The translations under genes were made by a program, and so were the position numbers. Source: a phage. Taken from it: a DNA stretch of 64,000 nucleotides. This document shows positions 1 through 64,000 of this stretch, piece after piece. Where the stretch lies: sequence record PZ172995.1, one strand, 5' to 3'. Position 1 is the first letter of the stretch. Every line of letters begins with the position of its first letter. Under the pieces are notes generated by a model that was not told the origin of the DNA, did no database searches, and worked only from the letters and a program-made list of their open reading frames with translations.

Positions 1-363
1 AAAGTCTCTGAAGACGGTTATTATAATGATGATGGTGATTGGGTAGCTTCACAAGATATTGTAGAGGTTAACTGTAAAGGTAATATCCAACCATACATCA
101 AAGGTTCTGTAAAGAATGGTACGCAGATTGCTTTACCGGAAGGTATTAGGCTCACTGATACAAGAATCCTGTATACAACATATAAACTTAGAACTTCAGA
201 TGATGTAGAGTGGAATGAGTCTGATATTGTTATGATTGATGGTCATGAGTATGAAGTATTTATGACTATGGATTGGTCACAGCAATTAGCCCATACGTCC
301 CATTATGAATATATCATTATTAGAAGGGATAAAATGAATGCAGTTAGAAACAGCAGAACTTGA
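1..363 (+). CDS. partial CDS, 3' end of a gene starting upstream of the window (likely virion morphogenesis protein)
   Basis: Frame 1 is open from base 1 to TGA at 361-363 (about 120 codons); overlaps next start; sits at head of tail gene block. Confidence 0.4.
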   Translation, partial: KVSEDGYYNDDGDWVASQDIVEVNCKGNIQPYIKGSVKNGTQIALPEGIRLTDTRILYTTYKLRTSDDVEWNESDIVMIDGHEYEVFMTMDWSQQLAHTSHYEYIIIRRDKMNAVRNSRT

Positions 364-937
364 AAAAGGTCTAGTTAGAACCTTAGTGGATGTTATTGGT
401 CACAGACTAGCTCGTGATAAAAATAATAGACCAAATGTAATTAGAGCTTACCCTTCTGATAACTCAAATGACAAAGGTTTAAAACCTGACCAGCCATTTA
501 TTACCGTATATTGTCAAGATGCTGCAACACCTTATGGTTGGGTTCTTGATAAATTTGTTGAAGATGATGTAGTTTGTTACAGAATTGCTTTTCAGATTCC
601 TGTACTGATTACGGTAAATGGTAAAGGTGCTCACAGCATCATGCTTGAGCTTAAACAACGATTAGAGATGAGTTCAGTCAGAGATTTAATCCTTGAAGAA
701 ACAGGGGCTACAGTACTAGACACTGGAGCAATCCCAAATGATTATACTTATCTCAATACAGATTTCGAAAATTCTGCACCTCTTGTTGTAACTCTTGTAA
801 AAAATTCAGTCCTGAAAGATGAACGTGGGGGTATTATTGAACGTGTCATTGTCGATGGTGAATTGGTTTACGAAGAAGGACAAGAGCCACCAGAATATAC
901 TATCCATCTAGATGTAGACTCCAAAGGGGTAAAATAA
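338..937 (+). CDS. hypothetical virion protein (possible neck/tail completion protein)
   Basis: 199-aa ORF, ATG overlapping upstream stop, immediately precedes sheath-like gene; no motif recognised. Confidence 0.45.
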   Translation: MQLETAELEKGLVRTLVDVIGHRLARDKNNRPNVIRAYPSDNSNDKGLKPDQPFITVYCQDAATPYGWVLDKFVEDDVVCYRIAFQIPVLITVNGKGAHSIMLELKQRLEMSSVRDLILEETGATVLDTGAIPNDYTYLNTDFENSAPLVVTLVKNSVLKDERGGIIERVIVDGELVYEEGQEPPEYTIHLDVDSKGVK

Positions 938-2290
938 ATGTGGAATCCAATTGTTAATGTAGATATTACATTGAACACCGCAGGAACTACAAGAGAAGGT
1001 TTTGGGCTACCACTATTTTTAGCTTCAACAGATAACTTTGAAGAAAGAGTCCGTGGTTACACTTCCTTAACTGAAGTTGCTGAAGATTTCGATGAAAATT
1101 CTGCTGCATATAAGGCTGCTAAACAACTTTGGAGTCAGACTCCTAAAGTAACTCAGCTTTATATTGGTAGACGTGCTATGCAGTACACTGTGTCAATTCC
1201 TGACTCTGTTACTGAAAGTACCGATTATTCTTTAACTGTAGCTGTTAGAGGTGGAGTTTCTCAACCATTCCAGTACACTTCACAGTCAGAAGATACTGCT
1301 GAGAAGGTGTTACAGCAGCTTAAAACACAGATTGAAGCAGAACCTTCTGTAAAAGACCTTGTTACTGTCAATGTAACTGGTACTGGTGGTTCAGCAACAA
1401 TGGTAATCACCAAAGCTGGTGACAACGACTTCGTGAAGGTTACTACTACAGCACAAACAGTGTCAATTGCAAGTACAACTGCTGACACGGCATCGACTGC
1501 TCTGGCAGCTATTGAAGCTTATTCAACTGACTGGTATTTCATTGCAGCAGAAGACAGAACTCAACAGTTTGTCTTAGCAATGGCTTCTGAGATTCAAGCT
1601 CGCAAGAAGATTTTCTTTACAGCTAACTCCGATGTAGCAGCACTGCAAGGTACAGAATTAGCTAGTGCAAATGATGTTCCAGCACAACTTGCTAAGAATA
1701 AATACACTCGTACAGTTTGCTTGTGGCATCACACAGCAGCAGAAGACTATCCAGAAATGGCATACATTGCTTATGGTGCTCCATATGATGCAGGTTCAAT
1801 TGCTTGGGGTAACGCACAGTTAACTGGCGTAGCTGCTTCTCTACAGCCATCTAATCAGAGACCTCTGACAAGTATTCAGAAGTCAGCTTTAGATGCACGT
1901 CACTGTAACTTCATTGACCTTGATGGTGGTGTTCCAGTGGTTCGTAGAGGGATTACTTCTGGTGGGGAATGGATTGATATCATTCGTGGTGTTGACTGGT
2001 TAGAATCAGACCTGAAAACTTCTCTGAGAGACTTGCTAATTAACCAGAAGGGTGGTAAGATTACTTATGATGATACTGGTATTACCCGTATTCGTCAAGT
2101 CATTGAAACCTCTCTACAAAGAGCAGTCAACAGAAACTTCCTGTCATCTTACACAGTTAATGTTCCTAAAGCCTCTCAAGTTGCTTTAGCAGACAAGAAA
2201 GCTCGTATCCTGAAAGATGTTACCTTCGCAGGTATCTTAGCAGGGGCTATCTTGGATGTTGACTTGAAAGGTACAGTGGCTTACGAATAA
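938..2290 (+). CDS. putative tail sheath / major tail protein
   Basis: 450-aa ORF followed by 148-aa tube-like ORF, chaperone pair and tape measure; assignment by size and synteny only. Confidence 0.45.
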   Translation: MWNPIVNVDITLNTAGTTREGFGLPLFLASTDNFEERVRGYTSLTEVAEDFDENSAAYKAAKQLWSQTPKVTQLYIGRRAMQYTVSIPDSVTESTDYSLTVAVRGGVSQPFQYTSQSEDTAEKVLQQLKTQIEAEPSVKDLVTVNVTGTGGSATMVITKAGDNDFVKVTTTAQTVSIASTTADTASTALAAIEAYSTDWYFIAAEDRTQQFVLAMASEIQARKKIFFTANSDVAALQGTELASANDVPAQLAKNKYTRTVCLWHHTAAEDYPEMAYIAYGAPYDAGSIAWGNAQLTGVAASLQPSNQRPLTSIQKSALDARHCNFIDLDGGVPVVRRGITSGGEWIDIIRGVDWLESDLKTSLRDLLINQKGGKITYDDTGITRIRQVIETSLQRAVNRNFLSSYTVNVPKASQVALADKKARILKDVTFAGILAGAILDVDLKGTVAYE

Positions 2291-2305
2291 TAGAGGTAAA
2301 TTGGA

Positions 2306-2752
2306 ATGGCTATGTATCAGCAATATTCCCCTAAAGACGTTGTGTGTAGCTGGAATGGTATTGCCATTGAAGGCTTTGCCCCAGACTCATTTTTACGTCT
2401 ACAGAGAACATCACCACTTGTGACACCAGTTGTAGGTGCAGGTGGTCAAGTTGCTCTGACAAGAAATGCAGACAAGACAGGTACTATTGAGATTGAGCTA
2501 ATGCAGACTTCTCTCTCTAATCAGATGCTTTCTGCAATTCAAGCTAAACAAGACAATATGGAACTTGAAGAAGATATCTCTTCTAACTTCGTAATCTACG
2601 ACCCATCAGGCTCTGTTCTGGCAACTGGTATTAATGCTTGGTTGCAGGAACTACCACAGATTGAACTTGGTCGTGACCAGAACTCTAAAACTTGGATTTT
2701 TGGTTGTGAGAAGCTAGACTACACTTCTACAATTCCAGCGTCAAGTGTTTAA
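2306..2752 (+). CDS. putative tail tube protein
   Basis: 148 aa, between sheath-like gene and chaperones; followed by terminator; synteny only. Confidence 0.45.
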   Translation: MAMYQQYSPKDVVCSWNGIAIEGFAPDSFLRLQRTSPLVTPVVGAGGQVALTRNADKTGTIEIELMQTSLSNQMLSAIQAKQDNMELEEDISSNFVIYDPSGSVLATGINAWLQELPQIELGRDQNSKTWIFGCEKLDYTSTIPASSV

Positions 2753-2764
2753 TAAATCCTATAA

Positions 2765-2797
2765 GGGGGAGACTTTAAAAGGTCTTCCCCTTTTTTG
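2765..2797 (+). terminator. rho-independent terminator
   Basis: GGGGGAGAC...GTCTTCCCC stem followed by TTTTTTG, 13 nt after stop of 2306..2752. Confidence 0.6.
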
Positions 2798-2825
2798 TTT
2801 CTTTTAAAAGTATTAAGGAATCACA

Positions 2826-3224
2826 ATGAAAACAGAAGCTAGAGTAATTAATGGTAAGAAAGTAAATATCGTTCTGCTTGGGGCAAGAGATGGTATTAAG
2901 ATGTCTATGAAGCTGGGTAAAATTGTTGTTCCAACCTTTGCACAGATGCTGTCAAGCCTGACTGATAAAGATAAGAAAGAAGCTCCAATGGTTCCATTTA
3001 AAGAACTTGTTGAAGCTTGTTTTGACAGAATTGAAGAAATTAACCTTGAAGAAATGGCTACCCTGTTATTTCAAGGGGCAACTGTTGATGACTTCCCACT
3101 TAATATTGATACATACTTCCAAGCAAACTATGGTGAATTTATTGATTACTTAGCATTTGCGCTGGAGGCAAACTTCGGAAGTTTTTTCGAAGCAAGCATT
3201 TTCAAAAGCCTAACTTCTCAGTAA
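2826..3224 (+). CDS. tail assembly chaperone (G-like)
   Basis: 132 aa directly upstream of tape measure; contains slippery heptamer near 3' end. Confidence 0.5.
   Translation: MKTEARVINGKKVNIVLLGARDGIKMSMKLGKIVVPTFAQMLSSLTDKDKKEAPMVPFKELVEACFDRIEEINLEEMATLLFQGATVDDFPLNIDTYFQANYGEFIDYLAFALEANFGSFFEASIFKSLTSQ
3182..3188 (+). other. candidate -1 programmed ribosomal frameshift site (T TTT TTC)
   Basis: Heptamer in 0 frame of 2826..3224 (codons agt ttt ttc); -1 frame is open from here into ORF 3227..3466 with no stop. Confidence 0.45.
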
Positions 3225-3226
3225 AC

Positions 3227-3465
3227 ATGGGTAACACTCTACAGACACCACTAACTGATGCTGCTGTAGAGGCAACCTATGAAGAAGCAGACGAGATGAA
3301 ATTTGTGCTTGCTATTTATGGTATGGAAGGGTGTAAAGAAACACTTGACCAACTCTTTGCTATGACATTCTCTGATTTATTATCATTGAGACAATTTCTT
3401 GAAATTCAGAGGTCGTATAAAGAGGAAATTGCTTACAACGAACTTAGAAGAGCAGGAAAAATGTA

Positions 3466-3466
<1 letters not shown>
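3227..3466 (+). CDS. -1 frame extension of tail assembly chaperone (GT-like fusion partner)
   Basis: 79-aa ORF in -1 frame relative to 2826..3224, ends at start of tape measure. Confidence 0.4.
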
Positions 3467-8853
<5,387 letters not shown>

Positions 8854-8854
<1 letters not shown>

Positions 8855-10323
8855 TGGCAGGACTAACTACAACAGGATTACAAACTCTAAGATATCAGGA
8901 GATTTTTGATAATATCAAATCAAGACTTCTTAGAGATATTTCACCAAACCTTGACGTTTCTGAAGATAGTCAATTAGGACTCTTCCTAGCTTCAATTGCA
9001 AGGTCTTTAGCAGATACCCATGAGATTCTATCAGAAGTCTATGACGGTGGAACAATTGACAAGGCCGAAGGCTTTAACCTTGATGATATTACAGCTTTAA
9101 ATGCTGTATATAGATATGTTGCTCAGGCAACAAGAGGTCAGGTAGAGTTTACTGGAACGACTGGTGCTACCATTCCTTCAACAACAAGATTAAGAAGTAC
9201 TGCCGGAAATATCTTTTATCCAGTTAACAACATTACCCTAACCCCATCATATTGTGTTGAAGCTGTCCTTGAAGTTAACTCTTTACGAACTGATGCAGAT
9301 TATGTTATTATTATTGATAACGTCATTTTCTCATATAAACCAACCTCATCAGACACAATCACCACACTTCTAACAAAATTAGCAGAAGCTATTAATGGTG
9401 GTATTGTAGCAAAGGCAGAAGTCATTAATGATGGAGCATCATTGAGAGTCTATAAAGATGAGGGTGATATCATTGCCAGAACAAACCCTATGGTTGTCAC
9501 TGCGACAACATTTCTGACCTTTACAAAAATTACAACTATTTCAGATGTAGTAGCTGAAGAGGTGGGTGCTACCCCTGCTTTGGCTGGTACGCTTATTGAG
9601 ATTGAGACAACTGTTGATGGTCTTGACAGTATTTATAACAGATATGACTTAACAACTGGTAGAAACGAAGAAACTGACACAGAACTGAGACAGAGATATT
9701 TAGAATCCTTAGCAGTTACTGGTGTGGGGACTTTAGATGCAATTGTAGCTGCTGTTAAAAGAGTTCAAGGTGTCTCAGATGCTTCAGGTGTTGAAAATGA
9801 TACTGAAGAGACAAACTCAGAAGGTCTTCCACCAAAATCTTTTAAGATTGTCGTAGTTGGTGGTCAAAATGATAATGTAGCTCAGGCAATCTGGGATACA
9901 AAACCTGCTGGTATTAGAGCTTATGGTTCAATTTTTGGTACAGCCTATGATTTAGGTGGTTTAGCACATAATATCTATTTTAGCAGACCAACACCAAAAT
10001 ACGCATTTGTTAAAGTCTCTTACTCTTTATATGATGAAGAAAGCTTGACAATCCCTGAAGAAGATATCAGAGACAGTATTGTACAAGGTATTAATGCCTA
10101 CGGAAGAACTCTTAAGGTTGGTAATGACGTTATCCCTAACAGAATCTATGGATATATCTATGACGTAATTAAAGGTATTGAGATTAATGAAGTTAAAGTA
10201 GCATTATCAAACAGTCAATCAGTTCCACCTAGTGACGGACAGTATACTACAGCAAGAATTACTGTTGACGGTGACCAATATACTGTTTGGGAAAGCAGCC
10301 AGTATACCATCACTAAGGAGTAA
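8854..10323 (+). CDS. putative baseplate J-like protein
   Basis: 489 aa following small wedge-like ORF and preceding fiber genes; no motif recognised. Confidence 0.4.
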
Positions 10324-10325
10324 TA

Positions 10326-11180
10326 ATGTTTGAAAAGATTGATAGTGTTTATTACAAAACACTTGATGAACGAACTGTAACACAGTTTAAAGATAAGTTT
10401 ATCTACACAAGCATCTTGAAAGCAATCACTGATGAGTTACAAACACTAGAGGATGTTTGCTGGCAGATGCACACAGAGAGAAATATCAGGACATCAGTAG
10501 GTCAACAACTTGATAATATTGGCTCACTGATTAAAGTTCCTAGACCTTTAGGTGCTGATGATGAAACATATAGAGCTATGCTTTATATCCAAATCTTCCT
10601 AAGACGCTCTGACACTACTCCAACATTCTTGCAAAAAGCAATTATGACACTGTATGGTGCAACTTTCTCTCAGATTTTTGAGCATATTACTCCTAAGACT
10701 GGTGGTATCGTTATCCGTATCAACACTAGGAAAAGCGTTCTAGATGCTGCATATACACTGTCAAAGATTTCTGCAACAACTACTGGTTCTGCTGTTATCT
10801 TAAGAGATGTTACTTTAAAAGGAACTGCTTGGACACCTGTAGAGGTTGCTGATTCAGCACTTGCCATTGTTGATGATAAAGAGAACTGGTTTGTAACTGA
10901 TGCTAACAGAGGTCTTGTCACAAATAACACTGGTGGCTCTCTGGAGTCCAACCTAGTAGGAAGTCTTGCAGATGCTGGTGTTATTGATGGTTACTTTAAG
11001 GTTGACAGAACAGCAAACTCACAGAGTGATGATTACATGACTGTAGATAGGTCTAATAATAGTGGATATTTCATCGTTGGTAAAGAAGCTGTTGCAGGTG
11101 GTGCATACGGAATCATGGCTGAGGTTGCACAAATTGTCAAAGGCAGAAAAGATAAATCACAACAAGAAGGAAATTCTTAA
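10326..11180 (+). CDS. putative baseplate/tail fiber attachment protein
   Basis: 284 aa, RBS AAGGAG, between J-like and fiber genes. Confidence 0.35.
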
Positions 11181-11482
11181 TGGCAGTTTTAAATTGGTCT
11201 ACAAATGAAGTGGATACTGATGGTAATCAGTTAAAAGTTTTACCACCACCGGAAATTCAAGAGACAGGTCTTTTAAAGGGTGAGCCTATGGGTAGACAGT
11301 GGTTCAACTATATTATCAACTACCTGCTGAATAAAGTAAACGGCACTGTTGGTGAAGTTCGCTCATATGCAACTGAGCAACCAGATTTAGTGGCTAATGG
11401 CTGGAATCTAATTAAGTCTGAGACAGGGACTGCATCAACAAGCACAAGAAACCTTTACACATATGAATATGTAGGAGCTTAA
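11180..11482 (+). CDS. hypothetical tail protein
   Basis: 100 aa, coupled start, upstream of tail fiber. Confidence 0.4.
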
Positions 11483-11484
11483 TA

Positions 11485-12660
11485 ATGGCAGTAGGTGAAA
11501 TTCAAATTAGTGCCTTGCCACAAGCGGCCTTACCAATTGATTTGAGTGATATCTTCCATCTTAAGCAAGGTGTTGAGGATAAAAGATGTACGCTTGAACA
11601 GTTGTTAGCACCTCACGCATCTTTGAGGAATAATCCTCATGGTGTAACTAAATCACAAGTAGGTCTTGATAATGTTATTAACTCTCTTCAATTAGTTGCA
11701 GCTAATAACTTGTCAGATATTGTAAATGTTGCTGAGGCAAGAGCAAATCTACAAATTATGTCGTCAGAGGAAGTGAATAACTTAATTCAGCAACATATTG
11801 ACGACAAAAGTAACCCACACAACACAACGAAAGCACAGGTTGGTTTAAGTAATGTTCAGAACTGGACAACATCCAACCTGTACAATGAAGATGCTGATAA
11901 ATATGCTACCGCGAGAGCAGTGAATAATCTATACAAAGCTATCCAAGCATCATATCCAGTGGGGACTATTCATCTGTCTGTTAACTCTGCTAACCCATCC
12001 ACTTACTTGCTTTGTGGAGGTACTTGGGAGTTGGTTTCTAAAGGTAGGGCGCTTGTTGGTTATGATACAGAAGCTAGACCTGTTGGTTCAACGTTCGGTT
12101 CTCAGACTGTAGCATTAACAAATAATAATTTACCAGCACACACCCACTCTATCTATTTAACAGGTGGTGGTCACACACACTCTGCAAGCGTATCTATCTC
12201 TAGTTTTGATTATGGTTCAAAAAGTACATCAACTTTTGATTACGGTACAAAAACGACTAATAGTGCTGGTGCTCACACTCACACGTTTAGCGGCACGACA
12301 AGTAATGATGGTAACCATAACCATAGAGTACCACTGAGAGGTAATGATAGAAGTGGGGGGGATGCTATTACTGCATCTGCTTATGCTGGGGTTAATAATA
12401 ATACGTATACTGATTTAGCAGGTGCTCACACCCATAGCTTCTCAGGCACAACTGCATCATCTGGTGCTCATAACCATACTGTTGCAATTGGTGCTCATAG
12501 CCACACTGTTAATATTGGTTCACACAGTCATACGGGCACTGTTACTGTCTCTAGCTCTGAACATACACACTCAGGAACATCTGGTTCTGTTGGTGGTGGT
12601 CAAGCTTTCAGTGTTGAGCAGCCATCTTTTGTCGTGTATGTATGGCAGAGAACAGCTTAA
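11485..12660 (+). CDS. tail fiber protein with C-terminal HxH-repeat domain
   Basis: 391 aa; C-terminal third has repeated H-T-H / H-N-H / H-S-H triplets (AHTHSFSGTT, GAHNHTVAIGAHSHTVNIGSHSHTG) and ends ...VWQRTA; RBS AGGAG. Confidence 0.65.
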   Translation: MAVGEIQISALPQAALPIDLSDIFHLKQGVEDKRCTLEQLLAPHASLRNNPHGVTKSQVGLDNVINSLQLVAANNLSDIVNVAEARANLQIMSSEEVNNLIQQHIDDKSNPHNTTKAQVGLSNVQNWTTSNLYNEDADKYATARAVNNLYKAIQASYPVGTIHLSVNSANPSTYLLCGGTWELVSKGRALVGYDTEARPVGSTFGSQTVALTNNNLPAHTHSIYLTGGGHTHSASVSISSFDYGSKSTSTFDYGTKTTNSAGAHTHTFSGTTSNDGNHNHRVPLRGNDRSGGDAITASAYAGVNNNTYTDLAGAHTHSFSGTTASSGAHNHTVAIGAHSHTVNIGSHSHTGTVTVSSSEHTHSGTSGSVGGGQAFSVEQPSFVVYVWQRTA

Positions 12661-12669
12661 TTTCTTTAC

Positions 12670-12690
12670 AGGGGCTTTGTAGCCCCTTTT
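12670..12690 (+). terminator. rho-independent terminator (weak U-tract)
   Basis: AGGGGCT-TTGT-AGCCCCT followed by TTTT between the two fiber genes. Confidence 0.45.
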
Positions 12691-12706
12691 AAGAGGAAAA
12701 TTCATA

Positions 12707-15073
12707 ATGGCAGATTACAAATTGAGTCAGTTAAACTCAATCGACACAATTCGTTCAGAAGACCTATTGCATATCAGAGTTAAGAAAAGACCTGAAATGT
12801 TGGGTGACGAAGACCGTAGAATGACCTATCAAGACTTCTTAGCTTCCTTCAAACTAGAAAGGTTTGTTCAGATTGCTGGGAGTAATATGACTGGGGATTT
12901 AGGTATTGTCAAGCTACTTTACGGTGGAAAGATTGTATTTGACCCTACAGGCTCTTCTGAGATTACTATTGGGGATGTTTTAAAGACTTTTAAACTTAAT
13001 GCAAGTGGCCTTAAACTCACTATTGCAGACTCTTCAAGGTCAGCAACTGTTTATCACACTCTGAATAAGCCAAGCCCTAATGAGCTTGGTATGAGAACTA
13101 ATGAAGAGAATGATGCAAGATATGCAAGGCTTGCTGCAAATAACATCTTTACATCCCAACAGACTATCCAAGCAAATGGTGAAGGTATTAGGTTAAAAAA
13201 CTCTTCTGAGAACTCACCGTTGTATATCAGAGGTCAGGATAGTGCTGGTGAGAATAGATGGTATATCGGTAATGGTTCAGGGGGTGATAATGTTACTATC
13301 CGCAACCACAAGACAGACTGTGAAGTTATTCTATCTAGTGTCGTGGCTATCAATAAAACATTAAGCATCACTGGTCAAGTCAAACCTTCAGATTTCTCTA
13401 ACTTAGATGCTAGATACTTCACTCAGACAGTTGCTAATCAGAGATTTGCACAGTTAGCTGGTAATAACACTTTTACAGGTGCTAATACATTTAGGACTAT
13501 GAGTATTATCTCAAATGCTGCTGCTATCACACTACAATGTGCATCAGCAAATGAATCCCTGTATCTACTTGCAAAAGATTATCAAGGTGGTAACTTATGG
13601 TATGTTGGTAAAGGTAGCTCAGGTGATGGTGTAACTATCTACAACTATACCACTAACACCTCTTTGGTCTTAGATGCTGCTGGAGTATCAGCAAATAAAA
13701 ATGTCAGAATCACTGGTCAAGTTCAACCTTCTGATTGGGCTAATATTGACTCTAGATACATTCCAGCAGGAACTTTGAGTAACCTTGCTAAACTGAGTGA
13801 TGTGAATACTTTTAGGTCTGCGCAAGTTATTAAACAGAATGGTCCAGTGTTGCAGCTAAGGAATACTATTCAGGACAGGGAGCTATATATCTCTGCTCAT
13901 AATGCTGATGATGTTAGAAAGTGGTACATCGGTAACGGGGATGCTAACCCAGCAAGGCTTATTATCCACAACGACAGAACTGCAACTACGATTTATATGC
14001 AAGACGATTTCTTGCTGAATAAAACAGTTAGAATCACTGGTCAAGTCCAACCTTCAGATTTCTCTAACTTAGATGCTAGATATTATACGCAATCTGTAGC
14101 AAACTCTAGGTACATGCTTGCTGTCTCTACTGGTTCTGGTACAGAGGCTGGTGATGGTGATGGTATTGCTTGGAATGCTAGGACTGGTCTGTATAATGTT
14201 ACAGGGAAATCTGGTTGTTCAACACAGCTAGTTTATCAAATGTTTATCGGTGGTGGCTCAACACCAACTGCACAGTTGAAGTTTAGCTACAGGAATGGTG
14301 GTGTCTGGTATAGGACAGCAAGAGATGGCTATGGATTTGAGAATAGCTGGGCTAAAATCTATACAGACCAAGATAAGCCAACCCCTTCAGATATCGGTGC
14401 ATACACTAAAGCTGAAACTGACCAGAAGATTGCAGAAGCAATTAGTGACTCTACAGACCTGAATAAAATCTATCCAGTAGGTATTGTAACGTGGTTTAAC
14501 AGTAATGTTAACCCTAATACAGCACTTCCTGGTCTAACTTGGACGTACCTGAATAATGGTGTTGGCAGAACTATTAGGATTGCAGCAGCAAATGGTTCAG
14601 ATGTTGCTACAACTGGTGGTTCAGACTCTGTAACGTTATCTGTTGGTAACTTACCTTCACACACACATAGTTTCTCTGCTACCACTTCATCATTTGATTA
14701 TGGTACTAAGACTTCTAGCACAACTGGTAACCATAACCACAACAGAGGTAACATGGAAATTTCTGGTGTGGTTGGTTGGTTCAGAAGTGATAACAGTGCA
14801 TTCTACACTGCGAGCGGTGCGTTTCAGATGGGTAGTTCTCAGGCTTCACATGGCTTCACAGGCTCTAACTTCACTTACGGTGCTGCTGCTGATTTCCACG
14901 CGTCAAGAACTTGGACAGGTGTAACCAACACAACTGGCAACCACGCGCACACTGTTGGTATTGGTGCTCACAGCCACACAGTTAGCGGTAACACAGGTGG
15001 TACTGGTTCTGGTTCAGCATTTAGCGTCACTAACCAGTTCTACAAGTTAATGGCTTGGGTAAGGACTGCTTAA
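12707..15073 (+). CDS. long tail fiber protein with internal tandem repeats and HxH C-terminal domain
   Basis: 788 aa; three ~100-aa repeats each ending ITGQV(K/Q)PSD(F/W)(S/A)N(L/I)D(A/S)RY; C-terminus has HxH repeats and ends ...AWVRTA, homologous to C-terminus of 11485..12660. Confidence 0.65.
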   Translation: MADYKLSQLNSIDTIRSEDLLHIRVKKRPEMLGDEDRRMTYQDFLASFKLERFVQIAGSNMTGDLGIVKLLYGGKIVFDPTGSSEITIGDVLKTFKLNASGLKLTIADSSRSATVYHTLNKPSPNELGMRTNEENDARYARLAANNIFTSQQTIQANGEGIRLKNSSENSPLYIRGQDSAGENRWYIGNGSGGDNVTIRNHKTDCEVILSSVVAINKTLSITGQVKPSDFSNLDARYFTQTVANQRFAQLAGNNTFTGANTFRTMSIISNAAAITLQCASANESLYLLAKDYQGGNLWYVGKGSSGDGVTIYNYTTNTSLVLDAAGVSANKNVRITGQVQPSDWANIDSRYIPAGTLSNLAKLSDVNTFRSAQVIKQNGPVLQLRNTIQDRELYISAHNADDVRKWYIGNGDANPARLIIHNDRTATTIYMQDDFLLNKTVRITGQVQPSDFSNLDARYYTQSVANSRYMLAVSTGSGTEAGDGDGIAWNARTGLYNVTGKSGCSTQLVYQMFIGGGSTPTAQLKFSYRNGGVWYRTARDGYGFENSWAKIYTDQDKPTPSDIGAYTKAETDQKIAEAISDSTDLNKIYPVGIVTWFNSNVNPNTALPGLTWTYLNNGVGRTIRIAAANGSDVATTGGSDSVTLSVGNLPSHTHSFSATTSSFDYGTKTSSTTGNHNHNRGNMEISGVVGWFRSDNSAFYTASGAFQMGSSQASHGFTGSNFTYGAAADFHASRTWTGVTNTTGNHAHTVGIGAHSHTVSGNTGGTGSGSAFSVTNQFYKLMAWVRTA
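13113..14110 (+). repeat. in-frame tandem triplication (~290-340 nt units) inside tail fiber gene
   Basis: Protein-level repeats NSPLYIRGQ...WYIGNG...ITGQVKPSDFSNLDARY / ESLYLLAK...WYVGKG...ITGQVQPSDWANIDSRY / RELYISAH...WYIGNG...ITGQVQPSDFSNLDARY; coordinates approximate. Confidence 0.6.
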
Positions 15074-15080
15074 TCCCTTG

Positions 15081-15109
15081 TTGACTGATTGTTAAGATGG
15101 TGTTAATAT
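15081..15109 (+). promoter_or_regulatory. sigma70-like promoter candidate (TTGACT-N17-TAATAT)
   Basis: Hexamers at 15081-15086 and 15104-15109, 44 nt upstream of ATG 15153. Confidence 0.4.
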
Positions 15110-15152
15110 TCTTTATGGGTATTCTCACCATCTTGGCTGATGAGGTGATTAA

Positions 15153-15350
15153 ATGCCTACAATCCTAGCAATTCTTCTAAAAAATCTAGGTAGCTTCTTC
15201 TGGAAACTCATTTTATCCCTTCTAAGTGAATACATGATTGAGAAAGTGTTCTTTAAGCTTGCAAGATATCTTGCTAGTAAGACAGACACACCTATTGATG
15301 ATGAGTTCGTAGATAACTTAGAAAAAGCTTTTAAGGGGGAGAATAAATGA
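15153..15350 (+). CDS. small membrane protein (holin-like size)
   Basis: 65 aa, hydrophobic N-terminal segment (PTILAILLKNLGSFFWKLILSLL), charged C-terminus; RBS GGTGA. Confidence 0.35.
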   Translation: MPTILAILLKNLGSFFWKLILSLLSEYMIEKVFFKLARYLASKTDTPIDDEFVDNLEKAFKGENK

Positions 15351-15718
15351 AGTGGCTAGAGGAAGCTTTTAAAAATAATATTGGTGCAATTGTAGTTGGT
15401 ATTTTTAGTGTTATTGGGATGTATACCACGATGCAAGTTTCAAGTGGTAAACAAGAAGTGTCTATCACAACAAAATTACAGCAGCTAGATAATTATTCCA
15501 AAAGTAATTATTCAGCTATTCGTGATTTACAGTCTGATATGAGGCTGCTTCAGCTAGGGATGGAGAACCAGAAAGTCCAGTTAGAGAATGTTAAGGGTGA
15601 GAACGCAAAACTTACTAAGACTCTTGATAAATTCTCTGATAGTGTGAACAATCTGGCTCAATCAGTATCAGCCCTCCAAGCTATTACTGAAAAGAACACA
15701 AAGAATACTGAAAAGTAA
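15347..15718 (+). CDS. membrane-anchored coiled-coil protein
   Basis: 123 aa, N-terminal TM-like segment (IGAIVVGIFSVIGMY) then heptad-like Q/L/K-rich region; overlaps upstream stop. Confidence 0.4.
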   Translation: MKWLEEAFKNNIGAIVVGIFSVIGMYTTMQVSSGKQEVSITTKLQQLDNYSKSNYSAIRDLQSDMRLLQLGMENQKVQLENVKGENAKLTKTLDKFSDSVNNLAQSVSALQAITEKNTKNTEK

Positions 15719-15723
15719 AGTTT

Positions 15724-15752
15724 AAGGCTCCTTTTTACGGGAGCCTTTTTTG
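15724..15752. terminator. bidirectional rho-independent terminator
   Basis: GGCTCC-TTTTTAC-GGAGCC stem flanked by A-rich 5' and TTTTTTG 3'; between convergent genes ending 15718 (+) and 15755 (-). Confidence 0.7.
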
Positions 15753-15754
15753 TT

Positions 15755-16654
15755 TTATTTACCTACTGATAAAGGTGCTTCAATCTTTCCTGCATGTTGG
15801 TAGTTGTTAATTCCACCGATAAAGTCACTTGCAGTGAGATGTTTTAGGTCACTTAAAGTATTAAGTTGTAAACCAATCTCAAAAGTAGGTGCATGAAACT
15901 CTTCATTGTTCATCAGTTCATAAACCTGCTTCATATGATTCTGATAAATCTGAGTATCTCCAAAGACACCTATCAAGTACCGTGGAGTGTATCCAGTCAT
16001 CTTACAAAGAACTTCCAGAATAAAACCGTAAGATGCAATATTGAATGGAAGTCCTAAAAAGGTGTCTACTGAACGCTGATACCATTGTAAGTCAACTTCA
16101 CCCTCGTTAGTAATATAAATCTGAAACAGAACATGACAAGGTGCTAGAGCCATTGAGTTTGCTGCAATATCTGCTGCATTCCAAGCATTAACAAGCATGT
16201 AACGGTCTGTGATATCACCCTTCATCTTTGTTACTAAGGTCTCTAACTGGTCTACAACACAACCGTTATGACCTTCAAAGTTTCTCCACTGAACTCCGTA
16301 GATTCTTCCACCTGCATCCTCTAACCAATCTTGTTCAGAAGAATAATTAGAGCTTAACCAGCGTTTAAAATCATCTGACCAGATAGTCCAACGTTCCCCA
16401 TCATTTTCACCCCAAGTGCGGTAACGGAGTTCACCAAGCTTATTCTCACCGTTCAGGAACCATAAAGCTTCCCCAATAACTTGCCGTGTAAACACCTGTT
16501 TAGATGTTAAGAGCGGGAAACCAGTTCGCATATCAAAACGAAACTGAGGTGGAGCAAATGCAGAGATAACATCTCCAGTTCGTGTAGTACGCAGTTCGCC
16601 AACTGATAAAACATGGTTCAGGATATTTTTGTAACTTGAATCTGCTTGTGACAT
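15755..16654 (-). CDS. thyA: thymidylate synthase
   Basis: 299 aa with hallmark motifs: RTGDVISAF (R-TG-G region), ALAPCHVLFQ (active-site PCH), WYQRSVDTFLGLPFNIASY. Confidence 0.9.
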   Translation of the reverse strand: MSQADSSYKNILNHVLSVGELRTTRTGDVISAFAPPQFRFDMRTGFPLLTSKQVFTRQVIGEALWFLNGENKLGELRYRTWGENDGERWTIWSDDFKRWLSSNYSSEQDWLEDAGGRIYGVQWRNFEGHNGCVVDQLETLVTKMKGDITDRYMLVNAWNAADIAANSMALAPCHVLFQIYITNEGEVDLQWYQRSVDTFLGLPFNIASYGFILEVLCKMTGYTPRYLIGVFGDTQIYQNHMKQVYELMNNEEFHAPTFEIGLQLNTLSDLKHLTASDFIGGINNYQHAGKIEAPLSVGK

Positions 16655-16655
16655 A

Positions 16656-17201
16656 TCAAAAGTGTCCTTTTACTTGTGGAACATAAATTTCAAAGGTTGC
16701 TTTACCATCATCTGATGGTTTTGACTGTACCTTTGTAAATACACGACCATCATACAACTTCTCGAAGAAGTTTTCAAAAGGTAAATGCACAGTGACCTCT
16801 TCAGTAACCTTATGGAAAACTGTATGGAACACTACATCAGCATACGGTAAAGCATTGATAAGGACACCTGCACCACCAATTACAAAGACATCTTCATCAA
16901 TAGAGCTATCAAGATACTTCAAAAATGCTCCAAACGACTCTTTACTGGCTTTAGCATACATTACCTCATCTTTGCCAAAGTCTATGCCTAAGTATGGTAC
17001 AGAGTTTGTTAAGATGAGGTTTGCACGTTCTGGTAAAGGTTTACTACCCAGAGTCTTAAAAGTCTCATTCCCCATCACTACTAAGTTATTTTTAGTGAGT
17101 CTCTTAAACTCTTGCATGTCCTGTTTATGTCGAGGCCACGGCATACCAGTTGGAGTACCAAACTCACCATTTTCACCACTTGCAAAGATTAGTTTAATCA
17201 T
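16656..17201 (-). CDS. folA: dihydrofolate reductase
   Basis: 181 aa; MIKLIFA...GMPW, VVMGNETFKTL, VIGGAGV motifs; adjacent to thyA. Confidence 0.8.
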   Translation of the reverse strand: MIKLIFASGENGEFGTPTGMPWPRHKQDMQEFKRLTKNNLVVMGNETFKTLGSKPLPERANLILTNSVPYLGIDFGKDEVMYAKASKESFGAFLKYLDSSIDEDVFVIGGAGVLINALPYADVVFHTVFHKVTEEVTVHLPFENFFEKLYDGRVFTKVQSKPSDDGKATFEIYVPQVKGHF

Positions 17202-17458
17202 TTTATAAATCCTTTCTTAATGAACCAGTTGATAACATTCTTCACAGCTTTATTGCTATGGTAGATTAAGTGTGGTGTAGGCTGGTATGAACCATAGGCC
17301 CAGAATGATAGATGCTCACCACAACCAACACATGTAGTACTTTCTTCAGCTATATGACCATTAACAATCACATGAACTTCACCTTGCAAGTCTGTACACC
17401 CACAATGTGGGCAACGGATAGGTGTTCCATCAGACTCATAGCAGTGTTCAATTTTCAT
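17198..17458 (-). CDS. small Cys-rich zinc-ribbon protein
   Basis: 86 aa with CPHCGC...CVGCGEH pattern. Confidence 0.4.
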   Translation of the reverse strand: MKIEHCYESDGTPIRCPHCGCTDLQGEVHVIVNGHIAEESTTCVGCGEHLSFWAYGSYQPTPHLIYHSNKAVKNVINWFIKKGFIK

Positions 17459-17974
17459 TTATTTAACCTCAAAAACTGGTTCAAGAACCAATATAAAGTC
17501 TACACAGTCATCTTCTTCATCCAGAATACCATCAAAGTTCTTAGGAACGAAGTCGAATAGACTCATAACAAAACAGTCAGAAGTAACCCTAATAGTGCCT
17601 CCCATATTCTCTACAGTCAACACTGTACGACTTTCTTTTACCTCTCGCAGAAGATTGCTCACAAAGTCATCTAAGAAGTACTTCATCAGTGACTTAAAAC
17701 CTTTAGGGTAATCTGTACCAGAGTATGTTTCAATCTGGGGCGCAAGCTTAACATTTATACTAGTCTTTGCTAAGAACGTGCTAGAGAACATACTATCAGG
17801 TAACTTACAAACAGTCTTTCCAGTACCTTCATGTTCAATCTCAACAAAACCAGCTTCGTCGCCACATGTGACTATTTTAAAAGATGCTTCATTATCATGC
17901 TGTGAAGCCATAAACTTTTTAAGCATCACTTTAAGGAAGTCTGCATGAGCATCTTGTAAGTAGATATCAATCAT
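17459..17974 (-). CDS. hypothetical protein
   Basis: 171 aa, contiguous with neighbours on minus strand; no motif recognised. Confidence 0.45.
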   Translation of the reverse strand: MIDIYLQDAHADFLKVMLKKFMASQHDNEASFKIVTCGDEAGFVEIEHEGTGKTVCKLPDSMFSSTFLAKTSINVKLAPQIETYSGTDYPKGFKSLMKYFLDDFVSNLLREVKESRTVLTVENMGGTIRVTSDCFVMSLFDFVPKNFDGILDEEDDCVDFILVLEPVFEVK

Positions 17975-17987
17975 AGTTAATCACCTA

Positions 17988-18347
17988 TTATGGGAACAGA
18001 CACTTGATGTCATCATTTTTGAAAACGAAACTTGTGTAGTTGTGACCATCAACATCCAGCCAAACAGCCTGAACATCGACACCATCAAGATTGTGGTAAA
18101 GCTCTTTGATGAAGTGGTCTTTCACAATCTGGCTGCTAGTGGTTTCCAGCTTAATGTTTGAGATTGCTGAACCTACAGCCATATAACCCATTACACGTTT
18201 CTTCTCAGTATGCTTAATCTTACCATCTTTGTAAGCCATAATGAGATTGGAAAGAATCTTCACACCATAATACTTTTCAAGGTGAGTAGGTACACCATAA
18301 AAGCCTAATGCGAAGTTTTCAGAGTGGATAATGTTTTCACGTTTCAT
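17988..18347 (-). CDS. hypothetical protein
   Basis: 119 aa ORF; no motif recognised. Confidence 0.45.
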   Translation of the reverse strand: MKRENIIHSENFALGFYGVPTHLEKYYGVKILSNLIMAYKDGKIKHTEKKRVMGYMAVGSAISNIKLETTSSQIVKDHFIKELYHNLDGVDVQAVWLDVDGHNYTSFVFKNDDIKCLFP

Positions 18348-18348
18348 A

Positions 18349-18678
18349 TTAATCTGCCAACCTTAAGTTAAAATTAACACCAAATTTTTCGCATACTTCC
18401 AACATAAACTCAAGCGAGACATTACCAGTGAGATTGATTATGTTGGATACACGAGCCTGAGAGATACCACAAATTTTAGCAACTTGCTCTTGAGAAAGAC
18501 CTCTGGATTTAATCTCTCTCTTAAAACGATGTGCAACGAAATCTCTCATTTCGTCTACATCCATTGGACAAATATAACTCTCCATTTCAGCTTCTCTGTC
18601 AGCCTCCCAATCATCTTGTGGAGCATAAGGGTCAAAAACCTCATTCATCTTTCTTCTTCCGTTTGCGTGAAGTGTCAA
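18349..18678 (-). CDS. HTH (XRE-like) DNA-binding protein
   Basis: 109 aa; C-terminal region LSQEQVAKICGISQARVSNIIN resembles helix-turn-helix. Confidence 0.5.
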   Translation of the reverse strand: MTLHANGRRKMNEVFDPYAPQDDWEADREAEMESYICPMDVDEMRDFVAHRFKREIKSRGLSQEQVAKICGISQARVSNIINLTGNVSLEFMLEVCEKFGVNFNLRLAD

Positions 18679-18853
18679 TCAATGAATCTATGCTTGTAGC
18701 CCTAACCTTTTCACGTTCATCGTTAAGATAATCATCAAGAGCCTTTTCAATCTGTGAATCATCTTGACAGATAACTGTAAAGACTGTAAAGCCATCTGTA
18801 TCATCAATTATCTTACCATAACCGCTTCTTGGATGTAACTTTTTAAGAGCCAT
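18641..18853 (-). CDS. hypothetical small protein
   Basis: 70 aa, overlaps downstream gene by ~38 nt; uncertain. Confidence 0.3.
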   Translation of the reverse strand: MALKKLHPRSGYGKIIDDTDGFTVFTVICQDDSQIEKALDDYLNDEREKVRATSIDSLIDTSRKRKKKDE

Positions 18854-18854
18854 A

Positions 18855-19238
18855 TCAAATACCTGTGCAGCTTCTGTTTTCTAAGAAATACTCAACACCA
18901 TACATAGCTTTTTGCATCAAATCTTCTTTAAACTGAATACGATGATTGAGCATAGCCTGTACATCAATATCATCATGGTGCTTCTCTTTAATATTTGCAG
19001 ATTGCAGGAAATACTCTGCAAGAACACGATACTGATAGTCAGTTACCTTGTCAGTCATCTCTGTTAAAGACTCTTCAGAGATTGGTTTAAGTAACTCACC
19101 ATTAGCCAGAGCAACACCTTTAACAATCTGGCAAGTGTCTTCTGGAACACCTGATAAGTCCACGTTTGGGAGTTCTGTTGCATTGACTGGTAAATTCATT
19201 GCCATAACCATTGCAGCAGCTAATAAAATCTTTTTCAT
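18855..19238 (-). CDS. secreted/periplasmic protein with signal peptide
   Basis: 127 aa; N-terminus MKKILLAAAMVMAMNLPVNA is a signal-peptide-like segment; own promoter-like element upstream. Confidence 0.5.
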   Translation of the reverse strand: MKKILLAAAMVMAMNLPVNATELPNVDLSGVPEDTCQIVKGVALANGELLKPISEESLTEMTDKVTDYQYRVLAEYFLQSANIKEKHHDDIDVQAMLNHRIQFKEDLMQKAMYGVEYFLENRSCTGI

Positions 19239-19282
19239 AATGACCTCAAAGTTATATTAAATTTTGTATTACATTGAGTATA

Positions 19283-19311
19283 AAAATAAGCTATAACACC
19301 TGACTTGTCAA
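19283..19311 (-). promoter_or_regulatory. sigma70-like promoter candidate on minus strand (TTGACA-N17-TATTTT)
   Basis: Reverse complement of 19306-19311 is TTGACA, of 19283-19288 is TATTTT; ~45 nt upstream of ATG at 19238. Confidence 0.4.
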
Positions 19312-19417
19312 CAGATTTTATAGCTTATTTGGCAGATTTTTTATAAGGCTACTGCCATCCTTCCATACATTACCTAACCAAGCCGAACATCACACAACCA
19401 GACCGAGCCGCACCCCG

Positions 19418-19501
19418 CCTTATTAAAAGACCCTGTTTAAAGACCTTTTAAAAAGGTAAGTCTCATTTTAATGTAGCTGAGACTAACTACCCATACCTCA
19501 C
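19418..19501. repeat. conserved intergenic element, copy A (~85 nt)
   Basis: CCTTATTAAAAGACCCTGTTTAAAGACCTTTTAAAAAGG followed by a ~52-nt core (GTAAGTCTCATTTTAATGTAGCTGAGACTAACTACCCATACCTCAC) identical to 20842-20893; core carries inverted repeat AGTCTCA/TGAGACT; partial third copy at ~19557-19595. Confidence 0.7.
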
Positions 19502-19585
19502 CTTACCACGCCGAACAGTACCGGACTATACCAGACCATGCCGAACATTGCCGAGCCTTATTAAAAGACCCTCTTAAAGACCTTT

Positions 19586-19610
19586 TAAAAAGGAGCCTCC
19601 GAAGAGGCTA
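19586..19610 (-). terminator. rho-independent terminator on minus strand (UUCG loop)
   Basis: Minus-strand read: GTAGCCTC-TTCG-GAGGCTCC then TTTTT; directly downstream of stop of 19621..20061. Confidence 0.65.
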
Positions 19611-19620
19611 CCTAGTCAAC

Positions 19621-20061
19621 TTAGAAAGGTTTTCTACGTTGCTTGTTAATGTTAGCTTTCATAGCAGCTAAATGGTTTTGCTGTTCAATCAGTCGTGAAC
19701 GTTCTTGATGACTAAGTGCCATAGTGTTCACATTCTCAATTGCTTGAGTGGCTTGCTTTAAAGCACGACCAATCTTACCAGACATTTTACGTTTTGCAAT
19801 AGTTGCTTGATGTTTAGGTTCAACCACACGATAACCAACACCCATTGAAGCAACCAGATAAATCTTCTCTTCTTTAAGAAGCTTCTCAATAAACTTCTCA
19901 AGTCGGTTTAGACGTGTAAGTGCATAAGCCTTCATTTCATCTTCGTACTTAACAATGTCACCTTGATAAGTTGGCTTCGCAATACCTAAGAAGGTATCCA
20001 TCTCAGAATGTGATACAGTGTCACCGTAACTAAACTTTGCTGCTAATGCTTTTGTATTCAT
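19621..20061 (-). CDS. hypothetical protein (basic C-terminal half)
   Basis: 146 aa; no motif recognised; second gene of a two-gene unit bracketed by repeated intergenic elements. Confidence 0.45.
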   Translation of the reverse strand: MNTKALAAKFSYGDTVSHSEMDTFLGIAKPTYQGDIVKYEDEMKAYALTRLNRLEKFIEKLLKEEKIYLVASMGVGYRVVEPKHQATIAKRKMSGKIGRALKQATQAIENVNTMALSHQERSRLIEQQNHLAAMKANINKQRRKPF

Positions 20062-20063
20062 AA

Positions 20064-20669
<606 letters not shown>

Positions 20670-20808
20670 TTAGTTGATTGTTAAGTTGTTTGTAAAGAAC
20701 CCTCAACAGAAGACTCTTTAGAAACTTGGTAGATTTTTAACGTGGCTACTACCATCCACCCTTACCGCGACACACCGAACCAGACCTTACACCACCTTAC
20801 ACCACCCC

Positions 20809-20893
20809 ACCTCATTAAAAGACCCTCTTAAAAGGCCTTTTAAAAAGGTAAGTCTCATTTTAATGTAGCTGAGACTAACTACCCATACCTCAC
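20809..20893. repeat. conserved intergenic element, copy B (~85 nt)
   Basis: CCTCATTAAAAGACCCTCTTAAAAGGCCTTTTAAAAAGG plus core identical to copy A; flanked by A/C-rich (minus strand G/T-rich) CACC/CCGAAC-repeat sequence as in copy A. Confidence 0.7.
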
Positions 20894-21061
20894 ATCACCG
20901 CACCATACTACACCTGACACCACCTTACACCACCGCACCATACCTGACCGAGCTACACATCACTTAAAAACCCTCTTAGAAAGACTCTTAAGTGATGCTG
21001 GTGAGTACCTGTTGGTTTATGCTGCTCAGTATACTCACCAAATTTTCTATGTCAACAACTT

Positions 21062-22198
21062 TTATTCATAATCTCGTATAACGAGACCAACAGGGAACTG
21101 TAAAGACCCCTTACGAGTCATCTTCTGGAACTGAACAGTTAAAGGTTTCCCGATAAACTCTTCAGGATGTTCAGCAAGATACTGTTTCTTCTCGTGTGTA
21201 GTTTTCCATGAGACATCTACAAAGACGTTAGGAAGAGTCTCTACAACGAACTTGCCATGACCACGCTTATCAGTCTTTACACCAGTCACTTTAAACTCTT
21301 CAGTGTGCATCTTCTTGTGCTTAATCAAGAAGTATGAACGGTGACAACACTCATAGAAGGAGTCTTCAGAGATTGAACGGTACATTGCACCTTCAAACTT
21401 AGCTTCAACCCACTTATCATGAGCTTCATCAAACTCTTCCCAAGAATTTACACGACGAGACTTAACAGGAACAACTTTACAGCCATCTCTAAAGTCATTC
21501 AATGGTGAAGTCTCAATAATATCTCTACGCTCAGGCCACGTCTTAGTGCTGTCACAGATATCGTACCAGTAGAACTGGAGTAGATGTCGGTCTGGATTGT
21601 CAGCATTCTTAATCATAGACACAATATCTTCTAAGTCCCAACCGTGAGCATAAATCTCACCATCAAAGTCTTCTACTTGTGGATGCAATTTAAGCAACAA
21701 AAGCAAATCTGGGATTAGTTCTTCTGGGACGTTGTAAATAGTATTCTCACGAGAATAAGCCGTGAAGCTAACTAAATCAGCATCTCTTGAAATCCTACAA
21801 CGGACACCATCAAGTTTCGGTTGAGCATCAGCAGGGAACTTCAGATACTTTGCATGGCTAACCTTTGCAGCATCATGAGCAAGCTGTACACCTACCTTCT
21901 CAGTATTCTGTGCAGACTCTTTTGTGTAAGCATAACCTTTGCGGTCAACCTGCTTTTTATACTTTGCAGCAACTTCAAAGAGAGCTTGCTGTTCAGCGTT
22001 ACGCTCATTCTTTTTACCGATGTTTTTAGGTTCTGCTGTATACTCTTCAAACATCATCTTGCCATTTTCTTTACCGTAGGTTGTAATAACTTTGTCACCT
22101 ACAGCAACGCATGACCAGACGTTGAAAGAGCCATCTTTATTTTGTTTGTACAGTATTGTCATTTTTAACCTCTGAGTGATACCAAGTGTAACAAGCAT
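21062..22198 (-). CDS. ATP-dependent DNA ligase
   Basis: 378 aa with adenylation motif KLDGVRC (KxDGxR); true start may be internal Met at ~22162 (RBS GAGG upstream). Confidence 0.8.
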   Translation of the reverse strand: MLVTLGITQRLKMTILYKQNKDGSFNVWSCVAVGDKVITTYGKENGKMMFEEYTAEPKNIGKKNERNAEQQALFEVAAKYKKQVDRKGYAYTKESAQNTEKVGVQLAHDAAKVSHAKYLKFPADAQPKLDGVRCRISRDADLVSFTAYSRENTIYNVPEELIPDLLLLLKLHPQVEDFDGEIYAHGWDLEDIVSMIKNADNPDRHLLQFYWYDICDSTKTWPERRDIIETSPLNDFRDGCKVVPVKSRRVNSWEEFDEAHDKWVEAKFEGAMYRSISEDSFYECCHRSYFLIKHKKMHTEEFKVTGVKTDKRGHGKFVVETLPNVFVDVSWKTTHEKKQYLAEHPEEFIGKPLTVQFQKMTRKGSLQFPVGLVIRDYE

Positions 22199-22355
22199 TA
22201 CATGCGTAAAGCTCTAAGTCATTTTTATCTGGTTTATGGAAACAGTTTGACCCACAACGACACCGAAATAGTTTACCATCAACACGAAGAATGAATGTTT
22301 CAAGCTCACCATCTTCTGTAAGAACTGCGTTCTTAAATTTATCTGCTACAGTCAT
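22137..22355 (-). CDS. small zinc-ribbon protein
   Basis: 72 aa; CRCGSNCFHK...CNACYTWYH four-Cys pattern. Confidence 0.4.
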   Translation of the reverse strand: MTVADKFKNAVLTEDGELETFILRVDGKLFRCRCGSNCFHKPDKNDLELYACNACYTWYHSEVKNDNTVQTK

Positions 22356-22558
22356 TTTCTCTTACCGCCAATCTCTACGTCGATAACTTGAACATCACCA
22401 GCAACATCAAACTTATGGATGATGCTTTCCACAGTGTAAGTCCAACCCCCAATGCGAACCAACTCACCTTCTCGTGGGACGATTGGATTACGTTGAGCTA
22501 CGGTTGTAGTGGAGTGAACAACATCATAACAGTAGATATAGTTTACTAGGACTTCCAT
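22352..22558 (-). CDS. hypothetical small protein (start adjusted to internal Met)
   Basis: ORF-track frame 22352..22657; Met at 22558 is preceded by GAGG 8 nt upstream and avoids overlap with 22569..22805. Confidence 0.35.
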   Translation of the reverse strand: MEVLVNYIYCYDVVHSTTTVAQRNPIVPREGELVRIGGWTYTVESIIHKFDVAGDVQVIDVEIGGKRK

Positions 22559-22568
22559 CGTAAAAACC

Positions 22569-22805
22569 TCACTCAATAACCGTGGTATGTGATTGACTAT
22601 TTTTACCATATCTATAAGATGTTGTTGTTTGAGAGTTTGGACATCTGACAACAACAATATCTGTGCTTATTGCATCACCATTTAACTTATAGACTTTGCA
22701 ATCTTGCATCTCTGGCGGGAGACTATAAGAAGCATTCTTGTCCTCGTAAGAGGGGTTACAGCCAGATAGAAAGATAATACTAAGCACAATTACTGCTTTC
22801 CACAT
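22569..22805 (-). CDS. putative lipoprotein
   Basis: Start adjusted to Met (MWKAVIVLSIIFLSGC...) with AGGAGA RBS; lipobox-like FLSGC after hydrophobic segment. Confidence 0.5.
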   Translation of the reverse strand: MWKAVIVLSIIFLSGCNPSYEDKNASYSLPPEMQDCKVYKLNGDAISTDIVVVRCPNSQTTTSYRYGKNSQSHTTVIE

Positions 22806-22818
22806 AATACTTCTCCTA

Positions 22819-22974
22819 TTACTGTTCACGATGTTCTACTTCTCTGTACGTTCGTCGATAGTTTATAATAAGCTGTGCTAATTCGTTGCTTTTAACATCT
22901 GAACGTAGCAGTTGCCAATCAAAACCTTTACCGACCCTTCCATATAAACTAAAGAGTTTTACTTTGCGTTTCAT
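22819..22974 (-). CDS. small basic protein (51 aa), not in supplied ORF track
   Basis: ATG with upstream GGAGA RBS (GGAGATACCAAAATG); translation MKRKVKLFSLYGRVGKGFDWQ...; below 60-aa cutoff. Confidence 0.35.
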   Translation of the reverse strand: MKRKVKLFSLYGRVGKGFDWQLLRSDVKSNELAQLIINYRRTYREVEHREQ

Positions 22975-22991
22975 TTTGGTATCTCCAATAC

Positions 22992-23204
22992 TCAGATGTC
23001 AATGCTAATACGTTCACCCTTAAGGACTCCTGTACGGTCCCTTGCAATCTTACCGTCAACAATAAGGATATGCGCAGACTTTAAAGATTCACTATTAAAA
23101 CCTTTTACGAACTTACTAGGCATCACTACAATAAGCATCTCCTGAATCAACTCTGGAGTATAGCAATTGTCGTGAAGTTGCTGAATAACGTCTGAAAGTG
23201 TCAT
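22992..23204 (-). CDS. small protein, paralog A of 23407..23625
   Basis: Start adjusted to MTLSDV... (RBS GGAGACATCAAAAATG); C-terminal DGKIARDRTGVLKGERI matches paralog B GGKIAKDKTGYLKGERV. Confidence 0.45.
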   Translation of the reverse strand: MTLSDVIQQLHDNCYTPELIQEMLIVVMPSKFVKGFNSESLKSAHILIVDGKIARDRTGVLKGERISIDI

Positions 23205-23410
23205 TTTTGATGTCTCCAATACTCAATATCAATAAGTTCTTGTGCAATGCTTTTCAGATTACCTTTCAAGAAAACCTTCTCAGAACCTGAAAGAGATGAA
23301 TTGTCAATTAACCTGTTCATTCTCTCAAACAACTTCTGCTTACGGTTCTTGATAGTTTCCTTTGAAGCATCTTTCATCATTGCTGCATGGGTTCTTCCAC
23401 GGTGGCTCAT
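23201..23410 (-). CDS. small basic protein
   Basis: 69 aa, K/R-rich, sandwiched between two paralogous small genes. Confidence 0.4.
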   Translation of the reverse strand: MSHRGRTHAAMMKDASKETIKNRKQKLFERMNRLIDNSSLSGSEKVFLKGNLKSIAQELIDIEYWRHQK

Positions 23411-23625
23411 AGTAAACTCTCAATATTTACACGCTCACCTTTTAAGTAGCCTGTCTTATCTTTTGCGATTTTACCTCCAGCAATAAAGATATCTACTCTA
23501 CGTAGAACTTCAGGGTTTACCTTCAAATTCCTACAGCTACTGCAAAGAACAATAAACATCCCTTCAATCTCTTTTTGAGAATAACCTGCACATTGCAACT
23601 GAACTTCAATCTCTGAAAGTGTCAT
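23407..23625 (-). CDS. small protein, paralog B of 22992..23204
   Basis: 72 aa starting MTLSEI...; shares N- and C-terminal sequence with paralog A. Confidence 0.45.
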   Translation of the reverse strand: MTLSEIEVQLQCAGYSQKEIEGMFIVLCSSCRNLKVNPEVLRRVDIFIAGGKIAKDKTGYLKGERVNIESLL

Positions 23626-23686
23626 GTGACCTCCTATACAAGATATAGTATAAGGTACTCTTCCATGAGCACCTTGTCAATACTAA

Positions 23687-26416
23687 TTAGTGTACTTCAA
23701 GCCAGCTTTTACCAACCTTACCAGTACCTGTAACAAGTGTTTCTTTCTTAAGACCTAAGTTTTTAGAAGCTTGTCCATAATACCAGTCAGTAACTGCTTT
23801 CACATCTGCCGTCATACTTTCTGGACATTCCCAGCTTGTTTCATCGTGATATGCGCAGAGCAAACGAGCACCAATAGCTGGTTGACGACCATTCAACTTC
23901 ATCAAGCCTTCGTCAATCATACGGCGACAAGCAAGGTTAATTGCCTCATTTTGAATCTGAGCCTCCGAACCCATTAGCAAATAATTCAATAACTTATGTG
24001 GAGATTTACACCACAACCAAGCTCCAGCAACCTTTACAAAACCTCCTTTAGAGATTGCAGCAGTCTTACCAAACACCTCTTCAAGTGCCTTTTTAGTCGC
24101 TTTGTAGTCAGCTTCCAAGTCATCTAGCAGCTTCTTAATTTTAGGCAAACGAATAAAGTAAGTCTGTTTAGTCAGTGCACCTTCCTGAGTAGTTGCAGCT
24201 TTAATCGTCTTAGCAAACTTCTCATCACCTGCACCGAACAGCAGTGCATAGATACCATTCTTAGCTTTCTTACGACCCTTACTAATCTCATGAAGGAGAT
24301 TCTCATCTTGAGTAGCTCGGCAAGTCAAGATATCCTGCTCATCATTCAAGCTAAAGTAAATACTGTTCAGTGTGTGTGCATCAGTCCCTGAATAGACAAC
24401 GTAAAGGTCATTCTCAGAGTCATAGCGAAGGTACTTATCAATCTCTGGATTGAGGTACTCATCAAAATGTTTGCAGTAATAGCGTCCATCTTCTTGACGA
24501 ATAAACTCAATTTCTTCTTTACCTTGCGTTACCGCTTTGGTGAAGTCTTTGTCACCCATAAAGTTACAAAGAAGAACTAGCTGGGCTGAGTTCATGTCTA
24601 CAGAGACAACGTTAGTACCTTCTTCACAAATCCACACTGCCCTCATTGGTTCCCCATAGACAGCAGCACCAGACGGTACGTTTACAATACCATACTGTGT
24701 CATACGTCCAGTTGAAGTACCAAATACCATTGCACCAGCACTAAGGCGACCATCTGGACGAATCTGGTTCAACCAACCTTTTTCATCATCCTTTGAGTTC
24801 TCAATAGTTCTGCGTCGGTGCATCAAAGTATAGTACTTAGCAATCTTCTGTCCAAGCTCACCTTCAATCGTATCATAAGATGATTCAGTAAGTTTTGGTG
24901 AAGTACGGATTAAGCAAGGCTCAAGCAAATCTGTGTACTTCTTCACAGACCAGTTATGCTCAATGTATTGGACACCTTCATGTTCAACATAACTCAAACC
25001 ACACCGTTCAACCATCTCCTGCCACTTAGGATGCTTGGTAATCATCTTTTTGTTGTCTTTGAAACGACAAACCTTAACAGGACGACCATCTGAGTCTTTC
25101 TTGTAGTTCCAGTCATCTGGAATCCAACCAACTGATTTCAAGTAGTCTTTAACAACTGCTACCTGAGTCATACGAGAAACTTCGAACTCAATTGGTGTAT
25201 ATGGTGCATCAATCAAACCTGTGTAGCGACTTGACTCAAGTTCAAAGTGGTTAACAACATGACTGTTATAGTACTTCACAGTCTTAACTGTTTTTACTGG
25301 CTTCCAGTCTTTGCACTTCTTACCAATCTTTGCATTCAACTCATTGCAAATTGCACGAGCATCCTTCATTGCTACAAAACCTTCCTTGTACTCTTCACCA
25401 GTTACAGAGTTGGTTGGGGTATAGCAATTCCGCTTTTCAATGTTAAAAATCTTGGTAGTTGGTTTACCAAATGGCTTGATTTCATATGTCTGCATCTCAC
25501 CGTTACGTACCTGTTGACGATACTTTGTCTTAGGGTACTTGGTAATTCTTTTCAGTCCATCTGCATGACCAAACGCTTCAACATACTCATTCCAAGCTTT
25601 TGCAAACTCTTCTCCAGTAACTTTACCTTTGGTTTTAATAGTTGGAGGAAGATGTGGTTCAACTTCTGAAGCAAGCTCATTAGTCAACTTATCAAGTTCC
25701 TTTACATGGAACTCCATAAGCTCTTTATCAGCTTTCCAACCATTGATAGCCTGTTGACTCATCCAGAAAGATGTTTCTTTAGCTCGCATGTAGGTTTCAT
25801 AAGTATCTACGCCACACTTCTTCAGCTTGAGATATTCATTATCCAGTGCACGTTTAGTTTTGGCGTTAATACGGATATCCTCTACGACACGAGTGAAGAT
25901 TTCTGCATTCCACACACCCCAATGTTCAATCTCTGGTTTACGTACACCAACACGAGCACCCCATGCTGCCAAGCCATGAGCACCTTTATAGCCCTTTGGA
26001 GTTGGTCTATCCATCCACTGAACACGAGACTGGATAAGAGAATCCTGAAAGAAATTACTCCACGGCTTACACTTTGGATTATCAAAGTTCCATAAATCAG
26101 GTGCAATGTGATTGAAAACCCACCAGTCATAACCCAAACCATTATGGATGCAAAGTCGTTTTGCCTTTAACGCAAACTCAATACCTTCACGCAAACCACC
26201 CTTGATGTACTTGGTGTATTTGTGACCGAGGATAGGCTCATCTGTAAAGACCCATACAGGTGGCTCTTCATCGTCAGATTTATAGTCTGCGAAAGCCATT
26301 ACGTGCACTTTAGTGAACTCAAGGAGTAAACCATCAGTTTCTGTATCACCAACTAAATGTAAGTTTTTAAAATCTACGTTTTCCATTTTTACTCCCTCTA
26401 AAATCATTAACCTCAT
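23687..26416 (-). CDS. DNA polymerase, family A (T7 gp5-like) with 3'-5' exonuclease domain
   Basis: 909 aa; N-terminal exo motif DTETDGL; motif B-like KAKNGIYALLFGAG; motif C-like CAYHDE; RBS GAGGGAG. Confidence 0.85.
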   Translation of the reverse strand: MRLMILEGVKMENVDFKNLHLVGDTETDGLLLEFTKVHVMAFADYKSDDEEPPVWVFTDEPILGHKYTKYIKGGLREGIEFALKAKRLCIHNGLGYDWWVFNHIAPDLWNFDNPKCKPWSNFFQDSLIQSRVQWMDRPTPKGYKGAHGLAAWGARVGVRKPEIEHWGVWNAEIFTRVVEDIRINAKTKRALDNEYLKLKKCGVDTYETYMRAKETSFWMSQQAINGWKADKELMEFHVKELDKLTNELASEVEPHLPPTIKTKGKVTGEEFAKAWNEYVEAFGHADGLKRITKYPKTKYRQQVRNGEMQTYEIKPFGKPTTKIFNIEKRNCYTPTNSVTGEEYKEGFVAMKDARAICNELNAKIGKKCKDWKPVKTVKTVKYYNSHVVNHFELESSRYTGLIDAPYTPIEFEVSRMTQVAVVKDYLKSVGWIPDDWNYKKDSDGRPVKVCRFKDNKKMITKHPKWQEMVERCGLSYVEHEGVQYIEHNWSVKKYTDLLEPCLIRTSPKLTESSYDTIEGELGQKIAKYYTLMHRRRTIENSKDDEKGWLNQIRPDGRLSAGAMVFGTSTGRMTQYGIVNVPSGAAVYGEPMRAVWICEEGTNVVSVDMNSAQLVLLCNFMGDKDFTKAVTQGKEEIEFIRQEDGRYYCKHFDEYLNPEIDKYLRYDSENDLYVVYSGTDAHTLNSIYFSLNDEQDILTCRATQDENLLHEISKGRKKAKNGIYALLFGAGDEKFAKTIKAATTQEGALTKQTYFIRLPKIKKLLDDLEADYKATKKALEEVFGKTAAISKGGFVKVAGAWLWCKSPHKLLNYLLMGSEAQIQNEAINLACRRMIDEGLMKLNGRQPAIGARLLCAYHDETSWECPESMTADVKAVTDWYYGQASKNLGLKKETLVTGTGKVGKSWLEVH

Positions 26417-26581
26417 ACATTACTGCAAAAAATTATAAAAAGCAAGTTGACAATGTACTTGACAAGGTGTTAATCTTTGCGAAGTGGGTTTTTACTTAAA
26501 AGGTTACTTAACAGTTTAACTATACAGATACTTTAAAACTCTTAAAAGATTATTTAATAGCTTTTAAAAAGCTTTAAAGTA

Positions 26582-26600
26582 TAACGTATAGAATACGTTA
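26582..26600. promoter_or_regulatory. 19-bp perfect palindrome (candidate operator) in divergent promoter region
   Basis: TAACGTATAGAATACGTTA in the 227-bp gap between divergent DNA polymerase (-) and 26644 (+) genes; two TTGACA hexamers at ~26447 and ~26459 nearby. Confidence 0.4.
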
Positions 26601-26643
26601 AGATAAAAGATTAAAACTTAATAGTTACTTAAAAGAGGCTTAC

Positions 26644-27066
26644 ATGCAGAAAATGTTTGTTCACCCAGACATAGCTGACTTTGTTAGAGCTTTGCAGAAG
26701 TTGGAAGAACTTGACATTGCTGCTCAACGGGAATATGCTCACCATCACAGGAGAATGGTTGATATACAACATGAAATAGAGTTGTCTGAAAACTATGAAG
26801 ATGACTTAAAATGCTCTGTGTTTGAGCATATGAAAGATGTTGCTACAGCGAGACGTAAAGCTAAAGACACAGTTGCTTTACTAGATTCTCTTAAAAAGAG
26901 GTTGCAAAGTGGTACAGACCTGTGTAATCTAGCGTCACTGATTAATGATGTTGAAACTTCTTGGGATAGACATTACTATCCACGTTCTGAAAAGACACTT
27001 GACTTTTCTTCATCAGAAAACTTAAAATGTTCTAGAAAGAAACTTAACCAACTGAGAGAGAAATAA
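26644..27066 (+). CDS. hypothetical protein
   Basis: 140 aa, RBS AAGAGG; no motif recognised. Confidence 0.45.
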   Translation: MQKMFVHPDIADFVRALQKLEELDIAAQREYAHHHRRMVDIQHEIELSENYEDDLKCSVFEHMKDVATARRKAKDTVALLDSLKKRLQSGTDLCNLASLINDVETSWDRHYYPRSEKTLDFSSSENLKCSRKKLNQLREK

Positions 27067-27067
27067 T

Positions 27068-27880
27068 ATGAATACTACTGTAGACCAGATGCTTGAAGAA
27101 AAAGGTATTGACGAAGCATTCTTAATCAATGCCGTAGAAAGCATGGCTATGATTCTTCGTGGAAACAACTACACAGAACAGTTTATGCCTGCAAGCTATA
27201 ACTTGCCTAAAGACAAGTCTGATAACGGTGCTTTTGCAGAACAGGTTAATATGATGCTGTGCGACAAAAAACTTGCCTTAGCATCTATCGTTGTAGGTGT
27301 TGATGCTCTTGCAGAGTTCATTTTTTATGAGATGCAGAAAAATGACTATATTGCCATGACCTCTGAAGAAAAAGACTCGCTACTGCTCTTAGATAATAAT
27401 GAGCTAGTTGACCTGTTAATTTCGTCAACGAGTGCTGTTATGGCTGCTCTTGAGAAGCGCATGGAAGAGAAGCTGTCACGATATGAAAAACTTGATTGGG
27501 GTGTAGAAGAGTTAAACCCACGAATCAAAGAGATTATCCAGCAAACTAAAGACTCTTTAGCAGAAGCTGTGAAAGATGATTCTGTAGCTGATGTAGAACC
27601 ACTACAGGTGAAGGTTGCTCTGATGATTCCAGCTATTTCTACAATGATGAATATCGTTGCACTAATCCAACTTTCTCAGATGTTGGGTGTGACCATTGAG
27701 TTCGTTGAGGAGATGACTGGTGGTGTCAGTATGCAAGCAATCAATGATGTTTTGGTAAACATTGGTGCTTCAATCATTGAAGAGAAGCTACGTATCAACT
27801 TCGGTGATGATTTTGTGAAGCAAATCTCAGCTATGGCTGAAAAAGAGCACTCACAAATTACTAGTGACCAACTGCACTAA
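27068..27880 (+). CDS. hypothetical acidic protein
   Basis: 270 aa, rich in D/E; coupled to upstream gene; followed by terminator. Confidence 0.45.
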   Translation: MNTTVDQMLEEKGIDEAFLINAVESMAMILRGNNYTEQFMPASYNLPKDKSDNGAFAEQVNMMLCDKKLALASIVVGVDALAEFIFYEMQKNDYIAMTSEEKDSLLLLDNNELVDLLISSTSAVMAALEKRMEEKLSRYEKLDWGVEELNPRIKEIIQQTKDSLAEAVKDDSVADVEPLQVKVALMIPAISTMMNIVALIQLSQMLGVTIEFVEEMTGGVSMQAINDVLVNIGASIIEEKLRINFGDDFVKQISAMAEKEHSQITSDQLH

Positions 27881-27898
27881 GTCTTTATGAATCTTATA

Positions 27899-27922
27899 AG
27901 CCTCCTTAGTTGGGGGCTTTTT
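27899..27922 (+). terminator. rho-independent terminator
   Basis: AGCCTCC-TTAGTT-GGGGGCT followed by TTTTT. Confidence 0.5.
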
Positions 27923-27941
27923 AGTAATTAAGGGAGATAAA

Positions 27942-28685
27942 ATGAGTAGTATTATTGCATTTACTGGAAAAGCACGTTCTGGAAAGGACACCTCATGTTC
28001 TATTGTCAAGAATATCTTAGAAGATGAGTATGGCTACAATGTTGCAGTAATGGCCTATGCAGACAATCTTAAGCTATCTGCATCAAAGATATTTGACTTG
28101 ACGTGGAATGACCTGTACGGTGAAACTAAAGAGACTCCACAGGTCTTTGATTTATCATACTCTGAACTTATGAGTAAAGTTACAGAAGCTATGGAGTTCA
28201 CCTTCAGAGATGAACGTTACCATATGGACTTTAAGCTTATGTCAGAGTTAACCGGACGATTAATCATGGAACTTAAGAAGGTTGCTAAGCCAACTCTATT
28301 GACACGTCTGGGATTTAGCAAGAAGTATAAATTCTCATCAAGACAAATTCAACAGATTTGGGGTACTGAAGTTATCCGTAAAGTTATGGGTGACAAGTTC
28401 TGGGCTAAAGACCTTGAAAAAAGAATGGTAAACTTCTTTGACGTTTGCTCACTTAGAAATCAAGAAGGTGTTGTTTTAATCAGTGACTTAAGGTTTGACT
28501 CTGAAGCTGAGTGGCTGAGCAGATTTGCACACCAAATTATTGAAGTAAAAAGAGACAATGTGGACAAGGTTTCATCACATGTTTCAGAAAATGGAATTTC
28601 TACCAAATATGCGCGTGACATTATTCATAATAATGGTACTCTTGAAGACCTTGAAAGCAAGCTAAGAGCTATCCTGAAAATTTAA
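27942..28685 (+). CDS. deoxynucleoside monophosphate kinase (T4 gp1-like)
   Basis: 247 aa; N-terminal P-loop IIAFTGKARSGKDT typical of phage dNMP kinases. Confidence 0.65.
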   Translation: MSSIIAFTGKARSGKDTSCSIVKNILEDEYGYNVAVMAYADNLKLSASKIFDLTWNDLYGETKETPQVFDLSYSELMSKVTEAMEFTFRDERYHMDFKLMSELTGRLIMELKKVAKPTLLTRLGFSKKYKFSSRQIQQIWGTEVIRKVMGDKFWAKDLEKRMVNFFDVCSLRNQEGVVLISDLRFDSEAEWLSRFAHQIIEVKRDNVDKVSSHVSENGISTKYARDIIHNNGTLEDLESKLRAILKI

Positions 28686-28693
28686 AAGAGAGA

Positions 28694-28894
28694 ATGAAGA
28701 TGAGAGTAAAAGATAATTTTAAAGTTATTGACCATCGTTTAGTGGAACTCTCATCTCTTTCCAATGAGGTAATGATTGAACGTCTTAAGAGAGTTGAATC
28801 ACGAAGGAAAGAGATTGCAGATGAAATTCATGAACTGGACAAGATTGAAAATGGATTGAAGGCAGAACTACAACGAAGAGGTGCTAATGTCTAA
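28694..28894 (+). CDS. small coiled-coil protein
   Basis: 66 aa, charged helical sequence; overlaps primase-helicase start. Confidence 0.4.
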   Translation: MKMRVKDNFKVIDHRLVELSSLSNEVMIERLKRVESRRKEIADEIHELDKIENGLKAELQRRGANV

Positions 28895-30872
28895 AGGTCG
28901 TAAATTGAAAGAGGCTGGTCAGTTTATTGGTCATTGTGCATGTCCACGTTGTGGTTCATCAGATGCTGGTTCAATCTACCATCATGACGATGATTCTTAT
29001 TCGATGACTTGCTTTAGCTGTAACAAAGGTTTCCCAGAGTGGGATTTTGATAAAGGACAAATCGTGAGCACTTATTCTACTGGTTCAGATAATAAAAACC
29101 GTACTTTCCGTGGAATGGATTTAGACGATGTAAAAGAAAACCTAGAAGCAATGGACTTGAAAGACAGGAAGATTCCTGCAAAAGTCCTCGAACGCTTAGG
29201 TATCAAGGTTGACATTGATAGTGACGGTGAAATTGATGCACATTTCTATCCAACTTACAAACGTAATGAAGATGGCAAGCTAGAACATGTTGGTTATCGT
29301 GTTCGTCACCGTTACCCAGAAGACCATCCAAAAGAACACCTACGTGGTAAGTTAAAAGACTTTTCAGGTGGTGTTGGAGATATTAAAGGTGAACTGGCAA
29401 TGTTCGGTTCATGGATTGCTCCAGAAGGTGGGAACCGACTGTTCATCTGGGAAGGTGAGATGGAATGTGCGACAGCTATCTACATGACTTCTTTGGCGAT
29501 TAAAGATAAGTCTCGTCGTAAGAATTACTGTCACGTATCTGTTCCATCAGGTGCAAACATTAAGTCTATCAAAGACAACTATCAGTACATCACATCATTT
29601 GATGAGATTTACTTGTGCTTTGATAACGATGAAGCAGGTGCTAAAGCTACCAAAGAGGCTGCTGGTATCCTACCTATTGAGAAGGTTCGTTTGTTCCAGT
29701 ATCCAGAGGGTGTAAAAGACCTTAATGAATGGTGGACAAAGTTCTACAAAGAGAAAGACACAGTTCTGGAAGGATTTAAACAGCGTATCTACAACGCACC
29801 TCGTTACTGTCCTGCTGGTATCAAGAACTTCGCAGATGGTTTTGAGGCAATGAAGAATCGTGGTCAGATTCCATTGATTCCTTTCCCAGAATCTTTCGGG
29901 GATTTGAACAGGTTGACTTATGGTGGTTACGGTTTAGGTGAGATTACAACTCTGGCAGCACCATCTTCAGTAGGTAAATCAGCATACACCCGTGAAATGA
30001 TTTACACTGCTTGGAAGGAAACCGATTACAATATTGGTGTAATTCCAGTTGAAGATACCTATGAAGAGTTGATGGAGATGCTCTGTGCAATCCACTTAAG
30101 CAAGCAGATTTCTGAGATTCCTTATGACGAACGTGATTGGGATGAATTAAAGGAAGCACACGCAGAACTATCTAAAGGTCGTCGTATCCACATCGTAGAC
30201 CATCAAGGGGCAATTGACCAAGATAACCTGCTGGAATTTGTTGACTATCTTGTTAACAGTTTAGACTGTAAGATTATTATTCTTGACCCTATTACGTTGG
30301 CTCTGTCACGTTCAGATACGGATGAAGAGGAAGTTTTGTCTGAACTATTGCGTCGTTGCAAACGCTACCAGTATGCACAGGTTAACGTCTGCCACGTTCG
30401 TAAGAGTGCAGGTGGTCAGAAAGCTAACTCTGAAGGTGGAGATATCTCTGAAGAGGATATTAAGGGTTCTGGTGCATACTTCCAGATTTCCATGAACAAC
30501 ATTCTGTTAATGCGTAACAAGGTTGACCCAGACCCTGTTAAGAAAAACTTGACAAAAATCAAGTTAACTAAGTGTCGTCGTCATGGTAAGTCAACAGGTA
30601 TTGCTGGTCACACTTGGTACAATCCAGATACAGGACGGCTTATCAAAGCTTCTGGGTGTGGTGTTGATATTGATGGTGCAGCAGAAAATATTCGTCAACA
30701 GTTTGGTATTGGTGAAGCTGAAGACCATTACGATGACTCTTTACCTCATTATGAGGATGAAGTGTTTGACCGTGAGACTGGTGAAGTCTATACTGAAGAA
30801 CAGCGCCAAAGCTCAACGATTCCACCTGTATTAAGTGAGGATGCAGATGACTGCCCGTTTGAAACTGAGTGA
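28881..30872 (+). CDS. bifunctional DNA primase-helicase (T7 gp4-like)
   Basis: 663 aa; N-terminal Cys4 zinc ribbon CPRCGSSD...CFSCNKGF; central TOPRIM-like acidic region; helicase Walker A APSSVGKSA and DnaB-like C-terminal half. Confidence 0.85.
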   Translation: MLMSKGRKLKEAGQFIGHCACPRCGSSDAGSIYHHDDDSYSMTCFSCNKGFPEWDFDKGQIVSTYSTGSDNKNRTFRGMDLDDVKENLEAMDLKDRKIPAKVLERLGIKVDIDSDGEIDAHFYPTYKRNEDGKLEHVGYRVRHRYPEDHPKEHLRGKLKDFSGGVGDIKGELAMFGSWIAPEGGNRLFIWEGEMECATAIYMTSLAIKDKSRRKNYCHVSVPSGANIKSIKDNYQYITSFDEIYLCFDNDEAGAKATKEAAGILPIEKVRLFQYPEGVKDLNEWWTKFYKEKDTVLEGFKQRIYNAPRYCPAGIKNFADGFEAMKNRGQIPLIPFPESFGDLNRLTYGGYGLGEITTLAAPSSVGKSAYTREMIYTAWKETDYNIGVIPVEDTYEELMEMLCAIHLSKQISEIPYDERDWDELKEAHAELSKGRRIHIVDHQGAIDQDNLLEFVDYLVNSLDCKIIILDPITLALSRSDTDEEEVLSELLRRCKRYQYAQVNVCHVRKSAGGQKANSEGGDISEEDIKGSGAYFQISMNNILLMRNKVDPDPVKKNLTKIKLTKCRRHGKSTGIAGHTWYNPDTGRLIKASGCGVDIDGAAENIRQQFGIGEAEDHYDDSLPHYEDEVFDRETGEVYTEEQRQSSTIPPVLSEDADDCPFETE

Positions 30873-30942
30873 TAGTTATAAAAGAGAGGGGTTCATACCC
30901 TTCTTTGAAGAAAAAAGTTTAAACGAATTTCAGGAAGAGTGT

Positions 30943-30971
30943 TTGACAAAGGTTGATAGGTTCTATAGAAT
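30943..30971 (+). promoter_or_regulatory. sigma70-like promoter candidate (TTGACA-N17-TAGAAT)
   Basis: Hexamers at 30943-30948 and 30966-30971, ~70 nt downstream of helicase stop; same architecture as promoters at 31282 and 50349. Confidence 0.5.
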
Positions 30972-31124
30972 GCTCTACATGAAATGTGATGGAGGCGTTG
31001 AGGTAGAAGAAAAGTTCCATCACAGTATGATAACAGTCACTATTACTATACCTCGACATAATATTGGTTGGCTGTTTATAATTAAAGAAAATGTGTTTGA
31101 ATATCAAGTATATCGGAGAATATC

Positions 31125-31274
31125 ATGAAACACTCTAAAGCATTTGAACAAGTTTTTGGGGATTCCTTAAAAGCCACTGCTGGTAAACCAGCAAAATACT
31201 ACGAAGAGAAGCGTGTAAGAACTGGAAAAACTGCACGTAAAGCAGCTTCTAAAGATAAGCACAACTTCCAGTAA
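31125..31274 (+). CDS. small basic protein (49 aa), not in supplied ORF track
   Basis: ATG preceded by GGAGA RBS; translation MKHSKAFEQVFGDSLKATAGKPAKYYEEKRVRTGKTARKAASKDKHNFQ. Confidence 0.4.
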   Translation: MKHSKAFEQVFGDSLKATAGKPAKYYEEKRVRTGKTARKAASKDKHNFQ

Positions 31275-31281
31275 TTAATGT

Positions 31282-31310
31282 TTGACAATAGAGTATCAAC
31301 AAATTAGAAT
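31282..31310 (+). promoter_or_regulatory. sigma70-like promoter candidate (TTGACA-N17-TAGAAT)
   Basis: Hexamers at 31282-31287 and 31305-31310, 37 nt upstream of SSB-like gene. Confidence 0.55.
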
Positions 31311-31346
31311 TGGTACTCTTCATAAATTGAGATAGAGGTTTAAATA

Positions 31347-32204
31347 ATGTCTAAAGTTGTTAAAATGAAAGCTCCGGTAGAGAAGTACAATGGTACTGAA
31401 CGTCAAACTCTGCGTTACCTTCTGAAAGATGTCTGGTTTTATTACCTGAACACTTCACCACGTCCGGGAAAAGGTAAATCCATTGATAAGAAGTTCCCAG
31501 GAAAAGACTGCAACTACAGTGTTTCAATTCTGGCAGAAGATGGTAACAAGCTGTTTAAAGAGTTCACTAAGTCTAAGAAAAACCCAGAAGGTTGGGATAA
31601 AGTTACTACTGAAGCTGTTGATGCAGATGACTTCGAAGAGAAGTTTGGTTGCAAACCACCATTTGAAGCAGACACTTACTACATCTTGAAAGTAAGTCGT
31701 GCAGCAGCTTATAAAGATGGTGCTGTGTGGACAGCTAAACAGTCATTCCCTGTAATGCTGATTGAAGAAGTAAACGGTAAGCGTGTAGCTGTTAAGCAGC
31801 CGATGAAGAAAATCAAAGCTCAAGCATCTGACAAACATGAAGATGACAAGAACTATGATGTAATTCATCCAGATATTGCAGTTGGTAACGGTTCTTTTGG
31901 TAGCGTGATTCTTTCTACTCACTTCTACACTTTTGAGAACAATGTTCTGACAAAACCTATTCAGGAACAGTTTATCATTGATACTCTTGTACCTTACACT
32001 GGTGGTAACGGTGGTAACGGTGAACCTGAACTGGATGAAGACGAACTGGCTATGCTTGGTCTTGATGGTGTTGAAGATAACGGTGAAATCACTGAAGAAG
32101 ACGCAAAAGACCACAAACCTTCGAATCACTCTGATGATGGTGATGATGAAGACTTGCCAGACCCAGATGACGAAGAAGATGAAGACTTCGATACAGAAGA
32201 CTAA
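31347..32204 (+). CDS. single-stranded DNA-binding protein (T7 gp2.5-like) candidate
   Basis: 285 aa with strongly acidic C-terminal tail (DDGDDEDLPDPDDEEDEDFDTED) and position beside primase-helicase. Confidence 0.5.
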   Translation: MSKVVKMKAPVEKYNGTERQTLRYLLKDVWFYYLNTSPRPGKGKSIDKKFPGKDCNYSVSILAEDGNKLFKEFTKSKKNPEGWDKVTTEAVDADDFEEKFGCKPPFEADTYYILKVSRAAAYKDGAVWTAKQSFPVMLIEEVNGKRVAVKQPMKKIKAQASDKHEDDKNYDVIHPDIAVGNGSFGSVILSTHFYTFENNVLTKPIQEQFIIDTLVPYTGGNGGNGEPELDEDELAMLGLDGVEDNGEITEEDAKDHKPSNHSDDGDDEDLPDPDDEEDEDFDTED

Positions 32205-32222
32205 TCTCTAAAAGTTACTTTA

Positions 32223-32250
32223 AAGCCCTGTACTTAGTATGGGGCTTTTT
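32223..32250 (+). terminator. rho-independent terminator
   Basis: AAGCCC...GGGCTT stem followed by TTTTT after SSB-like gene. Confidence 0.5.
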
Positions 32251-32266
32251 CATATGGAGAGTCACA

Positions 32267-33307
32267 ATGGAGAAGTATACGCTAACAAAACTTCCCGATT
32301 CAGTTACACATGTCTTTATTGACTCTGACAGTATTGCCTATAAAGGTGCTTGTGTAGTTGAGAAAGCAAAATATAAATACGTCAATAAACTCACAGCAGA
32401 AGAATCTGAATCATTTGATAATGCAAAAGATGCTGCAAGATGGTTAGCAGACCAGAGAATCCTTGTAGAAGAGCTTGGCCTAGCATTTGATGAAGATGAA
32501 TGGGAAAGACAGACTTGGAAAGAAGCTAAGAGTGAAAAAGAAGCTATCATGGCTACTCAGCAGGTTCTTCAGGAATGGCTTAAGGTTGTTGGTAAAGAAA
32601 GAACTTGGGTAGGTTACTTAACAGAGAAAGGTGTGCATAAGCATAAAGACGTTAAAGGTCTTGAGCACCAATATCAAGGTAACCGTAAAGATGCTGTCAC
32701 ACCAACACACTTAGTTGCTTGTCGTGAATATCTCCTGTCAAGACCAGAGTTCAAACTCTTAAAGGGTGGCTTCGAAGCCGACTCAATCGTTATTGCTAAA
32801 GCTGAAAAGATGGGTAAGAAAGCTGCTCTTATGAGTATTGACAAAGACCTTCGACAAGCTGAAGGGACTTATTGTATTGATATGACTTATGAAAAGTCAC
32901 CACTAATTTTTATTGCTGACAATAATGTTGGTGATATCTGGGATTGCCCTATCAAATCAAAACCAAAAGCTGCAAAAACAGTTGGTGTAGGTTTTAAATT
33001 CTTGTGTTATCAGGCTGTTGCTGGAGATAATGCAGACAACTACTTCGGCCTTAAAGGTGCTGGTAAAGTAGCTGTGATGAATGCTTTAGAGGGTAAAGAG
33101 ACCTACAAAGAGTGTCTTGATGCTATCTATGAACTTTATGCTAAAAAAGATTCTTATACCTATGTATCATGGGATGGACAGACTGTTACCAAAACACCAT
33201 TAGAGTTAATGGAACAGCATTTCTGGATAGCATATCAAGAGAGAAATCCAAAAGATAATTTCTCTTTTAAGAAATATAATTGGGAGCCGTGTATGAATGA
33301 AGATTAA
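32267..33307 (+). CDS. 5'-3' exonuclease / flap endonuclease (FEN family)
   Basis: 346 aa; acidic clusters (VFIDSDSIAY, GFEADSIVIA, MSIDKDLRQ) and H3TH-like GLKGAGKVAV motif. Confidence 0.7.
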   Translation: MEKYTLTKLPDSVTHVFIDSDSIAYKGACVVEKAKYKYVNKLTAEESESFDNAKDAARWLADQRILVEELGLAFDEDEWERQTWKEAKSEKEAIMATQQVLQEWLKVVGKERTWVGYLTEKGVHKHKDVKGLEHQYQGNRKDAVTPTHLVACREYLLSRPEFKLLKGGFEADSIVIAKAEKMGKKAALMSIDKDLRQAEGTYCIDMTYEKSPLIFIADNNVGDIWDCPIKSKPKAAKTVGVGFKFLCYQAVAGDNADNYFGLKGAGKVAVMNALEGKETYKECLDAIYELYAKKDSYTYVSWDGQTVTKTPLELMEQHFWIAYQERNPKDNFSFKKYNWEPCMNED

Positions 33308-33794
33308 AGGATTTGGCAATTGTCCTACCTATGGTCATTGGGTATCTTTATGTGGGGAAGTTGACCCCACTAAACATTTTGGTTTTGTCTATTTAGTACA
33401 CTGTAAGAAGACCGGACAATATTATATCGGAAAGAAACAGCTTAATAGTGTGACCAAAAGAAAAGTTGCTGGCAAGACTCGGAAGAAGGTAGTCACTAAG
33501 GAGAGTGATTGGATGACTTATGAGACTTCTTCTGAGTATATTAAAAAAGATATTGAGAGCTTTGGGAAAGAATTTTTTGACTTTTACATTATCCAAACCT
33601 ACTACACGAAAGGTGGTCTAGTTTATGGTGAAGCAAACCTCCAACATAAATTCGATGTAATGACAAAAAGGATTGACTCTAAGCTCAGACTCTTCTACAA
33701 TGCCAATATTGCAGCAATTAAGTTTATCACTAAAGAAACTTATGAAGATGCTGAAAAAAGAATCCATAAGGTAATGAAAGCAAATTGTGCTTGA
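33297..33794 (+). CDS. GIY-YIG-like domain protein (possible homing-type endonuclease)
   Basis: 165 aa; FVYLVHCKKTGQYYIGKK matches GIY-(x9-11)-YIG spacing; weak. Confidence 0.4.
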   Translation: MKIKGFGNCPTYGHWVSLCGEVDPTKHFGFVYLVHCKKTGQYYIGKKQLNSVTKRKVAGKTRKKVVTKESDWMTYETSSEYIKKDIESFGKEFFDFYIIQTYYTKGGLVYGEANLQHKFDVMTKRIDSKLRLFYNANIAAIKFITKETYEDAEKRIHKVMKANCA

Positions 33795-33800
33795 TAACTA

Positions 33801-34046
33801 TTGAGAGAGAATAAAATGTTTAACAAAAGTAAAGCTGTGAGTCATGTAGCAAAGGTTGACAGCAAGATTGAAGAACTTGAGCGCATTCTTGCAAATGCCA
33901 GAGAGTCAATAATTAAAGAGGTTGAAGCTGTTGAATCTCAAATGCAGCACCTAATGCTTAAACGTCAAGAGTTACGTGAGCATCTGGAATATATTGAAAC
34001 ACGAGAGCTAAAAGTTAACAGATTTTTAAGGAGTCCGAATGTTTAA
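33801..34046 (+). CDS. small coiled-coil protein
   Basis: 81 aa, charged helical sequence. Confidence 0.4.
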   Translation: MRENKMFNKSKAVSHVAKVDSKIEELERILANARESIIKEVEAVESQMQHLMLKRQELREHLEYIETRELKVNRFLRSPNV

Positions 34047-34794
34047 CTCAAGAGAATCAGTAAAAAACTGGAATCTTCGTTGCGGAAACACCCAAAAGCA
34101 ACCTTACAGTGATGAGTATTGGGAATCTTTGAAATCCCAGTCTCTGTGTATGCTTGAAGAAGCAAAAGAGCTTGTAAAAGCAATTGAAGAGAAAGACCCC
34201 ATTGAGACATTGGATGCTCAGGCAGATTTGCAATATGTTCTTGACGGTCTAATTTATCTGTCACAACATGACCACAATGGCGCTATGGAAGCTGTTTGCC
34301 ATAATAATGACCTGAAGTACACAGACGACTATGAAGAAGCTTTAAAACGTCTTGCAGATATTGAGAAGCGTACTGGTCAAGAGTGTATTATCAGAATGTC
34401 AGTGGTTGATGGTAAAGAGTGGTATGCGATTGTCCGTGCAGCCGATGGGAAGATTATGAAGCAATCAAATCTCCCTAAAGTACAACTTGGTGAATACATT
34501 GTAGAACTTGAAAGCCAAGAACTTTTTGTGGTAGTATCTGAGACATGCGTTATCTGCAAAGGTATTGTATGTAGCTTAAAGGATTTGGGTGTAGATGGTT
34601 TTGTAGAAGTTAATCCAATTACCTCTAAAGCAGATAAAGATTTCTGTAAAGAGAATGGATTATGGATTGCAGATATTGTCTACTACGATGGTGAGCAGTT
34701 CCATGTAACCTCATACCCGAAACTGAATTATGATGCTAATAACCTAAAGTGCTGGTTAAAAGGGGTTGGTTATAATGGATTCACAGAACATTAA
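34039..34794 (+). CDS. MazG-like nucleotide pyrophosphohydrolase candidate
   Basis: 251 aa; N-terminal EEAKELVKAIEE ... LDAQADLQYVLDGL resembles MazG EExxE/ExxD helices; low confidence. Confidence 0.35.
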   Translation: MFNSRESVKNWNLRCGNTQKQPYSDEYWESLKSQSLCMLEEAKELVKAIEEKDPIETLDAQADLQYVLDGLIYLSQHDHNGAMEAVCHNNDLKYTDDYEEALKRLADIEKRTGQECIIRMSVVDGKEWYAIVRAADGKIMKQSNLPKVQLGEYIVELESQELFVVVSETCVICKGIVCSLKDLGVDGFVEVNPITSKADKDFCKENGLWIADIVYYDGEQFHVTSYPKLNYDANNLKCWLKGVGYNGFTEH

Positions 34795-35098
34795 TAAAGA
34801 AGGTGTGGCTCAGAAGAGCCACTTCTCAAACTACAATATTTCTATGACGGTGTTTATGAATGACCCGTTACTTGAGAAGTATGGTGAGACTCCAGATACA
34901 CTTCTGGATAATGAACAAGTTTTAAAAGCAGTCCTGTACAAATATGGGATTGATATTGAGAAAGAGTATTCCTTTGAAATCTGCCAACACAGAAATACTT
35001 TTGGTAAAGTTGTGATGGCTCCGCTCTTTATGGGTGTAGAAAGGACTGACTACGGTTGGTTATATCTAAAAAGAAACTTGGAGAAATACCGTGTCTAA
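34766..35098 (+). CDS. hypothetical protein
   Basis: 110 aa; true start may be a few codons downstream. Confidence 0.4.
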   Translation: MVIMDSQNINKEGVAQKSHFSNYNISMTVFMNDPLLEKYGETPDTLLDNEQVLKAVLYKYGIDIEKEYSFEICQHRNTFGKVVMAPLFMGVERTDYGWLYLKRNLEKYRV

Positions 35099-35432
35099 AG
35101 CAAAAAAGTTATCTTATGATGACATTATCTCAGGTGCTAAGTTAGGTGTTGACAGTATCGGACAAGATGTTAAGCACGGAGACACAGTTATGTACTGTGA
35201 TGACCGAAGAGGGAGAAGTGCAATCTTGTTTGGAAGAATTGTTTGCAAGATGCGAGGTAATTACGTTGTTGCAGACATGGATGTGAACGTTACACAAAAA
35301 CTTGAAACACTTATGGATGATAATACATCATCATCATGGTTCTTCCTGAATTGTATGCACACTTCTTCAGTCACAAAAGTAAGTGATAAGTTTTACGATA
35401 TGTGGCAGAATGAGCAAATTTTCAAGATTTAA
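35091..35432 (+). CDS. hypothetical protein
   Basis: 113 aa; followed by strong terminator. Confidence 0.45.
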   Translation: MSKAKKLSYDDIISGAKLGVDSIGQDVKHGDTVMYCDDRRGRSAILFGRIVCKMRGNYVVADMDVNVTQKLETLMDDNTSSSWFFLNCMHTSSVTKVSDKFYDMWQNEQIFKI

Positions 35433-35436
35433 ACTA

Positions 35437-35461
35437 GGGAGCCTCTTCGGAGGCTCTTTTC
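35437..35461 (+). terminator. rho-independent terminator (UUCG tetraloop)
   Basis: GGGAGCCTC-TTCG-GAGGCTC followed by TTTTC. Confidence 0.7.
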
Positions 35462-35478
35462 ACCTGTAGGATTCAAAA

Positions 35479-37713
35479 ATGATTAAGACAATTAAAAAAT
35501 CAAACGGTACAGTAGTAAACTTTGACCCAGAAAGACTGAATAAGTGGGCATCATGGGCAGATAAGCGTGGTATTATCTGGTCAGAAGTCACTATGGAAGC
35601 TATGAAACGTGTCTATGAAGGTTGCACCACAAAAGAGATGCACCAAGCCATGATTGATGTTTGTGTTGATAAACAAACTCAAGAGTACTCAGATATGGCT
35701 GGACGGCTACTTCTGGGAATTATCTACAAAGAAGCCTTTGGAGGCTTTACTAAGGTTCCTACGCTGGTTACCTTCGTTAAAAATATGGAGAGAGCAGGAC
35801 TTTGGGAGAAGATGGATTATTCTCAGGAAGAGCTTGAATATCTGCAAGGGTACATTGTGCACTCAAAAGATATCTCTTACGGTTATGCAGTCCTGAAACA
35901 GTTCAGAGACAAGTATGGTATCCGTGATATTAAAACGGGAAGACTTTTTGAGTCACCACAATTTATGTTTATGGGTATGGCTATGAAAGCCTTTGAGAAG
36001 CAACCAAAGCACCGTAGACTGCAAGATGTTATCAAGCTGTACACTTACCTATCTGACCTGAAGATTAACGCTCCTACGCCTTATCTGAATGGTTTAAGAG
36101 CTACTAAATCAGGTTATGCGTCATGCTGTTTGATTAAGGCGAATGATACTGCTGAGTCTCTAGGTATTGCTGCAAAGGTTGCCTATGACATGACCACAAA
36201 GCAAGCTGGTATTGGTATGCTGATGGAGACTCGCACTATTGGTGATGGTATCCGTCAAAATACTATTGAGCATATGGGTAAGCTGCCTTATTACAAGCTT
36301 GTACGTTCATCTGTAGAGGCAAACAAACAAAAGAGCCGTGGTGGTTCAGCTAACAACTTCTACACTGCTCTAGACCCGCAGATTGAAGATTTACTGCGTT
36401 TGAAGCACCCTACAACGGTTCCTTCGAAACGTATTAATGAGATGGACTACTCATTCGGCACAAATGATTATTTCTGGCAGTGTGTTCAATATGATACCGA
36501 TTGGTTGCTATTCTCTTACAAGGATGCACCAAAACTCTATGACATGTTCTACACAGCATCTGCTGATGAGTTTGCTATGGCAGTTGGTCACGCAGTACAT
36601 TCAGGTGTTAAGCACAGACGGGTGAAGGCTCGTGAAATTGCTAAACTGTTTATCCAGCAGCGTTATGCAACAGGCCGTGTGTACCCATTCTTCACGAATA
36701 ATGCAAACACACATACACCATTTAAAGAACCTTTGAAGATGTCAAATCTTTGTATGGAAATTGTGTTGCCAGTGTATGGGTTTGAGAAAGAGACAGACCT
36801 TTACAGAGATGATGCTGTGAAAGAGGATGGTGAGGTAGCTCTTTGCTTCCTAGCTAGTTTGGTTGCAGGGAGAATTTCAGAAGATGAATACGCTGACGTT
36901 GCTTATTATGCTCTTGCAATGGTTGACTCCGTTATTGACCTTATGGATTATCCGTATCCGTCGATGCGCAACCATGTTCAGAAGCGTCGTTCTGTTGGTA
37001 TTGGCCTTACAAATGTGGCTCATTACCTTGCGAAAAACTACGTGAACTACTCTTCAAGAGCAGGTAAGACGAAGCTTCATGAGCTTGCTGAAATGCACTC
37101 TTACTACTTACACGAAGCTTCTTTAAGACTTGCTAAAGAACGTGGTGTACCTGAGTATATGCAGTTCACTAAGTATCCTGAAGGTTGGGTTCCTCCGAAG
37201 ACAGCTAACAGGAAGATTGATGAGAAGCATGATGCAAAACTTCGTTATGATTGGGATGACTTAGCACAACGTATTAAAGAAAATGGTGGAATCCGCAACT
37301 CTGTATTAGAAGCTTACATGCCTAATGAAAGTTCTTCACTGGCAACTAATACGACAAATGGCTTGTATCCAATTCGTGACTTTATTTTAACTAAAAAGTC
37401 TGCAACTGGTAACGTACTGTTTATTGTTCCAGATTACGAAGAGTTGAAGTATGTCTATGAAATTGCTTGGGATATTGACACCTTTGACCTGATTGATTGT
37501 TATGCAATTGTTCAAAAGTTCACTGGTCAAGCTATCTCTTCAGATTTCTATGTTGACTATGCAAAGTCTAAGAAGGTATCATTGGCTCAAGCTTTGAAGT
37601 ACATGATTTATGCCAACTCAGTAGGTATGAAAACCATGTACTACCTTAACAGTCGCATTGGTGTAGGTAAATCTGCACTGCAAGATGCTTATTGCGAGGG
37701 TTGTGGTGTTTAG
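35479..37713 (+). CDS. nrdA: ribonucleotide reductase class Ia large subunit
   Basis: 744 aa; N-terminal ATP-cone-like segment; active-site NLCMEIVLP; C-terminal Cys pair (CEGCGV). Confidence 0.9.
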   Translation: MIKTIKKSNGTVVNFDPERLNKWASWADKRGIIWSEVTMEAMKRVYEGCTTKEMHQAMIDVCVDKQTQEYSDMAGRLLLGIIYKEAFGGFTKVPTLVTFVKNMERAGLWEKMDYSQEELEYLQGYIVHSKDISYGYAVLKQFRDKYGIRDIKTGRLFESPQFMFMGMAMKAFEKQPKHRRLQDVIKLYTYLSDLKINAPTPYLNGLRATKSGYASCCLIKANDTAESLGIAAKVAYDMTTKQAGIGMLMETRTIGDGIRQNTIEHMGKLPYYKLVRSSVEANKQKSRGGSANNFYTALDPQIEDLLRLKHPTTVPSKRINEMDYSFGTNDYFWQCVQYDTDWLLFSYKDAPKLYDMFYTASADEFAMAVGHAVHSGVKHRRVKAREIAKLFIQQRYATGRVYPFFTNNANTHTPFKEPLKMSNLCMEIVLPVYGFEKETDLYRDDAVKEDGEVALCFLASLVAGRISEDEYADVAYYALAMVDSVIDLMDYPYPSMRNHVQKRRSVGIGLTNVAHYLAKNYVNYSSRAGKTKLHELAEMHSYYLHEASLRLAKERGVPEYMQFTKYPEGWVPPKTANRKIDEKHDAKLRYDWDDLAQRIKENGGIRNSVLEAYMPNESSSLATNTTNGLYPIRDFILTKKSATGNVLFIVPDYEELKYVYEIAWDIDTFDLIDCYAIVQKFTGQAISSDFYVDYAKSKKVSLAQALKYMIYANSVGMKTMYYLNSRIGVGKSALQDAYCEGCGV

Positions 37714-37768
37714 TTTTAATAACTATGAGGGTCGTAAAAGACCCTCTAAAATTAACTTTGGAGAAACT

Positions 37769-38026
37769 ATGAAAGACTTAATAGCAAATCACGAGTGGCC
37801 CATATACTTGCTCCACAAACCTCGGAAAACGATGTACTATGTGAGTAGCACAGACATGATGATAAAACAAAATGATGACTCATGGGTCGCTGGTGTCTCT
37901 TACATCTCTACAGCAGATGGTAAAATCTATGCAAGACCTTATGACATGTTTAACAAAGAAAATTGGGAAGTTTTAGACAGAAAACAAGCCTTAGAGATGA
38001 TAAAGAAAGGAGAAATCACACTATGA
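37769..38026 (+). CDS. hypothetical small protein between nrdA and nrdB
   Basis: ORF-track frame 37685..38026 overlaps nrdA; Met at 37769 has GGAG RBS; stop overlaps nrdB ATG. Confidence 0.35.
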   Translation: MKDLIANHEWPIYLLHKPRKTMYYVSSTDMMIKQNDDSWVAGVSYISTADGKIYARPYDMFNKENWEVLDRKQALEMIKKGEITL

Positions 38027-39096
38027 TTAACCAACACCCAATCTTTTTAGGTGGTGAGAGAAAAACTTTTGACTCACTTAATAAACACTACCCAAAAATC
38101 TTTGAACTTTATAAACAACAAAAAGCACAAGACTGGTCAGAAGATGAGTTCCCTTTTGAACAATCACGTCTTGATTTTGAGAGTGTTCCAGCATCTATGT
38201 CAGGTGTAATGCTTGAGATTCTTAAGTGGCAATGGGAAGCAGATACCCAAGTTGCTAAGAGCTTGGCATTTGCCTTTGCACCATTTATCTCTGATGACAT
38301 CTATGCAACTGCAATTATGAAGCAGTCGGAGATTGAAAACCTACATGCTCTTACTTACTCGGAGATTGTAAGGCAATGTATTAAAAATCCTGAAACAATC
38401 TTAGATGAGATTAACCAGAATGTTGCTGTACAAGACCGATTAAAAACTGTGAATCGTGTTCTTGAAGAATTACTAGATGAAGGCATAAACTATCGTCTGA
38501 GTTATGTCCGTGACTCGCTTCTGGACAAAGACCCTTTACACTTTCATAAAGTGATTCTAAAAGGTCTATTTGCAGTGACTGCACTTGAAGGTATCTCTTT
38601 TATGGCATCCTTTGCATGTACTTTTGCACTTGATGCTCAAGATAAATTTCAAGGTATTGCTCAAGCTGTCCAGAAAATTATGCTTGACGAAATCCTTCAC
38701 ACTAAAATTGATATTGAAGTTTTAAAAGAAACTTTAAGAGATGATGAGTGGCAAAAAGCTTTCCAACAAATTCTCCCAGAGATTAAAGTAATCTTAGATG
38801 AAGTAGTTGAAAGCGAAGAGAAATGGTCGTATTATATCTTCTCCGAAGGACGCGCTGTAGTTGGGTTAAATACAAAACTTCTTCATGAGTGGGTTTACTA
38901 TAATGCTGCCCCACTGTATGATATGTTTGGCATTCCCAGAGATTTTGTAGCTCCTAAAGAACCACCTTTGAAGTATATGATTAAGAAGATGGAAATTGAT
39001 AAAGAGCAGAATGCTAATCAGGAGCAACAGAACGGTGCGTATTTATTGAATACTGTTGTAGATGATTTGAATAGTGGATTTTTAGAGGTTCCTTAA
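38023..39096 (+). CDS. nrdB: ribonucleotide reductase class Ia small subunit
   Basis: Start set at MINQHPIFLGG (RBS AAGGAG); iron-ligand-like ExxH (DEILHT) and LEGISFMASFA region; alternative upstream start 37963. Confidence 0.8.
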   Translation: MINQHPIFLGGERKTFDSLNKHYPKIFELYKQQKAQDWSEDEFPFEQSRLDFESVPASMSGVMLEILKWQWEADTQVAKSLAFAFAPFISDDIYATAIMKQSEIENLHALTYSEIVRQCIKNPETILDEINQNVAVQDRLKTVNRVLEELLDEGINYRLSYVRDSLLDKDPLHFHKVILKGLFAVTALEGISFMASFACTFALDAQDKFQGIAQAVQKIMLDEILHTKIDIEVLKETLRDDEWQKAFQQILPEIKVILDEVVESEEKWSYYIFSEGRAVVGLNTKLLHEWVYYNAAPLYDMFGIPRDFVAPKEPPLKYMIKKMEIDKEQNANQEQQNGAYLLNTVVDDLNSGFLEVP

Positions 39097-39338
39097 TGAC
39101 TTATGTAATTTACTCCAAAACTGGATGCCCTCAGTGTGAGACTGCAAAGAATTTTGCGAAAGCTCGTGGTATTGACCATGTTGTGAGGATGTTAGGGCAG
39201 GATTATGAACTGTCAGACCTGATGGATATTGCACAGATGCCAGTTCGTCAGATGCCATTCATCATGAAAACTGACGGTCAAAACCTAAAACCTGTTGGAA
39301 CGCTACAGAATTTTATGGCAGAGGTGAATAATGCTTAA
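39096..39338 (+). CDS. glutaredoxin/NrdH-like redoxin
   Basis: 80 aa with CPQC active-site motif near N-terminus; adjacent to nrdB. Confidence 0.7.
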   Translation: MTYVIYSKTGCPQCETAKNFAKARGIDHVVRMLGQDYELSDLMDIAQMPVRQMPFIMKTDGQNLKPVGTLQNFMAEVNNA

Positions 39339-39537
39339 ACGCCTTTGGGAAGGTTTGGTTGTTGATGCACCAGCTATTGTGATTGGTATGCTTGTTGTTA
39401 ACCTATTTACTGATTTTGAACAAGGTTCATTGTTTGGAGCCATGTTACTATGGGTTATCTTTGAAATATTAGAAATACAGTTAGGCATCACTGAAAAACT
39501 AAGAGAACTCTTTTCGAAGTTTTCTAAAAAGATTTAA
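39331..39537 (+). CDS. small membrane protein
   Basis: 68 aa with hydrophobic segments (VVDAPAIVIGMLVVNLF, FGAMLLWVIF). Confidence 0.4.
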   Translation: MLKRLWEGLVVDAPAIVIGMLVVNLFTDFEQGSLFGAMLLWVIFEILEIQLGITEKLRELFSKFSKKI

Positions 39538-39544
39538 AATGAAA

Positions 39545-39566
39545 GGGTCTCTTCGGAGACCTTTTT
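39545..39566 (+). terminator. rho-independent terminator (UUCG tetraloop)
   Basis: GGGTCTC-TTCG-GAGACC followed by TTTTT. Confidence 0.7.
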
Positions 39567-39585
39567 AGCATGTAAAGGGGCAATA

Positions 39586-41730
39586 ATGAACAAAGTACAA
39601 ATTATTAAAAAGAATGGCTCACTTGAAGAACCGGATATCAAAAAAGTTTTAGCAGCAGTAACTAAGTCAGCTAACAGGGTTGGATATAAAGAACTCCCAC
39701 CAGATGTTACCCAAGCTCTTGAGTCAGCATTTATGAGGATTCTGGTAAAGTCCACTAAGCAGAATAATTTGCTCATCTCGGTAAATGATATTCACAGCAT
39801 CGTTGAAGGTGCTTTGGCAGAAGTCAATCACGAGATTTATGAGTCTTACTCAACATACAGAAATTACCGTAAAGAGGTTGCTCAAAATTGGGATGAGCTT
39901 TACCAAAAGACTAAGGACACGCTCTTCTTAGGTGACCGTGAAAATGCTAACTTTGACAGTAGTTTAATTTCTACAAAAGGTTCAATTATTCGTGGTTATC
40001 TGACTAAAGAAATCTTTAAACAGTACCATTTAACACCAGAGGAACTCGAAGCCATTGAAAAGGGGTTTATCTACATCCATGACTTAAGAGACCTAATTTT
40101 TGGTGGGATTAACTGTTGCCTGTTTGACATTGGTAAAGTACTGAAAGGCGGCTTTGAAATGTCTGGCATCGAATACTGTGAACCGAAGTCAGTACTGTCA
40201 GCCTTACAGGTTATCGGTGATGTAGTTCTTTCAGCAACTGCACAACAATTTGGTGGCTTTACTTTAGCAGAGATTGATAAGGTGCTTGTACCGTATGCTA
40301 AGAAGTCTCTACGCTATCATGCTGAGAAAGCAGCATCTTACGGTATTCCTAAAGAGCATTACCATAACTATGTCATGGAGCAGCTACAGATTGAATTAAC
40401 TCAAGGCTTCCAGTCACTAGAGATGAAACTAAACACTGTACCTTGCAGCCGTGGTGATTTTGCATTCACAACTTTAACATTTGGTTTACTTGACTCAGAT
40501 ATGTCTAATGAAGACAACCGGCTACAATACATGATTGCAAACACCATTCTTGATGTTCGCATGAATGGACAAGGTAAGAGTAAGAAGCCTGTTGTATTCC
40601 CTAAACTGGTTTATATTCATGACCAGAAGAGACACGATGAGAATATCTGTCAAGGCCAACTGTACAGTAAAGCTATTGAGTGTTGCTCTAAAGCAATGTA
40701 TCCAGATTTCTTAAGCGTATCTGGTCATGGTGCTGTAGCAGAGGCTTTTGAGCGTTCTGGCAAGGTAATTTCACCGATGGGTTGCAGAGCTTTCTTATCC
40801 CCATATCTTAACGAGAATGGAGAAGAGTTCTACGTTGGTCGTGCTAACATTGGTGCTGTATCTTTGAACTTACCAATGATTTACCAGTATTCTAAAGAGA
40901 ATGGTTTAGATTTCTGGAAAGAACTTGATAAGTACCTAGAGATGATTCGCAGCTTCCACAAGAAACGCTACGAAATGATTGCTAATATGCCAGCAAGTTC
41001 TAACCCTCTTGCATTCACACAAGGTGGTCTGTACAAAGGGACTAAGAAACCTACTGACAAGGTTGGCTGGGATATTGTGAAGTCTTTCACAGCTTCTTTT
41101 GGGGTTACTGCGCTTGATGAGTTATCTGTTCTTGCTGAGGGTAAACGACTCCATGAAGTTGGAAGCTATAGTTTTGCATACGATGTTCTGGCATACATTA
41201 ACATGAAAACTGAAGAGTTTAAGAATGAAGATGGCTTCTTATATGCGGTATATGGCACTCCAGCAGAATCACTTTGCGGAACTCAGCTAAAACAGTTCAG
41301 AGATATGTTTGGCGTTATCAAAGGCGTTTCTGATAAGGAATACTTTACAAACAGTTTCCATATGAATGTTGCAGCAGACATCTCACCATTTGAGAAGCAG
41401 GACTTAGAAGAGCCGTTCTTCCATATCTGTAGAGGTGGTAGAATCCAGTATGTCAGAGTAGCTAACCCAGAAAACTTACCAGCACTTAAAAGTTGTATTA
41501 CAAGAGGGATGTTGAAAGGTTTTTATCAGGGACTTAACTTTGACTTAGCAATCTGTGAACATTGTGGTAACAGACCAAAGGCTGATGTTGAAGAATGTGA
41601 GGTTTGCCATTCACATGACATCTCTGTGATTAACAGGGTGTGTGGGTATCTTGGGTGGACTAAGATTAAAGGCGAATCCCGAATGAACGATGCAAAAATT
41701 GCTGAGATTCGTGATAGAGTCTCTATGTAA
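39586..41730 (+). CDS. nrdD: anaerobic ribonucleoside-triphosphate reductase
   Basis: 714 aa; N-terminal ATP cone; C-terminal Cys4 (CEHCG...CEVCH) and glycyl-radical motif RVCGYLG. Confidence 0.9.
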   Translation: MNKVQIIKKNGSLEEPDIKKVLAAVTKSANRVGYKELPPDVTQALESAFMRILVKSTKQNNLLISVNDIHSIVEGALAEVNHEIYESYSTYRNYRKEVAQNWDELYQKTKDTLFLGDRENANFDSSLISTKGSIIRGYLTKEIFKQYHLTPEELEAIEKGFIYIHDLRDLIFGGINCCLFDIGKVLKGGFEMSGIEYCEPKSVLSALQVIGDVVLSATAQQFGGFTLAEIDKVLVPYAKKSLRYHAEKAASYGIPKEHYHNYVMEQLQIELTQGFQSLEMKLNTVPCSRGDFAFTTLTFGLLDSDMSNEDNRLQYMIANTILDVRMNGQGKSKKPVVFPKLVYIHDQKRHDENICQGQLYSKAIECCSKAMYPDFLSVSGHGAVAEAFERSGKVISPMGCRAFLSPYLNENGEEFYVGRANIGAVSLNLPMIYQYSKENGLDFWKELDKYLEMIRSFHKKRYEMIANMPASSNPLAFTQGGLYKGTKKPTDKVGWDIVKSFTASFGVTALDELSVLAEGKRLHEVGSYSFAYDVLAYINMKTEEFKNEDGFLYAVYGTPAESLCGTQLKQFRDMFGVIKGVSDKEYFTNSFHMNVAADISPFEKQDLEEPFFHICRGGRIQYVRVANPENLPALKSCITRGMLKGFYQGLNFDLAICEHCGNRPKADVEECEVCHSHDISVINRVCGYLGWTKIKGESRMNDAKIAEIRDRVSM

Positions 41731-41884
41731 AACTTGACAGGGTGGTGTGGGTCTTGATAGGCTTACATCACCTTTTTTATTGGATGTTAGATATGGCAGA
41801 GAGTATTATTGGGTTGTTCATAGGTTCTGTCTTACTAGGGTTCTTTTTAGGACTTTCTTATTGTGAATTGAGAGATAATTTAAA

Positions 41885-42085
41885 ATGTTTAAAATATCAA
41901 AAACGTTGATATACATACTCCACATTCTAATCTTCTTCTTTGGGGTTAGTGTTATGGTATGGGGTTTTTCAGACCCACAATGGAGTTTATCATATCATGG
42001 ACAAATGGATTTATGGTCATGCTTCAAACCATTTTTAGGGTTAGCTATAGCATTCAGTGCATTACCAACCAGGGTGAAATTATGA
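41885..42085 (+). CDS. small membrane protein
   Basis: 66 aa with two hydrophobic segments. Confidence 0.35.
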   Translation: MFKISKTLIYILHILIFFFGVSVMVWGFSDPQWSLSYHGQMDLWSCFKPFLGLAIAFSALPTRVKL

Positions 42086-42477
42086 TTAAGTTGAACCAAA
42101 AACAGTTAGAGTGGGTTAAAGATTACGCCTCAGAGTGTGGCTCTTGCGAAAAGAATCACGTAAAATACTCAACATTCCATACAGTCTTCACATTGTACAT
42201 CAGCGACAATGTTCTAAGTGATTCCGTAGAAGACGGTGTAGCATTGCCTAATGAGTTACTTGATAAATTAGCTGTAGTCACTGGAACTTGGTCTGAAGAA
42301 GACGGTCATGAATTATCTGATGATGTTGTCTTCTACACTCTTGAAAACATCATGAATCCAGAGTACATTATGCTAATGACTTGTGCACAAGACTGTGTGC
42401 CATTGCAAAACTTCATTAAAGAACACTGTGAAGAATTTATTACTAAACAGGTTCCTTGTCAGGTAGTGTTTGAATAA
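42082..42477 (+). CDS. hypothetical Cys-containing protein
   Basis: Start set at internal Met MIKLNQ... of ORF 41959..42477 (ATGA overlap with upstream gene). Confidence 0.4.
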   Translation: MIKLNQKQLEWVKDYASECGSCEKNHVKYSTFHTVFTLYISDNVLSDSVEDGVALPNELLDKLAVVTGTWSEEDGHELSDDVVFYTLENIMNPEYIMLMTCAQDCVPLQNFIKEHCEEFITKQVPCQVVFE

Positions 42478-42512
42478 GTAAAACAATTAAATAATATTGG
42501 TGAGGTAACTAG

Positions 42513-42998
42513 ATGAATTACATGGAGATTCGACCATTTGACACAGCTAATGGTGAAGGGGTTCGTGTGAGCATCTTCGTAGCTGGCTGCAAACATCACT
42601 GTGAAGGCTGCTTTAACAGGGAGTCTTGGAAGTTTAATGCTGGTAAAGTGTTTACTTATGCAAACCTTTACGGCATCATTCAGCTAATGAATGATAATGC
42701 TATCAGTGGGCTGTCAATACTTGGTGGGGAACCTCTGGATGACAGAAACATTCAAGAGGTCACCAACATATGCAAGCGTATTAAAACTGTTTATCCAGAA
42801 AAGTCTATATGGCTTTGGACAGGTTTTCAACTACACGAAAAAATCCACTTAGATGTTATGAAATATGTTGACGTGGTGATTGATGGTAAGTATGATTCTT
42901 CTAAACCAACAATTAAACCATATCGTGGTTCTGATAACCAAAACCTCTGGAGAAAAGAGTATGGATGGCAAGGCGATTGTCAATGGCGAGCAGAATGA
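42513..42998 (+). CDS. nrdG: anaerobic ribonucleotide reductase activating protein (radical SAM)
   Basis: 161 aa; CX3CX2C cluster VAGCKHHCEGCFN. Confidence 0.85.
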   Translation: MNYMEIRPFDTANGEGVRVSIFVAGCKHHCEGCFNRESWKFNAGKVFTYANLYGIIQLMNDNAISGLSILGGEPLDDRNIQEVTNICKRIKTVYPEKSIWLWTGFQLHEKIHLDVMKYVDVVIDGKYDSSKPTIKPYRGSDNQNLWRKEYGWQGDCQWRAE

Positions 42999-43236
42999 TT
43001 ATTCTGGCAAGTGGACTTACGACATCAACAAGTTAGATGCTTGGATGATTTACACAAGAGAAAAGTTTGGTGAACGTTCATTATGTGCCCTTGCAACGAT
43101 GGTGAAGAACGTTACCTTTGTCATCCATGAATCAGATAAATTTGGAGACTTCTACAGGATTCAAAACATCAGAGAAGGTGTAACTCCAATAGGAATCACT
43201 GAAGAAGAACTTCATAAGTTCTGTATTAAACTTTAA
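42961..43236 (+). CDS. hypothetical small protein
   Basis: ATG at 42961 (MDGKAIVNGEQ...) with RBS AGAAAAGAG inside 3' end of nrdG; ORF-track frame 42880..43236. Confidence 0.4.
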   Translation: MDGKAIVNGEQNDYSGKWTYDINKLDAWMIYTREKFGERSLCALATMVKNVTFVIHESDKFGDFYRIQNIREGVTPIGITEEELHKFCIKL

Positions 43237-43251
43237 TGAGAGAGACTAAAA

Positions 43252-43518
43252 ATGGGAATTTTAGGTAATATGAAAGCTGGCTTCTTGAAGGCACTGGCAA
43301 AAGCAGCAGCAATCATTTCTATGACTGGAAAGCAGGTTGGTGTAGATGCTTCAGCAGTTGCACAAGTTCTTGCAAGCCAAATTGAACAGCACCCTTACAT
43401 CTACGTAGGCCGTGGCAAAGGTGGTAAGAAACAAGCACATCGACCAACTGGTGCAGCAGCAATTAAACGTGCAGCTAAAAAAGCTAGTAACCGTAAACGT
43501 AACAAGAAGGCTAAATAA
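43252..43518 (+). CDS. small basic protein
   Basis: 88 aa, A/K-rich, C-terminal RKRNKKAK. Confidence 0.4.
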   Translation: MGILGNMKAGFLKALAKAAAIISMTGKQVGVDASAVAQVLASQIEQHPYIYVGRGKGGKKQAHRPTGAAAIKRAAKKASNRKRNKKAK

Positions 43519-43520
43519 TC

Positions 43521-43841
43521 ATGAGCAAAGTTTATAACACTCGTAAATTACAGATTTTCGTACTGTGCCAGTTTATGGCTAAAGAGTATAACTACTACTA
43601 TTGTGGTACAGGGTTCATTAGTGATAATGACGGCTCATATCTACCATTCAAAGAGGCTGTAAAACTCTTCAATGAAGAGAAAAGCTCTAAGAAAGATATT
43701 GAAAAGGTTAAGCTAACCTACAGCAAGAAAGATAAGAAGATTATCTGCCTAGATAACTTTGTCAAAGTTACTGGAGAAGCAAAAGAGTTTATGGATGAGA
43801 GTGAAATCTCATTCACAAGCATCTTGAAAGTAGCTCAGTAA
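43521..43841 (+). CDS. hypothetical protein
   Basis: 106 aa; followed by terminator. Confidence 0.4.
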   Translation: MSKVYNTRKLQIFVLCQFMAKEYNYYYCGTGFISDNDGSYLPFKEAVKLFNEEKSSKKDIEKVKLTYSKKDKKIICLDNFVKVTGEAKEFMDESEISFTSILKVAQ

Positions 43842-43853
43842 ACAGATACTATA

Positions 43854-43880
43854 AGGGGACTGTAAAGGTTCCCTTTTTTA
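43854..43880 (+). terminator. rho-independent terminator
   Basis: AGGGGAC...GTTCCCT stem (one G-U) followed by TTTTTTATTTT. Confidence 0.55.
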
Positions 43881-43893
43881 TTTTGGAGATAAT

Positions 43894-44409
43894 ATGTATC
43901 TGTCAAATCTGAAACGTTCTGCTGCAATGTCAGTTCTAAGACTCAGCTTCGATGAACGTCAAGAGTTCATTGACACCCACCAATATGACCCTTCTAACTC
44001 TAATCACATGATTCTCTGGAATCGTGACAGTACTCGTGAAAGAGCACTATTCCGCTATTATCCACACTACACTGTAGATAACTTGTATGAATGTTTTGTT
44101 GTGAAGAACACCATTGCAGTTCTCAATAAACTTTGCAGATACACAGGTAGTCAATCCTTCACATTAGGTCACCACAAGCCTGTTACAAAAGGTGGTGAAC
44201 ATCACTGCGCAAACTGGTTTATCCAAACTAAAGCTGATAACCAGAAGCAAGGAGATAGCCTTCTAAGCACTCCTAAGATGACCTATGAAGAGCAAGAGAA
44301 ATATATCAAAAATAATATGCCAGATGTGCTTGACAACAACTATACAGATTTGGCAATATCTCTCCTGTTGAAGTTCGAGACAGTTTATAGGGCAACTTAC
44401 AATGGCTAA
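43894..44409 (+). CDS. HNH endonuclease-like protein
   Basis: 171 aa; LGHHKPVTKGGEHHCANWFIQTKADNQKQGD resembles HNH core (HH ... N ... N/K). Confidence 0.45.
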   Translation: MYLSNLKRSAAMSVLRLSFDERQEFIDTHQYDPSNSNHMILWNRDSTRERALFRYYPHYTVDNLYECFVVKNTIAVLNKLCRYTGSQSFTLGHHKPVTKGGEHHCANWFIQTKADNQKQGDSLLSTPKMTYEEQEKYIKNNMPDVLDNNYTDLAISLLLKFETVYRATYNG

Positions 44410-44680
44410 AGAGAAGTGGGAGATTTTACCACTAGTCAGTGAGGGTGGTAACGGTTGTGAAATGTACATGATACGAGGTCATGTTCCAGAACCAATTGCA
44501 CTTGAGATGGTAAACAATTTTACAGATGGCTCCTACAAAGACTTAGGAGAACCAACTGTCAAGCAACAATGGGTTAAACCTGTACCAGACAGCACAGGTA
44601 ACTGTAGTGTACTTTATCACGTTGTAGACCCTGCAAAATGCAAATCTGCAATGGCAGTAACAAACGTAACTTTTGATTGA
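44402..44680 (+). CDS. hypothetical protein
   Basis: 92 aa, coupled to Prs-like gene. Confidence 0.4.
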   Translation: MAKEKWEILPLVSEGGNGCEMYMIRGHVPEPIALEMVNNFTDGSYKDLGEPTVKQQWVKPVPDSTGNCSVLYHVVDPAKCKSAMAVTNVTFD

Positions 44681-45573
44681 GAGAGAAAACTATGAAAACA
44701 TCTATCCGTGTTACAGTTCATTCACCAACTAAAGGGACTCATGAAGAAGAGTTTAACATCATCCAATTCCCTTCTGGTGAGATTGGTGGACACTTTTCAC
44801 CAGAGTTTGTTGATTTTACTGCCTATGCAGCATCATCTATCAACAATGTGATTATGATTGTAAAAGGCTACGACAAGGACACATTGTTTGCTGTGGCACT
44901 TGCTAAAGAGGCAATTGATGATTTGATTCCTCATGATTATGCCTTAAAGACTGTCATCTTTTACTACTTACCAAATGCACGATATGACCGTCACATGTTT
45001 AAAGGTGATGCAGCAGCTTTGAAGGTTTTTGCTAAACAGGTTAATGCAATGGGTTTTGGCGCGGTCTGTGCAGTTGACCCTCACAGTTATGTGCCAGATA
45101 ACCTGTTTAACTGCTTCCAAAGTATTCCTCAAAATGAAATTGCAGTCCACTATGCAAATGACCCACTGGTTGATTACTTAGTAGCCCCAGATGCAGGTGC
45201 TTCTAAGAAGATTGCAGAAACTGCTAAAGAGTTGGATAAACCATACATCACAATGTCTAAAGTACGTAACCTTAAGACTGGTGAAATTACTGGTATGCGA
45301 ATCCTTGATGATGTTGATTTGACCGATAAAACTGTTATGATTCTCGACGATATCTGTGATGGTGGTCGAACCTTCATAGAAGCAGCTAAACATCTTCGTG
45401 AAGCAGGTGCAAAACGTGTGGAACTCTATGTAACACATGGCATCTTCTCTAAAGGTGTTGAAAACCTTCTTGACAATGGTATTGACCACATCTACACTAC
45501 AAACTCTTTAGGGGAAGCTAAAGACCGTGGTTTAACACATTATGGTCAAGTTACTGTAGCAAACCTTGATTAA
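44677..45573 (+). CDS. ribose-phosphate pyrophosphokinase (Prs)-like protein; candidate ADPR pyrophosphokinase
   Basis: 298 aa; type I PRTase PRPP-binding loop VMILDDICDGGRT; N-terminal FPSGEIGG resembles Prs. Confidence 0.7.
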   Translation: MREKTMKTSIRVTVHSPTKGTHEEEFNIIQFPSGEIGGHFSPEFVDFTAYAASSINNVIMIVKGYDKDTLFAVALAKEAIDDLIPHDYALKTVIFYYLPNARYDRHMFKGDAAALKVFAKQVNAMGFGAVCAVDPHSYVPDNLFNCFQSIPQNEIAVHYANDPLVDYLVAPDAGASKKIAETAKELDKPYITMSKVRNLKTGEITGMRILDDVDLTDKTVMILDDICDGGRTFIEAAKHLREAGAKRVELYVTHGIFSKGVENLLDNGIDHIYTTNSLGEAKDRGLTHYGQVTVANLD

Positions 45574-45582
45574 AACTTTATA

Positions 45583-45605
45583 GGGGGCTTTTAAGCCCCA
45601 TTTTG
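45583..45605 (+). terminator. intergenic hairpin / weak terminator between Prs-like and NAMPT-like genes
   Basis: GGGGGC-TTTTAA-GCCCC followed by ATTTTG. Confidence 0.35.
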
Positions 45606-45619
45606 AGAGAGATTAAAAG

Positions 45620-47401
45620 ATGACTAAATCACTTTATGCAGTACCAGCAGGTTTAAACGCAGATGCTTACAAATCTGGTCACATTTACCAGTATCCTAGC
45701 GCAACAGAATACTTGATGTTCAACCTGACACCACGTAGTGATAAATGGTTTAACAGTCCTTTAGCAATTGACGGTGTGGTGGCTTTTGGTATTCAACGTT
45801 TTGTTAAAGACTACTTAATAGACCACTGGAACGCCACCTTCTTCGAACGTGACAAAGAAGAAGCAATTGACGAAATCTTAGAAGTCATGAACGGTGTTCT
45901 GGGTAAAGATGCTATTGGCCGTGAACATTGGGAAGCACTTCACGACTTAGGTTATCTACCAGTTGAAGTATACGCTGTAGAAGAAGGCACAGTTGTTCCT
46001 ATGCGTGTACCAATGATTGTCTTCCAGAACACTGTTTCAGGTTTCCATTGGGTAGCGGGGTATCTGGAAGATGCTTTCTCTGCTGAGATTTGGAAGGCTT
46101 GTACCATTGCAACTATTGCATTGCACTACAAACGTATCTGTAAGAAGTGGTCTGACCTTACTTGTGATAACGACTTACATTTGCCTTATCAGTGCCATGA
46201 CTTTGCTATGCGTGGTATGTCCGGCTTTACCGATGACGCATTTAACGCTGTAGGCCACTTAACCAGCTTTAAAGGAACTGATAGCTTCCCTGCTGTATAT
46301 ACAGCTAAACGCATCTATGGACAGTCCTACCCAATCTCTGATATTGGTAGCTCTGTACCAGCCACTGAGCACTCTGTAATGTGTGCAAACATTGCTTGGG
46401 AAGGTGGTAATGAGTTGATTGAAGAAGAAAGACGCTTTAAAGGTGAGTTACAGACCTTCCGTCGTTTCTTAACAGAAACTTACCCAACTGGTATTGCAAG
46501 TGTTGTTTCAGACACTTATAACTTTTGGAGAACTGTGTCAGAAATCTTACCAGCACTTCGTAAAGAGATTATGGAACGTGATGGCAAACTGGTCATTCGT
46601 CCTGACTCTGGCGACCCTGTACATATTGTCACAGGTTATAAAGCAATCCACTTAGAGTGTGCTAAAAAGGCTTATTACGAACACCTAAGCAAGCTGGAAG
46701 CCAGCGACACAATGCTGAATGCTGTTCTGAACATGAAGCTTGAAAACATCAACTATGGTATTGCTGGATGGCTACTGTCAGAAGGCTACGAAATGGTTGT
46801 TGACAGAGAAGACTTTGAAGTTGCTGATACAGTGCTGTTGAAAAATGCTTATATGGTTGGTTCTGCAAACGTTGTAACACGTCCTGTAGCAGAGATTGAT
46901 GGGGCTATTAAGACCCTGTATAACATCTTTGGAGGGACTATCAACTCTAAAGGTTTTAAGGTACTGGATGAGCACATTGGCCTTATTTATGGTGACTCTA
47001 TCACGTTGGAACGTGCAAACGAAATCCTGAAACGTTTGTATGAAATGGGTTTTGCAAGCTCTAACGTAGTGTTTGGTGTAGGTTCTTATACTTACCAGTA
47101 CATGACTCGTGACACCTTTGCATTTGCTGTCAAAGCAACTCTTGCAAGTATTGGTGGTAAAGAGATTATGCTTGCAAAAGACCCTAAAACAGATAGCGGT
47201 GTTAAGAAGTCTGCTTTTGGTGGTGTAGCACCCATGTGGGATGGTGATAAGCTGAAAGCTGTAGATGGCTATGGATTCCAGAGCTTTGCAGATGTGCTTG
47301 AACATCCAGCTTGTGCTTTACGTTTAGTCTTTAGTGACTCTGAGCAGTTCGGTTACACAACTCTTGGTGATATTCGAAATAATATTGACAAGCAACTTTA
47401 A
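45620..47401 (+). CDS. nicotinamide phosphoribosyltransferase (NAMPT/NadV)-like protein
   Basis: 593 aa; N-terminal LNADAYKSGH resembles NAMPT/NAPRTase family substrate-binding region; adjacent to Prs-like gene. Confidence 0.65.
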   Translation: MTKSLYAVPAGLNADAYKSGHIYQYPSATEYLMFNLTPRSDKWFNSPLAIDGVVAFGIQRFVKDYLIDHWNATFFERDKEEAIDEILEVMNGVLGKDAIGREHWEALHDLGYLPVEVYAVEEGTVVPMRVPMIVFQNTVSGFHWVAGYLEDAFSAEIWKACTIATIALHYKRICKKWSDLTCDNDLHLPYQCHDFAMRGMSGFTDDAFNAVGHLTSFKGTDSFPAVYTAKRIYGQSYPISDIGSSVPATEHSVMCANIAWEGGNELIEEERRFKGELQTFRRFLTETYPTGIASVVSDTYNFWRTVSEILPALRKEIMERDGKLVIRPDSGDPVHIVTGYKAIHLECAKKAYYEHLSKLEASDTMLNAVLNMKLENINYGIAGWLLSEGYEMVVDREDFEVADTVLLKNAYMVGSANVVTRPVAEIDGAIKTLYNIFGGTINSKGFKVLDEHIGLIYGDSITLERANEILKRLYEMGFASSNVVFGVGSYTYQYMTRDTFAFAVKATLASIGGKEIMLAKDPKTDSGVKKSAFGGVAPMWDGDKLKAVDGYGFQSFADVLEHPACALRLVFSDSEQFGYTTLGDIRNNIDKQL

Positions 47402-47415
47402 AAGTATATGATAAG

Positions 47416-47437
47416 AGGCTCCTACGGGAGCCTTTTT
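47416..47437 (+). terminator. rho-independent terminator
   Basis: AGGCTCC-TACG-GGAGCCT followed by TTTTT. Confidence 0.7.
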
Positions 47438-47454
47438 AATTTCTGGAGAAGATT

Positions 47455-47790
47455 ATGAAAATCAAAGAAATGAACATCAACATTGTCTTAGAAGAACGTT
47501 GGGAGAACATCAAGAAGCCTGAAAATGGTCATAAGTTCCTCAACAAAATCTTAGTGGCAGCTAAAGAAGAACTGACTGGCAAGGTTGCAGCAGCAATCAC
47601 AATAAAGGTGTGTGTAAAAGGTCTTCCAGACAATCACCAATTTGCACTTGACGAGTTTAAAGAAAGCTTCTACAATCCAAACAAACAGATGCTTGAAAGT
47701 AACTTTGCAGTATCTACAAGTATCGTTCATGACAGAAGCTTTATCCTTTACAAGAATATGAGAGGTGAGTCATGCAAGCATATTGGATAG
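47455..47790 (+). CDS. hypothetical protein
   Basis: 111 aa, RBS GGAGAAGA. Confidence 0.45.
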   Translation: MKIKEMNINIVLEERWENIKKPENGHKFLNKILVAAKEELTGKVAAAITIKVCVKGLPDNHQFALDEFKESFYNPNKQMLESNFAVSTSIVHDRSFILYKNMRGESCKHIG

Positions 47791-47948
47791 AAATTTTACT
47801 GTCACTTGGTAGTGTAGCAGTGTTCGTTTACCTTCTTTGCAAGTACTATGCAGAGCACAAAAAATGTGACTTCTGTGACGGAGAAGGTTATACAAGAGCA
47901 GGTTGTTGCCCTATGTGTGGCGGTTCTGGTAAAATGTTTAATAAGTAA
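47772..47948 (+). CDS. small membrane plus zinc-ribbon protein (58 aa), not in supplied ORF track
   Basis: ATG with RBS AGAGGTGA; hydrophobic N-terminus then CDFCDG...CCPMCGGSG. Confidence 0.4.
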   Translation: MQAYWIEILLSLGSVAVFVYLLCKYYAEHKKCDFCDGEGYTRAGCCPMCGGSGKMFNK

Positions 47949-47976
47949 TTTAACAGTAAACTAAGAGGAAAGTATT

Positions 47977-50343
47977 ATGCGCATGGTAAATGACCACGCA
48001 GAAGTGATTAAGAGTTCAACTTCTTTAGAGACGTCTCAAGCACAGATTACAATGACACCTGAAATGTTCAGCCTTTTGAGTTCTGGTGTATATACCTTTA
48101 AAGAAAGGGCAGTTATTCGTGAACTGTCATGTAACGCAGTAGATGCTCAGAAAGAAGCTGGAAAAGAGAACATCCCGTTCCATGTGCATTTACCTACTCG
48201 TTTTGAGCCTTACTTTGAAGTTCGTGATTTTGGAACTGGATTGACTCATGATAAAGTTATGAGTTTGTATCTAAATTACGGGGCTTCTACGAAGAATGAC
48301 TCTAATGACTACATTGGTGCAATGGGTATCGGCTCAAAATCCCCATTTGCAATTGCTCAGTCATTCACAGTATCTAGCTATGTTGATGGTGTTGTCAATA
48401 AGTACTCTGTTTACCTTGAGAATGGTATCCCTCAAGTAACTAAGTTGACCACTAACCCAACAAAAGAACCTAATGGTTTAGCTGTACGTGTAGCAGTTGC
48501 TGACCACCGTATTTCAAAGTTCTTTGAAGAAGCTGGTCATGTATACTCATACTTTGCTGTAAAACCAGAAAGTAATATCGAGTATGATGATGTATTAGCA
48601 GATATGAATGTCATTGCCCGTGAAGAAGGTGTTTATGATGCCATGATTCACAAACAAAGCTGGCGTTCTAGTGGTAACAGGACAGAGTTTAATGTGGTGA
48701 TGGGTAACATTGCCTATCCAGTGAACATGGAAGCATTACTTGGTGATGATTTCTTCAAAGTCTTACCAGAATTTTTCCGTAGGAGCGTAGACCTTGTAAA
48801 CATCTACATGCCTATTGGTTCAGTTGCTATTGCAGCTTCTCGTGAAGCATTGCAGATGAATGACACGACAAAAAATGTTATCATCGAGGCTACTAAAAAG
48901 ATAACTGAAGCAATTACAAAGGATGTTATCAAGAAAGTTAATAGTCAACCTACACTCATGGATGCTGCACAGGCTTATGCTGAGTTACGCTTGAACTCAC
49001 GAGAGATGTTTAATGCTGTGTGTCCAAAGCTAGAGTGGGGAGGCGTTAAGCTTGATTCTCTGGAAGAAGAATTACTAAACATTCGTCGTGGAATTATCTA
49101 CGCAGAAGATGGCTCAGTTATTTATGAACGTGATGGTAAAGGTAATATTAAGGTTGATAGGAACGGAAACAACATACCTAAAGTAGATTATCTTTATAAT
49201 CCAGTTGCTTATGTTAAGTTCAACTCTTTAGAAAGTAAGATTCGTGCAACAGCACTTTCCTACACTCAAGAGGCAAGTATGTTCAATATCTTTGGCGCAA
49301 TGCGTAAAAGTCAAATTGAGCAGTTTTTGTTTGTTATAAATGACCGTCGCAATAAAAATGGTACTGAGAAGACTGTAGGACGCAATCAGATTCTGCGTGG
49401 TGCATGTCGAGACTATGCCAGTGAGTCAAATCTGTTTCACAGATACAATGGTATTGTCTTTGTATTCTCGACTGAAAAAGAGTTAGACGACCTAATCAAT
49501 CTGCACAAACTTGATAAAAGCTTGTTAAAGATTGTGAAGATGTCTGATAAGGAACACCATTACCAGCGTAAAGAAACTGTAAGAGGTGTTGTAAAACTCT
49601 GGAAAGCTGTTCCAGCAGAAGGTGTAGCTTCATACAAAGAGGTGTCAGAAGACTTAGATACGATTGAAGAACCTCAGCTTTATATTAAGGCAGTAGGCGA
49701 CACAGTTGATGGTGAATGTTTTTGCTCATCTCCAGAAGATGTAGCTAAGTCAGTTGCCAATGTCATTGGAAAGACAGTCTATGTTTTCCGAAAAGCAAAT
49801 TGGAAAAAGATACCAGAAGACTGGATTGAAGTAGATGAGAAACTCTTGAACGACAGCTTAACTGATGTTCACTGGATTAATCATAACAGGTATATGACAC
49901 GTATCTATATGAATGGTGTCCTTGACCTTACAAGCAGTTGGATTATTGCCAGAAACTTTACGTTTAATAACAGGAAGATTTCTCGTGGCTATTGCTATTC
50001 ACGGGATACAAACAAAACTATCTTCTTAGAAGGTAATGAAGATGCTGTTGAGGCAATGTTTGGTAAAATCCAATACGTTGCTGCACCGTTTGCATACACT
50101 TACACTGTTAGTCGGTTGCAAACTTTGAAAGAATGCCTTGACAATGACACAAAGCTGTACAAGAAAATTAAGAAAGCTGGTGACCGTATGGTTATTAAGG
50201 TGACAAACTATCTTTCAAAAAGAAAACAAGAAAACTTCTTGCTTTCTCATTTAGATTGGAATAAAGTGTCACCCATCGAAGTGAGTAAGTTCTTAGGCTT
50301 TGATGTGAAGTGTGTTCCAGAAGGGACTACAATTTACGATTAA
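47977..50343 (+). CDS. rIIA: rIIA-like protein with GHKL-type ATPase domain
   Basis: 788 aa; N-box-like ELSCNAVDA, G1-like RDFGTGL, G2-like GAMGIGSKS; followed by rIIB-sized gene. Confidence 0.55.
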   Translation: MRMVNDHAEVIKSSTSLETSQAQITMTPEMFSLLSSGVYTFKERAVIRELSCNAVDAQKEAGKENIPFHVHLPTRFEPYFEVRDFGTGLTHDKVMSLYLNYGASTKNDSNDYIGAMGIGSKSPFAIAQSFTVSSYVDGVVNKYSVYLENGIPQVTKLTTNPTKEPNGLAVRVAVADHRISKFFEEAGHVYSYFAVKPESNIEYDDVLADMNVIAREEGVYDAMIHKQSWRSSGNRTEFNVVMGNIAYPVNMEALLGDDFFKVLPEFFRRSVDLVNIYMPIGSVAIAASREALQMNDTTKNVIIEATKKITEAITKDVIKKVNSQPTLMDAAQAYAELRLNSREMFNAVCPKLEWGGVKLDSLEEELLNIRRGIIYAEDGSVIYERDGKGNIKVDRNGNNIPKVDYLYNPVAYVKFNSLESKIRATALSYTQEASMFNIFGAMRKSQIEQFLFVINDRRNKNGTEKTVGRNQILRGACRDYASESNLFHRYNGIVFVFSTEKELDDLINLHKLDKSLLKIVKMSDKEHHYQRKETVRGVVKLWKAVPAEGVASYKEVSEDLDTIEEPQLYIKAVGDTVDGECFCSSPEDVAKSVANVIGKTVYVFRKANWKKIPEDWIEVDEKLLNDSLTDVHWINHNRYMTRIYMNGVLDLTSSWIIARNFTFNNRKISRGYCYSRDTNKTIFLEGNEDAVEAMFGKIQYVAAPFAYTYTVSRLQTLKECLDNDTKLYKKIKKAGDRMVIKVTNYLSKRKQENFLLSHLDWNKVSPIEVSKFLGFDVKCVPEGTTIYD

Positions 50344-50348
50344 AGTGT

Positions 50349-50378
50349 TTGACAAGGGGCTTCAAAGCCCCTTAGAAT
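50349..50378 (+). promoter_or_regulatory. sigma70-like promoter candidate (TTGACA-N18-TAGAAT) with hairpin in spacer
   Basis: Hexamers at 50349-50354 and 50373-50378; spacer is AGGGGCTTCAAAGCCCC stem-loop; 45 nt upstream of 50423. Confidence 0.45.
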
Positions 50379-50422
50379 AGCCTTACAAAATGATTTATTA
50401 ACTAACAAGAGAGAGTAATAAG

Positions 50423-51529
50423 ATGACTACTAAAACTAAAGCACAGATTGACGCAGAAATCTACAAACTGGTTAAAGAAGGCAAGCTGACTAAAACAGCT
50501 ATTGCACAGAAGTTCAATACTTCAACCCGTTCAGTTGGTCGTGCTGTAGAGCGTCATGAAGCAACCTTAAAAGGTAAGAAAAAGGTAGCTTCTAAACCAG
50601 CTACAAAGACTTTGAAGCAAGTTGCTAAATCAGTTAAAAAGAAAACTGGAAAACCAGTTGAAAAGGTTGTTAAAGAGGCTGTACAAAAGGCTCCGGTAAA
50701 TAAACTACACGAAGCTATGCAGAATGGTAACCAGATTGAGTATATGATTACTGGCGATTCTGTTATCATGACTTTCGGTGCAGATTCTGAAATCGTTGAA
50801 TCTACCCATCCGAACTACAAAGAAATCGTAATGGCTGTTGTAGGTGGTGAGTACAAGAAAGCTTTCGAACTGATGAACATTCGTAAATCTATCGAAAACT
50901 TCACTCAGGGTGCTATCACAATCAAAGGTGACAAGTTATTCTACGGTGCTGTTGAGATGCGTTCTACTCTGGTTGACCGTATTCTTCATATGATGAAGAC
51001 TGGTGATAAAGGTTTTGAACGACTTGTAATGTTCTTCGAAAAACTGATGGAAAACCCATCTAAAGGCTCTGTAGAACAACTGTGGGGATTCATATCTCAC
51101 CTTGATGTTGAAATTGATGAAGAAGGTTACATTATCGGTTGGAAAAAGGTACAAAGTAAAGCTGATGGTTCTCTGGTAGACAGCCACACTCATAAAGTAC
51201 CTAATGACTTGGGTAACCTAGTTGAGATGCCTCGTTGGATGGTTGATAGTGACCCTAACCGCACTTGCTCTCAGGGTTTACATGTTGGTGCATGGGAATA
51301 CGTATCATGTTTTGGAGGTGATACCATTCTGAAAGTTCGTGTCCATCCACGAGATGTTGTATCTGTTCCGGTTGATTACAACGATATGAAGATGCGTGTA
51401 TCAGCTTATGAATCTTTTGCGATTGTTGACAGCAACCGTAAAGTTATCAAGACTTACTCTGGCTCTGGTGGGCATCGTGTAGTGATTGGTTCTCACGGTG
51501 AGTTAATCTCCAAGACACCACGCGTTTAA
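50423..51529 (+). CDS. rIIB: rIIB-like protein candidate
   Basis: 368 aa directly downstream of rIIA-like gene; N-terminal HTH-like segment; assignment by synteny. Confidence 0.4.
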   Translation: MTTKTKAQIDAEIYKLVKEGKLTKTAIAQKFNTSTRSVGRAVERHEATLKGKKKVASKPATKTLKQVAKSVKKKTGKPVEKVVKEAVQKAPVNKLHEAMQNGNQIEYMITGDSVIMTFGADSEIVESTHPNYKEIVMAVVGGEYKKAFELMNIRKSIENFTQGAITIKGDKLFYGAVEMRSTLVDRILHMMKTGDKGFERLVMFFEKLMENPSKGSVEQLWGFISHLDVEIDEEGYIIGWKKVQSKADGSLVDSHTHKVPNDLGNLVEMPRWMVDSDPNRTCSQGLHVGAWEYVSCFGGDTILKVRVHPRDVVSVPVDYNDMKMRVSAYESFAIVDSNRKVIKTYSGSGGHRVVIGSHGELISKTPRV

Positions 51530-51540
51530 TAGTTTACAAT

Positions 51541-51564
51541 AGGCTGCTTCGGCGGCCTTTTTTA
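51541..51564 (+). terminator. rho-independent terminator (UUCG loop)
   Basis: GGCTGC-TTCG-GCGGCC (one G-U) followed by TTTTTTA. Confidence 0.65.
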
Positions 51565-51624
51565 TTTGTATTTTGTGCAGAGTGCTGTATAATTGTTGTC
51601 ACGATAAACTAAACAGGAGAACCA

Positions 51625-52173
51625 ATGAAGAAGTTGATTCTAGGTTTGTGCTTAATGTTTACAGCACACTTATCTTATGCAGTTGACTGCCCAGAGCTAT
51701 CAATTAGCCAAAAAGTAAACATGTTAAAAGCTTACCAGTATGGTGAGAATAATATGGGTAAAGGTTGGGGTATCACTCTAGCTGCTATAGCCTTACAAGA
51801 GTCAGAGTTAGGTCTGAATATGGAGAATAAAAAGACCCATGACTATGGTATCTTCCAGAATCACTTGAAGACTGTTGTAAAGCGTAACAAAATCAGTCCT
51901 AATGTGGCTAAAAAGAAACTCTTAAAAGATTTTGACTATGCTGCAAAGGAAACACACAAAGAGCTTGAGTTTTGGACGAAGGTACATGGTCAACCAAAGT
52001 CAAAGAAGACTTTACAAAAAGTTTTAGCGTCATATAATGCTGGGTATTCGTACAAAATCCCTAAAGCTAAGAAATACTCTCAAGATGTCTACAACAATAT
52101 GAAAGTTATTGCTCAATGTGAATTTGCAACAAACATTTCTAAGGTAAACCATGAAAAAATTAAGAAAGTCTGA
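51625..52173 (+). CDS. secreted lytic transglycosylase (SLT domain) candidate, possible endolysin
   Basis: 182 aa; N-terminal signal-like MKKLILGLCLMFTAHLSYA; ALQESELG, YGIFQN and ASYNAGYS resemble SLT motifs (ES, GLMQ, AYNAG). Confidence 0.5.
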   Translation: MKKLILGLCLMFTAHLSYAVDCPELSISQKVNMLKAYQYGENNMGKGWGITLAAIALQESELGLNMENKKTHDYGIFQNHLKTVVKRNKISPNVAKKKLLKDFDYAAKETHKELEFWTKVHGQPKSKKTLQKVLASYNAGYSYKIPKAKKYSQDVYNNMKVIAQCEFATNISKVNHEKIKKV

Positions 52174-52846
52174 TGAAGTACTGTGTCATGCTTATGACTT
52201 ACATCCTCATGAGTTAGGTCTTGATTCCTGTGTATGGACCCCAGAACAGTGCAGAGATTTTGAAGATACTGCAAGAGAGGTTGTATGTTCACTTGAAGAG
52301 TTCCACACATCAGAATCAATTGTGAATGTTGTGGACAAAGAGACTGGACAATCTATAGGTGTAAGACGTGACAGTTTAGTCATAGTCAATAAAGACCTTG
52401 TAGAAAAAGGTAACCTCATCTTAGCAGACATTGATGGTGTTCTTACAAATTTTAATCACGAAGATTGCTCAACAGAATTGATTGATGGGTCATTTTCACA
52501 GTACACTAATTTGCTTGACTCTGTAAGTGCAAAGCCAACGTATGTTTTCAATATTATTGATGCAATCTCTAATCATGCTGCCATTGGACTCTTGACAGCG
52601 AGGGGTGAATCTCAGAGAATACCTACTGAGATGTTTTTAAGGCATTACATAGAGCATGATTACATGCTTTTCATGCGTGGTTTTGGAACTAACTCTATAA
52701 GTGCAGAAAGTTTAAAAGTGAGGATGATTCAGTCTTGCATTCTTCCTTACTTTAATATAGTATGCTTTATAGAAGATACAGAGAAGAATGTTCAGAAGGT
52801 AAACAGAATCCTTCCACACATTAAAACCATGTTAGTTAAACATTGA
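52151..52846 (+). CDS. HAD-superfamily phosphatase candidate
   Basis: 231 aa; ILADIDGVLTNF matches HAD motif I (DxDGxL); later GLLTARGE motif II-like. Confidence 0.45.
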   Translation: MKKLRKSDEVLCHAYDLHPHELGLDSCVWTPEQCRDFEDTAREVVCSLEEFHTSESIVNVVDKETGQSIGVRRDSLVIVNKDLVEKGNLILADIDGVLTNFNHEDCSTELIDGSFSQYTNLLDSVSAKPTYVFNIIDAISNHAAIGLLTARGESQRIPTEMFLRHYIEHDYMLFMRGFGTNSISAESLKVRMIQSCILPYFNIVCFIEDTEKNVQKVNRILPHIKTMLVKH

Positions 52847-53322
52847 GAGAAAAACTTATGAACAATATCATTACGGTAGCACTGGACGATACGACAAACA
52901 AATCTGTAGTAGTTCGTAAATTGATTCAAGGTAACTTTGAAGGTAAAATTTTTCGTGCTGTCAATGTAAAAGCTGATGGCAGCATTCGTGAATATCGTGC
53001 ATTGTTGAATGTTAAAAAGCACGTAAAAGGCGCTGGTTCAACGACTGCACACAAAGAAAACCTGATGACTATTTATGATATGGGTAAGGCTTCAGAGTTA
53101 GGTGCTGAAGGTATCGTTAAAGAAGGTGCTCCGTATCGCTCTTTCAATCTGGAAACTACTCTTATGCTTTCCTTTACAAGTGGTTCTAAAACAATCACTT
53201 ACCTCTTTACTGATGCTGCAACGGTATCTGCTATTAAGGATGGCACTGTCAAAGCTGGCGTAGTTGCTGCTGCAAAAGCTTCTTCGATGGCTGCGAATAT
53301 CCTTGCTAAAGTCCTCAGTTAA
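52843..53322 (+). CDS. hypothetical protein
   Basis: 159 aa; no motif recognised; followed by terminator. Confidence 0.45.
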   Translation: MREKLMNNIITVALDDTTNKSVVVRKLIQGNFEGKIFRAVNVKADGSIREYRALLNVKKHVKGAGSTTAHKENLMTIYDMGKASELGAEGIVKEGAPYRSFNLETTLMLSFTSGSKTITYLFTDAATVSAIKDGTVKAGVVAAAKASSMAANILAKVLS

Positions 53323-53333
53323 GGTTAAGATAC

Positions 53334-53356
53334 AGGCTCCTTCGGGAGCCTTTTTC
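53334..53356 (+). terminator. rho-independent terminator (UUCG tetraloop)
   Basis: AGGCTCC-TTCG-GGAGCCT followed by TTTTC. Confidence 0.7.
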
Positions 53357-53374
53357 ATTTCAGGAGATTGTTAA

Positions 53375-53722
53375 ATGACATTTAAAGAGTTCTGCCAAGC
53401 TACTTTCATAATTGTTTTCTTAGTTGGGGCAGGTGTCTGGGGAGGATACTCTTACAGAGACTACCAAGTTGCTGAAGCTGAGTTAAGCAATGAGAAACTA
53501 ATAAGTGTTGCTAAAGATGCTTATCAGGAAGGTTTAGCCACACTCAGCACCAATTACAAAAATGATTTGAAAGATGTGCTTGCTAAGAATAAGCATACAA
53601 AAGAGGTACTAACATATGAAAAAACTAAGCCAGAGTTTTATAATGTTTGTGTTACTGATAATTATGTCAGGGTGTTCAACGAACAAAGTGAACAGTACAT
53701 TCAAAAACTCCCAAGTAAGTGA
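53375..53722 (+). CDS. i-spanin (Rz-like) candidate
   Basis: 115 aa; N-terminal TM segment (ATFIIVFLVGAGVWGG) then charged helical periplasmic region; contains start of overlapping lipoprotein gene. Confidence 0.5.
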   Translation: MTFKEFCQATFIIVFLVGAGVWGGYSYRDYQVAEAELSNEKLISVAKDAYQEGLATLSTNYKNDLKDVLAKNKHTKEVLTYEKTKPEFYNVCVTDNYVRVFNEQSEQYIQKLPSK

Positions 53723-53885
53723 GAGTGACAAGTACACTCAAGAAGAGTCAAGATTCACTGTCAAAGGTAATACTGGTAGTGATGTGGCAGCAGCCCTTGA
53801 GTTTTATCGTGATGGTTTTTACCAGTGCACAATCAAAGCTAATAACCTGATTGATATGATTTTATTAGGAAATAAACAGCAATGA
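53616..53885 (+). CDS. o-spanin (Rz1-like lipoprotein) candidate
   Basis: 89 aa in +1 frame overlapping 3' end of 53375..53722; signal plus lipobox (LLIIMSGC). Confidence 0.5.
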   Translation: MKKLSQSFIMFVLLIIMSGCSTNKVNSTFKNSQVSESDKYTQEESRFTVKGNTGSDVAAALEFYRDGFYQCTIKANNLIDMILLGNKQQ

Positions 53886-54151
53886 CAGAGAATGAAGATA
53901 CTTTCTATGTAGAAGGGTACTTACTACTACCACGACCAAAAGAAACTTATATGCGGGTTGATTTCTCACCAACCATTATGGATAACGTGATGTGCCATAT
54001 CTTTATGCAAGGTGTCACAGCACAGCTTAAGCATGTTGGTAAAGAGTGCAAAATAAAGGTTGACACTCATCCAGAAATCAAAGAGAATCACTACACATGG
54101 TTCTTACCAGACTCTAAAGAAATCTTAGCAGTTCTTAAAACGAGGAAATGA
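53882..54151 (+). CDS. hypothetical protein
   Basis: 89 aa, coupled starts. Confidence 0.4.
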   Translation: MTENEDTFYVEGYLLLPRPKETYMRVDFSPTIMDNVMCHIFMQGVTAQLKHVGKECKIKVDTHPEIKENHYTWFLPDSKEILAVLKTRK

Positions 54152-54462
54152 TTATGAAATTCCAGCCAACAAATCGTGGATTTTCTTATGCAGAATTTAA
54201 AGATGCTAAAGGGGAAATTTGTACTTTACAAGAGAGTTCATCATATGAACCATGTATCTGGTTAGGTGCTAAAGAGGTCTCTGTTCAGTACCTAGATGGT
54301 GGCTGGAAAACACTTGATATCCCAGCATTAGTAGGCAAAGATTTTGTAGGTAACCAAAGAATGAAACTCAACCAAGAACAGGTGAAAGAGTTATTACCAT
54401 ACCTTCAGTACTTTGCTGAAAATGGTGAATTACCAACAGAGGAACTTACAAATGCAGATTAA
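54148..54462 (+). CDS. hypothetical protein
   Basis: 104 aa, coupled starts. Confidence 0.4.
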   Translation: MIMKFQPTNRGFSYAEFKDAKGEICTLQESSSYEPCIWLGAKEVSVQYLDGGWKTLDIPALVGKDFVGNQRMKLNQEQVKELLPYLQYFAENGELPTEELTNAD

Positions 54463-54778
54463 TGGAAGAGACTTTGTAGCCGTTTACTACGAGAAAGATA
54501 AAGAAGTTGGCGTAGCACAAGTATCTTATGGTAATGGTAAGTGGTTGTATGGGACAATTGCAGTAGTCGGAACAAGAAGTGATACAAAAACTTTTAAAGA
54601 TTGTGTTGACCTTCTTGAAGAATCCATCCACAATCATTGGTGTCTGATATGGATGACTGACAACGAAGTGATAGAACGCTTCAAAAAGATTGGTATCAAC
54701 ATTGATAGCATTGAGCATGTTGACTTGTATGAGCTAACTGAGAAGGTAAACTATGAAAGTAATACTAGCCAGAGATAA
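54452..54778 (+). CDS. hypothetical protein
   Basis: Start set at internal Met MQINGRDF... of ORF 54413..54778. Confidence 0.4.
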   Translation: MQINGRDFVAVYYEKDKEVGVAQVSYGNGKWLYGTIAVVGTRSDTKTFKDCVDLLEESIHNHWCLIWMTDNEVIERFKKIGINIDSIEHVDLYELTEKVNYESNTSQR

Positions 54779-54986
54779 AAAGACCCGCAAGATTGTACGT
54801 TCAGCAGTATTCATAGGGAGAGATGAAGTCGTCCCGTTTGCAGGGGAAGATGTACTAACTTATAAGAAGGGTTTAAAACGTAAATTCAGTGACCGTTTAC
54901 GCGGATTCATCTCTGAACCATTAGAAGATTTCAAAAGTCGCTGTGGCGAAGGCATCATCATTCAAGAGGCAATTATTCATGGCTGA
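54753..54986 (+). CDS. hypothetical small protein
   Basis: 77 aa ORF. Confidence 0.35.
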   Translation: MKVILARDKKTRKIVRSAVFIGRDEVVPFAGEDVLTYKKGLKRKFSDRLRGFISEPLEDFKSRCGEGIIIQEAIIHG

Positions 54987-55179
54987 TTTCTGCAAAGATT
55001 GTGCTATCGAAATGTTTGGACGTGATACAGGTGACTTAAAAGGTCTTATCACTGAAGATGACTTTAAAGCTGGCTATGCAATGCCAGTAATCTGTGAAGG
55101 TTGTGGATGTATCTGGGTAGACCACGAAGGACAACGTGTAAAACCTTCAGAAGATAAAGAATCTTGGGAGAGATGCTAA
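54979..55179 (+). CDS. small Cys-rich protein
   Basis: Start set at MADFCKDC...; CxxC ... CEGCGC pattern; directly upstream of macrodomain gene. Confidence 0.35.
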   Translation: MADFCKDCAIEMFGRDTGDLKGLITEDDFKAGYAMPVICEGCGCIWVDHEGQRVKPSEDKESWERC

Positions 55180-55965
55180 ATGGGTATTGTAAAAATCATC
55201 AATGGGGATATCTTCTCCGCATTTGATAAAGGTAAGTTTGATATTATTGGTCACGGTTGCAACTGTATGAATTTAATGGGCGCAGGTATCGCTGACAAGA
55301 TTTCTAAACTTTACCCAAAAGCATATGAGACTGATACAGAAGTCTATCTGTATGCAGGTGGTATAGGTCACAAACCATGTGAAAATTTACTAGGCAATTT
55401 CTCTGTAGCACGTTTAGAACAAGGCCGTATAGCTAACCTTTACACTCAGCTTAAGACTGGTAAAGATGCCCGATACAGTGCTTTAGAGTCATCTTTGAAA
55501 CAACTTAACAGATACTGTGAAGTCAATCAGTTGAAGAAAGTTGGGTTACCTATGATTGGTGCAGGTATCGGTGGACTAGACTCTCAAGCCGTCACAGTCA
55601 TCATTAATCAGGTGATGAAGAGTGTAGATGTGTATCTGTATGTCTATGAAGGAGAGATGTACCACAAGTTACGCTCAGGTTGGAAGAACTACTGTGAACC
55701 AGAATACTTTGCTGGTGTAGTAGTGTTCACTAATGATGTAGTTACCCTCTTCAGACGAAGAAAAGGCAAGATACATCAAAGTAACCCTCCGGTTGAAAAG
55801 ATGTCTCTAAGTAACGCTCTAGTTACCCACCTGTCGAAGAGCAATCACAGAATTGCAGTAACATTTGGCAGTGATGCAGATACATATATCTATGCAAGAA
55901 CTGATGAGGATGTTGAGGAAATTTTCTCTTCACCGGAAGTAACCTTCTTAGACGCAAAGAACTAA
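55180..55965 (+). CDS. macrodomain protein (TARG1/DarG-like ADP-ribose binding/hydrolase fold)
   Basis: 261 aa; N-terminal IINGDIF...DIIGHGCNCMNLMGAGIA and later GLPMIGAGIGGLD match TARG1-type macrodomain motifs. Confidence 0.6.
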   Translation: MGIVKIINGDIFSAFDKGKFDIIGHGCNCMNLMGAGIADKISKLYPKAYETDTEVYLYAGGIGHKPCENLLGNFSVARLEQGRIANLYTQLKTGKDARYSALESSLKQLNRYCEVNQLKKVGLPMIGAGIGGLDSQAVTVIINQVMKSVDVYLYVYEGEMYHKLRSGWKNYCEPEYFAGVVVFTNDVVTLFRRRKGKIHQSNPPVEKMSLSNALVTHLSKSNHRIAVTFGSDADTYIYARTDEDVEEIFSSPEVTFLDAKN

Positions 55966-56034
55966 GAAACTCTGTAGAATATTCACAATAGGTTAAGCCT
56001 TTCTTATCTGGTAAATTTTTCAGGTAAGGAGGGC

Positions 56035-56234
56035 TTTTTCATTTCAGGATTGTGCAGGTAGAGTTCTGGACAGAAATCTGTAGAGAAAATTTTGAACTCC
56101 AAAGAGAAAATTCATTTTCAAACTGTGCAGGTAATCTCCAAAGAGCTTTTTCATTTTCAAAACGTGCAGACCCCGCTCAGGTCGGGCAAGAAAAATCATT
56201 TTAGAATTGTGCAGGTAGGTGGGTGCAGGTGGGG
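56035..56234. repeat. cluster of four to five direct repeats (~25-bp unit TTTTCATTTTCAAA-yTGTGCAGGTA)
   Basis: Copies at ~56035-56060, 56111-56133, 56146-56170, 56193-56217, partial 56218-56234, in a 500-bp gene-free gap. Confidence 0.65.
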
Positions 56235-56471
56235 ATGTCGCCATTTCTCACAAGGCTACCACATCTGAAAAGAAAAGTCAACAGAAAAATTTGTAGCGGA
56301 TTGAAAAATAATTCTTGATTGTAGTTCTGTTTTGTGGTAGTCGCGTGCACCCGTTTCATTACAATTTTTGCAAAAAATATTTTTAAAATTCCTATTGACT
56401 CTTTGAGTATGGTTATCTAATATTTGCATCAGACGGGCAATCAAGCCCACTTCCTAAACTGGAGAATCAAA

Positions 56472-56678
56472 ATGCTTTACAGTCGTGAATTGATGGTTAC
56501 AACTAACGTTAACACAAAGGTAAAACGTTTTTATATGCAAGTGTGCGGCGCATGGCGTAGAATATCAGAAGCTGACTATTGCAACTATGTAGAGACGGCT
56601 ATTAATTCTAATTGCTACCTTACAATAAACACTAAGAAGTTTACAAGACAGACAGCAATTTACTACTACGATAAATAA
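56472..56678 (+). CDS. small early protein
   Basis: Start set at MLYSRE... after RBS CTGGAGAATCAAAATG (ORF-track frame 56424..56678). Confidence 0.45.
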   Translation: MLYSRELMVTTNVNTKVKRFYMQVCGAWRRISEADYCNYVETAINSNCYLTINTKKFTRQTAIYYYDK

Positions 56679-56679
56679 A

Positions 56680-56769
56680 AAAGTACTTTACAAGGGGCTT
56701 AAAAGCTGATATCTTAAGCCCCAGATAAAGAGCTTTACTAAATTAACCCTTAAACTAGGAGATTCAAAA
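56680..56769 (+). promoter_or_regulatory. early intergenic cassette type 1 (stem-loop + AGATAAAGAGCTTTAC + SD)
   Basis: AGTACTTTACA, hairpin GGGGCTTAAAAGCTGATATCTTAAGCCCC (56694-56722), AGATAAAGAGCTTTAC, CCTTAAACTAGGAGATTCAAAAATG. Confidence 0.6.
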
Positions 56770-57150
56770 ATGGCTTATCGTGCACCGAAATTCATCAACA
56801 AAGACAACTTCCGCAACGCACTGGAGAAGTCACTTGGTGAAAATTTTAAAGGTAACATTATCGTTGTTCACGTATTCAATTTTAAGTATGATGTAAACGG
56901 GAATAGAATCAACCATTACACAGCAACCATGTTAGATGGTACGCTATCAAGTGAAAAAGCTGTACTGAATGCACTTGCAGGACGTGGTAAAAACCTGATA
57001 AGATGCGATAAGAGACGTTATCAGGGTGGCGCATATGGTTATGATGATGCTGTTTATCATCTTGAAAATATGGGCTATTCAGTGGAAAAAGCTGGAGTGT
57101 CTCAAATAATCGGCAGTGACGGCTATGTGACAATTTTCAAAATTAACTAA
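56770..57150 (+). CDS. small early protein
   Basis: 126 aa, preceded by conserved AGGAGATTCAAAAATG. Confidence 0.5.
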   Translation: MAYRAPKFINKDNFRNALEKSLGENFKGNIIVVHVFNFKYDVNGNRINHYTATMLDGTLSSEKAVLNALAGRGKNLIRCDKRRYQGGAYGYDDAVYHLENMGYSVEKAGVSQIIGSDGYVTIFKIN

Positions 57151-57151
57151 T

Positions 57152-57238
57152 AAAGTACTTTACAGGGGGCTTATAGTTCGATAAAGTAAGCCCCAGATAA
57201 AGAGCTTTACCACTAAATCCTAAATTGGAGATTCAAAA
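57152..57238 (+). promoter_or_regulatory. early intergenic cassette type 1
   Basis: Hairpin GGGGGCTTAT...GTAAGCCCC (~57166-57194) + AGATAAAGAGCTTTACCACTAAATCCTAAATTGGAGATTCAAAAATG. Confidence 0.6.
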
Positions 57239-57529
57239 ATGGCTATTATTAAAAACGTTGTAATTCCTGCAAAAACTCGTGATGACGCTCGCATCATGGC
57301 GAAAAAGTTAGGCGGGAAAGTGGTTGACAACGGAAAACAAACTGCTGTAAGGTGGAACGTGAAGGCGGATAAACAAATGAATTTAAAAAATTCACCAATA
57401 AACCTTTTTACATGTGTAAACACTATCGGGAAAACGAATGTATACACTAAAAAGGCATATATCAGACGCATCGCCATGACGTCACCTATTCGGACAATGA
57501 GAAGTCATGCAAAGCTGAAAATTAAGTAA
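57239..57529 (+). CDS. small early protein
   Basis: 96 aa after conserved SD context. Confidence 0.5.
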   Translation: MAIIKNVVIPAKTRDDARIMAKKLGGKVVDNGKQTAVRWNVKADKQMNLKNSPINLFTCVNTIGKTNVYTKKAYIRRIAMTSPIRTMRSHAKLKIK

Positions 57530-57530
57530 T

Positions 57531-57619
57531 AGAGTACTTTACAGGGGGCTTAAAAGCTGATATCTTAAGCCCCAGATAAAGAGCTTTACCACTCAATCCT
57601 TAAACTAGGAGATTCAAAA
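57531..57619 (+). promoter_or_regulatory. early intergenic cassette type 1
   Basis: Hairpin GGGGGCTTAAAAGCTGATATCTTAAGCCCC (57545-57573), near-identical to copy at 56694. Confidence 0.6.
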
Positions 57620-58132
57620 ATGAAAACTGTAGACGCTACCTTTGAAGTTGTAAAAGAAAAATTTTCCATCATTTACGAAGCTGTCAATTGCTACGAAGCA
57701 AGCCATAATCTTGATAATTGGAAGTTTACAGATGACCATCAAGGCGGTGTGACTATTAAAAACCCCAACTGTCAGCGTAATGGATTTAAATATGCAATTC
57801 CTTTACATTACAGCCTTAAACAGCTTTCAATTGACTATGCAAAACAAGGCCGGGAAAATCCATCGAAAGAGGCTTACATCAGCTTACAGAAAGAACTAGA
57901 AAGAGATTTAGAGGCTTCAGAATATAACATCGCCGCGAAAGTTGTAGATGCAAACGGTAGCACGGTTTTAGAGAGTTTTTATATTGGTTATGCTTTCGAT
58001 TGGTGCTACAGTGACGGCGATGATTTAGATGACAGACTAAAAGAGGAAGTGAACAACGCAGACGCAGAATCTGAAGTATTAGAACGCTTGGAAGCATTAA
58101 AAGATTCAGTGATGAATATCTTTAAGAACTAA
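57620..58132 (+). CDS. small early acidic protein
   Basis: 170 aa, D/E-rich C-terminal half. Confidence 0.5.
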   Translation: MKTVDATFEVVKEKFSIIYEAVNCYEASHNLDNWKFTDDHQGGVTIKNPNCQRNGFKYAIPLHYSLKQLSIDYAKQGRENPSKEAYISLQKELERDLEASEYNIAAKVVDANGSTVLESFYIGYAFDWCYSDGDDLDDRLKEEVNNADAESEVLERLEALKDSVMNIFKN

Positions 58133-58133
58133 A

Positions 58134-58223
58134 TAGACCTCTTTACACGGGGCTAACAAGCGGATATGATAGCCCCAGATAAAGAGATTTATCAAATTAA
58201 CCCTTAAACTAGGAGATTCAAAA
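58134..58223 (+). promoter_or_regulatory. early intergenic cassette type 1 (variant)
   Basis: Hairpin GGGGCTAACAAGCGGATATGATAGCCCC (~58149-58176) + AGATAAAGAGATTTATC + CCTTAAACTAGGAGATTCAAAAATG. Confidence 0.55.
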
Positions 58224-58520
58224 ATGAAATTATCAAATAAAGTTAGGGAAAACCTTAGCAAATTACTCAACAAAATTGATTTTATAGAGACATCAAGGAA
58301 TAGTCATGATGTTATGGAATGGTTACACGGCAAAATAAAAGGCCGTCGTGTAGTGATTTGCTTATGGAATAGTTGCAGGGAGTATAAAAAGCCTGTATTG
58401 CAAATTAATGTTTATGATGATACTTTTAAAAGTCCTGTAAAGTCTAAAAGCGATTTATTAGAATCCTATGAGATAACTGTAAATGGCAAAGTATCACGTA
58501 AAGAGGAAACACCATGTTAA
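58224..58520 (+). CDS. small early protein
   Basis: 98 aa after conserved SD context. Confidence 0.5.
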   Translation: MKLSNKVRENLSKLLNKIDFIETSRNSHDVMEWLHGKIKGRRVVICLWNSCREYKKPVLQINVYDDTFKSPVKSKSDLLESYEITVNGKVSRKEETPC

Positions 58521-58846
58521 TGACTGGTATCACTGCAATCATTGCCATTTTCGCGCTATATAAGGCATATAAAGCCTATAATCTAGCAAATAAGGCAATC
58601 ACACAGCAAGTTAGCAATAACCTTGTAGAGAGCTTTCTAGGGCGTTTAAGTGATGAGCAAATAAAGCGGCTAGAGATGAGCTTCAGATATAAAGCGAAAA
58701 CCTATCAGATAAGTGACATCTTCAAAGATGATTTCCAGTTAGTTGATGATTATAATTCTCTGATAAATGCTTTAAACATCAGTGACTTGAAAGACTATCA
58801 CGCTGTAATTGTTCAAGAATTGAGCAAACGAAAACAAAGTGTTTGA
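58514..58846 (+). CDS. small early membrane protein
   Basis: 110 aa; N-terminal hydrophobic segment (MLMTGITAIIAIFALY); stop overlaps TTGACA of next cassette. Confidence 0.45.
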   Translation: MLMTGITAIIAIFALYKAYKAYNLANKAITQQVSNNLVESFLGRLSDEQIKRLEMSFRYKAKTYQISDIFKDDFQLVDDYNSLINALNISDLKDYHAVIVQELSKRKQSV

Positions 58847-58937
58847 CACTGATTTTTAGATAGGTTAAATTACACATCAACGGGGAGGGAATGACCTTCC
58901 CCACTAAATAAAGTCCTTAAACTAGGAGATTCTAAAA
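58843..58937 (+). promoter_or_regulatory. early intergenic cassette type 2 (TTGACA-N17-TAAATT promoter + 5' stem-loop + SD)
   Basis: TTGACA 58843-58848, TAAATT 58866-58871, hairpin GGGGAGGGAATGACCTTCCCC (~58881-58902), SD AGGAGATTCTAAAAATG. Confidence 0.6.
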
Positions 58938-59096
58938 ATGTTTTGTGCAGGTGATAAAGTTGTCTGGAATGATATAGATGACGGTTTATGTACGAAAGTT
59001 GTTGTTATCTTAGAAATTGATTATATCACTGGTGTTGCAACTGTAGCAGATAATGATATAATCTTTGATGTCTTAATTAGTGAACTGTCAAAATAA
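58938..59096 (+). CDS. small early protein (52 aa), not in supplied ORF track
   Basis: ATG after conserved cassette SD; translation MFCAGDKVVWNDIDDGLCTK... Confidence 0.4.
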   Translation: MFCAGDKVVWNDIDDGLCTKVVVILEIDYITGVATVADNDIIFDVLISELSK

Positions 59097-59121
59097 AGTC
59101 CTTAAACTAGGAGATTCAAAA

Positions 59122-59394
59122 ATGTACACTACTAACAACGGTCGCACTTTAAATGTAACCCTACGCCACTATGTGAACGGTGTAATGCACTTCGAGGATT
59201 TACAAGCTGAACAACATATATTGGATTGGCAACTTGCAGGACTCCAAAAAACTGCTACCGGATACGGGAAAAAGATTCCAACTAGCTGGAAAGTATACTA
59301 CGAAGGCCGTTTGCGTAGAATTTATCAAGATGTATGCGGCAATAGCGCATCAAGTTACATCATAGTAAAAGGCAAAAAGCTGCATTTAGCATAA
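59122..59394 (+). CDS. small early protein
   Basis: Start set at MYTTNNGRT... after AGGAGATTCAAAAATG (ORF-track frame 59080..59394 begins upstream with GTG). Confidence 0.45.
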   Translation: MYTTNNGRTLNVTLRHYVNGVMHFEDLQAEQHILDWQLAGLQKTATGYGKKIPTSWKVYYEGRLRRIYQDVCGNSASSYIIVKGKKLHLA

Positions 59395-59395
59395 A

Positions 59396-59479
59396 GTACT
59401 TTACAAGGGGCTTATAAATCTGTACAGTAAGCCCCAGATAAAGAGCTTTACCACTAAATCCTAAATTGGAGATTCAAAA
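59396..59479 (+). promoter_or_regulatory. early intergenic cassette type 1
   Basis: Hairpin GGGGCTTATAAATCTGTACAGTAAGCCCC (59407-59435) + AGATAAAGAGCTTTACCACTAAATCCTAAATTGGAGATTCAAAAATG. Confidence 0.6.
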
Positions 59480-59884
59480 ATGGCTATTAATAATCGTGAG
59501 TTATCTATCTTAAAAGCACGTTTGACCGTTAACCGGATTAATGTTATCACATCAGCAGCACCGGATGAAACACTGCAAAACATTATTGGGAAGATTCAAA
59601 GTGTTATCTTAGACGTTGAAAGCGTAAAAAACTCATTGGCTGACGTTGCAGCCGGTATCACGCTAGACGGTGCACAACATGAGATGGCTGACATGTTAGG
59701 CAAATCAAAGGTAATGAATAAAGAATTAGACTTGAAAATGTTTCGATTTGCTGTTAAAGTGTGGCTATCCGTCGAGTATGACGCTAATTTTGCAATCGCT
59801 GATTTCTTTGCCACTTGGTTACAACGTAACTTAACAAATCATGATTTCCGTGATGTCTGTGATGCAATCTACGCAGAACTTTAA
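59480..59884 (+). CDS. small early protein
   Basis: 134 aa after conserved SD context. Confidence 0.5.
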   Translation: MAINNRELSILKARLTVNRINVITSAAPDETLQNIIGKIQSVILDVESVKNSLADVAAGITLDGAQHEMADMLGKSKVMNKELDLKMFRFAVKVWLSVEYDANFAIADFFATWLQRNLTNHDFRDVCDAIYAEL

Positions 59885-59891
59885 AAAGATG

Positions 59892-59984
59892 TTGACACTG
59901 ATTTTTAGATAGATTAAATTACTCATCAACGGGGAGGCAATAACCTCCCTACTAAATAAAGTCCTTAAACTAGGAGATTCTAAA
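59892..59984 (+). promoter_or_regulatory. early intergenic cassette type 2
   Basis: TTGACA 59892-59897, TAAATT 59915-59920, hairpin GGGGAGGCAATAACCTCCC (~59931-59949); near-identical to cassette at 58843. Confidence 0.6.
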
Positions 59985-60182
59985 ATGGCTATTATTAACG
60001 GCTTAACCATTGAAACAACACACATCAAAGATATCAAAGTTGGTGATGTAGTCCTTTCCCACGGCGTAGAAAAAACTGTCACTGCAAAGGATATCAAAGA
60101 GGATTCTTTCATGGGTAGAACTCTCTTCGGTGATTCTTATTGCTTAGGTTATCTTGCAGTTTTAAAAGTTGTCAAAAATTAA
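59985..60182 (+). CDS. small early protein
   Basis: 65 aa after conserved SD. Confidence 0.45.
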   Translation: MAIINGLTIETTHIKDIKVGDVVLSHGVEKTVTAKDIKEDSFMGRTLFGDSYCLGYLAVLKVVKN

Positions 60183-60183
60183 G

Positions 60184-60274
60184 TAATAAAGTACTTTACA
60201 AGGGGCTTAAAAAGTTGGTATCTTAAGCCCCAGATAAAGAGCTTTACACAGTCCTTAAACTAGGAGATTCAAAA
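60184..60274 (+). promoter_or_regulatory. early intergenic cassette type 1
   Basis: Hairpin GGGGCTTAAAAAGTTGGTATCTTAAGCCCC (60203-60231) + AGATAAAGAGCTTTACAC + CCTTAAACTAGGAGATTCAAAAATG. Confidence 0.6.
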
Positions 60275-60817
60275 ATGAAATGCTTTCACGGTACTACTCA
60301 AGAAAACTTCACCAACCTGATTAATAACGGTGATAAACCATCAGGCGCATGGAATTGTTCGGATATGGATGGCAATTTTTACGTTTATCCAGAAAATAAA
60401 ATCTATGGCGACGATGAGGAAGAAATAATCTCTGAAGGCATTCAACAAGCTTTAGGCAATGCCACTATAACGGCAGCTTTTCAGATGAAAACTCAAAACA
60501 TTGTTATCTTGGAACTTGATATTCCAGAGGATGAGTTGAATGATGATTATTCTTGTGATAATATGTCGAGCGTGGCAAGTTTTACAGAGTATTTCGATAT
60601 AAGCTGGATTAAAAAGGTTTACATCACTGAATTTAATGCTATGTTTTCGCCTTTTTGTCTCCCTTCACTGGATAACCCAAATTTAAACTATATTGACGAG
60701 TCTCTGGAACTTCTCGCTAAAAGTGTTCAACAATCAGACAGTATTCAGGTTTTTTGTGACATCATGGATACACTAACAGGAAACATCATAGAAAGTGATT
60801 TGAAGAGCTTTTTATAA
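60275..60817 (+). CDS. early protein
   Basis: 180 aa, acidic; no motif recognised. Confidence 0.5.
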   Translation: MKCFHGTTQENFTNLINNGDKPSGAWNCSDMDGNFYVYPENKIYGDDEEEIISEGIQQALGNATITAAFQMKTQNIVILELDIPEDELNDDYSCDNMSSVASFTEYFDISWIKKVYITEFNAMFSPFCLPSLDNPNLNYIDESLELLAKSVQQSDSIQVFCDIMDTLTGNIIESDLKSFL

Positions 60818-60883
60818 TAACCTATACAATCACCTTATAAATACTGATTAGCCCCTCACAGGGGCTTTTAGGAGGCCTAAATC

Positions 60884-61117
60884 ATGCTTACAACCATTTA
60901 TCTCATCCTTTCTATTTGTAATGGTCATTCATGCGATTTTAAAGGGCTTGAGGAGTTTACAGGGAGTAAAGAAAATGCCGTTCAAGTGTGCCAGATAGCA
61001 AGGCAAGACTATCCCGCCAGTGATGATATACAATGTTACTTTAAGACAGAAGATAATGACGGCGTTTATTTTGATAGCGTAGATGGTCAATATGAAATTA
61101 TCATTGAAAAAGACTAG
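60884..61117 (+). CDS. small early protein with N-terminal hydrophobic segment
   Basis: 77 aa; MLTTIYLILSICNGHSC... signal-like N-terminus. Confidence 0.4.
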   Translation: MLTTIYLILSICNGHSCDFKGLEEFTGSKENAVQVCQIARQDYPASDDIQCYFKTEDNDGVYFDSVDGQYEIIIEKD

Positions 61118-61129
61118 ACAAGCCTGATA

Positions 61130-61206
61130 AAAGTCTGTAAATTGTCAATCAACGGGAGGTAATAACCTCCCCACTAAGTAAAGTCCTTAAACTAGGAGAT
61201 TCAAAA
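61130..61206 (+). promoter_or_regulatory. early intergenic cassette type 2 (variant lacking clear TTGACA)
   Basis: GTCTGTAAATTGTCAATCAACGGGAGGTAATAACCTCCCCACTAAGTAAAGTCCTTAAACTAGGAGATTCAAAAATG; hairpin ~61154-61172. Confidence 0.55.
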
Positions 61207-61548
61207 ATGGCTTATGTAACCGTAATTACCGATAAAGATGGTTCATCTTGGTCAACTCAAGTAAGTGATAAGATGTCACCTATGCAGTGCCTAAAATACT
61301 TTGAGCAATGGAACAAAGGTGAAGAAACAAGCCCCTTCCAAGTGATGCAGATTATCCATACAGATAACGAAGGGAATAAAACTGTTTTGAATAGTGAGTA
61401 CTATGCAACCAGATTCGAAACGAGAAGTAAAGCAATGAAACTCTTACGTGAATCCGGTTACTCTCATATTGCCTCACTAATCTGGGATGACCTGCTAAAA
61501 AGTCAGCGTATCAGCTATGTAAAACCTGAAAAAACATTCATCAGTTAA
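61207..61548 (+). CDS. small early protein
   Basis: 113 aa after conserved SD. Confidence 0.5.
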   Translation: MAYVTVITDKDGSSWSTQVSDKMSPMQCLKYFEQWNKGEETSPFQVMQIIHTDNEGNKTVLNSEYYATRFETRSKAMKLLRESGYSHIASLIWDDLLKSQRISYVKPEKTFIS

Positions 61549-61699
61549 TCAATAACTTACAAAAAACTTTTAAAAAAGTGTTGACAATCCCTCTTGACAT
61601 TGGTAACTTTGTTCGAGGGGGTTTATCTAAAAGGGATTAACTTAAAAGATTCTTTATAGATAAACTTAAAAAATTGCTTGCAATCAGCTATCAAAACAA

Positions 61700-61769
61700 G
61701 TAAATTACTAATCAACGGGAGGTAATGACCTCCCCACTAAGTAAAGTCCTTAAACTAGGAGATTCAAAA
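61700..61769 (+). promoter_or_regulatory. early intergenic cassette type 2
   Basis: TAAATTACTAATCAACGGGAGGTAATGACCTCCCC (hairpin ~61717-61735) + ACTAAGTAAAGTCCTTAAACTAGGAGATTCAAAAATG; TTGACA boxes at ~61572-61600 upstream. Confidence 0.55.
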
Positions 61770-62300
61770 ATGAACAAGTTCAAAGCTATCAATTACATTC
61801 GTTCGAGTAGCATCATGTCAAAACCTGTTAAAGATACCTATGAATTTCGTTGCAATGGGGTGCATTTTGCAACCATCACCAAATCAGAAAACGGAGCTTA
61901 TTACATCCATCGCCGTAATGTTGCAACCGTTGTTGTCTCTCATTTTATGCAAGCTGTCGCGGAACTTCTCCCGATGTTTTTAGGGCTTTACTTGGATGAG
62001 TGTAAAAACGTTCACAATCACGTTAAAAACCTTTTAAACAGCTATAAAATGGCTTATGAACGTTCTATCAAGTCATTGAACAAGTTTTACAACGCACCTG
62101 AAAATACTGTGTCAATAGCCTATGGTGTAAGCGGTGAAATGGTAAACTTATCCAATGTGGAAGAAATCAAGCTGCATGATTTACGCCCTAACGGTTACGC
62201 TAAAACCATCGGTGAAGGTTTAACTTTCAATATCAAGAACTTAGAAAAAACTTTAAAAGATATTGAAAAAGATATTGACGAGACAATCAAAAGTCTGTAA
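61770..62300 (+). CDS. early protein
   Basis: Start set at MNKFKAIN... after cassette SD (ORF-track frame 61725..62300). Confidence 0.5.
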   Translation: MNKFKAINYIRSSSIMSKPVKDTYEFRCNGVHFATITKSENGAYYIHRRNVATVVVSHFMQAVAELLPMFLGLYLDECKNVHNHVKNLLNSYKMAYERSIKSLNKFYNAPENTVSIAYGVSGEMVNLSNVEEIKLHDLRPNGYAKTIGEGLTFNIKNLEKTLKDIEKDIDETIKSL

Positions 62301-62366
62301 ATTGTCAATCAACGGGGAGGGAATGACCTTCCCCACTAAACAAAGTCCTAAACTGGAGTTATCAAG
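62301..62366 (+). promoter_or_regulatory. early intergenic cassette type 2
   Basis: GTCTGTAAATTGTCAATCAACGGGGAGGGAATGACCTTCCCC (hairpin ~62314-62334) + ACTAAACAAAGTCCTAAACTGGAGTTATCAAGATG. Confidence 0.55.
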
Positions 62367-62630
62367 ATGGAAAACGTCGAACTGACCACACTTTTACAAA
62401 TTGCAACCGACAAAGAGGATGTAGCATTATTCCACCGTATCGAAAGTGATTTGTTCAATGGTGAAATCATTAAAGAATCTTACGAAGTGGTCGGATTCAA
62501 AGATGGTAAATCATTTGGATTCTTTGACCTCGACAAAGGCAACGCTATTACAAAGTATGATGTTTTATCTTGTGAGATTCTGACAAAATACAACGAAAAA
62601 AGACTTGCAACATACGCCAACATGCAGTAA
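62367..62630 (+). CDS. small early protein
   Basis: 87 aa after cassette. Confidence 0.5.
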   Translation: MENVELTTLLQIATDKEDVALFHRIESDLFNGEIIKESYEVVGFKDGKSFGFFDLDKGNAITKYDVLSCEILTKYNEKRLATYANMQ

Positions 62631-62695
62631 ATTACTAATCAACGGGAGGGATAACCTCCCTACTAAGTAAAGTCCTTAAACTAGGAGATTCTAAA
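62631..62695 (+). promoter_or_regulatory. early intergenic cassette type 2
   Basis: TAAATTACTAATCAACGGGAGGGATAACCTCCC (hairpin ~62644-62660) + TACTAAGTAAAGTCCTTAAACTAGGAGATTCTAAAATG. Confidence 0.55.
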
Positions 62696-62944
62696 ATGGC
62701 AACTATCCGCGCAATTGTAAATTCTTATGGCTGCTACACTCTGGACGTTAAATTTGATATAGGTGGGACCGATGAGTGTTTCGAACTGGTGAAAACAGTC
62801 ATTAAACAAGTTATCCCAGACTATAACCCTACTGATGACTTCTGGAAAGATGCAGTAAAAGAGGCGTTGAACGATGAATATCATTACCATTATTGGGGTG
62901 ATTTGATTGTCTCCCTGTACTACAATAAACAAGGTTGCAACTAA
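62696..62944 (+). CDS. small early protein
   Basis: 82 aa; last ORF before ~1 kb non-coding repeat region. Confidence 0.5.
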   Translation: MATIRAIVNSYGCYTLDVKFDIGGTDECFELVKTVIKQVIPDYNPTDDFWKDAVKEALNDEYHYHYWGDLIVSLYYNKQGCN

Positions 62945-62982
62945 TCGACGCAACGGGGCTAAATAGCCCCAGATACCTTTAT

Positions 62983-63006
62983 AGCCCCTTAAATGGGGCT
63001 TTTTTA
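62983..63006 (+). terminator. rho-independent terminator
   Basis: AGCCCC-TTAAAT-GGGGCT followed by TTTTTT; preceded by second hairpin GGGGCTAAATAGCCCC at ~62955-62970. Confidence 0.65.
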
Positions 63007-63049
63007 CGTCTTAACAAATCCCTATACAACCCTTTTCCTTTCCTTTCCA

Positions 63050-63700
63050 GAATCTATCCCATACCTTAAAAGCAATAACTCTATAGCTTACTCTATAGCC
63101 CCTTATCAAATCAACTTAAATATAAGCCCATAACCCGAAAGGGAAGGGCAACCATTTAAACGCTCTATAAAGCCCTATAACAGCCTTATCAACCTAACTT
63201 AAGGGATTGCATTACCTCACCCTTAAAAGCCCTTTATAAAGCTTCCCAGAGCCTTAAAAGAATCTTATAAGGGTGTAAGCTTTATTATCTCGTTAGCTAT
63301 CTTGTGAATGGTTAAACAACCCCTTGATAGTAACTGAAAAGTATGTTATAGGGGCTATAAAGTTACTTTGAAGTAGTTTAAAAGTTACTTAAAAGTTACG
63401 TAAATGCTAGCCCCCTTAACATTTTCTTAACAATTTCTTAACAATCCCTACATAGTTATGCTTTTAAGGTACTTGTTAGCAACTTGTTAGCCCCTTGTTA
63501 AATCTCTGTTAAAACCACGTAAAAGCCTTGTAAGAGCCTTTGACATAGCCTATAAAGCCTCTGTAAAGCCCTATAAATAGCTTTCTGTATAGTTGGGGTG
63601 TAATTACTAGGAAGAGACTAAAAAGAGCTTATAAGGAGCTATAAAGGGCTTTTAAGAGGGCTATTTAAAGGGTCACTAAGAGAGAAAGGGAACGATAAGA
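63050..63700. repeat. dispersed short direct repeats of CTATAAAG(C/G)C family in gene-free region
   Basis: About ten copies or variants (CTCTATAAAGCCCTATAA, CTTTATAAAGC, GGCTATAAAGTTAC, CCTATAAAGCCTCTGTAAAGCCCTATAAATAGC, GAGCTATAAAGGGC ...). Confidence 0.6.
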
Positions 63701-63995
63701 AAAGAGATAGTGACCATGTTAATAGCTTGTTAAAAAGATTAAACACTTGTTAGAAACTTGTTAATTATCTTAACAAAATAACTCTTTAAAATTAACTTGT
63801 TAGCTCTTGTTAGTCATCTGTTAAGACACTGTAAAGCCTATGTATCAACTGTTAAGAAACTGTTAAGTTCTTGTTAAAACTGTTAAGAATCTGTTAAGAC
63901 CTCTGAAGAGATGTTAAGAGGTTGTAAGAACTGTTAAGAGATTGTTAATGATATTTTAAAATTCTGCAAAGGGGATGTTACAGGGCTGTTAAGGG
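63420..63995. repeat. iteron-like array of CTTGTTA(A/G) / CTGTTAAG repeats, ~11-13 bp periodicity
   Basis: Two inverted copies (TTCTTAACAA x2, ~63428-63450), four copies ~63471-63510, and at least 15 copies from ~63725 to 63995 (e.g. CAACTGTTAAGAAACTGTTAAGTTCTTGTTAAAACTGTTAAGAATCTGTTAAGAC). Confidence 0.7.
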
Positions 63996-64000
63996 CTACC

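Follow-up and report, generated by a model that had tools for sequence, protein, structure and literature searches.

Two short open reading frames (ORFs), 2826..3224 and 3227..3466, follow one another upstream of the tape measure gene in the phage DNA of sequence record PZ172995.1, and the second of them raises the question of how it is expressed: as a separate protein from its own start codon, or as the C-terminal part of a fusion made by ribosomes that leave the first ORF before its stop codon and continue in the -1 frame. The stretch analysed is 64,000 nt long and is referred to below as the window; positions are those of the window unless another record or locus is named. A preliminary description of this DNA had favoured the second possibility, with the two ORFs giving the G and G-T products of a tail assembly chaperone pair. 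That interpretation is supported by the gene order, the protein family, the conservation of the site and a fusion deposited for a relative, Salmonella phage Meda, and we consider the locus to be a probable case of programmed -1 ribosomal frameshifting of the phage lambda G/G-T type (probability of about 90%, as judged from the sequence).

Organization of the tail assembly chaperone locus

The window comes from a Felixounavirus, an E. coli myophage of the Felix O1/wV8-like type. Its bases 2300-3700 matched 300 related phage records, and over this segment the window was 99.6% identical to Escherichia phage SME50 and 98.5% identical to Salmonella phage Meda. The genes occur in the order sheath, tube, chaperone (G), -1 ORF (T) and tape measure, the gene pair in question lying between the tube and tape measure genes as in other G/G-T arrangements.

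The tail sheath gene occupies 938-2290 and is followed, on the plus strand, by the tail tube gene (2306..2752, 148 aa; phrog_280, E = 1.2e-47; PF11681), the product of which is homologous to the tail tube protein gp40 of Shigella phage Sf14 (PMC11821841). The G-type tail assembly chaperone ORF (2826..3224, plus strand) codes in the 0 frame for 132 aa and ends with the TAA at 3222-3224; the anti-SD duplex of its own Shine-Dalgarno (SD) sequence was calculated at -6.1 kcal/mol. Its product scored 71.5 bits against PF21822 (Phage_TAC_15), for which the cut-off is 22, with residues 9-124 aligning to profile positions 1-124 of 127, and it matched phrog_1613 (tail assembly chaperone) with E = 2.7e-48. 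The downstream (T) ORF, as conventionally called, starts at the ATG at 3227 and has 79 aa (3227..3466, plus strand). It belongs to PHROG 4963, also named 'tail assembly chaperone', with E = 2.3e-54 over residues 135-213 of the predicted fusion. The tape measure protein gene (3466..5697, plus strand, 743 aa) was identified by phrog_4036 (1534.9 bits) and by PF20155 (TMP_3). A search of the PDB gave no structural relative of the fusion (best E = 0.63), and for this reason no structural inference was drawn.

Between the tube and chaperone genes, at 2763-2802, the window carries a strong intrinsic-terminator-like hairpin of 13 pairs followed by a T tract. The records of Meda, Mijalis, Mordin and wV8 label this hairpin a terminator; termination at this position would leave the chaperone and tape measure genes less transcribed than the sheath and tube genes.

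A slippery heptamer in the overlap of the 0 and -1 frames

Near the end of 2826..3224 the 0-frame codons are AGT (3180-82), TTT (3183-85) and TTC (3186-88). This codon register confirms that the heptamer T TTT TTC at 3182..3188 (plus strand), noticed in the preliminary description, lies exactly in the X XXY YYZ register; in relatives it is conserved as T TTT TTY. The -1 frame has a TGA at 3143, stays open from 3146 until it reaches the stop at 3464-3466, and contains ORF 3227..3466. The T stop and the tape measure ATG at 3466 overlap in the sequence TAATG, so that the open -1 frame ends at the tape measure start, also as described before. Both the 0 and the -1 frames are open over 79 nt (3146..3224, plus strand), between the TGA at 3143 and the 0-frame stop at 3222, and the slippery sequence lies inside this overlap in the correct register, as is characteristic of a G/G-T pair.

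The ORFs of at least 100 aa in the window comprise 18,174 codons and contain 63 in-frame X XXY YYZ heptamers; the number expected by chance in the 26-codon overlap is 0.09. Only one of the 63, that at 3182, has a -1 frame running beyond the 0-frame stop, for 92 codons. For the other 62 the -1 frame closes in 22 codons or fewer, inside the gene that carries the heptamer. The sequence TTTTTTC was found in frame, within the same set of ORFs, at 3182 only. In E. coli, U_UU.U_UU.Y counts as an efficient -1 motif: Sharma et al. placed H_HH.U_UU.Y in the most efficient class, and reported that U_UU.U_UU.C is under-represented in E. coli genes and is used by IS elements (PMC4066793).

According to the proposed mechanism, most ribosomes would read 2826..3224 to the TAA at 3222 and make the 132-aa chaperone. 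A minority would slip with tRNA-Phe on UUU in the P site and on UUC in the A site (3183-3188); both tRNAs would move back by one base and re-pair with U UUU UU, which reads UUU UUU in the -1 frame, and decoding would restart at the CGA at 3188-3190 and proceed to the stop at 3464-3466. The predicted fusion, previously put at roughly 210 aa, was computed as 213 aa, 121 from G and 92 from T, with C3188 read twice and the junction ...ANFGSFF|RSKHFQKPNFSVNMGNT.... Its T part would be the -1 segment after the shift (3188..3466, plus strand, including the stop codon). That slippage occurs, and with some efficiency, we infer from the sequence.

The roles of the two products are proposed by analogy with lambda, for which the accepted model has G as the part that binds the tape measure protein and T as the part that brings in the tube subunit (PMC5009743). 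Transferred to the present phage, this model would assign binding of the tape measure protein to G, which both products share, and recruitment of the tail tube subunit to T, and the frameshift rate would set the G:G-T ratio needed in tail assembly.

The routes of expression predict different peptides. The Glu-C peptide across the fusion junction would be ANFGSFFRSKHFQKPNFSVNMGNTLQTPLTDAAVE, and -1 read-through would give the tryptic peptide HFQKPNFSVNMGNTLQTPLTDAAVEATYEEADEMK, which includes residues encoded upstream of the ATG at 3227; independent initiation at 3227 would give the tryptic peptide (M)GNTLQTPLTDAAVEATYEEADEMK. The T-frame peptide RSKHFQKPNFSVN is expected to be joined to G sequence in the fusion product. 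Proteomic evidence for the fusion was sought in the literature on Felix O1-like phages, with no relevant result.

Conservation of the site among relatives

The Felixounavirus phages Meda, ekra and pSJ21 and the Suspvirus SUSP2 all have T TTT TTC in register and a -1 frame that continues without a stop as far as the tape measure start. The same T TTT TTC architecture occurs in the Mooglevirus phages ESh21, Mijalis and Mordin, in Pectobacterium phage Arno18, in the Erwinia phages Coenus and Prophecy, at 43% identity of the fusion, and in the Vequintavirinae PBES 02 and Av-05, at 26-29% identity. Slip site and -1 architecture were present in every relative examined, to about 25% protein identity.

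IMG/VR was scanned with the peptide pattern E[AVK]N[FY][GS][SC]FF. The 79 loci obtained fall into 20 clusters below 50% identity (single linkage at 50%). All of them (79/79) carry T TTT TTC or T TTT TTT in register; the preceding Ser or Cys codon ends in T at every locus (AGT, TCT or TGT), and 76-123 open -1 codons follow. Because the search pattern imposes Phe-Phe by construction, the test of significance was restricted to the synonymous choices, namely the use of TTT as the first Phe codon and of a codon ending in T before it. Local codon use gives P(TTT|Phe) = 0.43 and P(T-ending|Ser) = 0.32, and on these values a slippery site in each of the 20 clusters would arise by chance with a probability of about 6e-18. 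In comparison of the window with three distant Ounavirinae, third-codon-position identity was 0.93 at codons 116-125, which are centred on the slip site, and 0.39 overall. The site and the frame layout of the G/G-T type are conserved in divergent relatives, represented by these 20 clusters and by named phages of five genera or subfamilies.

At 3189-3215 the 20-27 nt immediately 3' of the heptamer (GAAGCAAGCATTTTCAAAA) are identical even in the Erwinia phages, whose proteins share only about 43% identity. The constraint of coding in two overlapping frames may account for this; alternatively, the segment may have a role at the RNA level.

Expression of the downstream ORF

The ATG at 3227 lies two bases past the TAA of the G ORF and has no SD sequence. 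For the 17 nt ahead of it the calculated anti-SD duplex is +0.7 kcal/mol, as compared with -5.1 to -7.9 kcal/mol for ten neighbouring structural genes, and this duplex is weaker than that of about 89% of the ATG triplets in the window. The equivalent of 3227-3229 is ATA in two otherwise near-identical genomes, IMGVR_UViG_3300045988_004167 (L025) and MET-P1-301 (L094). The ATG of the downstream ORF is at a different position in Mooglevirus; in the Erwinia phages no start occurs in the -1 frame until 55 codons past the heptamer, and the peptide ahead of that start aligns with the T part of the window; the corresponding distance is 20-70 codons in most of the 20 clusters. In the family, T lacks initiation signals of its own, a start being missing for 20-70 codons in most distant relatives; in Felixounavirus, with an ATG but no SD sequence, the picture is ambiguous. 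Taken together, the lack of an SD sequence, the ATA variants and the shifting or missing starts indicate that frameshifting is the conserved expression route for the T segment, and initiation of ORF 3227..3466 at its own ATG is probably not the main one.

If the two ORFs were nevertheless separate genes, the 79-aa T protein would be made from the ATG at 3227 by termination-reinitiation and the heptamer would be nothing but a pair of Phe codons. The distance of two bases between the TAA and this ATG suits such coupling, most GenBank and RefSeq records carry two separate chaperone CDSs, and mass spectrometry of the particles of a relative, discussed below, detected the T-ORF product and not G. 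These points are opposed by the calculated +0.7 kcal/mol at the ATG and its replacement by ATA in L025 and MET-P1-301, and by a start that moves in Mooglevirus or is missing in most other clusters while the peptide that precedes it is conserved. In addition, a need for Phe-Phe in the protein leaves unexplained why the first Phe codon is always TTT and the codon before it always ends in T, in 20/20 clusters. As the sole route to T, separate initiation is improbable. Since the ATG follows the G stop so closely, termination-reinitiation could supply a certain amount of free T protein; as a minor route alongside frameshifting in Felixounavirus this is rather unlikely, while having an appreciable chance of being real.

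The particle data concern the Mooglevirus Shigella phage Sf14, whose chaperone locus lies at 301-938 of L014 (NC_042075). Mass spectrometry of Sf14 particles detected gp42, the homologue of the T ORF (FDI99_gp115), and did not detect gp41, the homologue of G (PMC11821841). Detection of gp42 only runs counter to production of a G-T fusion alone, which should also yield G peptides. It also sets Sf14 apart from lambda: a T-ORF product was seen in Sf14 particles, whereas both G and G-T of lambda are absent from virions (PMC5009743). One possible reason for the Sf14 result is that a contaminant of low abundance in the pelleted lysate was sampled sparsely; the supplementary files of that study hold no peptide-level data for gp41 or gp42.

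Programmed ribosomal frameshifting has also to be weighed against two explanations that do not involve the ribosome. RNA polymerase might add a U on the T6 run, so that a fraction of the mRNAs would encode the fusion in one frame. The site is indeed a homopolymer run, and length variants of it exist, T7 in phage CL1 and T4 in MET-P1-301. However, productive bacterial cases of transcriptional slippage involve about 9 A or T (PMC5009743), as opposed to a run of 6 here; the feature conserved among relatives is the X XXY YYZ register, which is relevant to tRNA re-pairing and not to the polymerase; and the MET-P1-301 variant is to be discounted in view of other homopolymer indels nearby. Transcriptional slippage is, in our judgement, highly improbable. 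The same two records bear on the possibility that the split is a sequencing or assembly error and that in reality the gene is a single uninterrupted ORF of 213 aa, as in CL1, for both are annotated with a single fused ORF. Close relatives, however, match the fusion in two pieces, as seen in a tblastn sample of 72 rows (60 spread and 12 best, from two listings with 320 matching records). The only high-identity single-piece matches among the 72 rows were CL1 and MET-P1-301, the two top-ranked records; a further single-piece row, at 65% identity and in three places of the unannotated GE_vB_BS record, falls outside this comparison. The two-frame layout recurs in 79/79 IMG/VR loci, which come from independent projects, and the split is conserved across subfamilies. 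An error in the window is extremely improbable.

CL1 (L004, OK040806) has T7 at the slip site, at 955-965, and consequently a fused chaperone ORF; MET-P1-301 (L094, PV700625) has T4 at about 656-660. Both length variants are probably sequencing errors, in the case of MET-P1-301 because other homopolymer indels nearby split its tape measure gene.

Sequences that may stimulate the frameshift

An internal SD-like sequence, GGAGG, is present at 3164..3168 (plus strand), 13 nt 5' of the slip site, and is a candidate 5' stimulator. Its calculated anti-SD duplex (-9.3 kcal/mol) is stronger than those of the true SD sequences of neighbouring genes. The Glu codon that gives GAGG is GAG in 16 of the 20 clusters, as compared with 8.1 expected (P about 2e-4), the GAGG motif itself being partly dictated by a conserved L-E-A/V peptide. 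SD-like sequences that stimulate -1 frameshifting are reported at spacings of 9-14 nt (PMC5009743). With its 13-nt spacer the GGAGG falls within the 9-14 nt seen 5' of the heptamer in the dnaX and IS cassettes, as a candidate for the same function, and pairing with 16S rRNA may allow it to stimulate the shift from the 5' side.

A check for a downstream stimulatory structure, called for in the preliminary description, gave no convincing 3' structure in single-sequence or consensus folds. The fold of 3189-3270 (-12.4 kcal/mol, z = +0.30) was no better than those of shuffled sequences, and that of the 181 nt at 3150-3330 was unremarkable (z = -1.64). Folding five relatives to a consensus gave a covariation term of +0.36, which lends no support to a structure; the helix predicted there contains the slip site itself and is partly broken in the Erwinia phage. 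A stem formed by 3191-3199 and 3305-3313 in the 181-nt fold was considered as a stimulator and rejected, as it was not recovered in the five-relative consensus fold. The stable stem-loop or pseudoknot located 5-9 nt past the heptamer in the dnaX and IS cassettes had no counterpart in these folds.

A terminator-like hairpin at 3162-3178, followed by a T tract, was treated as a chance occurrence, since two such matches were found against 1.1 expected in shuffled sequences.

Inspection by eye of the uncultivated relatives suggested structures in some of them. In one uncultivated cluster, L046-L051, a possible stem lies about 24 nt past the site, in the region about 20-50 nt after the heptamer, with ACCCC and GGGG flanking a short AGCTT/AAGCT palindrome, and apparent hairpins are seen 5-7 nt past the site in some GC-rich clusters (L053, L064). 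The stimulators may differ between lineages.

A more general proposal can be put forward tentatively. Throughout the PF21822 family, that is in Ounavirinae, Vequintavirinae and uncultivated myophages, the shift might depend on U UUU UUY together with a conserved 5' GAGG or GGAGG at a distance of 13 nt, in the manner of dnaX and IS elements, and not on a 3' structure; the T product might in addition, in contrast to lambda, be associated with the particle, for which the Sf14 mass spectrometry gives a hint. We regard this combination as possible and, taken as a whole, somewhat doubtful. If it were true, an SD-driven shift and a particle-associated T would be refinements of a known mechanism.

Comparison with known systems and existing annotation

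The gpG/gpGT pair of phage lambda was reportedly described by Levin et al. (1993) and by Xu, Hendrix and Duda (2004). The lambda G/G-T shift is not known to need a strong 3' structure. The locus in the window resembles that of lambda in having two overlapping ORFs between the major tail and tape measure genes, a -1 shift, here predicted, near the end of the first ORF, and a fusion that shares the N-terminal chaperone part with the shorter product. The two differ in that lambda is a siphovirus with the slip site G GGA AAG, whereas the present phage has a contractile tail, the site U UUU UUC, a chaperone of the PF21822 family and a candidate 5' SD-like stimulator.

The pair gpE and gpE+E' of phage P2 is said to have been described by Christie et al. 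(2002), and the P2 slip site ends in G (T TTT TTG). P2 is also a myovirus, with a chaperone pair upstream of the tape measure gene and a -1 shift on a U-rich heptamer; its chaperones belong to a different protein family. The lambda site G GGA AAG gives a product ratio of about 30:1, and a 2-3-fold higher efficiency is given for gpE+E' of P2 (PMC5009743).

The E. coli dnaX and IS cassettes are similar to the window in combining a canonical heptamer with an upstream SD-like sequence, represented here by the GGAGG. They differ in that dnaX, where shifting reaches about 50%, requires a 3' stem-loop as well, and the folds of the window showed none.

The frameshift is already known in Felix O1-like phages. 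The genome papers of the Citrobacter phages Moogle, Michonne and Mijalis report a -1 frameshift, citing Xu, Hendrix and Duda 2004 (PMC4319497, PMC4591319, PMC5543628), and the records of Mijalis and Mordin contain a joined CDS with the same frameshift. For Meda a two-piece CDS, 'tape measure chaperone frameshift product', is deposited (AXY86324.1); the Meda fusion that we derived from the T TTT TTC junction is identical to it letter for letter. The gene pair, the site and the junction are the same in Meda and in the Citrobacter phages Moogle, Michonne, Mijalis and Mordin as in the window, and nothing substantive differs. In the closest relatives, SME50, ZX4221 and JN01, and in the RefSeq Felixounavirus records, two chaperone genes are annotated and the joined product is not. 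The 213-aa fusion sequence of the window itself was missing from the protein collection searched.

The result matters mainly for annotation, given that the 213-aa fusion is omitted in the closest relatives and in RefSeq Felixounavirus. A rule calling T TTT TTY inside ...E(A/V)N(F/Y)G(S/C)FF would allow fusions to be called across the family. What is added here to the earlier reports is the candidate 5' GGAGG, the lack of a convincing 3' structure and the unannotated fusion in the nearest relatives. The locus would be one more case of the conserved G/G-T strategy by which chaperone ratios are set in tail assembly and, as a further instance of it, opens no new question.

In two rV5-like Vequintavirinae the -1 frame enters an ORF annotated only as a hypothetical protein, and the frameshift carries no annotation. 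T TTT TTC lies there in the homologous NYGCFF motif, and the -1 frame extends for about 125 codons (Cronobacter phage PBES 02, 1248-1625 of L012; Escherichia phage Av-05, 1173-1553 of L013).

Follow-up and report, generated by a model that had tools for sequence, protein, structure and literature searches.

Two Felixounavirus tail fibres with T4 gp37-type tips and unrelated, exchangeable heads

The chain of the phage T4 gp37 needle runs to a head and then doubles back, and T4 gp12 holds a single HxH zinc site. The solved gp37 tip (domains D10-D11, PDB 2XGF) contains seven HxH motifs by which seven iron ions are coordinated (PMC6957217, PMC12609058), and its residues 1010-1026 rejoin domain D10 (PMC6957217). 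Homology to this adhesin in both fibre C-termini of a Felix O1-like phage was first reported for vB_EcoM_VpaE1, in gp74 (aa 146-362) and gp75 (aa 584-780) (PMC4690856, Viruses 2015), and cryo-EM of phage Bas63 (JohannRWettstein) has since described a collar, an HxH needle and a head on both gp26 and gp27 (PMC12609058, Sci Adv 2025). Here, we report the corresponding locus in a 64,000-nucleotide stretch of phage DNA, hereafter the window. The window comes from a Felix O1-like coliphage of the genus Felixounavirus, with 98.9% DNA identity to Escherichia phage HMD-P10; it matched 236 Felixounavirus-type records, and both fibre genes carry tail-fibre annotation. We interpret these genes as two fibres with T4 gp37-type tips and exchangeable heads that most likely provide two specificities, a reading to which we assign a probability of roughly 0.88.

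The features of the locus are listed in Table 1. The original prediction had delimited the two genes exactly, and both products are indeed tail fibres (PHROG 2097 and PHROG 4277); the short fibre, TF1, is the counterpart of Bas63 gp26 and VpaE1 gp74, and the long fibre, TF2, that of Bas63 gp27 and VpaE1 gp75. The tip of TF1 is 100% identical in HMD-P10, where it is annotated as a tail fibre. Window and Bas63 share the genus, the gene order (wedge 2, wedge 1, platform, short fibre, long fibre) and the wedge sizes: the product of 8854..10323 (PHROG 6, 'baseplate wedge subunit') corresponds in length and gene order to gp23, the docking site of the short fibre in Bas63, and the wedge 1 product has 284 aa as compared with 285 aa, also in matching gene order (PMC12609058). 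Because the 100-aa protein is encoded between wedge 1 and the short fibre, the place of gp25 in Bas63, synteny suggests that it may be the long-fibre platform (gp25 equivalent, T4 gp9 analogue). The spacer between the fibre genes holds a hairpin (GGGGCT-ttgt-AGCCCC) followed by TTTT and a ribosome-binding site (AAGAGGAAA); this hairpin was absent from the terminator scan, which listed 15724-15747 as the only site in the region.

Table 1. Features of the fibre locus in the window (nucleotide positions; aa, residues of the respective product).
Feature	Position	Strand	Basis
Baseplate wedge protein, 489 aa, Bas63 'wedge 2' gp23 equivalent	8854..10323	+	Pfam Baseplate_J E=6.6e-16
Baseplate wedge protein, 284 aa, Bas63 'wedge 1' gp24 equivalent	10326..11180	+	PHROG 4017 'baseplate protein' E=2e-167
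100-aa protein, possible long-fibre platform by synteny	11180..11482	+	PHROG 4141 (family annotated 'function unknown') E=8e-61; 'hypothetical' in HMD-P10
Short tail fibre gene TF1, 391 aa	11485..12660	+	ORF; PHROG 2097 'tail fiber protein' E=3e-139
TF1 N-terminal attachment region and short shaft (aa 1-149)	11485..11931	+	Repeat positions
TF1 collar (aa ~150-222; T4 gp37 D10 / gp10 C-terminal fold), LPAHTHS at end	11932..12150	+	
TF1 outgoing needle strand (aa 219-280)	12139..12324	+	4 HxH motifs, 2 FDYGxK repeats
TF1 head, presumed receptor-binding tip (aa 281-313, RVPLRGNDRSGGDAITASAYAGVNNNTYTDLAG)	12325..12423	+	Alignment to T4 gp37
TF1 returning needle strand (aa 314-362)	12424..12570	+	5 HxH motifs incl. 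two IGxHSHT repeats
TF1 C-terminal return to collar (aa 363-391, ...GQAFSVEQPSFVVYVWQRTA) and stop codon	12571..12660	+	
Spacer between fibre genes, 46 nt	12661..12706	+	Direct reading of sequence
Long tail fibre gene TF2, 788 aa	12707..15073	+	ORF; PHROG 4277 'tail fiber protein', 1325 bits, full length
TF2 shaft	13073..14116	+	Pfam PF20744 E=8.5e-65, 3 stretches
TF2 knob domain (aa 475-583), common with phage Mu S fibre	14129..14455	+	Pfam gp37_C E=6.2e-21
TF2 collar (aa 586-654), LPSHTHS at end	14462..14668	+	Pfam Gp10_C E=1.3e-4, under curated cut-off
TF2 outgoing needle strand (aa 652-678)	14660..14740	+	2 HxH motifs, 1 FDYGTK repeat
TF2 head cassette (aa 679-745, NRGNMEISGVVGWFRSD...FHASRTWTGVTNTTGN)	14741..14941	+	Hypervariable block in 30-long-fibre alignment; head type 1
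TF2 returning needle strand (aa 746-757)	14942..14977	+	2 HxH motifs (GNHAHTVGIGAHSHTV)
TF2 C-terminal return to collar (aa 758-788, ...SAFSVTNQFYKLMAWVRTA) and stop codon	14978..15073	+	Almost invariant, 30 loci

TF1 carries NPHxxTKxQVGLxNV twice in its N-terminal region (aa 50-64 and 110-124), and the shaft of TF2, strongly mosaic among relatives, consists of three gp37_trimer repeats that each close with ITGQVxPSDxxNxDxRY (aa 221, 335 and 443) and is followed by a knob that matches the Mu tail fibre S/S' structure (PDB 8JU3, E=1e-21 over aa 477-576). The N-termini of the two fibres have weak similarity (z=3.8, a score reached by 3 of 1000 shuffles); in Bas63 the baseplate-binding domain is conserved in structure, not in sequence (PMC12609058).

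The C-termini, as had been proposed, are homologous (BLASTP, TF1 136-342 against TF2 562-759, 32% identity, E=1e-16). The motifs on which the proposal was built were all located: LPAHTHS at aa 216-222 of TF1 and LPSHTHS at aa 649-655 of TF2, GAHSHTV in both (aa 336-342 and 753-759), H-N-H triplets at aa 278-280 and 329-331 of TF1 and 676-678 of TF2, and the shared W(Q/V)RTA ends (...YVWQRTA and ...MAWVRTA). G, S, T and H are abundant in both tips and the HMMER bias is high for the repetitive HxH region, as would be expected if the resemblance merely reflected low-complexity, His/Thr/Ser/Gly-rich ends. Pairwise alignment, the comparison by which the original prediction was to stand or fall, showed the similarity to be positional: the Smith-Waterman score of the two tips was 260, above all of 500 composition-preserving shuffles of the TF2 tip (68.6 +/- 10.8, maximum 108; z=17.7), BLASTP with compositional adjustment still gave E=1e-16, and both fibres match one solved structure, 2XGF. 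The two tips align collinearly all the way from the non-repetitive collar (YPVG...TW...G-R) to the RTA that forms the final three residues of both, and so a purely compositional likeness is refuted and retains next to no probability. About 220 C-terminal residues are positionally homologous, with a motif order common to both tips (YPVG collar, LPxHTHS, FDYGTK, head, GxHxHTVxIGAHSHTV, AFSV…W(Q/V)RTA). The term HxH-repeat domain is too narrow, since the homologous module begins at the YPVG collar, some 70 aa before the first HxH.

Both tips resemble that of T4 gp37 in having a collar, an HxH-lined needle, a small head and a C-terminus that is back in the collar. TF1 matches 2XGF with E=3e-27 (phmmer) over aa 146-362, the same residues as in VpaE1 gp74, and TF2 with E=5e-4 as a single sequence, or E=6e-21 when a profile of 30 sequences was used. 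The HxH repeats were thus rightly assigned to a gp37-type tip, which in T4 binds metal, but the description as a beta-helix was imprecise: the tip of T4 forms an antiparallel needle of six beta-strands and not a beta-helix. TF1 has nine HxH motifs (aa 219, 230, 264, 278, 315, 329, 338, 347 and 360), TF2 four (aa 652, 676, 746 and 755) and T4 gp37 seven. Those of TF1 align one-to-one with all seven of T4 and include one extra per strand at the collar end, the outgoing strand covering T4 motifs 1-3 plus the additional collar-proximal one; in TF2 the two head-proximal motifs and the last one of T4 are missing. Across 171 tips the outgoing FDYGxK count tracked the returning IGxHxH count (Spearman 0.87, which for related sequences is not a probability), with 75 tips at (1,1), 57 at (2,2), seven at (3,3) and three at (4,4). 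We count this co-variation as support, as it would fit the paired-strand geometry of the needle. The TF1 head aligns with the T4 tip subdomain 932-959 (boundaries from PMC6957217). The heads of both fibres are unrelated to the T4 head; the chains end in ...W-x-R-T-A rather than the ...Y-I-V-R-L-A of T4 gp37, the TF1 end ...GQAFSVEQPSFVVYVWQRTA aligning with ...SAFSVTNQFYKLMAWVRTA of TF2 and ...NIAFNYIVRLA of T4. The window tips sit on single-protein fibres, that of T4 on a four-protein fibre (gp34-gp37). A monomer model of the TF2 tip (AlphaFold2) had a mean pLDDT of 67.5, with head residues ~128-174 below 50, and a Foldseek search of the PDB with this model gave nothing significant (best 2FKK, E=0.44).

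Both window collars also belong to the fold family of the T4 gp10 and gp12 collar domains (Pfam Gp10_C PF21939; 2FKK), proteins whose N-terminal parts differ from those of the window fibres. For TF1 the evidence comprises 2XGF, Gp10_C (E=2.1e-18, aa 154-276) and the gp10 C-terminal domain 2FKK (E=5.8e-6). Since Gp10_C is the top Pfam match of TF1 (E=2e-18), T4 gp10 is among its PDB matches and the BASEL paper found no short-fibre role explored in Felix O1 relatives (PMC8594841), TF1 could be imagined as a structural baseplate component like gp10, leaving host recognition to the 788-aa protein alone. We regard this as quite improbable: the likeness to gp10 stops at the collar (aa ~140-240), and beyond it TF1 has an entire needle, a head and a return strand, similar to the receptor-binding gp37 tip (E=3e-27). 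Its head is hypervariable in relatives (at least seven types), as a host-contact surface would be, and in the Bas63 cryo-EM structure gp26 is a fibre of 430 A that bears a head at its end and lies folded along the sheath (PMC12609058).

The heads of TF1 and TF2 are unrelated (33 and 67 aa, 10 aligned identities). Recombinational exchange between the two fibres, as had been suggested, is not supported for this genome but is seen in relatives. A recent duplication or gene conversion, with the tips effectively copies, has in its favour 37-43 nt of ~86% identity retained around the GxHxHTVGIGAHSHTV junction (in TF2, 37 nt at 86% in the returning strand). Beyond these the tips share no DNA similarity; dc-megablast found no match between the two genes and blastn only short motif-level ones. 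The collars were 47-64% identical in codon-aligned nucleotides and the heads 31-42%, the latter equal to random, and the tips differ in their phmmer match to T4 gp37 (3e-27 for TF1, 5e-4 for TF2), with the BLASTP match between them at 1e-16. A recent copy is accordingly very improbable here, although such a conversion did occur in the UAB_Phi87 clade, which carries the same head cassette twice: its short and long fibres share a 200-nt stretch at 91% identity that includes 90 identical nt, and the flanks drop to ~50%.

Exchange of heads among phages is more widely evident. In an alignment of 30 long fibres the collar, homologous to that of TF1, and the last 40 aa are almost invariant and columns ~101-195 hypervariable; the enlarged TF2 head replaces two head-proximal HxH sites seen in other long fibres. 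A locus of VpaE1 size (L027) is 93% identical in DNA to T4 gene 37 over 287 nt (E=5e-123); VpaE1 has the T4 cassette itself on its long fibre, where the window has an RGNMEIS...SRTW head. The TF2 cassette recurs in P0113, a 344-aa fibre of a Mu-like E. coli prophage (locus L035), with 74 of 100 residues identical, and its DNA was found at 72-74% identity in 15 E. coli genomes. TF2 and P0113 present one head cassette on a collar-needle scaffold, head-proximal HxH sites being lost in both, but P0113 is a short Mu-type fibre with a T4-like collar (34% identical to that of TF2) and a T4-like ...NIAFNYIVRLA end, and cassette identity in DNA is just 72-74%. Its gene precedes a Caudo_TAP assembly chaperone gene. 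T4 gp37 depends on gp38 and gp57A as chaperones. A search of the 64-kb window yielded no homologue of gp38 or Caudo_TAP, and no gene of the gp38 type lies after its fibre genes, so fibre assembly may differ from that of T4.

Fourteen head types were distinguished in the group, and the 11 short/long combinations among 31 genomes indicate independent assortment. The window carries type 10, confined to a close clade, on TF1 and type 1 on TF2, whereas the locus with the published HxH counts of Bas63 (L017) carries types 11 and 7; those counts are seven (short) and six (long), including an HHxH, as compared with nine and four in the window. Both fibres might bind the same receptor for redundancy or avidity, with head divergence neutral or driven by antigenic pressure. 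The UAB_Phi87 clade, with one head type on both fibres, indicates that a single-specificity phage is viable, and lipopolysaccharide is every receptor reported for the genus (PMC8594841, PMC8300805). We nevertheless consider a common receptor unlikely: the window heads resemble each other neither in sequence nor in length, head types assort independently, and it is in the equivalent tip subdomain that T4 has the residues it needs to bind its receptor (PMC6957217). The reading that best accommodates the unrelated heads, the 14 types and their assortment would be one scaffold with two receptor specificities, although unlike heads are no proof of unlike ligands.

Under the model that we favour, TF1 and TF2 would each be a homotrimer, by analogy with T4 and Bas63. 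From the collar, the chain would pass along an outgoing needle strand to a small distal head and return along a second strand, the last ~30 residues (...AFSV...W-x-R-T-A) rejoining the collar. Each HxH, contributed by three chains, would offer six histidines to a buried metal ion (iron in T4), which predicts nine ions and a longer needle for the short fibre and four ions and a shorter needle for the long one. The head forms an exchangeable cassette between the conserved SSFDYGTK and GxHxHTVxIGAHxHTV; these flanks, similar even in DNA, act as recombination junctions, so that heads pass from phage to phage, between the fibres of prophages and those of phages and, in certain relatives, also between both fibres of a single genome.

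The design of two fibres with one tip is real and, having been published for the genus in 2015 and 2025, is here confirmed as ordinary; its interpretation is likewise found in the VpaE1 (PMC4690856) and Bas63 (PMC12609058) papers. Because the heads in the window are unrelated, the virion would most likely carry two ligand specificities, both probably directed at structures of the lipopolysaccharide, the class to which the receptors reported in the genus belong.

The short (TF1) and long (TF2) tail fibres of this Felixounavirus phage have homologous C-termini, in agreement with the original prediction of a shared HxH-repeat domain. Their pairwise alignment is collinear from a non-repetitive collar, which begins the module about 70 residues ahead of the first HxH motif, to the terminal RTA, and BLASTP aligned TF1 136-342 with TF2 562-759 at 32% identity (E=1e-16). 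The Smith-Waterman score of the two C-terminal modules was 260, against 68.6 +/- 10.8 with a maximum of 108 for shuffles of the TF2 module (n=500, z=17.7), and this control ruled out a purely compositional resemblance. The observation is confirmed because the similarity proved to be positional. All strings quoted in its favour were found: TF1 has LPAHTHS at aa 216-222 and ends in YVWQRTA, TF2 has LPSHTHS at aa 649-655 and ends in MAWVRTA, and both contain GAHSHTV. The modules differ in their number of HxH motifs, nine in TF1 and four in TF2.

Judged by sequence homology, both C-termini are tips of the T4 gp37 type, built of a collar, an HxH needle with an outgoing and a returning strand, and a head. 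TF1 aa 146-362 matched the T4 gp37 tip structure 2XGF with E=3e-27 and its collar also matched T4 gp10, while TF2 matched 2XGF with E=5e-4 alone and with E=6e-21 via a profile of 30 long-fibre tips. The Pfam collar family Gp10_C was detected over its cut-off in TF1 (E=2.1e-18) and under the 27-bit curated cut-off in TF2 (E=1.3e-4, 23.3 bits), whose collar is homologous to that of TF1. In T4 gp37, the collar domain D10 consists of residues 811-881 and 1010-1026, the needle stem of 882-931 and 960-1009, and the receptor-binding tip subdomain of 932-959, and the needle histidines coordinate seven iron ions (PMC6957217). The homology to 2XGF thus supports the predicted metal-binding T4-type scaffold, but the "trimeric beta-helix" ascribed to it has to be replaced, as in the gp37-type tip three hairpin-like chains combine into a six-stranded beta needle (PMC12609058).

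The register of the HxH motifs was read from a five-way alignment including TF1, TF2 and T4, in which all seven T4 motifs lie opposite HxH motifs of TF1. Outgoing and returning strands carry 4+5 motifs in TF1, 2+2 in TF2 and 3+4 in T4. Compared with T4 gp37, TF1 has one additional HxH per strand at the collar end, whereas TF2 has kept sites 1, 2, 5 and 6 and is missing the two head-adjacent sites and the last one. The conserved fibre end ...AFSV...W-x-R-T-A aligns with ...AFNYIVRLA of T4, and in an alignment of 30 long-fibre tips the head forms a hypervariable block between invariant blocks. Across 171 tips (those of the window, 30 related loci and the 120 database proteins P0001-P0120), the counts of outgoing FDYGxK and returning IGxHxH repeats co-vary with a Spearman coefficient of 0.87, to be taken as a description rather than a probability, the tip sequences being related. 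The pair (1,1) occurred 75 times, (2,2) 57 times, (3,3) seven times and (4,4) three times. This covariation is independent of the T4 alignment and supports an out-and-back geometry of the needle, the length of which appears to evolve via paired gain or loss of repeats across both strands. Splitting the outgoing and returning HxH motifs by the largest inter-motif gap misplaced the head in some proteins, such as the short fibre of locus L012; the two gap-based correlations (rho about 0) were therefore discarded and the motif-count correlation alone was kept. An AlphaFold2 monomer of the TF2 tip, built on a 121-sequence alignment, had a mean pLDDT of 67.5 and was confident in the collar and needle base only, with the head below 50. 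Foldseek found no significant structural match in the PDB for this monomer model of an intertwined trimer, although the best-scoring entries, the T4 gp10 C-terminal domain 2FKK and C24 6OV6 (E=0.44 or worse), belong to the expected family.

Positions 11000-15400 are 98.9% identical in DNA to Escherichia phage HMD-P10, 97% to vB_EcoM_Shy and 92% to EC6, and are matched by 236 phage records, nearly all from Escherichia or Salmonella Felixounavirus. On the basis of the HMD-P10 identity, these records and the annotation of both genes as tail fibre protein in HMD-P10 and UAB_Phi87, the window is assigned to the wV8 / EC6 / HY02 group of Felix O1-like myoviruses, in which many isolates were obtained on E. 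coli O157:H7. Three baseplate ORFs of 489 aa (Pfam Baseplate_J), 284 aa and 100 aa lie upstream of TF1. The gene order wedge 2, wedge 1, 100-aa platform, short fibre, long fibre is present in the window (489/284/100/391/788 aa) and kept in HMD-P10 and UAB_Phi87, and wedge 1 precedes both fibre genes in 30/30 related loci.

Features of the tail fibre locus and its 3' flank in the window
Feature	Position	Strand	Description
TF1	11485..12660	+	ORF, 391 aa
Spacer between TF1 and TF2	12661-12706		46 nt, with hairpin
TF2	12707..15073	+	ORF, 788 aa
TF2 head	14741-14941		
Two ORFs	15153-15718		65 and 123 aa; function-unknown PHROGs families
Terminator	15724-15747		strong, bidirectional-looking

The spacer between the two fibre genes holds a GC-rich hairpin with a 6-bp stem (GGGGCT-ttgt-AGCCCC), after which come TTTT and then a strong ribosome-binding site, AAGAGGAAA. 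The hairpin was not listed in a terminator scan and could be a weak terminator or an RNA-stability element setting the relative expression of TF1 and TF2. Downstream of TF2 there are two small ORFs, with a weak Rz-like spanin match among their PHROGs matches, and the second of them (123 aa) is annotated as holin in HMD-P10. These are followed by a minus-strand nucleotide-metabolism block (thymidylate synthase, dihydrofolate reductase and others). The GC skew changes sign at about 16 kb (about 15750), coinciding both with this block and with the strong terminator, and again at about 26 kb. In T4 (gp38) and in the Mu-like prophage (Caudo_TAP) a chaperone gene follows the fibre, whereas none was found in the window: no chaperone family was matched in PHROGs by the ORFs past TF2, and a tblastn search of limited sensitivity, in which the window was queried with three proteins (T4 gp38, a fibre-assembly protein of Mosigvirus and a Mu-like TAP), gave a best E of 0.79. 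The Sf14 paper likewise reports no chaperone homologue.

Ahead of the tips, the shaft of TF1 is short and includes two NPHxxTKxQVGLxNV repeats, and that of TF2 includes three gp37_trimer repeats (Pfam E=8.5e-65). Before its collar TF2 further carries a knob of the kind found in the phage Mu fibre S (Pfam gp37_C; PDB 8JU3, E=1e-21). The N-termini share a weak local similarity, DxxH...EDxRxT...LA (z=3.8, reached by 3 of 1000 shuffles), which agrees with the statement that the baseplate-binding domains of both fibres of phage Bas63 are conserved in structure and not in sequence (PMC12609058). When compared with related loci (L002-L030), the TF2 shaft (13100-14300) showed mosaicism equal to that of the tip, with blocks below detectable DNA similarity even in close relatives (baseplate genes 90-99% identical), and the region just 3' of TF2 (15000-15400) showed 90-99% identity in distant relatives. 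The shaft mosaicism fits a remark in the Bas63 paper that beta-helix repeat domains are unexpectedly variable.

The original prediction also took the shared module to suggest recombinational exchange between the two fibres. The heads, of 33 aa in TF1 and 67 aa in TF2, share 10 aligned identities, and the codon-aligned nucleotides of the two genes agree at 47-64% of positions in the collar and at 31-42% across the heads. No match between the genes was returned by dc-megablast. With blastn the longest match was 37 nt at 86%, located at GNHAHTVGIGAHSHTV, where the match between short and long fibre reaches 43 nt in close relatives; all others were shorter motif matches. Given the lack of a dc-megablast match and the restriction of similarity to motif matches of 37-43 nt, a recent intragenomic duplication in the window was rejected.

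The comparison set consisted of HMD-P10 and 29 related IMG/VR loci fetched via the conserved wedge protein, and both fibres were present in 31/31 genomes. Throughout these genomes the fibres keep their own endings, ...VW(Q/K)R(T/V)A in the short and ...LMAWV(R/K)TA in the long, with seven or nine HxH motifs in the former and four, six or seven in the latter. Fourteen head types, defined at about 55% identity over the region between the conserved flanks, occur in 11 short/long combinations, and the heads therefore assort independently. The sole head type found on both fibres, GG[HR]YGGDSIGGK..., is carried by five short and four long fibres within one Salmonella-phage clade. Head sharing within the same genome was seen at L012 / L032 (UAB_Phi87) and also at L011, L026 and L028. 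In UAB_Phi87, nt 748-947 of the short fibre and nt 1990-2189 of the long are 91% identical in DNA over 200 nt (E=8e-79), a tract that holds 90 consecutive identical nt (short aa 284-313, equal to long aa 698-727) and outside of which identity drops to about 50%. With the exception of this tract, the cassette sequences of the clade cluster by fibre. Because a tract of such high identity occurs, yet the clade cassettes group by fibre, these sequences suggest an older transfer followed in UAB_Phi87 by recent intragenomic conversion between the paralogous tips. Exchange between the two fibres is thus borne out for the genus by the UAB_Phi87 tract, but not in the window itself, given the absent dc-megablast match and the low identity of the heads. 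No prior description of exchange between two Felixounavirus fibres was found in the literature searched, and the main text of the PhageMaP Bas63 preprint contains no fibre-specific statement.

Heads are shared with other phage groups as well. The long fibre of locus L027 is 93% identical in DNA to T4 gene 37 over 287 nt (nt 2047-2333, E=5e-123) and that of L015 is 88% identical (nt 2056-2342), the tract corresponding to approximately gp37 aa 897-993, from SSFDYGTK to GIGAHTHTV (converted from locus coordinates). These identities indicate that Felixounavirus and Tequatrovirus exchanged heads comparatively recently; the paper on phage VpaE1 gives similarity to the T4 adhesin at the protein level only, at 54% (PMC4690856). 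The TF2 head (NHNHN-RGNMEISGVVGWFRSD...FHASRTWTG) occurs also in the close clade and in the more distant L023 and L024. Among Ounavirinae matches, some Shigella phages (Sf16, Sf17) outscore phages of comparable identity that have a different head type. The TF2 head cassette is identical at 74/100 positions to P0113, a 344-aa fibre protein of a Mu-like E. coli prophage (L035:6001-7035), the collar of which is, in contrast, merely 34% identical to that of TF2 and of T4 type, and the gene of which, unlike the window fibres, is followed by a Caudo_TAP chaperone gene. Of 5,426 complete E. coli genomes, 15, among them O104:H4 strains, carry the cassette DNA within a prophage fibre gene at 72-74% identity. 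When the TF2 head was sought in T-even phages, two candidates were set aside: Mosigvirus gp37 (O157 typing phage 6) matched mainly in the needle flanks and has a different cassette, and in Klebsiella phage Mulock the collar and ending are the same but the head is short and different. In every case the exchange junctions were the two most conserved motifs. This matches a mechanism reportedly proposed for T-even adhesins by Tetart et al. (J Mol Biol 1998), in which specificity is switched through recombination at conserved motifs.

The shared gp37-type tip on both fibres is already published for the genus. Simoliunas et al. (2015) found VpaE1 gp74 (aa 146-362) and gp75 (aa 584-780), the counterparts of TF1 and TF2, to be homologous to the T4 adhesin, with conserved fibre N-termini and variable C-termini (PMC4690856). 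The 2025 cryo-EM study of Bas63 described the collar, the HxH needle and a T4 gp37-like head on both gp26 and gp27, with seven and six di-histidine motifs, respectively (PMC12609058), and locus L017 fits this description with its 7 and 6 HxH motifs and an HHxH at aa 689. The present result is in this respect mainly confirmatory, in that raw sequence read without tools correctly picked out a real structural module. Added here from sequence comparison, and not found in the literature searched, are the 9/4 HxH arrangement of the window's clade, the loss of predicted head-proximal metal sites in its long fibre, the head-type catalogue, the short/long exchange in the UAB_Phi87 clade and the TF2-like head in a Mu-like prophage. 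These additions refine the well-known mosaicism of tail fibres and do not amount to a novel type of system.

By analogy with T4 and Bas63, TF1 and TF2 would each form a homotrimer bearing the collar-needle-head tip at its distal end. In Bas63, wedge 2 serves as the anchor of the short fibre and the 100-aa platform as that of the long fibre, and until infection the two fibres lie folded up along the sheath (PMC12609058). A buried metal ion per HxH layer would stiffen the needle, with nine ions predicted in TF1 and four in TF2, and the head loops would contact the receptor. Receptors reported for the genus are LPS structures (PMC8594841; PMC8300805). Since the heads of TF1 and TF2 are unrelated, we infer as the most economical reading that the virion has two ligand specificities. 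A bolder proposal, to which we assign roughly three chances in ten, is that the TF2 tip represents a distinct gp37-type sub-variant, in which an enlarged, aromatic-rich 67-aa head replaces the two head-proximal metal sites and would act as a portable module specific to a common surface structure, because the cassette appears to be shared by Shigella-infecting Ounavirinae and rare Mu-like E. coli prophages. It may be speculated that the R3-type LPS core is shared by O157:H7 and S. flexneri.

For engineering purposes, the tip offers a scaffold whose junctions are defined by SSFDYGTK on the outgoing strand and GxHxHTVxIGAHxHTV on the returning one. Heads have been swapped naturally at these motifs, both within a genome from one fibre to the other and among Felixounavirus, T4-like phages and Mu-like prophages, which makes the motifs reasonable places to cut when O157-type Felixounavirus phages are to be retargeted. 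The occurrence of nine and four HxH motifs within one virion also provides a natural experiment on the number of metal layers that a needle requires. As a route to altered host range in Felixounavirus, copying of heads between a phage's own fibres was not described in the literature searched; the conserved flanks would permit such copying, as in the UAB_Phi87 clade.

Follow-up and report, generated by a model that had tools for sequence, protein, structure and literature searches.

Tandem pyramid-type domains in the long tail fibre of a Felixounavirus, with apparent core exchange and copy-number change at conserved linkers

Introduction

Two cryo-EM papers from 2025 describe the closest known systems to the locus analysed here. 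Bas63 gp27 (PMC12609058) and Sf14 gp53 (PMC11821841) each form a trimeric long fibre of 630 Å, attached to the long tail fibre (LTF) platform of the baseplate, and both papers describe repeated beta domains in it. The Bas63 authors also describe a collar and an HxH needle tip, and they found repeats 2–5 unexpectedly variable. They liken the fibre domains to the rod of T4 gp34, by structural similarity, rather than to T7 gp17. They found no variation in repeat number across the ICTV species of Felixounavirus (PMC12609058).

Three other fibres are relevant. T7 gp17 has a single, distal pyramid domain (residues 371–447; 4A0T/4A0U), which precedes the tip. The T4 gp34 rod (4UXG/5NXH; PF21446) consists of repeated trimeric beta domains split by short helical turns. 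In the T-even adhesins gp37 and gp38, recombination takes place at short conserved motifs that separate hypervariable segments, and host-range effects have been shown experimentally in T4. His-box-flanked duplications and swaps in T-even gp37 were reportedly described by Tetart et al. in 1996 and 1998. In gp38, hypervariable segments lie between glycine-rich motifs (PMC3157838).

Here we analyse the long tail fibre gene in a 64,000-nt stretch of phage DNA (PZ172995.1), called the window below. A first-pass annotation of this DNA had proposed that the gene contains a tandemly repeated domain and that the repeats are substrates for recombination.

The long tail fibre gene

The source phage is a Felixounavirus, a Felix O1-like coliphage; the window has 99.3% identity to phage HMD-P10. 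The LTF gene (12707..15073, plus strand, like all features with coordinates below) encodes 788 aa and has the same nucleotide identity, 99.3%, to the tail fibre gene of HMD-P10. The protein matches PHROG 4277 over the full length of the model (positions 1–780 of 780). It is the same protein as Bas63 gp27 and Sf14 gp53, of which it is an orthologue; the alignment with Sf14 gp53 is collinear, with 58% identity over 788/792 aa and 8 gaps. Gene order is also shared. In the window, in Sf14 (gp52–gp57) and in L001, a 391-aa fibre gene is followed by the long fibre gene, a 65-aa ORF and a holin-like ORF, and then by convergent thymidylate synthase and DHFR genes. The earlier identification of the gene as a long tail fibre is confirmed by this orthology. 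The shorter upstream fibre gene (11485..12660; 391 aa) is the orthologue of Sf14 gp52 and Bas63 gp26 and is without repeated units. Scans for promoters and terminators (12500–15800) and for tRNAs (whole window) gave nothing relevant to the repeat.

The repeated units

The protein contains three homologous units at aa 136–455 (13112..14071), as expected from the proposed in-frame tandem triplication of a ~100-aa domain. The annotated start, 13113, falls one base into codon 136. Unit 1 spans aa 136–233 (13112..13405), unit 2 aa 234–347 (13406..13747) and unit 3 aa 348–455 (13748..14071). Unit 2 has a 5-residue insertion. D(A/S)RY anchors stand at aa 136, 234, 348 and 456, and the motif LY..WY(I/V)G(N/K)G..ITGQV(K/Q)PSD(F/W)(S/A)N(L/I)D(A/S)RY is present in 3/3 units, as the annotation had it. 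Its ‘partial fourth start’ (aa 456–470, DARYYTQSVANSRY) proved to be the conserved linker that trails every unit, and there is no fourth unit.

Since self-BLASTP of the whole protein gave the identity match only, the units were compared one against another. Pairwise BLASTP gave 45% identity for units 1 and 2 (E 7.5e-31), 44% for units 1 and 3 (E 3.9e-31) and 36% for units 2 and 3 (E 5.6e-19). Profile–profile alignment of each unit with hhalign gave a probability of 100% (E 1.7e-41, 3.3e-53 and 4e-38). Self-comparison, suggested as a check on the repeat, thus finds periodicity both in protein (BLASTP E 5.6e-19 to 3.9e-31) and in DNA, where an 86-nt block occurs three times in the gene (13352, 13694 and 14018, which are 342 and 324 nt apart; 64–85% identity).

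DNA likeness between units is confined to the unit ends. The longest exact nucleotide matches are 34 nt (units 1 and 3), 17 nt (units 2 and 3) and 14 nt (units 1 and 2), against a codon-shuffle maximum of 12 nt. The 34-nt direct repeat lies at the end of unit 1 (13383..13416) and at the end of unit 3 (14049..14082). The 17-nt repeat, AGAATCACTGGTCAAGT, lies at 13706..13722 and 14030..14046. Tandem Repeats Finder reported no array of unit period because the whole units are too diverged.

The units stand between regions of other kinds. Residues 1–135 (12707..13111) comprise the baseplate-binding region, a role known from Bas63 (PMC12609058), and a first beta domain, and are strongly conserved (entropy 0.04–0.30 bits). 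Downstream of the units, aa 475–583 (14129..14455) form a domain like the T7 gp17 tip and the Mu fibre S protein (PF12604, Pfam E 6.2e-21; Mu S′ 8ju3, E 1e-21). T7 gp17 residues 466–542 match the same Pfam model. This domain is a variable cassette too, and 849-aa variants have an unrelated module in its place. The collar and HxH needle, the receptor-binding tip of T4 gp37-tip type, occupy aa 586–788 (14462..15070). The HxH motifs align with those of the T4 gp37 tip (2xgf, E 5e-4), a Gp10_C match in the collar and tip falls under the Pfam cut-off, and the entropy profile places a variable stretch at aa 661–760. We considered aa 40–139 and the PF12604 domain as diverged further units. Both were ruled out by hhalign, in which a short linker motif alone matches (10 residues and linker-like in aa 40–139).

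Relationship to T7 gp17

The LTF protein matches Pfam PF20744 in three stretches with 215.3 bits (gathering cut-off 21.7; E 8.5e-65). Pfam names this family ‘gp37_trimer’, which is a misnomer: by sequence comparison the family is the T7 gp17 pyramid domain. PF20744 matches T7 gp17 371–464 end to end (positions 1–95 of 95, E 1.6e-40), and a profile of the three units matches T7 gp17 367–438 in known structures (7boz, E 5.6e-8; 4a0u, E 6.6e-7; 4a0t, E 1.1e-6). T4 gp37 matches neither PF20744 nor PF12604, and T4 gp34 does not match PF20744. We therefore rejected the identification of the repeated domain as a T4 gp37 domain that the Pfam name implies; the resemblance to gp37 is confined to the C-terminal needle. 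No paper on PF20744 came up in a literature search.

An AlphaFold2 model of aa 120–480 contains three beta modules of five strands each (pLDDT about 75–95 as block means), joined by poorly predicted linkers with short helices; it treats as a monomer a protein whose chains form a trimer and probably interdigitate. Its best PDB matches by Foldseek are to T7 gp17 371–553 (4a0u/4a0t; E 4e-4, probability 1.0). TM-scores against 4a0u reach just 0.22 and 0.39, since the query is one extended monomer chain with three domains. Matches to the T4 gp34 rod (4uxg/5nxh) are marginal (E 0.14–0.23, TM at most 0.18). Each unit would adopt a trimeric, interdigitated fold.

Repeat number

Among 121 close homologues, 119 have three units. 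The Mooglevirus fibres of Sf14 and Moogle also have three, those of Sf14 gp53 being PF20744 units as here. The triplication is thus ancient and almost fixed, and therefore neither a recent nor an unstable event. The comparison of repeat number among related phages that had been suggested also turned up two-, four- and five-unit forms, of 680, 901 and 1015 aa. These agree with the proposal that repeat number changes fibre length, and each unit would add a fixed length.

The two-unit form is found in two metagenomic Felixounavirus fibres of 680 aa (P0041 and P0074), from independent assemblies (SRR33526939, in which the contig is syntenic over 37 kb, and ERZ27280814). Relative to the three-unit form it carries an exact in-register deletion of 108 aa (324 nt), and the missing unit is unit 3. 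The crossover lies inside the block AGAATCACTGGTCAAGT[T/C]CAACCTTC, which units 2 and 3 share at their ends, and is flanked by the two copies of the 17-nt repeat. The junction joins GGTCAAGTT to CAACCTTCAGATTTC. It is the same in both contigs, so a single event is possible. The two-unit form is seen in metagenome contigs only, and a search of the GenBank phage collection found none in cultured phages.

The four-unit (P0122) and five-unit (P0121) proteins are more distant relatives that keep the MADYKL...MAWVRTA framework. Among cultured relatives their best matches have at most 44% and 49% identity, respectively. Units 3 and 5 of the five-unit protein are 61% identical, which indicates a later duplication.

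Cores and linkers

The cores of the units are variable (entropy 1.1–1.6 bits) and the linkers between them conserved (0.1–0.5 bits). The hypervariable cores are at aa 141–222 (13127..13372), 258–338 (13478..13720) and 361–444 (13787..14038). Linker 1, aa 223–257 (13373..13477; SITGQVKPSDFSNLDARYFTQTVANQRFAQLAGNNTF), has an entropy of 0.13–0.34 bits and is the site of a mosaic breakpoint. Linker 2, aa 339–360 (13721..13786; RITGQVQPSDWANIDSRYIPAGTLSNLAKL), has an entropy of 0.25 bits and forms the left side of the natural deletion junction. Linker 3, aa 445–470 (14039..14116), forms its right side. The invariant residues of the units are a framework of hydrophobic residues and glycine.

Pairs of phages are mosaic, and nucleotide identity jumps sharply at aa 140/141 and 220/221. 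Phage Shy and the window are 100% identical in almost all 30-nt windows over aa 231–460 (two are at 97%) and 33–60% identical over aa 141–220. Phage Tf has 100% nucleotide identity to the window in most of the unit 1 core (aa 161–220) and 40–60% in the unit 3 core. The 110 proteins compared combine their core types in 60 different ways. Four-gamete quartets, in which all four combinations at two positions occur, number 33 for units 1 and 2, 26 for units 2 and 3 and 24 for units 1 and 3. By these counts core types assort independently.

Some core types also change position. The unit 1 core type of the window occurs at position 3 in the Felixounavirus LF110P1 (85% nt, 74% aa identity); Citrobacter phage Moogle has it at position 1 (83% nt). 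Unit 3 of LF110P1 has 92% aa identity to unit 1 of LTH02. Unit 2 cores never swap position, their best identity to a core elsewhere being at most 53%. The unit 1 core type of the window is found in 14 phage records from four host genera (Escherichia, Shigella, Salmonella and Citrobacter), and its unit 3 core type in 10 records, from Escherichia only.

These breakpoints at linkers and the 324-nt deletion junction in a shared block support the proposal that the repeats are substrates for recombination, with intragenic homology usable for it limited to 14–34 nt. Synonymous codon identity is in excess in the linkers of units 1 and 3 (17/24 vs 10.7 expected, p about 0.007). It is in excess in that linker only and not between paralogous cores, where we looked for gene conversion. 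Median dN/dS within core types is 0.17 for the cores; the N-terminus has 0.07 and the collar 0.03. Within-type dN/dS of the cores ranges from 0.03 to 0.47, with nothing to suggest positive selection. These values, well under 1, do not point to an adaptive cause of the diversity.

Proposed mechanism

We think it very probable, from these comparisons, that the long fibre has three pyramid-type trimeric beta domains whose cores are swapped, and whose units are lost or gained, by recombination at the linkers. Units 1–3 would be consecutive domains of the T7 gp17 ‘pyramid’ type and together build the middle rod in the long fibre of Felixounavirus. Each would consist of a core of ~80 residues, hypervariable and under purifying selection, and a conserved linker of 20–35 residues. 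The linker, ITGQVQPSD(F/W)xN(L/I)D(A/S)RY..., would be the ‘alpha-helix and turn’ joint of the Bas63 structure, and presumably holds the three chains in register. The linkers would also be the sole DNA stretches alike enough, between units and between phages, for homologous recombination, from which both the exchange of core cassettes and the gain and loss of units would follow. Co-infecting relatives could then swap single cores from phage to phage, from position 1 to position 3 and across genera. Unequal crossover between linkers would add or delete whole units in frame, giving 2, 3, 4 or 5 units. Such copy change would be rare, because no repeat-number variation is seen among ICTV Felixounavirus species (PMC12609058). 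Exchange or copy change may affect adsorption or host range.

Alternative explanations

The Bas63 authors offer three hypotheses for the variability of the rod (PMC12609058). In their hypothesis 1 a beta-rich rod simply tolerates change, so that cores vary by missense drift in place and recombination has no special role. By the dN/dS medians above, constraint on the cores is indeed 2–5 times weaker than on the N-terminus and collar, and an invariant framework of hydrophobic residues and glycine would fit a tolerant rod. Drift cannot, however, leave the same pair of phages 100% identical in nucleotides up to a linker and 33–60% identical beyond it. Nor does it account for pairs of positions at which core types occur in all four combinations, or for one core type that recurs across positions and genera. 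The mosaic pattern, alignment artefact aside, largely refutes this reading, which we consider very unlikely; core variability appears instead to come from cassette exchange. We give still less credence to a triplication that is recent and unstable, or an assembly artefact, with copy number fluctuating within phage populations. The 34-nt exact repeat at the ends of units 1 and 3 and the one natural deletion allele are what such instability might leave, but the units are only 36–45% identical in protein, their cores have no excess of synonymous codon identity, three units are kept in nearly all homologues and in the Mooglevirus phages Sf14 and Moogle, and the repeats are too diverged for collapse or expansion during assembly.

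The other two hypotheses concern what exchanged cores do. Hypothesis 2 holds that the cores are lateral modules for host recognition, binding for example LPS or O-antigen sugars, so that their exchange is a host-range mechanism; it is compatible with the architecture proposed here. Core types are discrete, deeply diverged, kept as a shared pool and independently reassorted, as recognition modules might be. The homologous domain of T7 directly adjoins the receptor-binding tip, the receptor may, according to a suggestion in the Sf14 paper, be contacted proximal to the tip (PMC11821841), and the unit 3 type of the window is confined to Escherichia phages. Its unit 1 type, on the other hand, is not genus-specific, the same core type works at position 1 or 3, and the cores give no signal of positive selection. 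We regard lateral recognition as possible, though somewhat doubtful. Under hypothesis 3, an anti-phage defence system or other host factor targets the cores, which are exchanged to escape it. This too would account for shared, reassorted and deeply diverged alleles, and for core diversity that is unlinked to host genus. Against it, dN/dS is well under 1 and we identified no defence system with tail-fibre rods of the LTF family as its trigger, and we consider it unlikely.

Discussion

The repeat architecture itself is already published: it is common to the subfamily and present in Pfam and in the two cryo-EM papers. Repeats 2–5 of Bas63 are most plausibly our units 1–3 and the PF12604 domain, judging from the variability profile. 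Recombination goes unmentioned in those papers, which saw no repeat-number variation in recognised species, whereas two-, four- and five-unit forms are found here and the variability has the marks of cassette exchange at linkers, with some cores swapped between the first and third positions. What appears to be new is this exchange, the movement of cores across genera and between those two positions, and the copy-number variants with a junction in the linker.

T7 gp17 is homologous to the units by profile (PF20744) and gives the best structural match. The LTF keeps the T7 order of pyramid, then tip, the PF12604 domain matching the T7 tip domain. It differs in having three pyramid domains in tandem where T7 has a single distal one, followed by the tip-like domain, the collar and the HxH needle; the T7-like part is therefore internal in the LTF. 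The rod of T4 gp34 is similar in plan, but there is no sequence match in either direction: the LTF does not match Gp34_trimer, and gp34 does not match the unit family.

The plasticity of T-even gp37 and gp38 follows the same logic. The LTF too has hypervariable segments separated by motifs, breakpoints at the motifs, independent assortment, and duplication or deletion junctions within a motif. The exchanged T-even segments are short loops at the tip of an adhesin; those of the LTF are whole rod domains of ~100 residues, from another protein family. Effects on host range, established experimentally in T4, may attend exchange in the LTF, for which the evidence here comes from sequence comparison.

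A repeat alone is textbook tail-fibre modularity, and the finding is ordinary in kind. Its addition is to answer the point raised in the Bas63 paper about rod variability, which would reflect reassortment of old, constrained alleles at linkers and not local drift. Repeat number is not strictly fixed. The linkers would be natural in-frame splice points, usable for chimeric or length-altered Felixounavirus fibres, and the natural two-, four- and five-unit variants are ready tests of any influence of fibre length or core identity on adsorption. More tentatively, the Ounavirinae rod may be a combinatorial cassette system of 2–5 domains, in which linkers are dedicated recombination joints and cores are specificity modules. 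If so, the cores would not be passive spacers but would contact surface glycans laterally or evade a host factor, and their reassortment across phages, positions and genera, together with copy change, would tune host range.

Repeat units

The long tail fibre ORF (12707–15073, + strand, 788 aa) contains three consecutive in-frame units, as the first-pass annotation proposed. D(A/S)RY anchors at residues 136, 234, 348 and 456 delimit units of 98, 114 and 108 aa (U1, U2 and U3; nt 13112–14071). The units match one another by BLASTP (45%, 44% and 36% identity; E 7.5e-31, 3.9e-31 and 5.6e-19) and by profile–profile comparison of per-unit alignments (probability 100%; E 1.7e-41, 3.3e-53 and 4e-38). 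Profile–profile comparison found no homology to the units in the N-terminal 135 residues or in the domain following U3, except for a linker motif of about 10 residues, so there are exactly three units. What had been read as the partial start of a fourth is the linker that comes after every unit.

DNA likeness between units is confined to their ends. An 86-nt block occurs three times in the gene (spacing 342 and 324 nt; 64–85% identity). The longest exact repeat between units is 34 nt (13383–13416 = 14049–14082), followed by matches of 17 and 14 nt; a codon-shuffle control gives 12 nt at most. Tandem Repeats Finder did not detect the array of three units because only the unit ends are similar in DNA.

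All three units belong to PF20744 ‘gp37_trimer’ (Pfam, E 8.5e-65) and the next domain (aa 475–583) to PF12604 ‘gp37_C’. Residues 371–464 of T7 gp17 cover the whole PF20744 model (E 1.6e-40) and residues 466–542 match PF12604, whereas T4 gp37 and gp34 match neither family. Both names are misnomers; the matching T7 gp17 stretches are its pyramid and tip domains. Among solved structures, the three-unit profile matched T7 gp17 367–438 (7boz, 4a0u, 4a0t; E 5.6e-8 to 1.1e-6), the ‘pyramid’ domain of the literature (PMC11821841). An AlphaFold2 monomer model of aa 120–480 (mean pLDDT 73) has three beta modules of five strands each (block-mean pLDDT ~75–95), separated by low-confidence linkers with short helices. 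Its best PDB matches are to T7 gp17 371–553 (E 4e-4, probability 1.0), with the low TM-scores that an elongated monomer of three domains should give. The PF12604 domain is similar to S', a fibre protein of phage Mu (8ju3, E 1e-21), and the last 200 residues are similar to the HxH needle tip of T4 gp37 (2xgf).

Relatives and gene neighbourhood

Escherichia phage HMD-P10 has a tail fibre gene 99.3% identical to this one. Matches occur in 221 phage records, nearly all Felixounavirus-type, from Escherichia and Salmonella. Shigella phage Sf14 (genus Mooglevirus) gp53 is 58% identical and collinear; it too has three PF20744 stretches and a matching gene neighbourhood. In phage EC6 (JX560968), GenBank annotates the long fibre gene (301–2671) as two overlapping CDSs (301–1926 and 1892–2671), which suggests a frameshift, from sequencing error or real disruption. 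Near-identical fibre proteins on 17–88-kb contigs (P0018, P0020, P0049, P0087 and P0096) carry the NCBI names Escherichia coli or Shigella flexneri, so that some ‘bacterial’ assemblies contain Felixounavirus genomes, via contamination or carrier state.

A shorter fibre-like ORF (11485–12660, 391 aa) lies upstream, and ORFs of 65 and 123 aa, then convergent thymidylate synthase and DHFR genes, lie downstream. The 65-aa ORF (15153–15350) sits between the fibre gene and a holin-like ORF, which it overlaps by 4 nt. At its position pEP20, Tf, CL1, Sf14 and one retrieved locus (L001, with PF26925 Phage_PM2_Gpl in precomputed Pfam annotation) have a 64–65-aa ORF, and Shy, EC6 and bumzen have one of 37–38 aa; a Pfam scan of the window copy gave no match. 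A strong terminator-like hairpin (9 pairs, then a T-run; 15724–15747) directly follows the holin-like ORF, at the boundary between the late genes on the + strand and the convergent gene for thymidylate synthase. ARAGORN found no tRNA genes in the window (1–64000), in contrast to a cluster of ~26 in the related phage Sf14; the corresponding part of the genome evidently lies outside the window.

Age and copy number

We counted units in the query and its 120 best homologues with an HMM derived from all three. Exactly three were found in 119 of the 121 proteins, and the Moogle and Sf14 fibres have three each. Synonymous codon identity between paralogous cores, the variable parts of the units, is not above expectation. 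The triplication is therefore nearly fixed and ancient, older than the Felixounavirus/Mooglevirus split. The first-pass annotation named shaft-domain duplication as a route to altered fibre length; unit number does vary, in natural variants with two, four and five units.

In the homologues P0041 and P0074 (680 aa) there are two units, and exactly 108 aa, or 324 nt, are missing. Their junction is U2-type upstream (…GTCAGAATCACTGGTCAAGTT) and U3-type downstream (CAACCTTCAGATTTC…), which places the crossover inside the AGAATCACTGGTCAAGT[T/C]CAACCTTC block common to both linkers. The genes come from independent assemblies (SRR33526939, a 37-kb syntenic Felixounavirus contig, and a contig of ERZ27280814) and are not identical, with notably different tips. 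Assembly collapse is an unlikely source, since assembly k-mers are longer than the tracts of identity. No two-unit form was found in the GenBank phage collection searched.

Among 1.84 billion representative proteins, 187 carry the unit, with one to several matched stretches apiece. P0122 (901 aa) has four units and P0121 (1015 aa) has five, both in the MADYKL…MAWVRTA framework of the window fibre; neither had a close relative among cultured phages. Units 3 and 5 of P0121 share 61% identity and linkers of the U2/U3 type border the extra units, which points to a later internal duplication.

Exchange of cores

Across 110 full-length homologues, entropy is 1.1–1.6 bits in the cores (aa 141–220, 261–340 and 361–440), 0.1–0.5 bits in the linkers (aa 221–260, 341–360 and 441–460), at most 0.3 bits in the N-terminal 140 residues and near zero in the collar (aa 581–660). 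Nucleotide comparisons with related phages reveal mosaics. In Shy, identity to the window is 100% almost throughout aa 231–460 (30-nt windows, two at 97%) but 33–60% over aa 141–220; in Tf it is 100% through most of the U1 core (aa 161–220) and 40–60% in the U3 core; the differences of EC6 lie mainly in the U2 core. Clustering at 80% identity gives 14, 15 and 9 core types at positions 1, 2 and 3, in 60 different combinations among the 110 proteins. All four pairings of two types at two positions occur 33 times for U1/U2, 26 for U2/U3 and 24 for U1/U3. Mosaics and pairings show recombination rather than in-place drift.

Cores change position as well. The window U1 core shares ~80% identity with cores at position 3 in other fibres and 31–44% (depending on the measure) with its own U3. 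Its type is found at position 3 in the cultured phage LF110P1 (85% nt, 74% aa) and at position 1 in Citrobacter phage Moogle (83% nt), and LF110P1 unit 3 shares 92% protein identity with LTH02 unit 1. No exchange of position 2 with other positions was seen (identity at most 53%). This pattern fits the likeness of the linkers after U1 and U3, which share the 34-nt match and have synonymous identity at 17 of 24 codons against 10.7 expected (p about 0.007). The window U1 type is present in 14 phage records (listed hosts Escherichia, Shigella, Salmonella and Citrobacter) and the U3 type in 10, from Escherichia only; HMD-P10 alone has both.

About 10 of the 120 closest homologues are 846–849 aa long (including P0049, P0053, P0059, P0091, P0101 and P0114). 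In these, the PF12604 domain (window 14129–14455, aa 475–583) is replaced between conserved flanks by an unrelated module ~60 aa longer (checked in P0049 and P0059), so this distal domain, too, is a swappable cassette. Separately, the shorter fibre gene has 27-nt tandem repeats, especially at 12451–12519, encoding GAH(S/N)HTV (HxH) needle motifs. It has 37–57-nt blocks (70–86% identical) in common with the part of the long fibre gene that encodes the needle (14948–14984), possibly sites of exchange between the two genes.

The suggestion that the repeats are recombination substrates is supported; the short conserved linkers, which hold the deletion junction and the mosaic breaks, are the effective substrates, and such exchange may in turn alter host range. 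The closest mechanistic precedent is found in T-even gp37 and gp38, which recombine at conserved motifs (PMC3157838). For gp37 this was reportedly described by Tetart in 1996 and 1998.

Discussion

The feature in itself is not new. Two cryo-EM papers describe this fibre, one as Sf14 gp53, called the ‘longer’ fibre (630 Å) and bearing domains like those of Mu and like the T7 gp17 pyramid (PMC11821841), the other as Bas63 gp27, a 630-Å long tail fibre (PMC12609058). The Bas63 authors found fibre repeats 2–5 unexpectedly variable and proposed mutational tolerance, host recognition or targeting by defence systems; recombination is not mentioned (PMC12609058).

Within core types, dN/dS is 0.03–0.47 (median 0.17), compared with 0.07 in the N-terminus and 0.03 in the collar, all rough estimates (Nei–Gojobori, ~80 codons, dS up to 0.8). 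The low within-type values, with no overall signature of positive selection, indicate that cores are constrained, folded domains that tolerate somewhat more change than other parts of the fibre. The large differences between types represent old alleles held in circulation and reshuffled. Constraint and reshuffling together rule out pure mutational tolerance in place. The cores could be passive spacers carried along by recombination; that they are specificity modules with a functional role, in host recognition or defence evasion, is a tentative and rather doubtful reading.

Annotations that take the PF20744 and PF12604 names at face value, as on window 13112–14455, will wrongly imply homology to T4 gp37. 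With the architecture known from Pfam and the Sf14 and Bas63 papers, the advance is incremental: a cassette mechanism for this fibre, swaps between positions and genera, and natural two-, four- and five-unit variants.

Follow-up and report, generated by a model that had tools for sequence, protein, structure and literature searches.

Two related small genes that follow the DNA polymerase gene in the phage analyzed here encode members of one small alpha/beta protein family that diverged long ago, and the gene for a basic protein that separates them is an independent, widely distributed accessory gene. We call the two family members A and B, and the basic protein M. The analyzed window, a stretch of 64,000 nucleotides (sequence record PZ172995.1), is the genome of a Felixounavirus, that is, a Felix O1-like myovirus. 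The interval between the polymerase and ligase genes of such phages is a mosaic of small-gene cassettes with variable gene order, and the presence of both versions in one genome probably goes back to recombination of these cassettes rather than to local duplication. The genes are already on record, as hypothetical proteins and PHROGs, for more than 250 genomes; new here are the deep relationship of A and B, the independence of M, and the anatomy of the conserved spacer and junction sequences. The explanation as a whole, combining ancient versions, cassette shuffling, and the function suggested below, is in our judgment slightly better placed to be right than wrong.

Every gene in the region 21000-26400 of the window is on the minus strand. 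The 2-kb stretch around the A/M/B locus is 95-97% identical to many Felixounavirus genomes, and 259 phage records match it. The features considered here, from the polymerase gene to the ligase gene, are the following.

23687..26416, minus strand: family-A DNA polymerase gene, the first in order, followed by B, M, A, and a gene for a 51-aa protein
23626..23686, minus strand: conserved spacer from the polymerase stop to the B start, a putative promoter or leader, with TTGACA at 23675-23680, TATACT at 23647-23652, and the strong Shine-Dalgarno sequence AGGAGG at 23630-23635
23407..23625, minus strand: paralog B, 72 aa, phrog_4230, of the type that Mooglevirus has as its first small gene after the polymerase
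23201..23410, minus strand: M, a 69-aa basic protein, phrog_5180, a predicted helical hairpin, with orthologs ORF94 in Felix O1 and g45 in Bas63
23202..23233, minus strand: first copy of the junction element, ATTGATATTGAGTATTGGAGACATCAAAAATG, which encodes the M C-terminus IDIEYWRHQK, contains the Shine-Dalgarno sequence GGAGA, and ends at the A start codon
22992..23204, minus strand: paralog A, 70 aa, phrog_4230, ortholog of Felix O1 ORF93 and Bas63 g44
22972..23003, minus strand: second copy of the junction element, ATTGACATCTGAGTATTGGAGATACCAAAATG, which runs from the final codons and stop of A through 17 spacer nucleotides containing GGAGA to the start codon of the 51-aa protein gene
22819..22974, minus strand: gene for a 51-aa basic protein (pI 10.2), phrog_2381, the next cassette after A, here as the "long" allele
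between the 51-aa protein gene and the ligase gene, minus strand: a lipoprotein-like gene, a 68-aa gene, and a 72-aa zinc-ribbon-like gene, in that order
21062..22198, minus strand: ATP-dependent DNA ligase gene, the last of the interval

This is also the gene order of Felix O1 and Bas63, with the difference that these phages carry M and A only, whereas the window adds a B of Mooglevirus type upstream of M. The matches of A, B, M, and the 51-aa protein to PHROG profiles have E-values between 1e-37 and 1e-46, and phrog_4230, phrog_5180, and phrog_2381 are known families without assigned function. In the individual HMM comparisons, A belongs to phrog_4230 with E = 9.4e-42 (residues 1-69 of 72 model positions) and B with E = 7.4e-37 (residues 1-72 of 72), while M belongs to phrog_5180 with E = 6.1e-46 (69/69 positions). 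The 51-aa protein gene exists as two alleles of 51 aa and ~47 aa with 67% identity, each tied to one form of the A 3' end. An Rfam scan of positions 22700-23800 gave no match.

The paralogy of A and B, which a preliminary description of this DNA had proposed from shared terminal segments, was borne out by alignment: BLASTP aligns the two proteins end to end and without gaps, with 30/69 identities (43%) and E = 7e-17, and both fall into one PHROG. The motifs quoted there, MTLS(D/E) and (D/G)GKIA(R/K)D(R/K)TG(V/Y)LKGER(I/V), are exact. A third copy of the family was searched for in the whole window and not found. Both proteins are near neutral (pI 6.0-7.7), and they do flank a small basic-protein gene, since M has 15 lysine and arginine residues among its 69 aa, a pI of 10.2, and a net charge of about +7. 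In pairwise comparisons among ~34 related loci the dN/dS ratios were 0.08 (M), 0.09 (51-aa protein gene), 0.10 (B), and 0.19 (A); this range (0.08-0.19) reflects purifying selection, and all four are therefore real protein-coding genes. M is conserved at 81-99% identity, and its dS of 0.47 indicates that this conservation is due to constraint and not only to recent spread.

The preliminary description also saw these genes as tightly coupled and as sharing one ribosome-binding context, and the second point was right in part. The stop codon of B overlaps the start of M, and the B/M and M/A junctions are both 4-nt ATGA overlaps; A and the 51-aa protein gene are 17 nt apart. A common ribosome-binding context exists for A and the 51-aa protein gene, as the strings GGAGACATCAAAAATG and GGAGATACCAAAATG, the latter with one A fewer than originally given, but B and M differ: the context of B is TATAGGAGGTCACATG, with its own AGGAGG, and the start of M lies in the final codons of B. 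What A and the 51-aa protein gene have in common is part of a junction repeat of ~32 nt, described below.

The separation of A and B is deep. In a neighbour-joining tree their split lies at the same depth as the split of either clade from distant metagenomic members of 26-47% identity, and the A clade includes A' of phage Michonne at 54% identity. The DNA likeness of the two genes is confined to their first 14 nt. At 43% protein identity the copies of the window are not mutually closest, as orthologs of 74-97% identity occur elsewhere: B is 74-79% identical to the first-position gene of Moogle and Sf17 and 92% identical to the Sf19 type, and A is about 91-94% identical to Felix O1 ORF93 and 84-97% identical to the single copy of most Felixounaviruses. 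In addition, B-type genes hold the first position in Mooglevirus genomes that have no A. A tblastn search with B hit 291 places in 254 phage records, so at most ~37 records can contain two copies. Thus the two-copy state is a minority one (at most ~37/254 GenBank phage records, and 3/34 of the loci compared below), and it is not confined to one recent lineage; the B-M-A arrangement is found with two different forms of the A 3' end.

Of ~259 related genomes, ~254 contain one or more copies of the family. When 1.84 billion representative proteins were searched with its profile, 13 were retrieved, and one of these was a spurious eukaryotic repeat protein. Members are confined to Felix O1-like phages, namely Felixounavirus, Mooglevirus, Suspvirus, and some relatives from metagenomes. 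Two or more of the distant members likewise lie between a family-A polymerase and a ligase gene; the other distant contigs are short.

The arrangement of the interval was compared in 34 loci from the window, GenBank records, IMG/VR contigs, and one metagenomic contig. The order polymerase-(HNH)-A, with no M, was observed in 11 loci and polymerase-(HNH)-M-A in 16, including Felix O1 and Bas63. Three loci, those of the window, DE17, and a UAB_Phi87-like contig, have polymerase-B-M-A, and six Mooglevirus-like loci have polymerase-(HNH)-(B or A')-M-X. An HNH homing endonuclease gene is inserted between the polymerase gene and the spacer in 18/34 loci. These varying gene strings make up a plastic small-gene region among replication genes, which supports the earlier interpretation in part.

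The association of the family with M is loose in both directions. A stands without M in the 11 loci just mentioned. Conversely, Erwinia phage phiEa21-4 has an M ortholog (gp83, E = 1e-30), and a member of the A/B family was looked for in its polymerase-ligase cluster and not found. Homologs of M that are ~50% identical occur in T4-like Enterobacter phages, e.g., CC31p143, in a plastic region beside tRNA genes; the tblastn search of nucleotide records with A and B listed no Enterobacter record. Strict co-occurrence thus does not hold; the three genes form no obligate module, and the module initially supposed is not supported.

Two other readings of the locus were considered. According to the one offered in the preliminary description, a small-protein module has undergone recent local tandem duplication, and several facts go with it: two genes of the same family are separated by 200 nt and begin with the same 14 nt, and the repeated junction after M and A is compatible with a past duplication of a unit of family member and M. 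The low protein identity with no extended DNA identity, the closer orthologs of each copy in other genera, and the rarity of the two-copy state refute a recent date and leave this reading with hardly any probability. The other reading takes B, M, and A as one unit, e.g., a small complex, or a toxin/antidote-like pair with neutral or acidic neighbours that would neutralise the basic M. The ATGA overlaps on both sides of M and the charge difference between a strongly basic M and near-neutral A and B agree with it, as does the succession of a B-type gene and M in 9/9 loci; but A occurs without M, M occurs without the family in phiEa21-4 and is also found in the T4-like CC31, and in Felix O1-type genomes M follows the spacer with a strong Shine-Dalgarno sequence of its own. 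Such a unit is improbable, though less so than a recent duplication, and we keep to the reading of two ancient family members separated by an independent gene. The AlphaFold model of M (pLDDT 84.7) has helices at residues 17-36 and 42-68; Foldseek found no PDB match better than E = 1.6, and a search of PDB sequences with the family profile gave nothing below E = 0.39. Judging from the model, the product of this unrelated, mobile gene is a basic helical hairpin that probably binds nucleic acid.

Two short conserved sequences recur among the shuffled genes. The 55-nt spacer, TTGACAAGGTGCTCATGGAAGAGTACCTTATACTATATCTTGTATAGGAGG, is nearly invariant in the 34 loci, whether the polymerase or the HNH gene is upstream and whether A, A', B, or M is downstream. 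It is a putative promoter or leader of the small-gene cluster, as suggested by its sequence: the pattern TTGACA-N15-24-TATACT was found three times on the minus strand against 0.25 expected, and the spacer holds an imperfect 9-bp palindrome or hairpin (-18.3 kcal/mol, z = -2.1). A canonical sigma-70 promoter at this place was considered and rejected, because the two hexamers are 22 nt apart, which is too long, and a promoter scan did not list the spacer.

The second element is the junction, with a consensus of ~32 nt, ATTGAYAT(C)TGAGTATTGGAGAYAYCAAAA(A)TG. Its two copies in the window have 21 nt at 90% identity, and the exact string TGAGTATTGGAGA occurs in both. All M genes examined carry the junction at their 3' end, where it encodes IDIE(Y/F)WRHQK and the stop, whichever gene comes next (A, X1, or X2). 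Behind the 70-aa form of A the junction is present as well, loci without M included, and is then succeeded by the long allele of the 51-aa protein gene or by the unrelated X1. The string GAGTATTGGAGAnAnCAAAA(A)TG therefore recurs regardless of the flanking genes, as a boundary element does, and the spacer is invariant before A, A', B, and M. The 3' end of A itself exists in three forms. The first, apparently native, ends in ERIDILELL and a stop, with an ATGA overlap onto the short 47-aa allele, as in Felix O1, and the same style is seen in B and A'; the second, that of the window, ends in ERISIDI and a stop followed by the junction; and in the third A is fused to the 68-aa gene.

From this comparative anatomy, a history of the locus can be proposed. 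The two diverged versions would have been brought into one genome by cassette recombination in the hypervariable polymerase-ligase interval, not by local duplication. The junction copy after A would most simply be the scar of a deleted M gene that once came after A, and the deletion could have proceeded via the ATTGAYAT microhomology common to the C-terminal codons of A and M. The window would then hold two heterologous units, each consisting of a family member and M, the second of which lost its M. The HNH genes beside the spacer may promote such shuffling via double-strand-break repair. We consider this recombination history probable on the sequence evidence. No breakpoint of a cross between Mooglevirus and Felixounavirus was resolved within M, and the M of the window is Felix O1-like throughout, two sites being exceptional in that they are common to the window and a B-carrying locus. 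As no breakpoint is resolvable in M, the order of events is a reconstruction.

Both elements resemble arrangements in other phages. In T4-type phages, small early genes are reportedly shuffled at conserved regulatory cassettes called PeSL (promoter-early stem-loop), and lambdoid phages have "boundary" or "linker" sequences between genes. The common feature is that short conserved sequences recur between unrelated small genes, and the spacer, like PeSL, has promoter-like hexamers and a stem-loop. However, the elements of the window are unrelated to PeSL in sequence, one of the junctions is partly coding, as it specifies the M C-terminus, and recombination is here deduced from comparative anatomy.

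The AlphaFold2 model of A is of high confidence (pLDDT 93.7, pTM 0.79) and has a small alpha/beta fold: two helices at the N-terminus, a beta-alpha-beta unit, and, at the C-terminus, a hairpin in which the residues G51, I53, D56, T58, G59, L61, and G63 are invariant. Foldseek found no PDB match to this model better than E = 4, the search of PDB sequences with the A/B family profile gave nothing below E = 0.39, and scans of A, B, M, and the 51-aa protein against Pfam, NCBIfam, and PADLOC detected no credible domain. In agreement with the initial statement, no function can be assigned to the paralogs from the Pfam, NCBIfam, PADLOC, and PDB searches. Beyond its own family, the BFVD Foldseek search with A retrieved only uncharacterised proteins of phiEco32 (B0FIR2, 73 aa, TM 0.64) and EP335 (TM 0.60), with fold match probabilities of 0.99-1.0 and 24-25% identity to A. 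The C-terminal motif of the phiEco32 protein is weakly like that of A (HYLIIDGVLVKSRHG versus HILIVDGKIARDRTG). From its length and as the best HMM match in that genome, B0FIR2 probably corresponds to gp100, whose gene opens an operon behind an intergenic region of 290 nt, with a putative regulator next to it downstream; it is not beside the polymerase gene.

The genes had been assigned to the early region, which is right only in part. The A ortholog ORF93 of Felix O1 belongs to the "middle" class: its transcript was detected by RT-PCR and peaks at 25 min together with those of the polymerase ORF96 and the ligase ORF88 (Whichard et al. 2010, PMC3185647). A neighbour cassette, Bas63 g40, whose ortholog in the window is at 22137..22355, was reported as a clonally supported trigger of the hhe defence system (PMC11482910). 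In the text of the same Bas63 knockout study, other genes are named as counters, and g44 and g45, the orthologs of A and M, are not mentioned (PMC11482910). Our literature search found no paper on phrog_4230 or phrog_5180 and no Felixounavirus transcriptome, and two further preprints on the essentiality of phage genes do not include Felixounavirus.

With no domain or fold match, the function of A and B has to be judged from context: they are small and non-enzymatic, are co-transcribed with replication genes, and lie in a hyperplastic interval, where the neighbour cassette just mentioned has a reported interaction with a defence system. We tentatively suggest that they are stand-alone small non-enzymatic binding proteins that act on a host or defence factor. 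Their conserved face would be the C-terminal hairpin GK(I/L)xKDxTGxLKGE, and the retention of two diverged versions may provide a wider range of targets. The anti-defence or host-takeover role suggested in the preliminary description is likewise putative. A further proposal, that the family is a structurally novel counter-defence family whose two ancient alleles are stacked to widen specificity, appears doubtful. Against a counter-defence role, a near-universal copy at a fixed polymerase-adjacent position looks more core-like or replication-linked than the patchy genes typical of counter-defence. This position leads to the main alternative, in which A and B, rather than being directed at the host, would serve the family-A DNA polymerase as replication accessory factors, e.g., as a polymerase- or DNA-end-binding subunit, and two copies are redundant or specialised. 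Its fixed site just after the polymerase gene, which extends to distant metagenomic relatives, the presence of at least one copy in ~254/259 related genomes, and the expression in Felix O1 with polymerase and ligase at 25 min all speak for it. At the same time, the polymerase-ligase cluster of phiEa21-4 has no member of the family but a polymerase of the same type; the family evolves much faster than the polymerase (43% identity between A and B versus 62-100% for the polymerase C-terminus); the type of family member is uncorrelated with the type of polymerase; A and B are near neutral; and the fold relative in phiEco32 does not lie beside the polymerase gene of that phage. We regard a replication-accessory role as rather unlikely and continue to favor, as a tentative view, binding to a host or defence factor.

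A further lead came from a weak similarity between A and WaaK, the LPS core GlcNAc-transferase. The match is intriguing because the receptor to which Felix O1 adsorbs is the terminal GlcNAc of the LPS core, the residue that WaaK adds. An A-type protein would be a captured or mimicking beta-alpha-beta fragment of WaaK that perturbs receptor synthesis; such a decoy might confer superinfection exclusion or keep progeny from adsorbing to debris, with B as a diverged version with another target. All A-type members (8/8) match NCBIfam PRK15484 with E-values from 8e-5 to 4e-4, residues 4-49 of A align with residues 122-166 of E. coli WaaK at 30% identity and 28.9 bits, a score reached by 0/3000 shuffles, and A is the sole match to WaaK among the 910 ORFs of the window. 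However, the family match scores 19.6 bits against a curated cutoff of 618 and covers 47 of 380 residues, so that A is not a member of that family; hhalign gives a probability of 9%, and B-type and A'-type members have no match. Moreover, the most conserved motifs of the A/B family are absent from WaaK, Foldseek found no glycosyltransferase in the PDB, and what A shares with WaaK is a generic Rossmann-like beta-alpha-beta unit. Derivation from or mimicry of WaaK is extremely unlikely on these grounds.

Binding of a host or defence factor, which we prefer, has a parallel in phage T7, where the class II small genes gp5.5, gp5.7, and gp5.9 among the replication genes act on H-NS, sigma-S RNA polymerase, and RecBCD. 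As in T7, the genes considered here encode small non-enzymatic proteins directly after a T7-like family-A polymerase gene and are expressed with replication genes, but A, B, and M have no sequence or fold similarity to the T7 proteins.

The locus is a typical small-gene region, and its analysis leaves the current understanding of such regions unchanged. The spacer and the junction provide a testable view of how Felix O1-like phages swap small genes beside the polymerase gene, which is relevant to the engineering of biocontrol phages against Salmonella and E. coli. If A and B do bind a host or defence factor, they would represent a small protein fold not seen before, present in a single genome as two natural variants of specificity and testable in the tractable phages Bas63 and Felix O1.

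Eighteen of the 34 loci compared, the window's among the 34 (L002, L005, L007, L010-L012, L015-L018, L020, L022, L025, L027, L029-L032), carry a gene for an HNH homing endonuclease inserted after the polymerase stop codon and ahead of the conserved spacer; the window lacks this insertion. At least two sequence types of the enzyme were found, with either 98-100% or 37-48% identity to that of Felix O1, and the polymerase C-terminus is more divergent in the loci that bear it (62-94% identity). In the distant metagenomic relative L006, a canonical promoter, TTGACA-N16-TATAAT, precedes the post-polymerase small-gene cluster (L006:3700-3780). The promoter spacer contains a short palindrome, CCAC-ACGGAA-GTGG, and the ACGGAA in its loop is similar to the ATGGAA found in the loop of the hairpin in the window's spacer.

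Weak local similarity (30% identity) was detected between the A-type proteins, those of the paralog type encoded at 22992..23204, and residues 122-166 of the lipopolysaccharide GlcNAc-transferase WaaK of E. coli (L043:1761-2903). The match is statistically unusual, its score being reached in none of 3000 shuffles; the hhalign probability for A against WaaK is 9%. The similarity was not found in the B-type proteins.

Two further small genes lie between the A gene and the ligase gene:

22569..22829, minus strand, 86-aa ORF with a lipoprotein-type signal (..LSGC..), phrog_902
22137..22355, minus strand, zinc-ribbon-like gene of 72 aa, phrog_5768, just upstream of ligase

In orthologs of the 86-aa ORF the annotated start is an internal MWK codon, and in other phages a small cassette, X2, takes its place at the same position. 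The product of the zinc-ribbon-like gene is an ortholog of Bas63 g40 (96% identical). [quoted passage not shown]

Downstream of ligase, two intergenic regions contain repeats:

19239-19620, intergenic repeat region 1
20667-21061, intergenic repeat region 2

Each holds an array of about 150 nt of NNACC repeats with a 5-nt period (for example, ACACCGAACCAGACCTTACACCACCTTACACCACCCCACC), followed in both by a common block, TTATTAAAAGACCCT..AAAGACCTTTTAAAA; the two regions are 78% identical across 157 nt. TTGACA...TATACT sites adjoin both. The arrays could be origin or iteron arrays, or else arrays bound by a regulator. A pair of genes for proteins of 146 and 200 aa is bracketed by the two regions.

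An all-against-all comparison of the window ORFs revealed other similarities. Several small ORFs on both strands at 56600-63000 have short, highly similar N-terminal segments in common (for example, 91% across 23 aa for 61141..61545 and 61704..62297), probably reflecting repeated intergenic or leader sequences. The adjacent large plus-strand paralogs 11467..12657 and 12683..15070 share 32% identity across 221 aa.

Homologs of the basic protein M, encoded between B and A at 23201..23410, occur well beyond the Felix O1-like phages. They are present in about 40 Erwinia phage records, including phiEa21-4 (gp83), and in about 28 T4-like Enterobacter phages, at ~50% identity; in T4-like CC31 the homolog, CC31p143, adjoins the tRNA cluster. 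Two homologs outside the window are located as follows:

L050:19874-20125, M homolog
L051:3995-4207, M homolog

M behaves like a mobile accessory gene.
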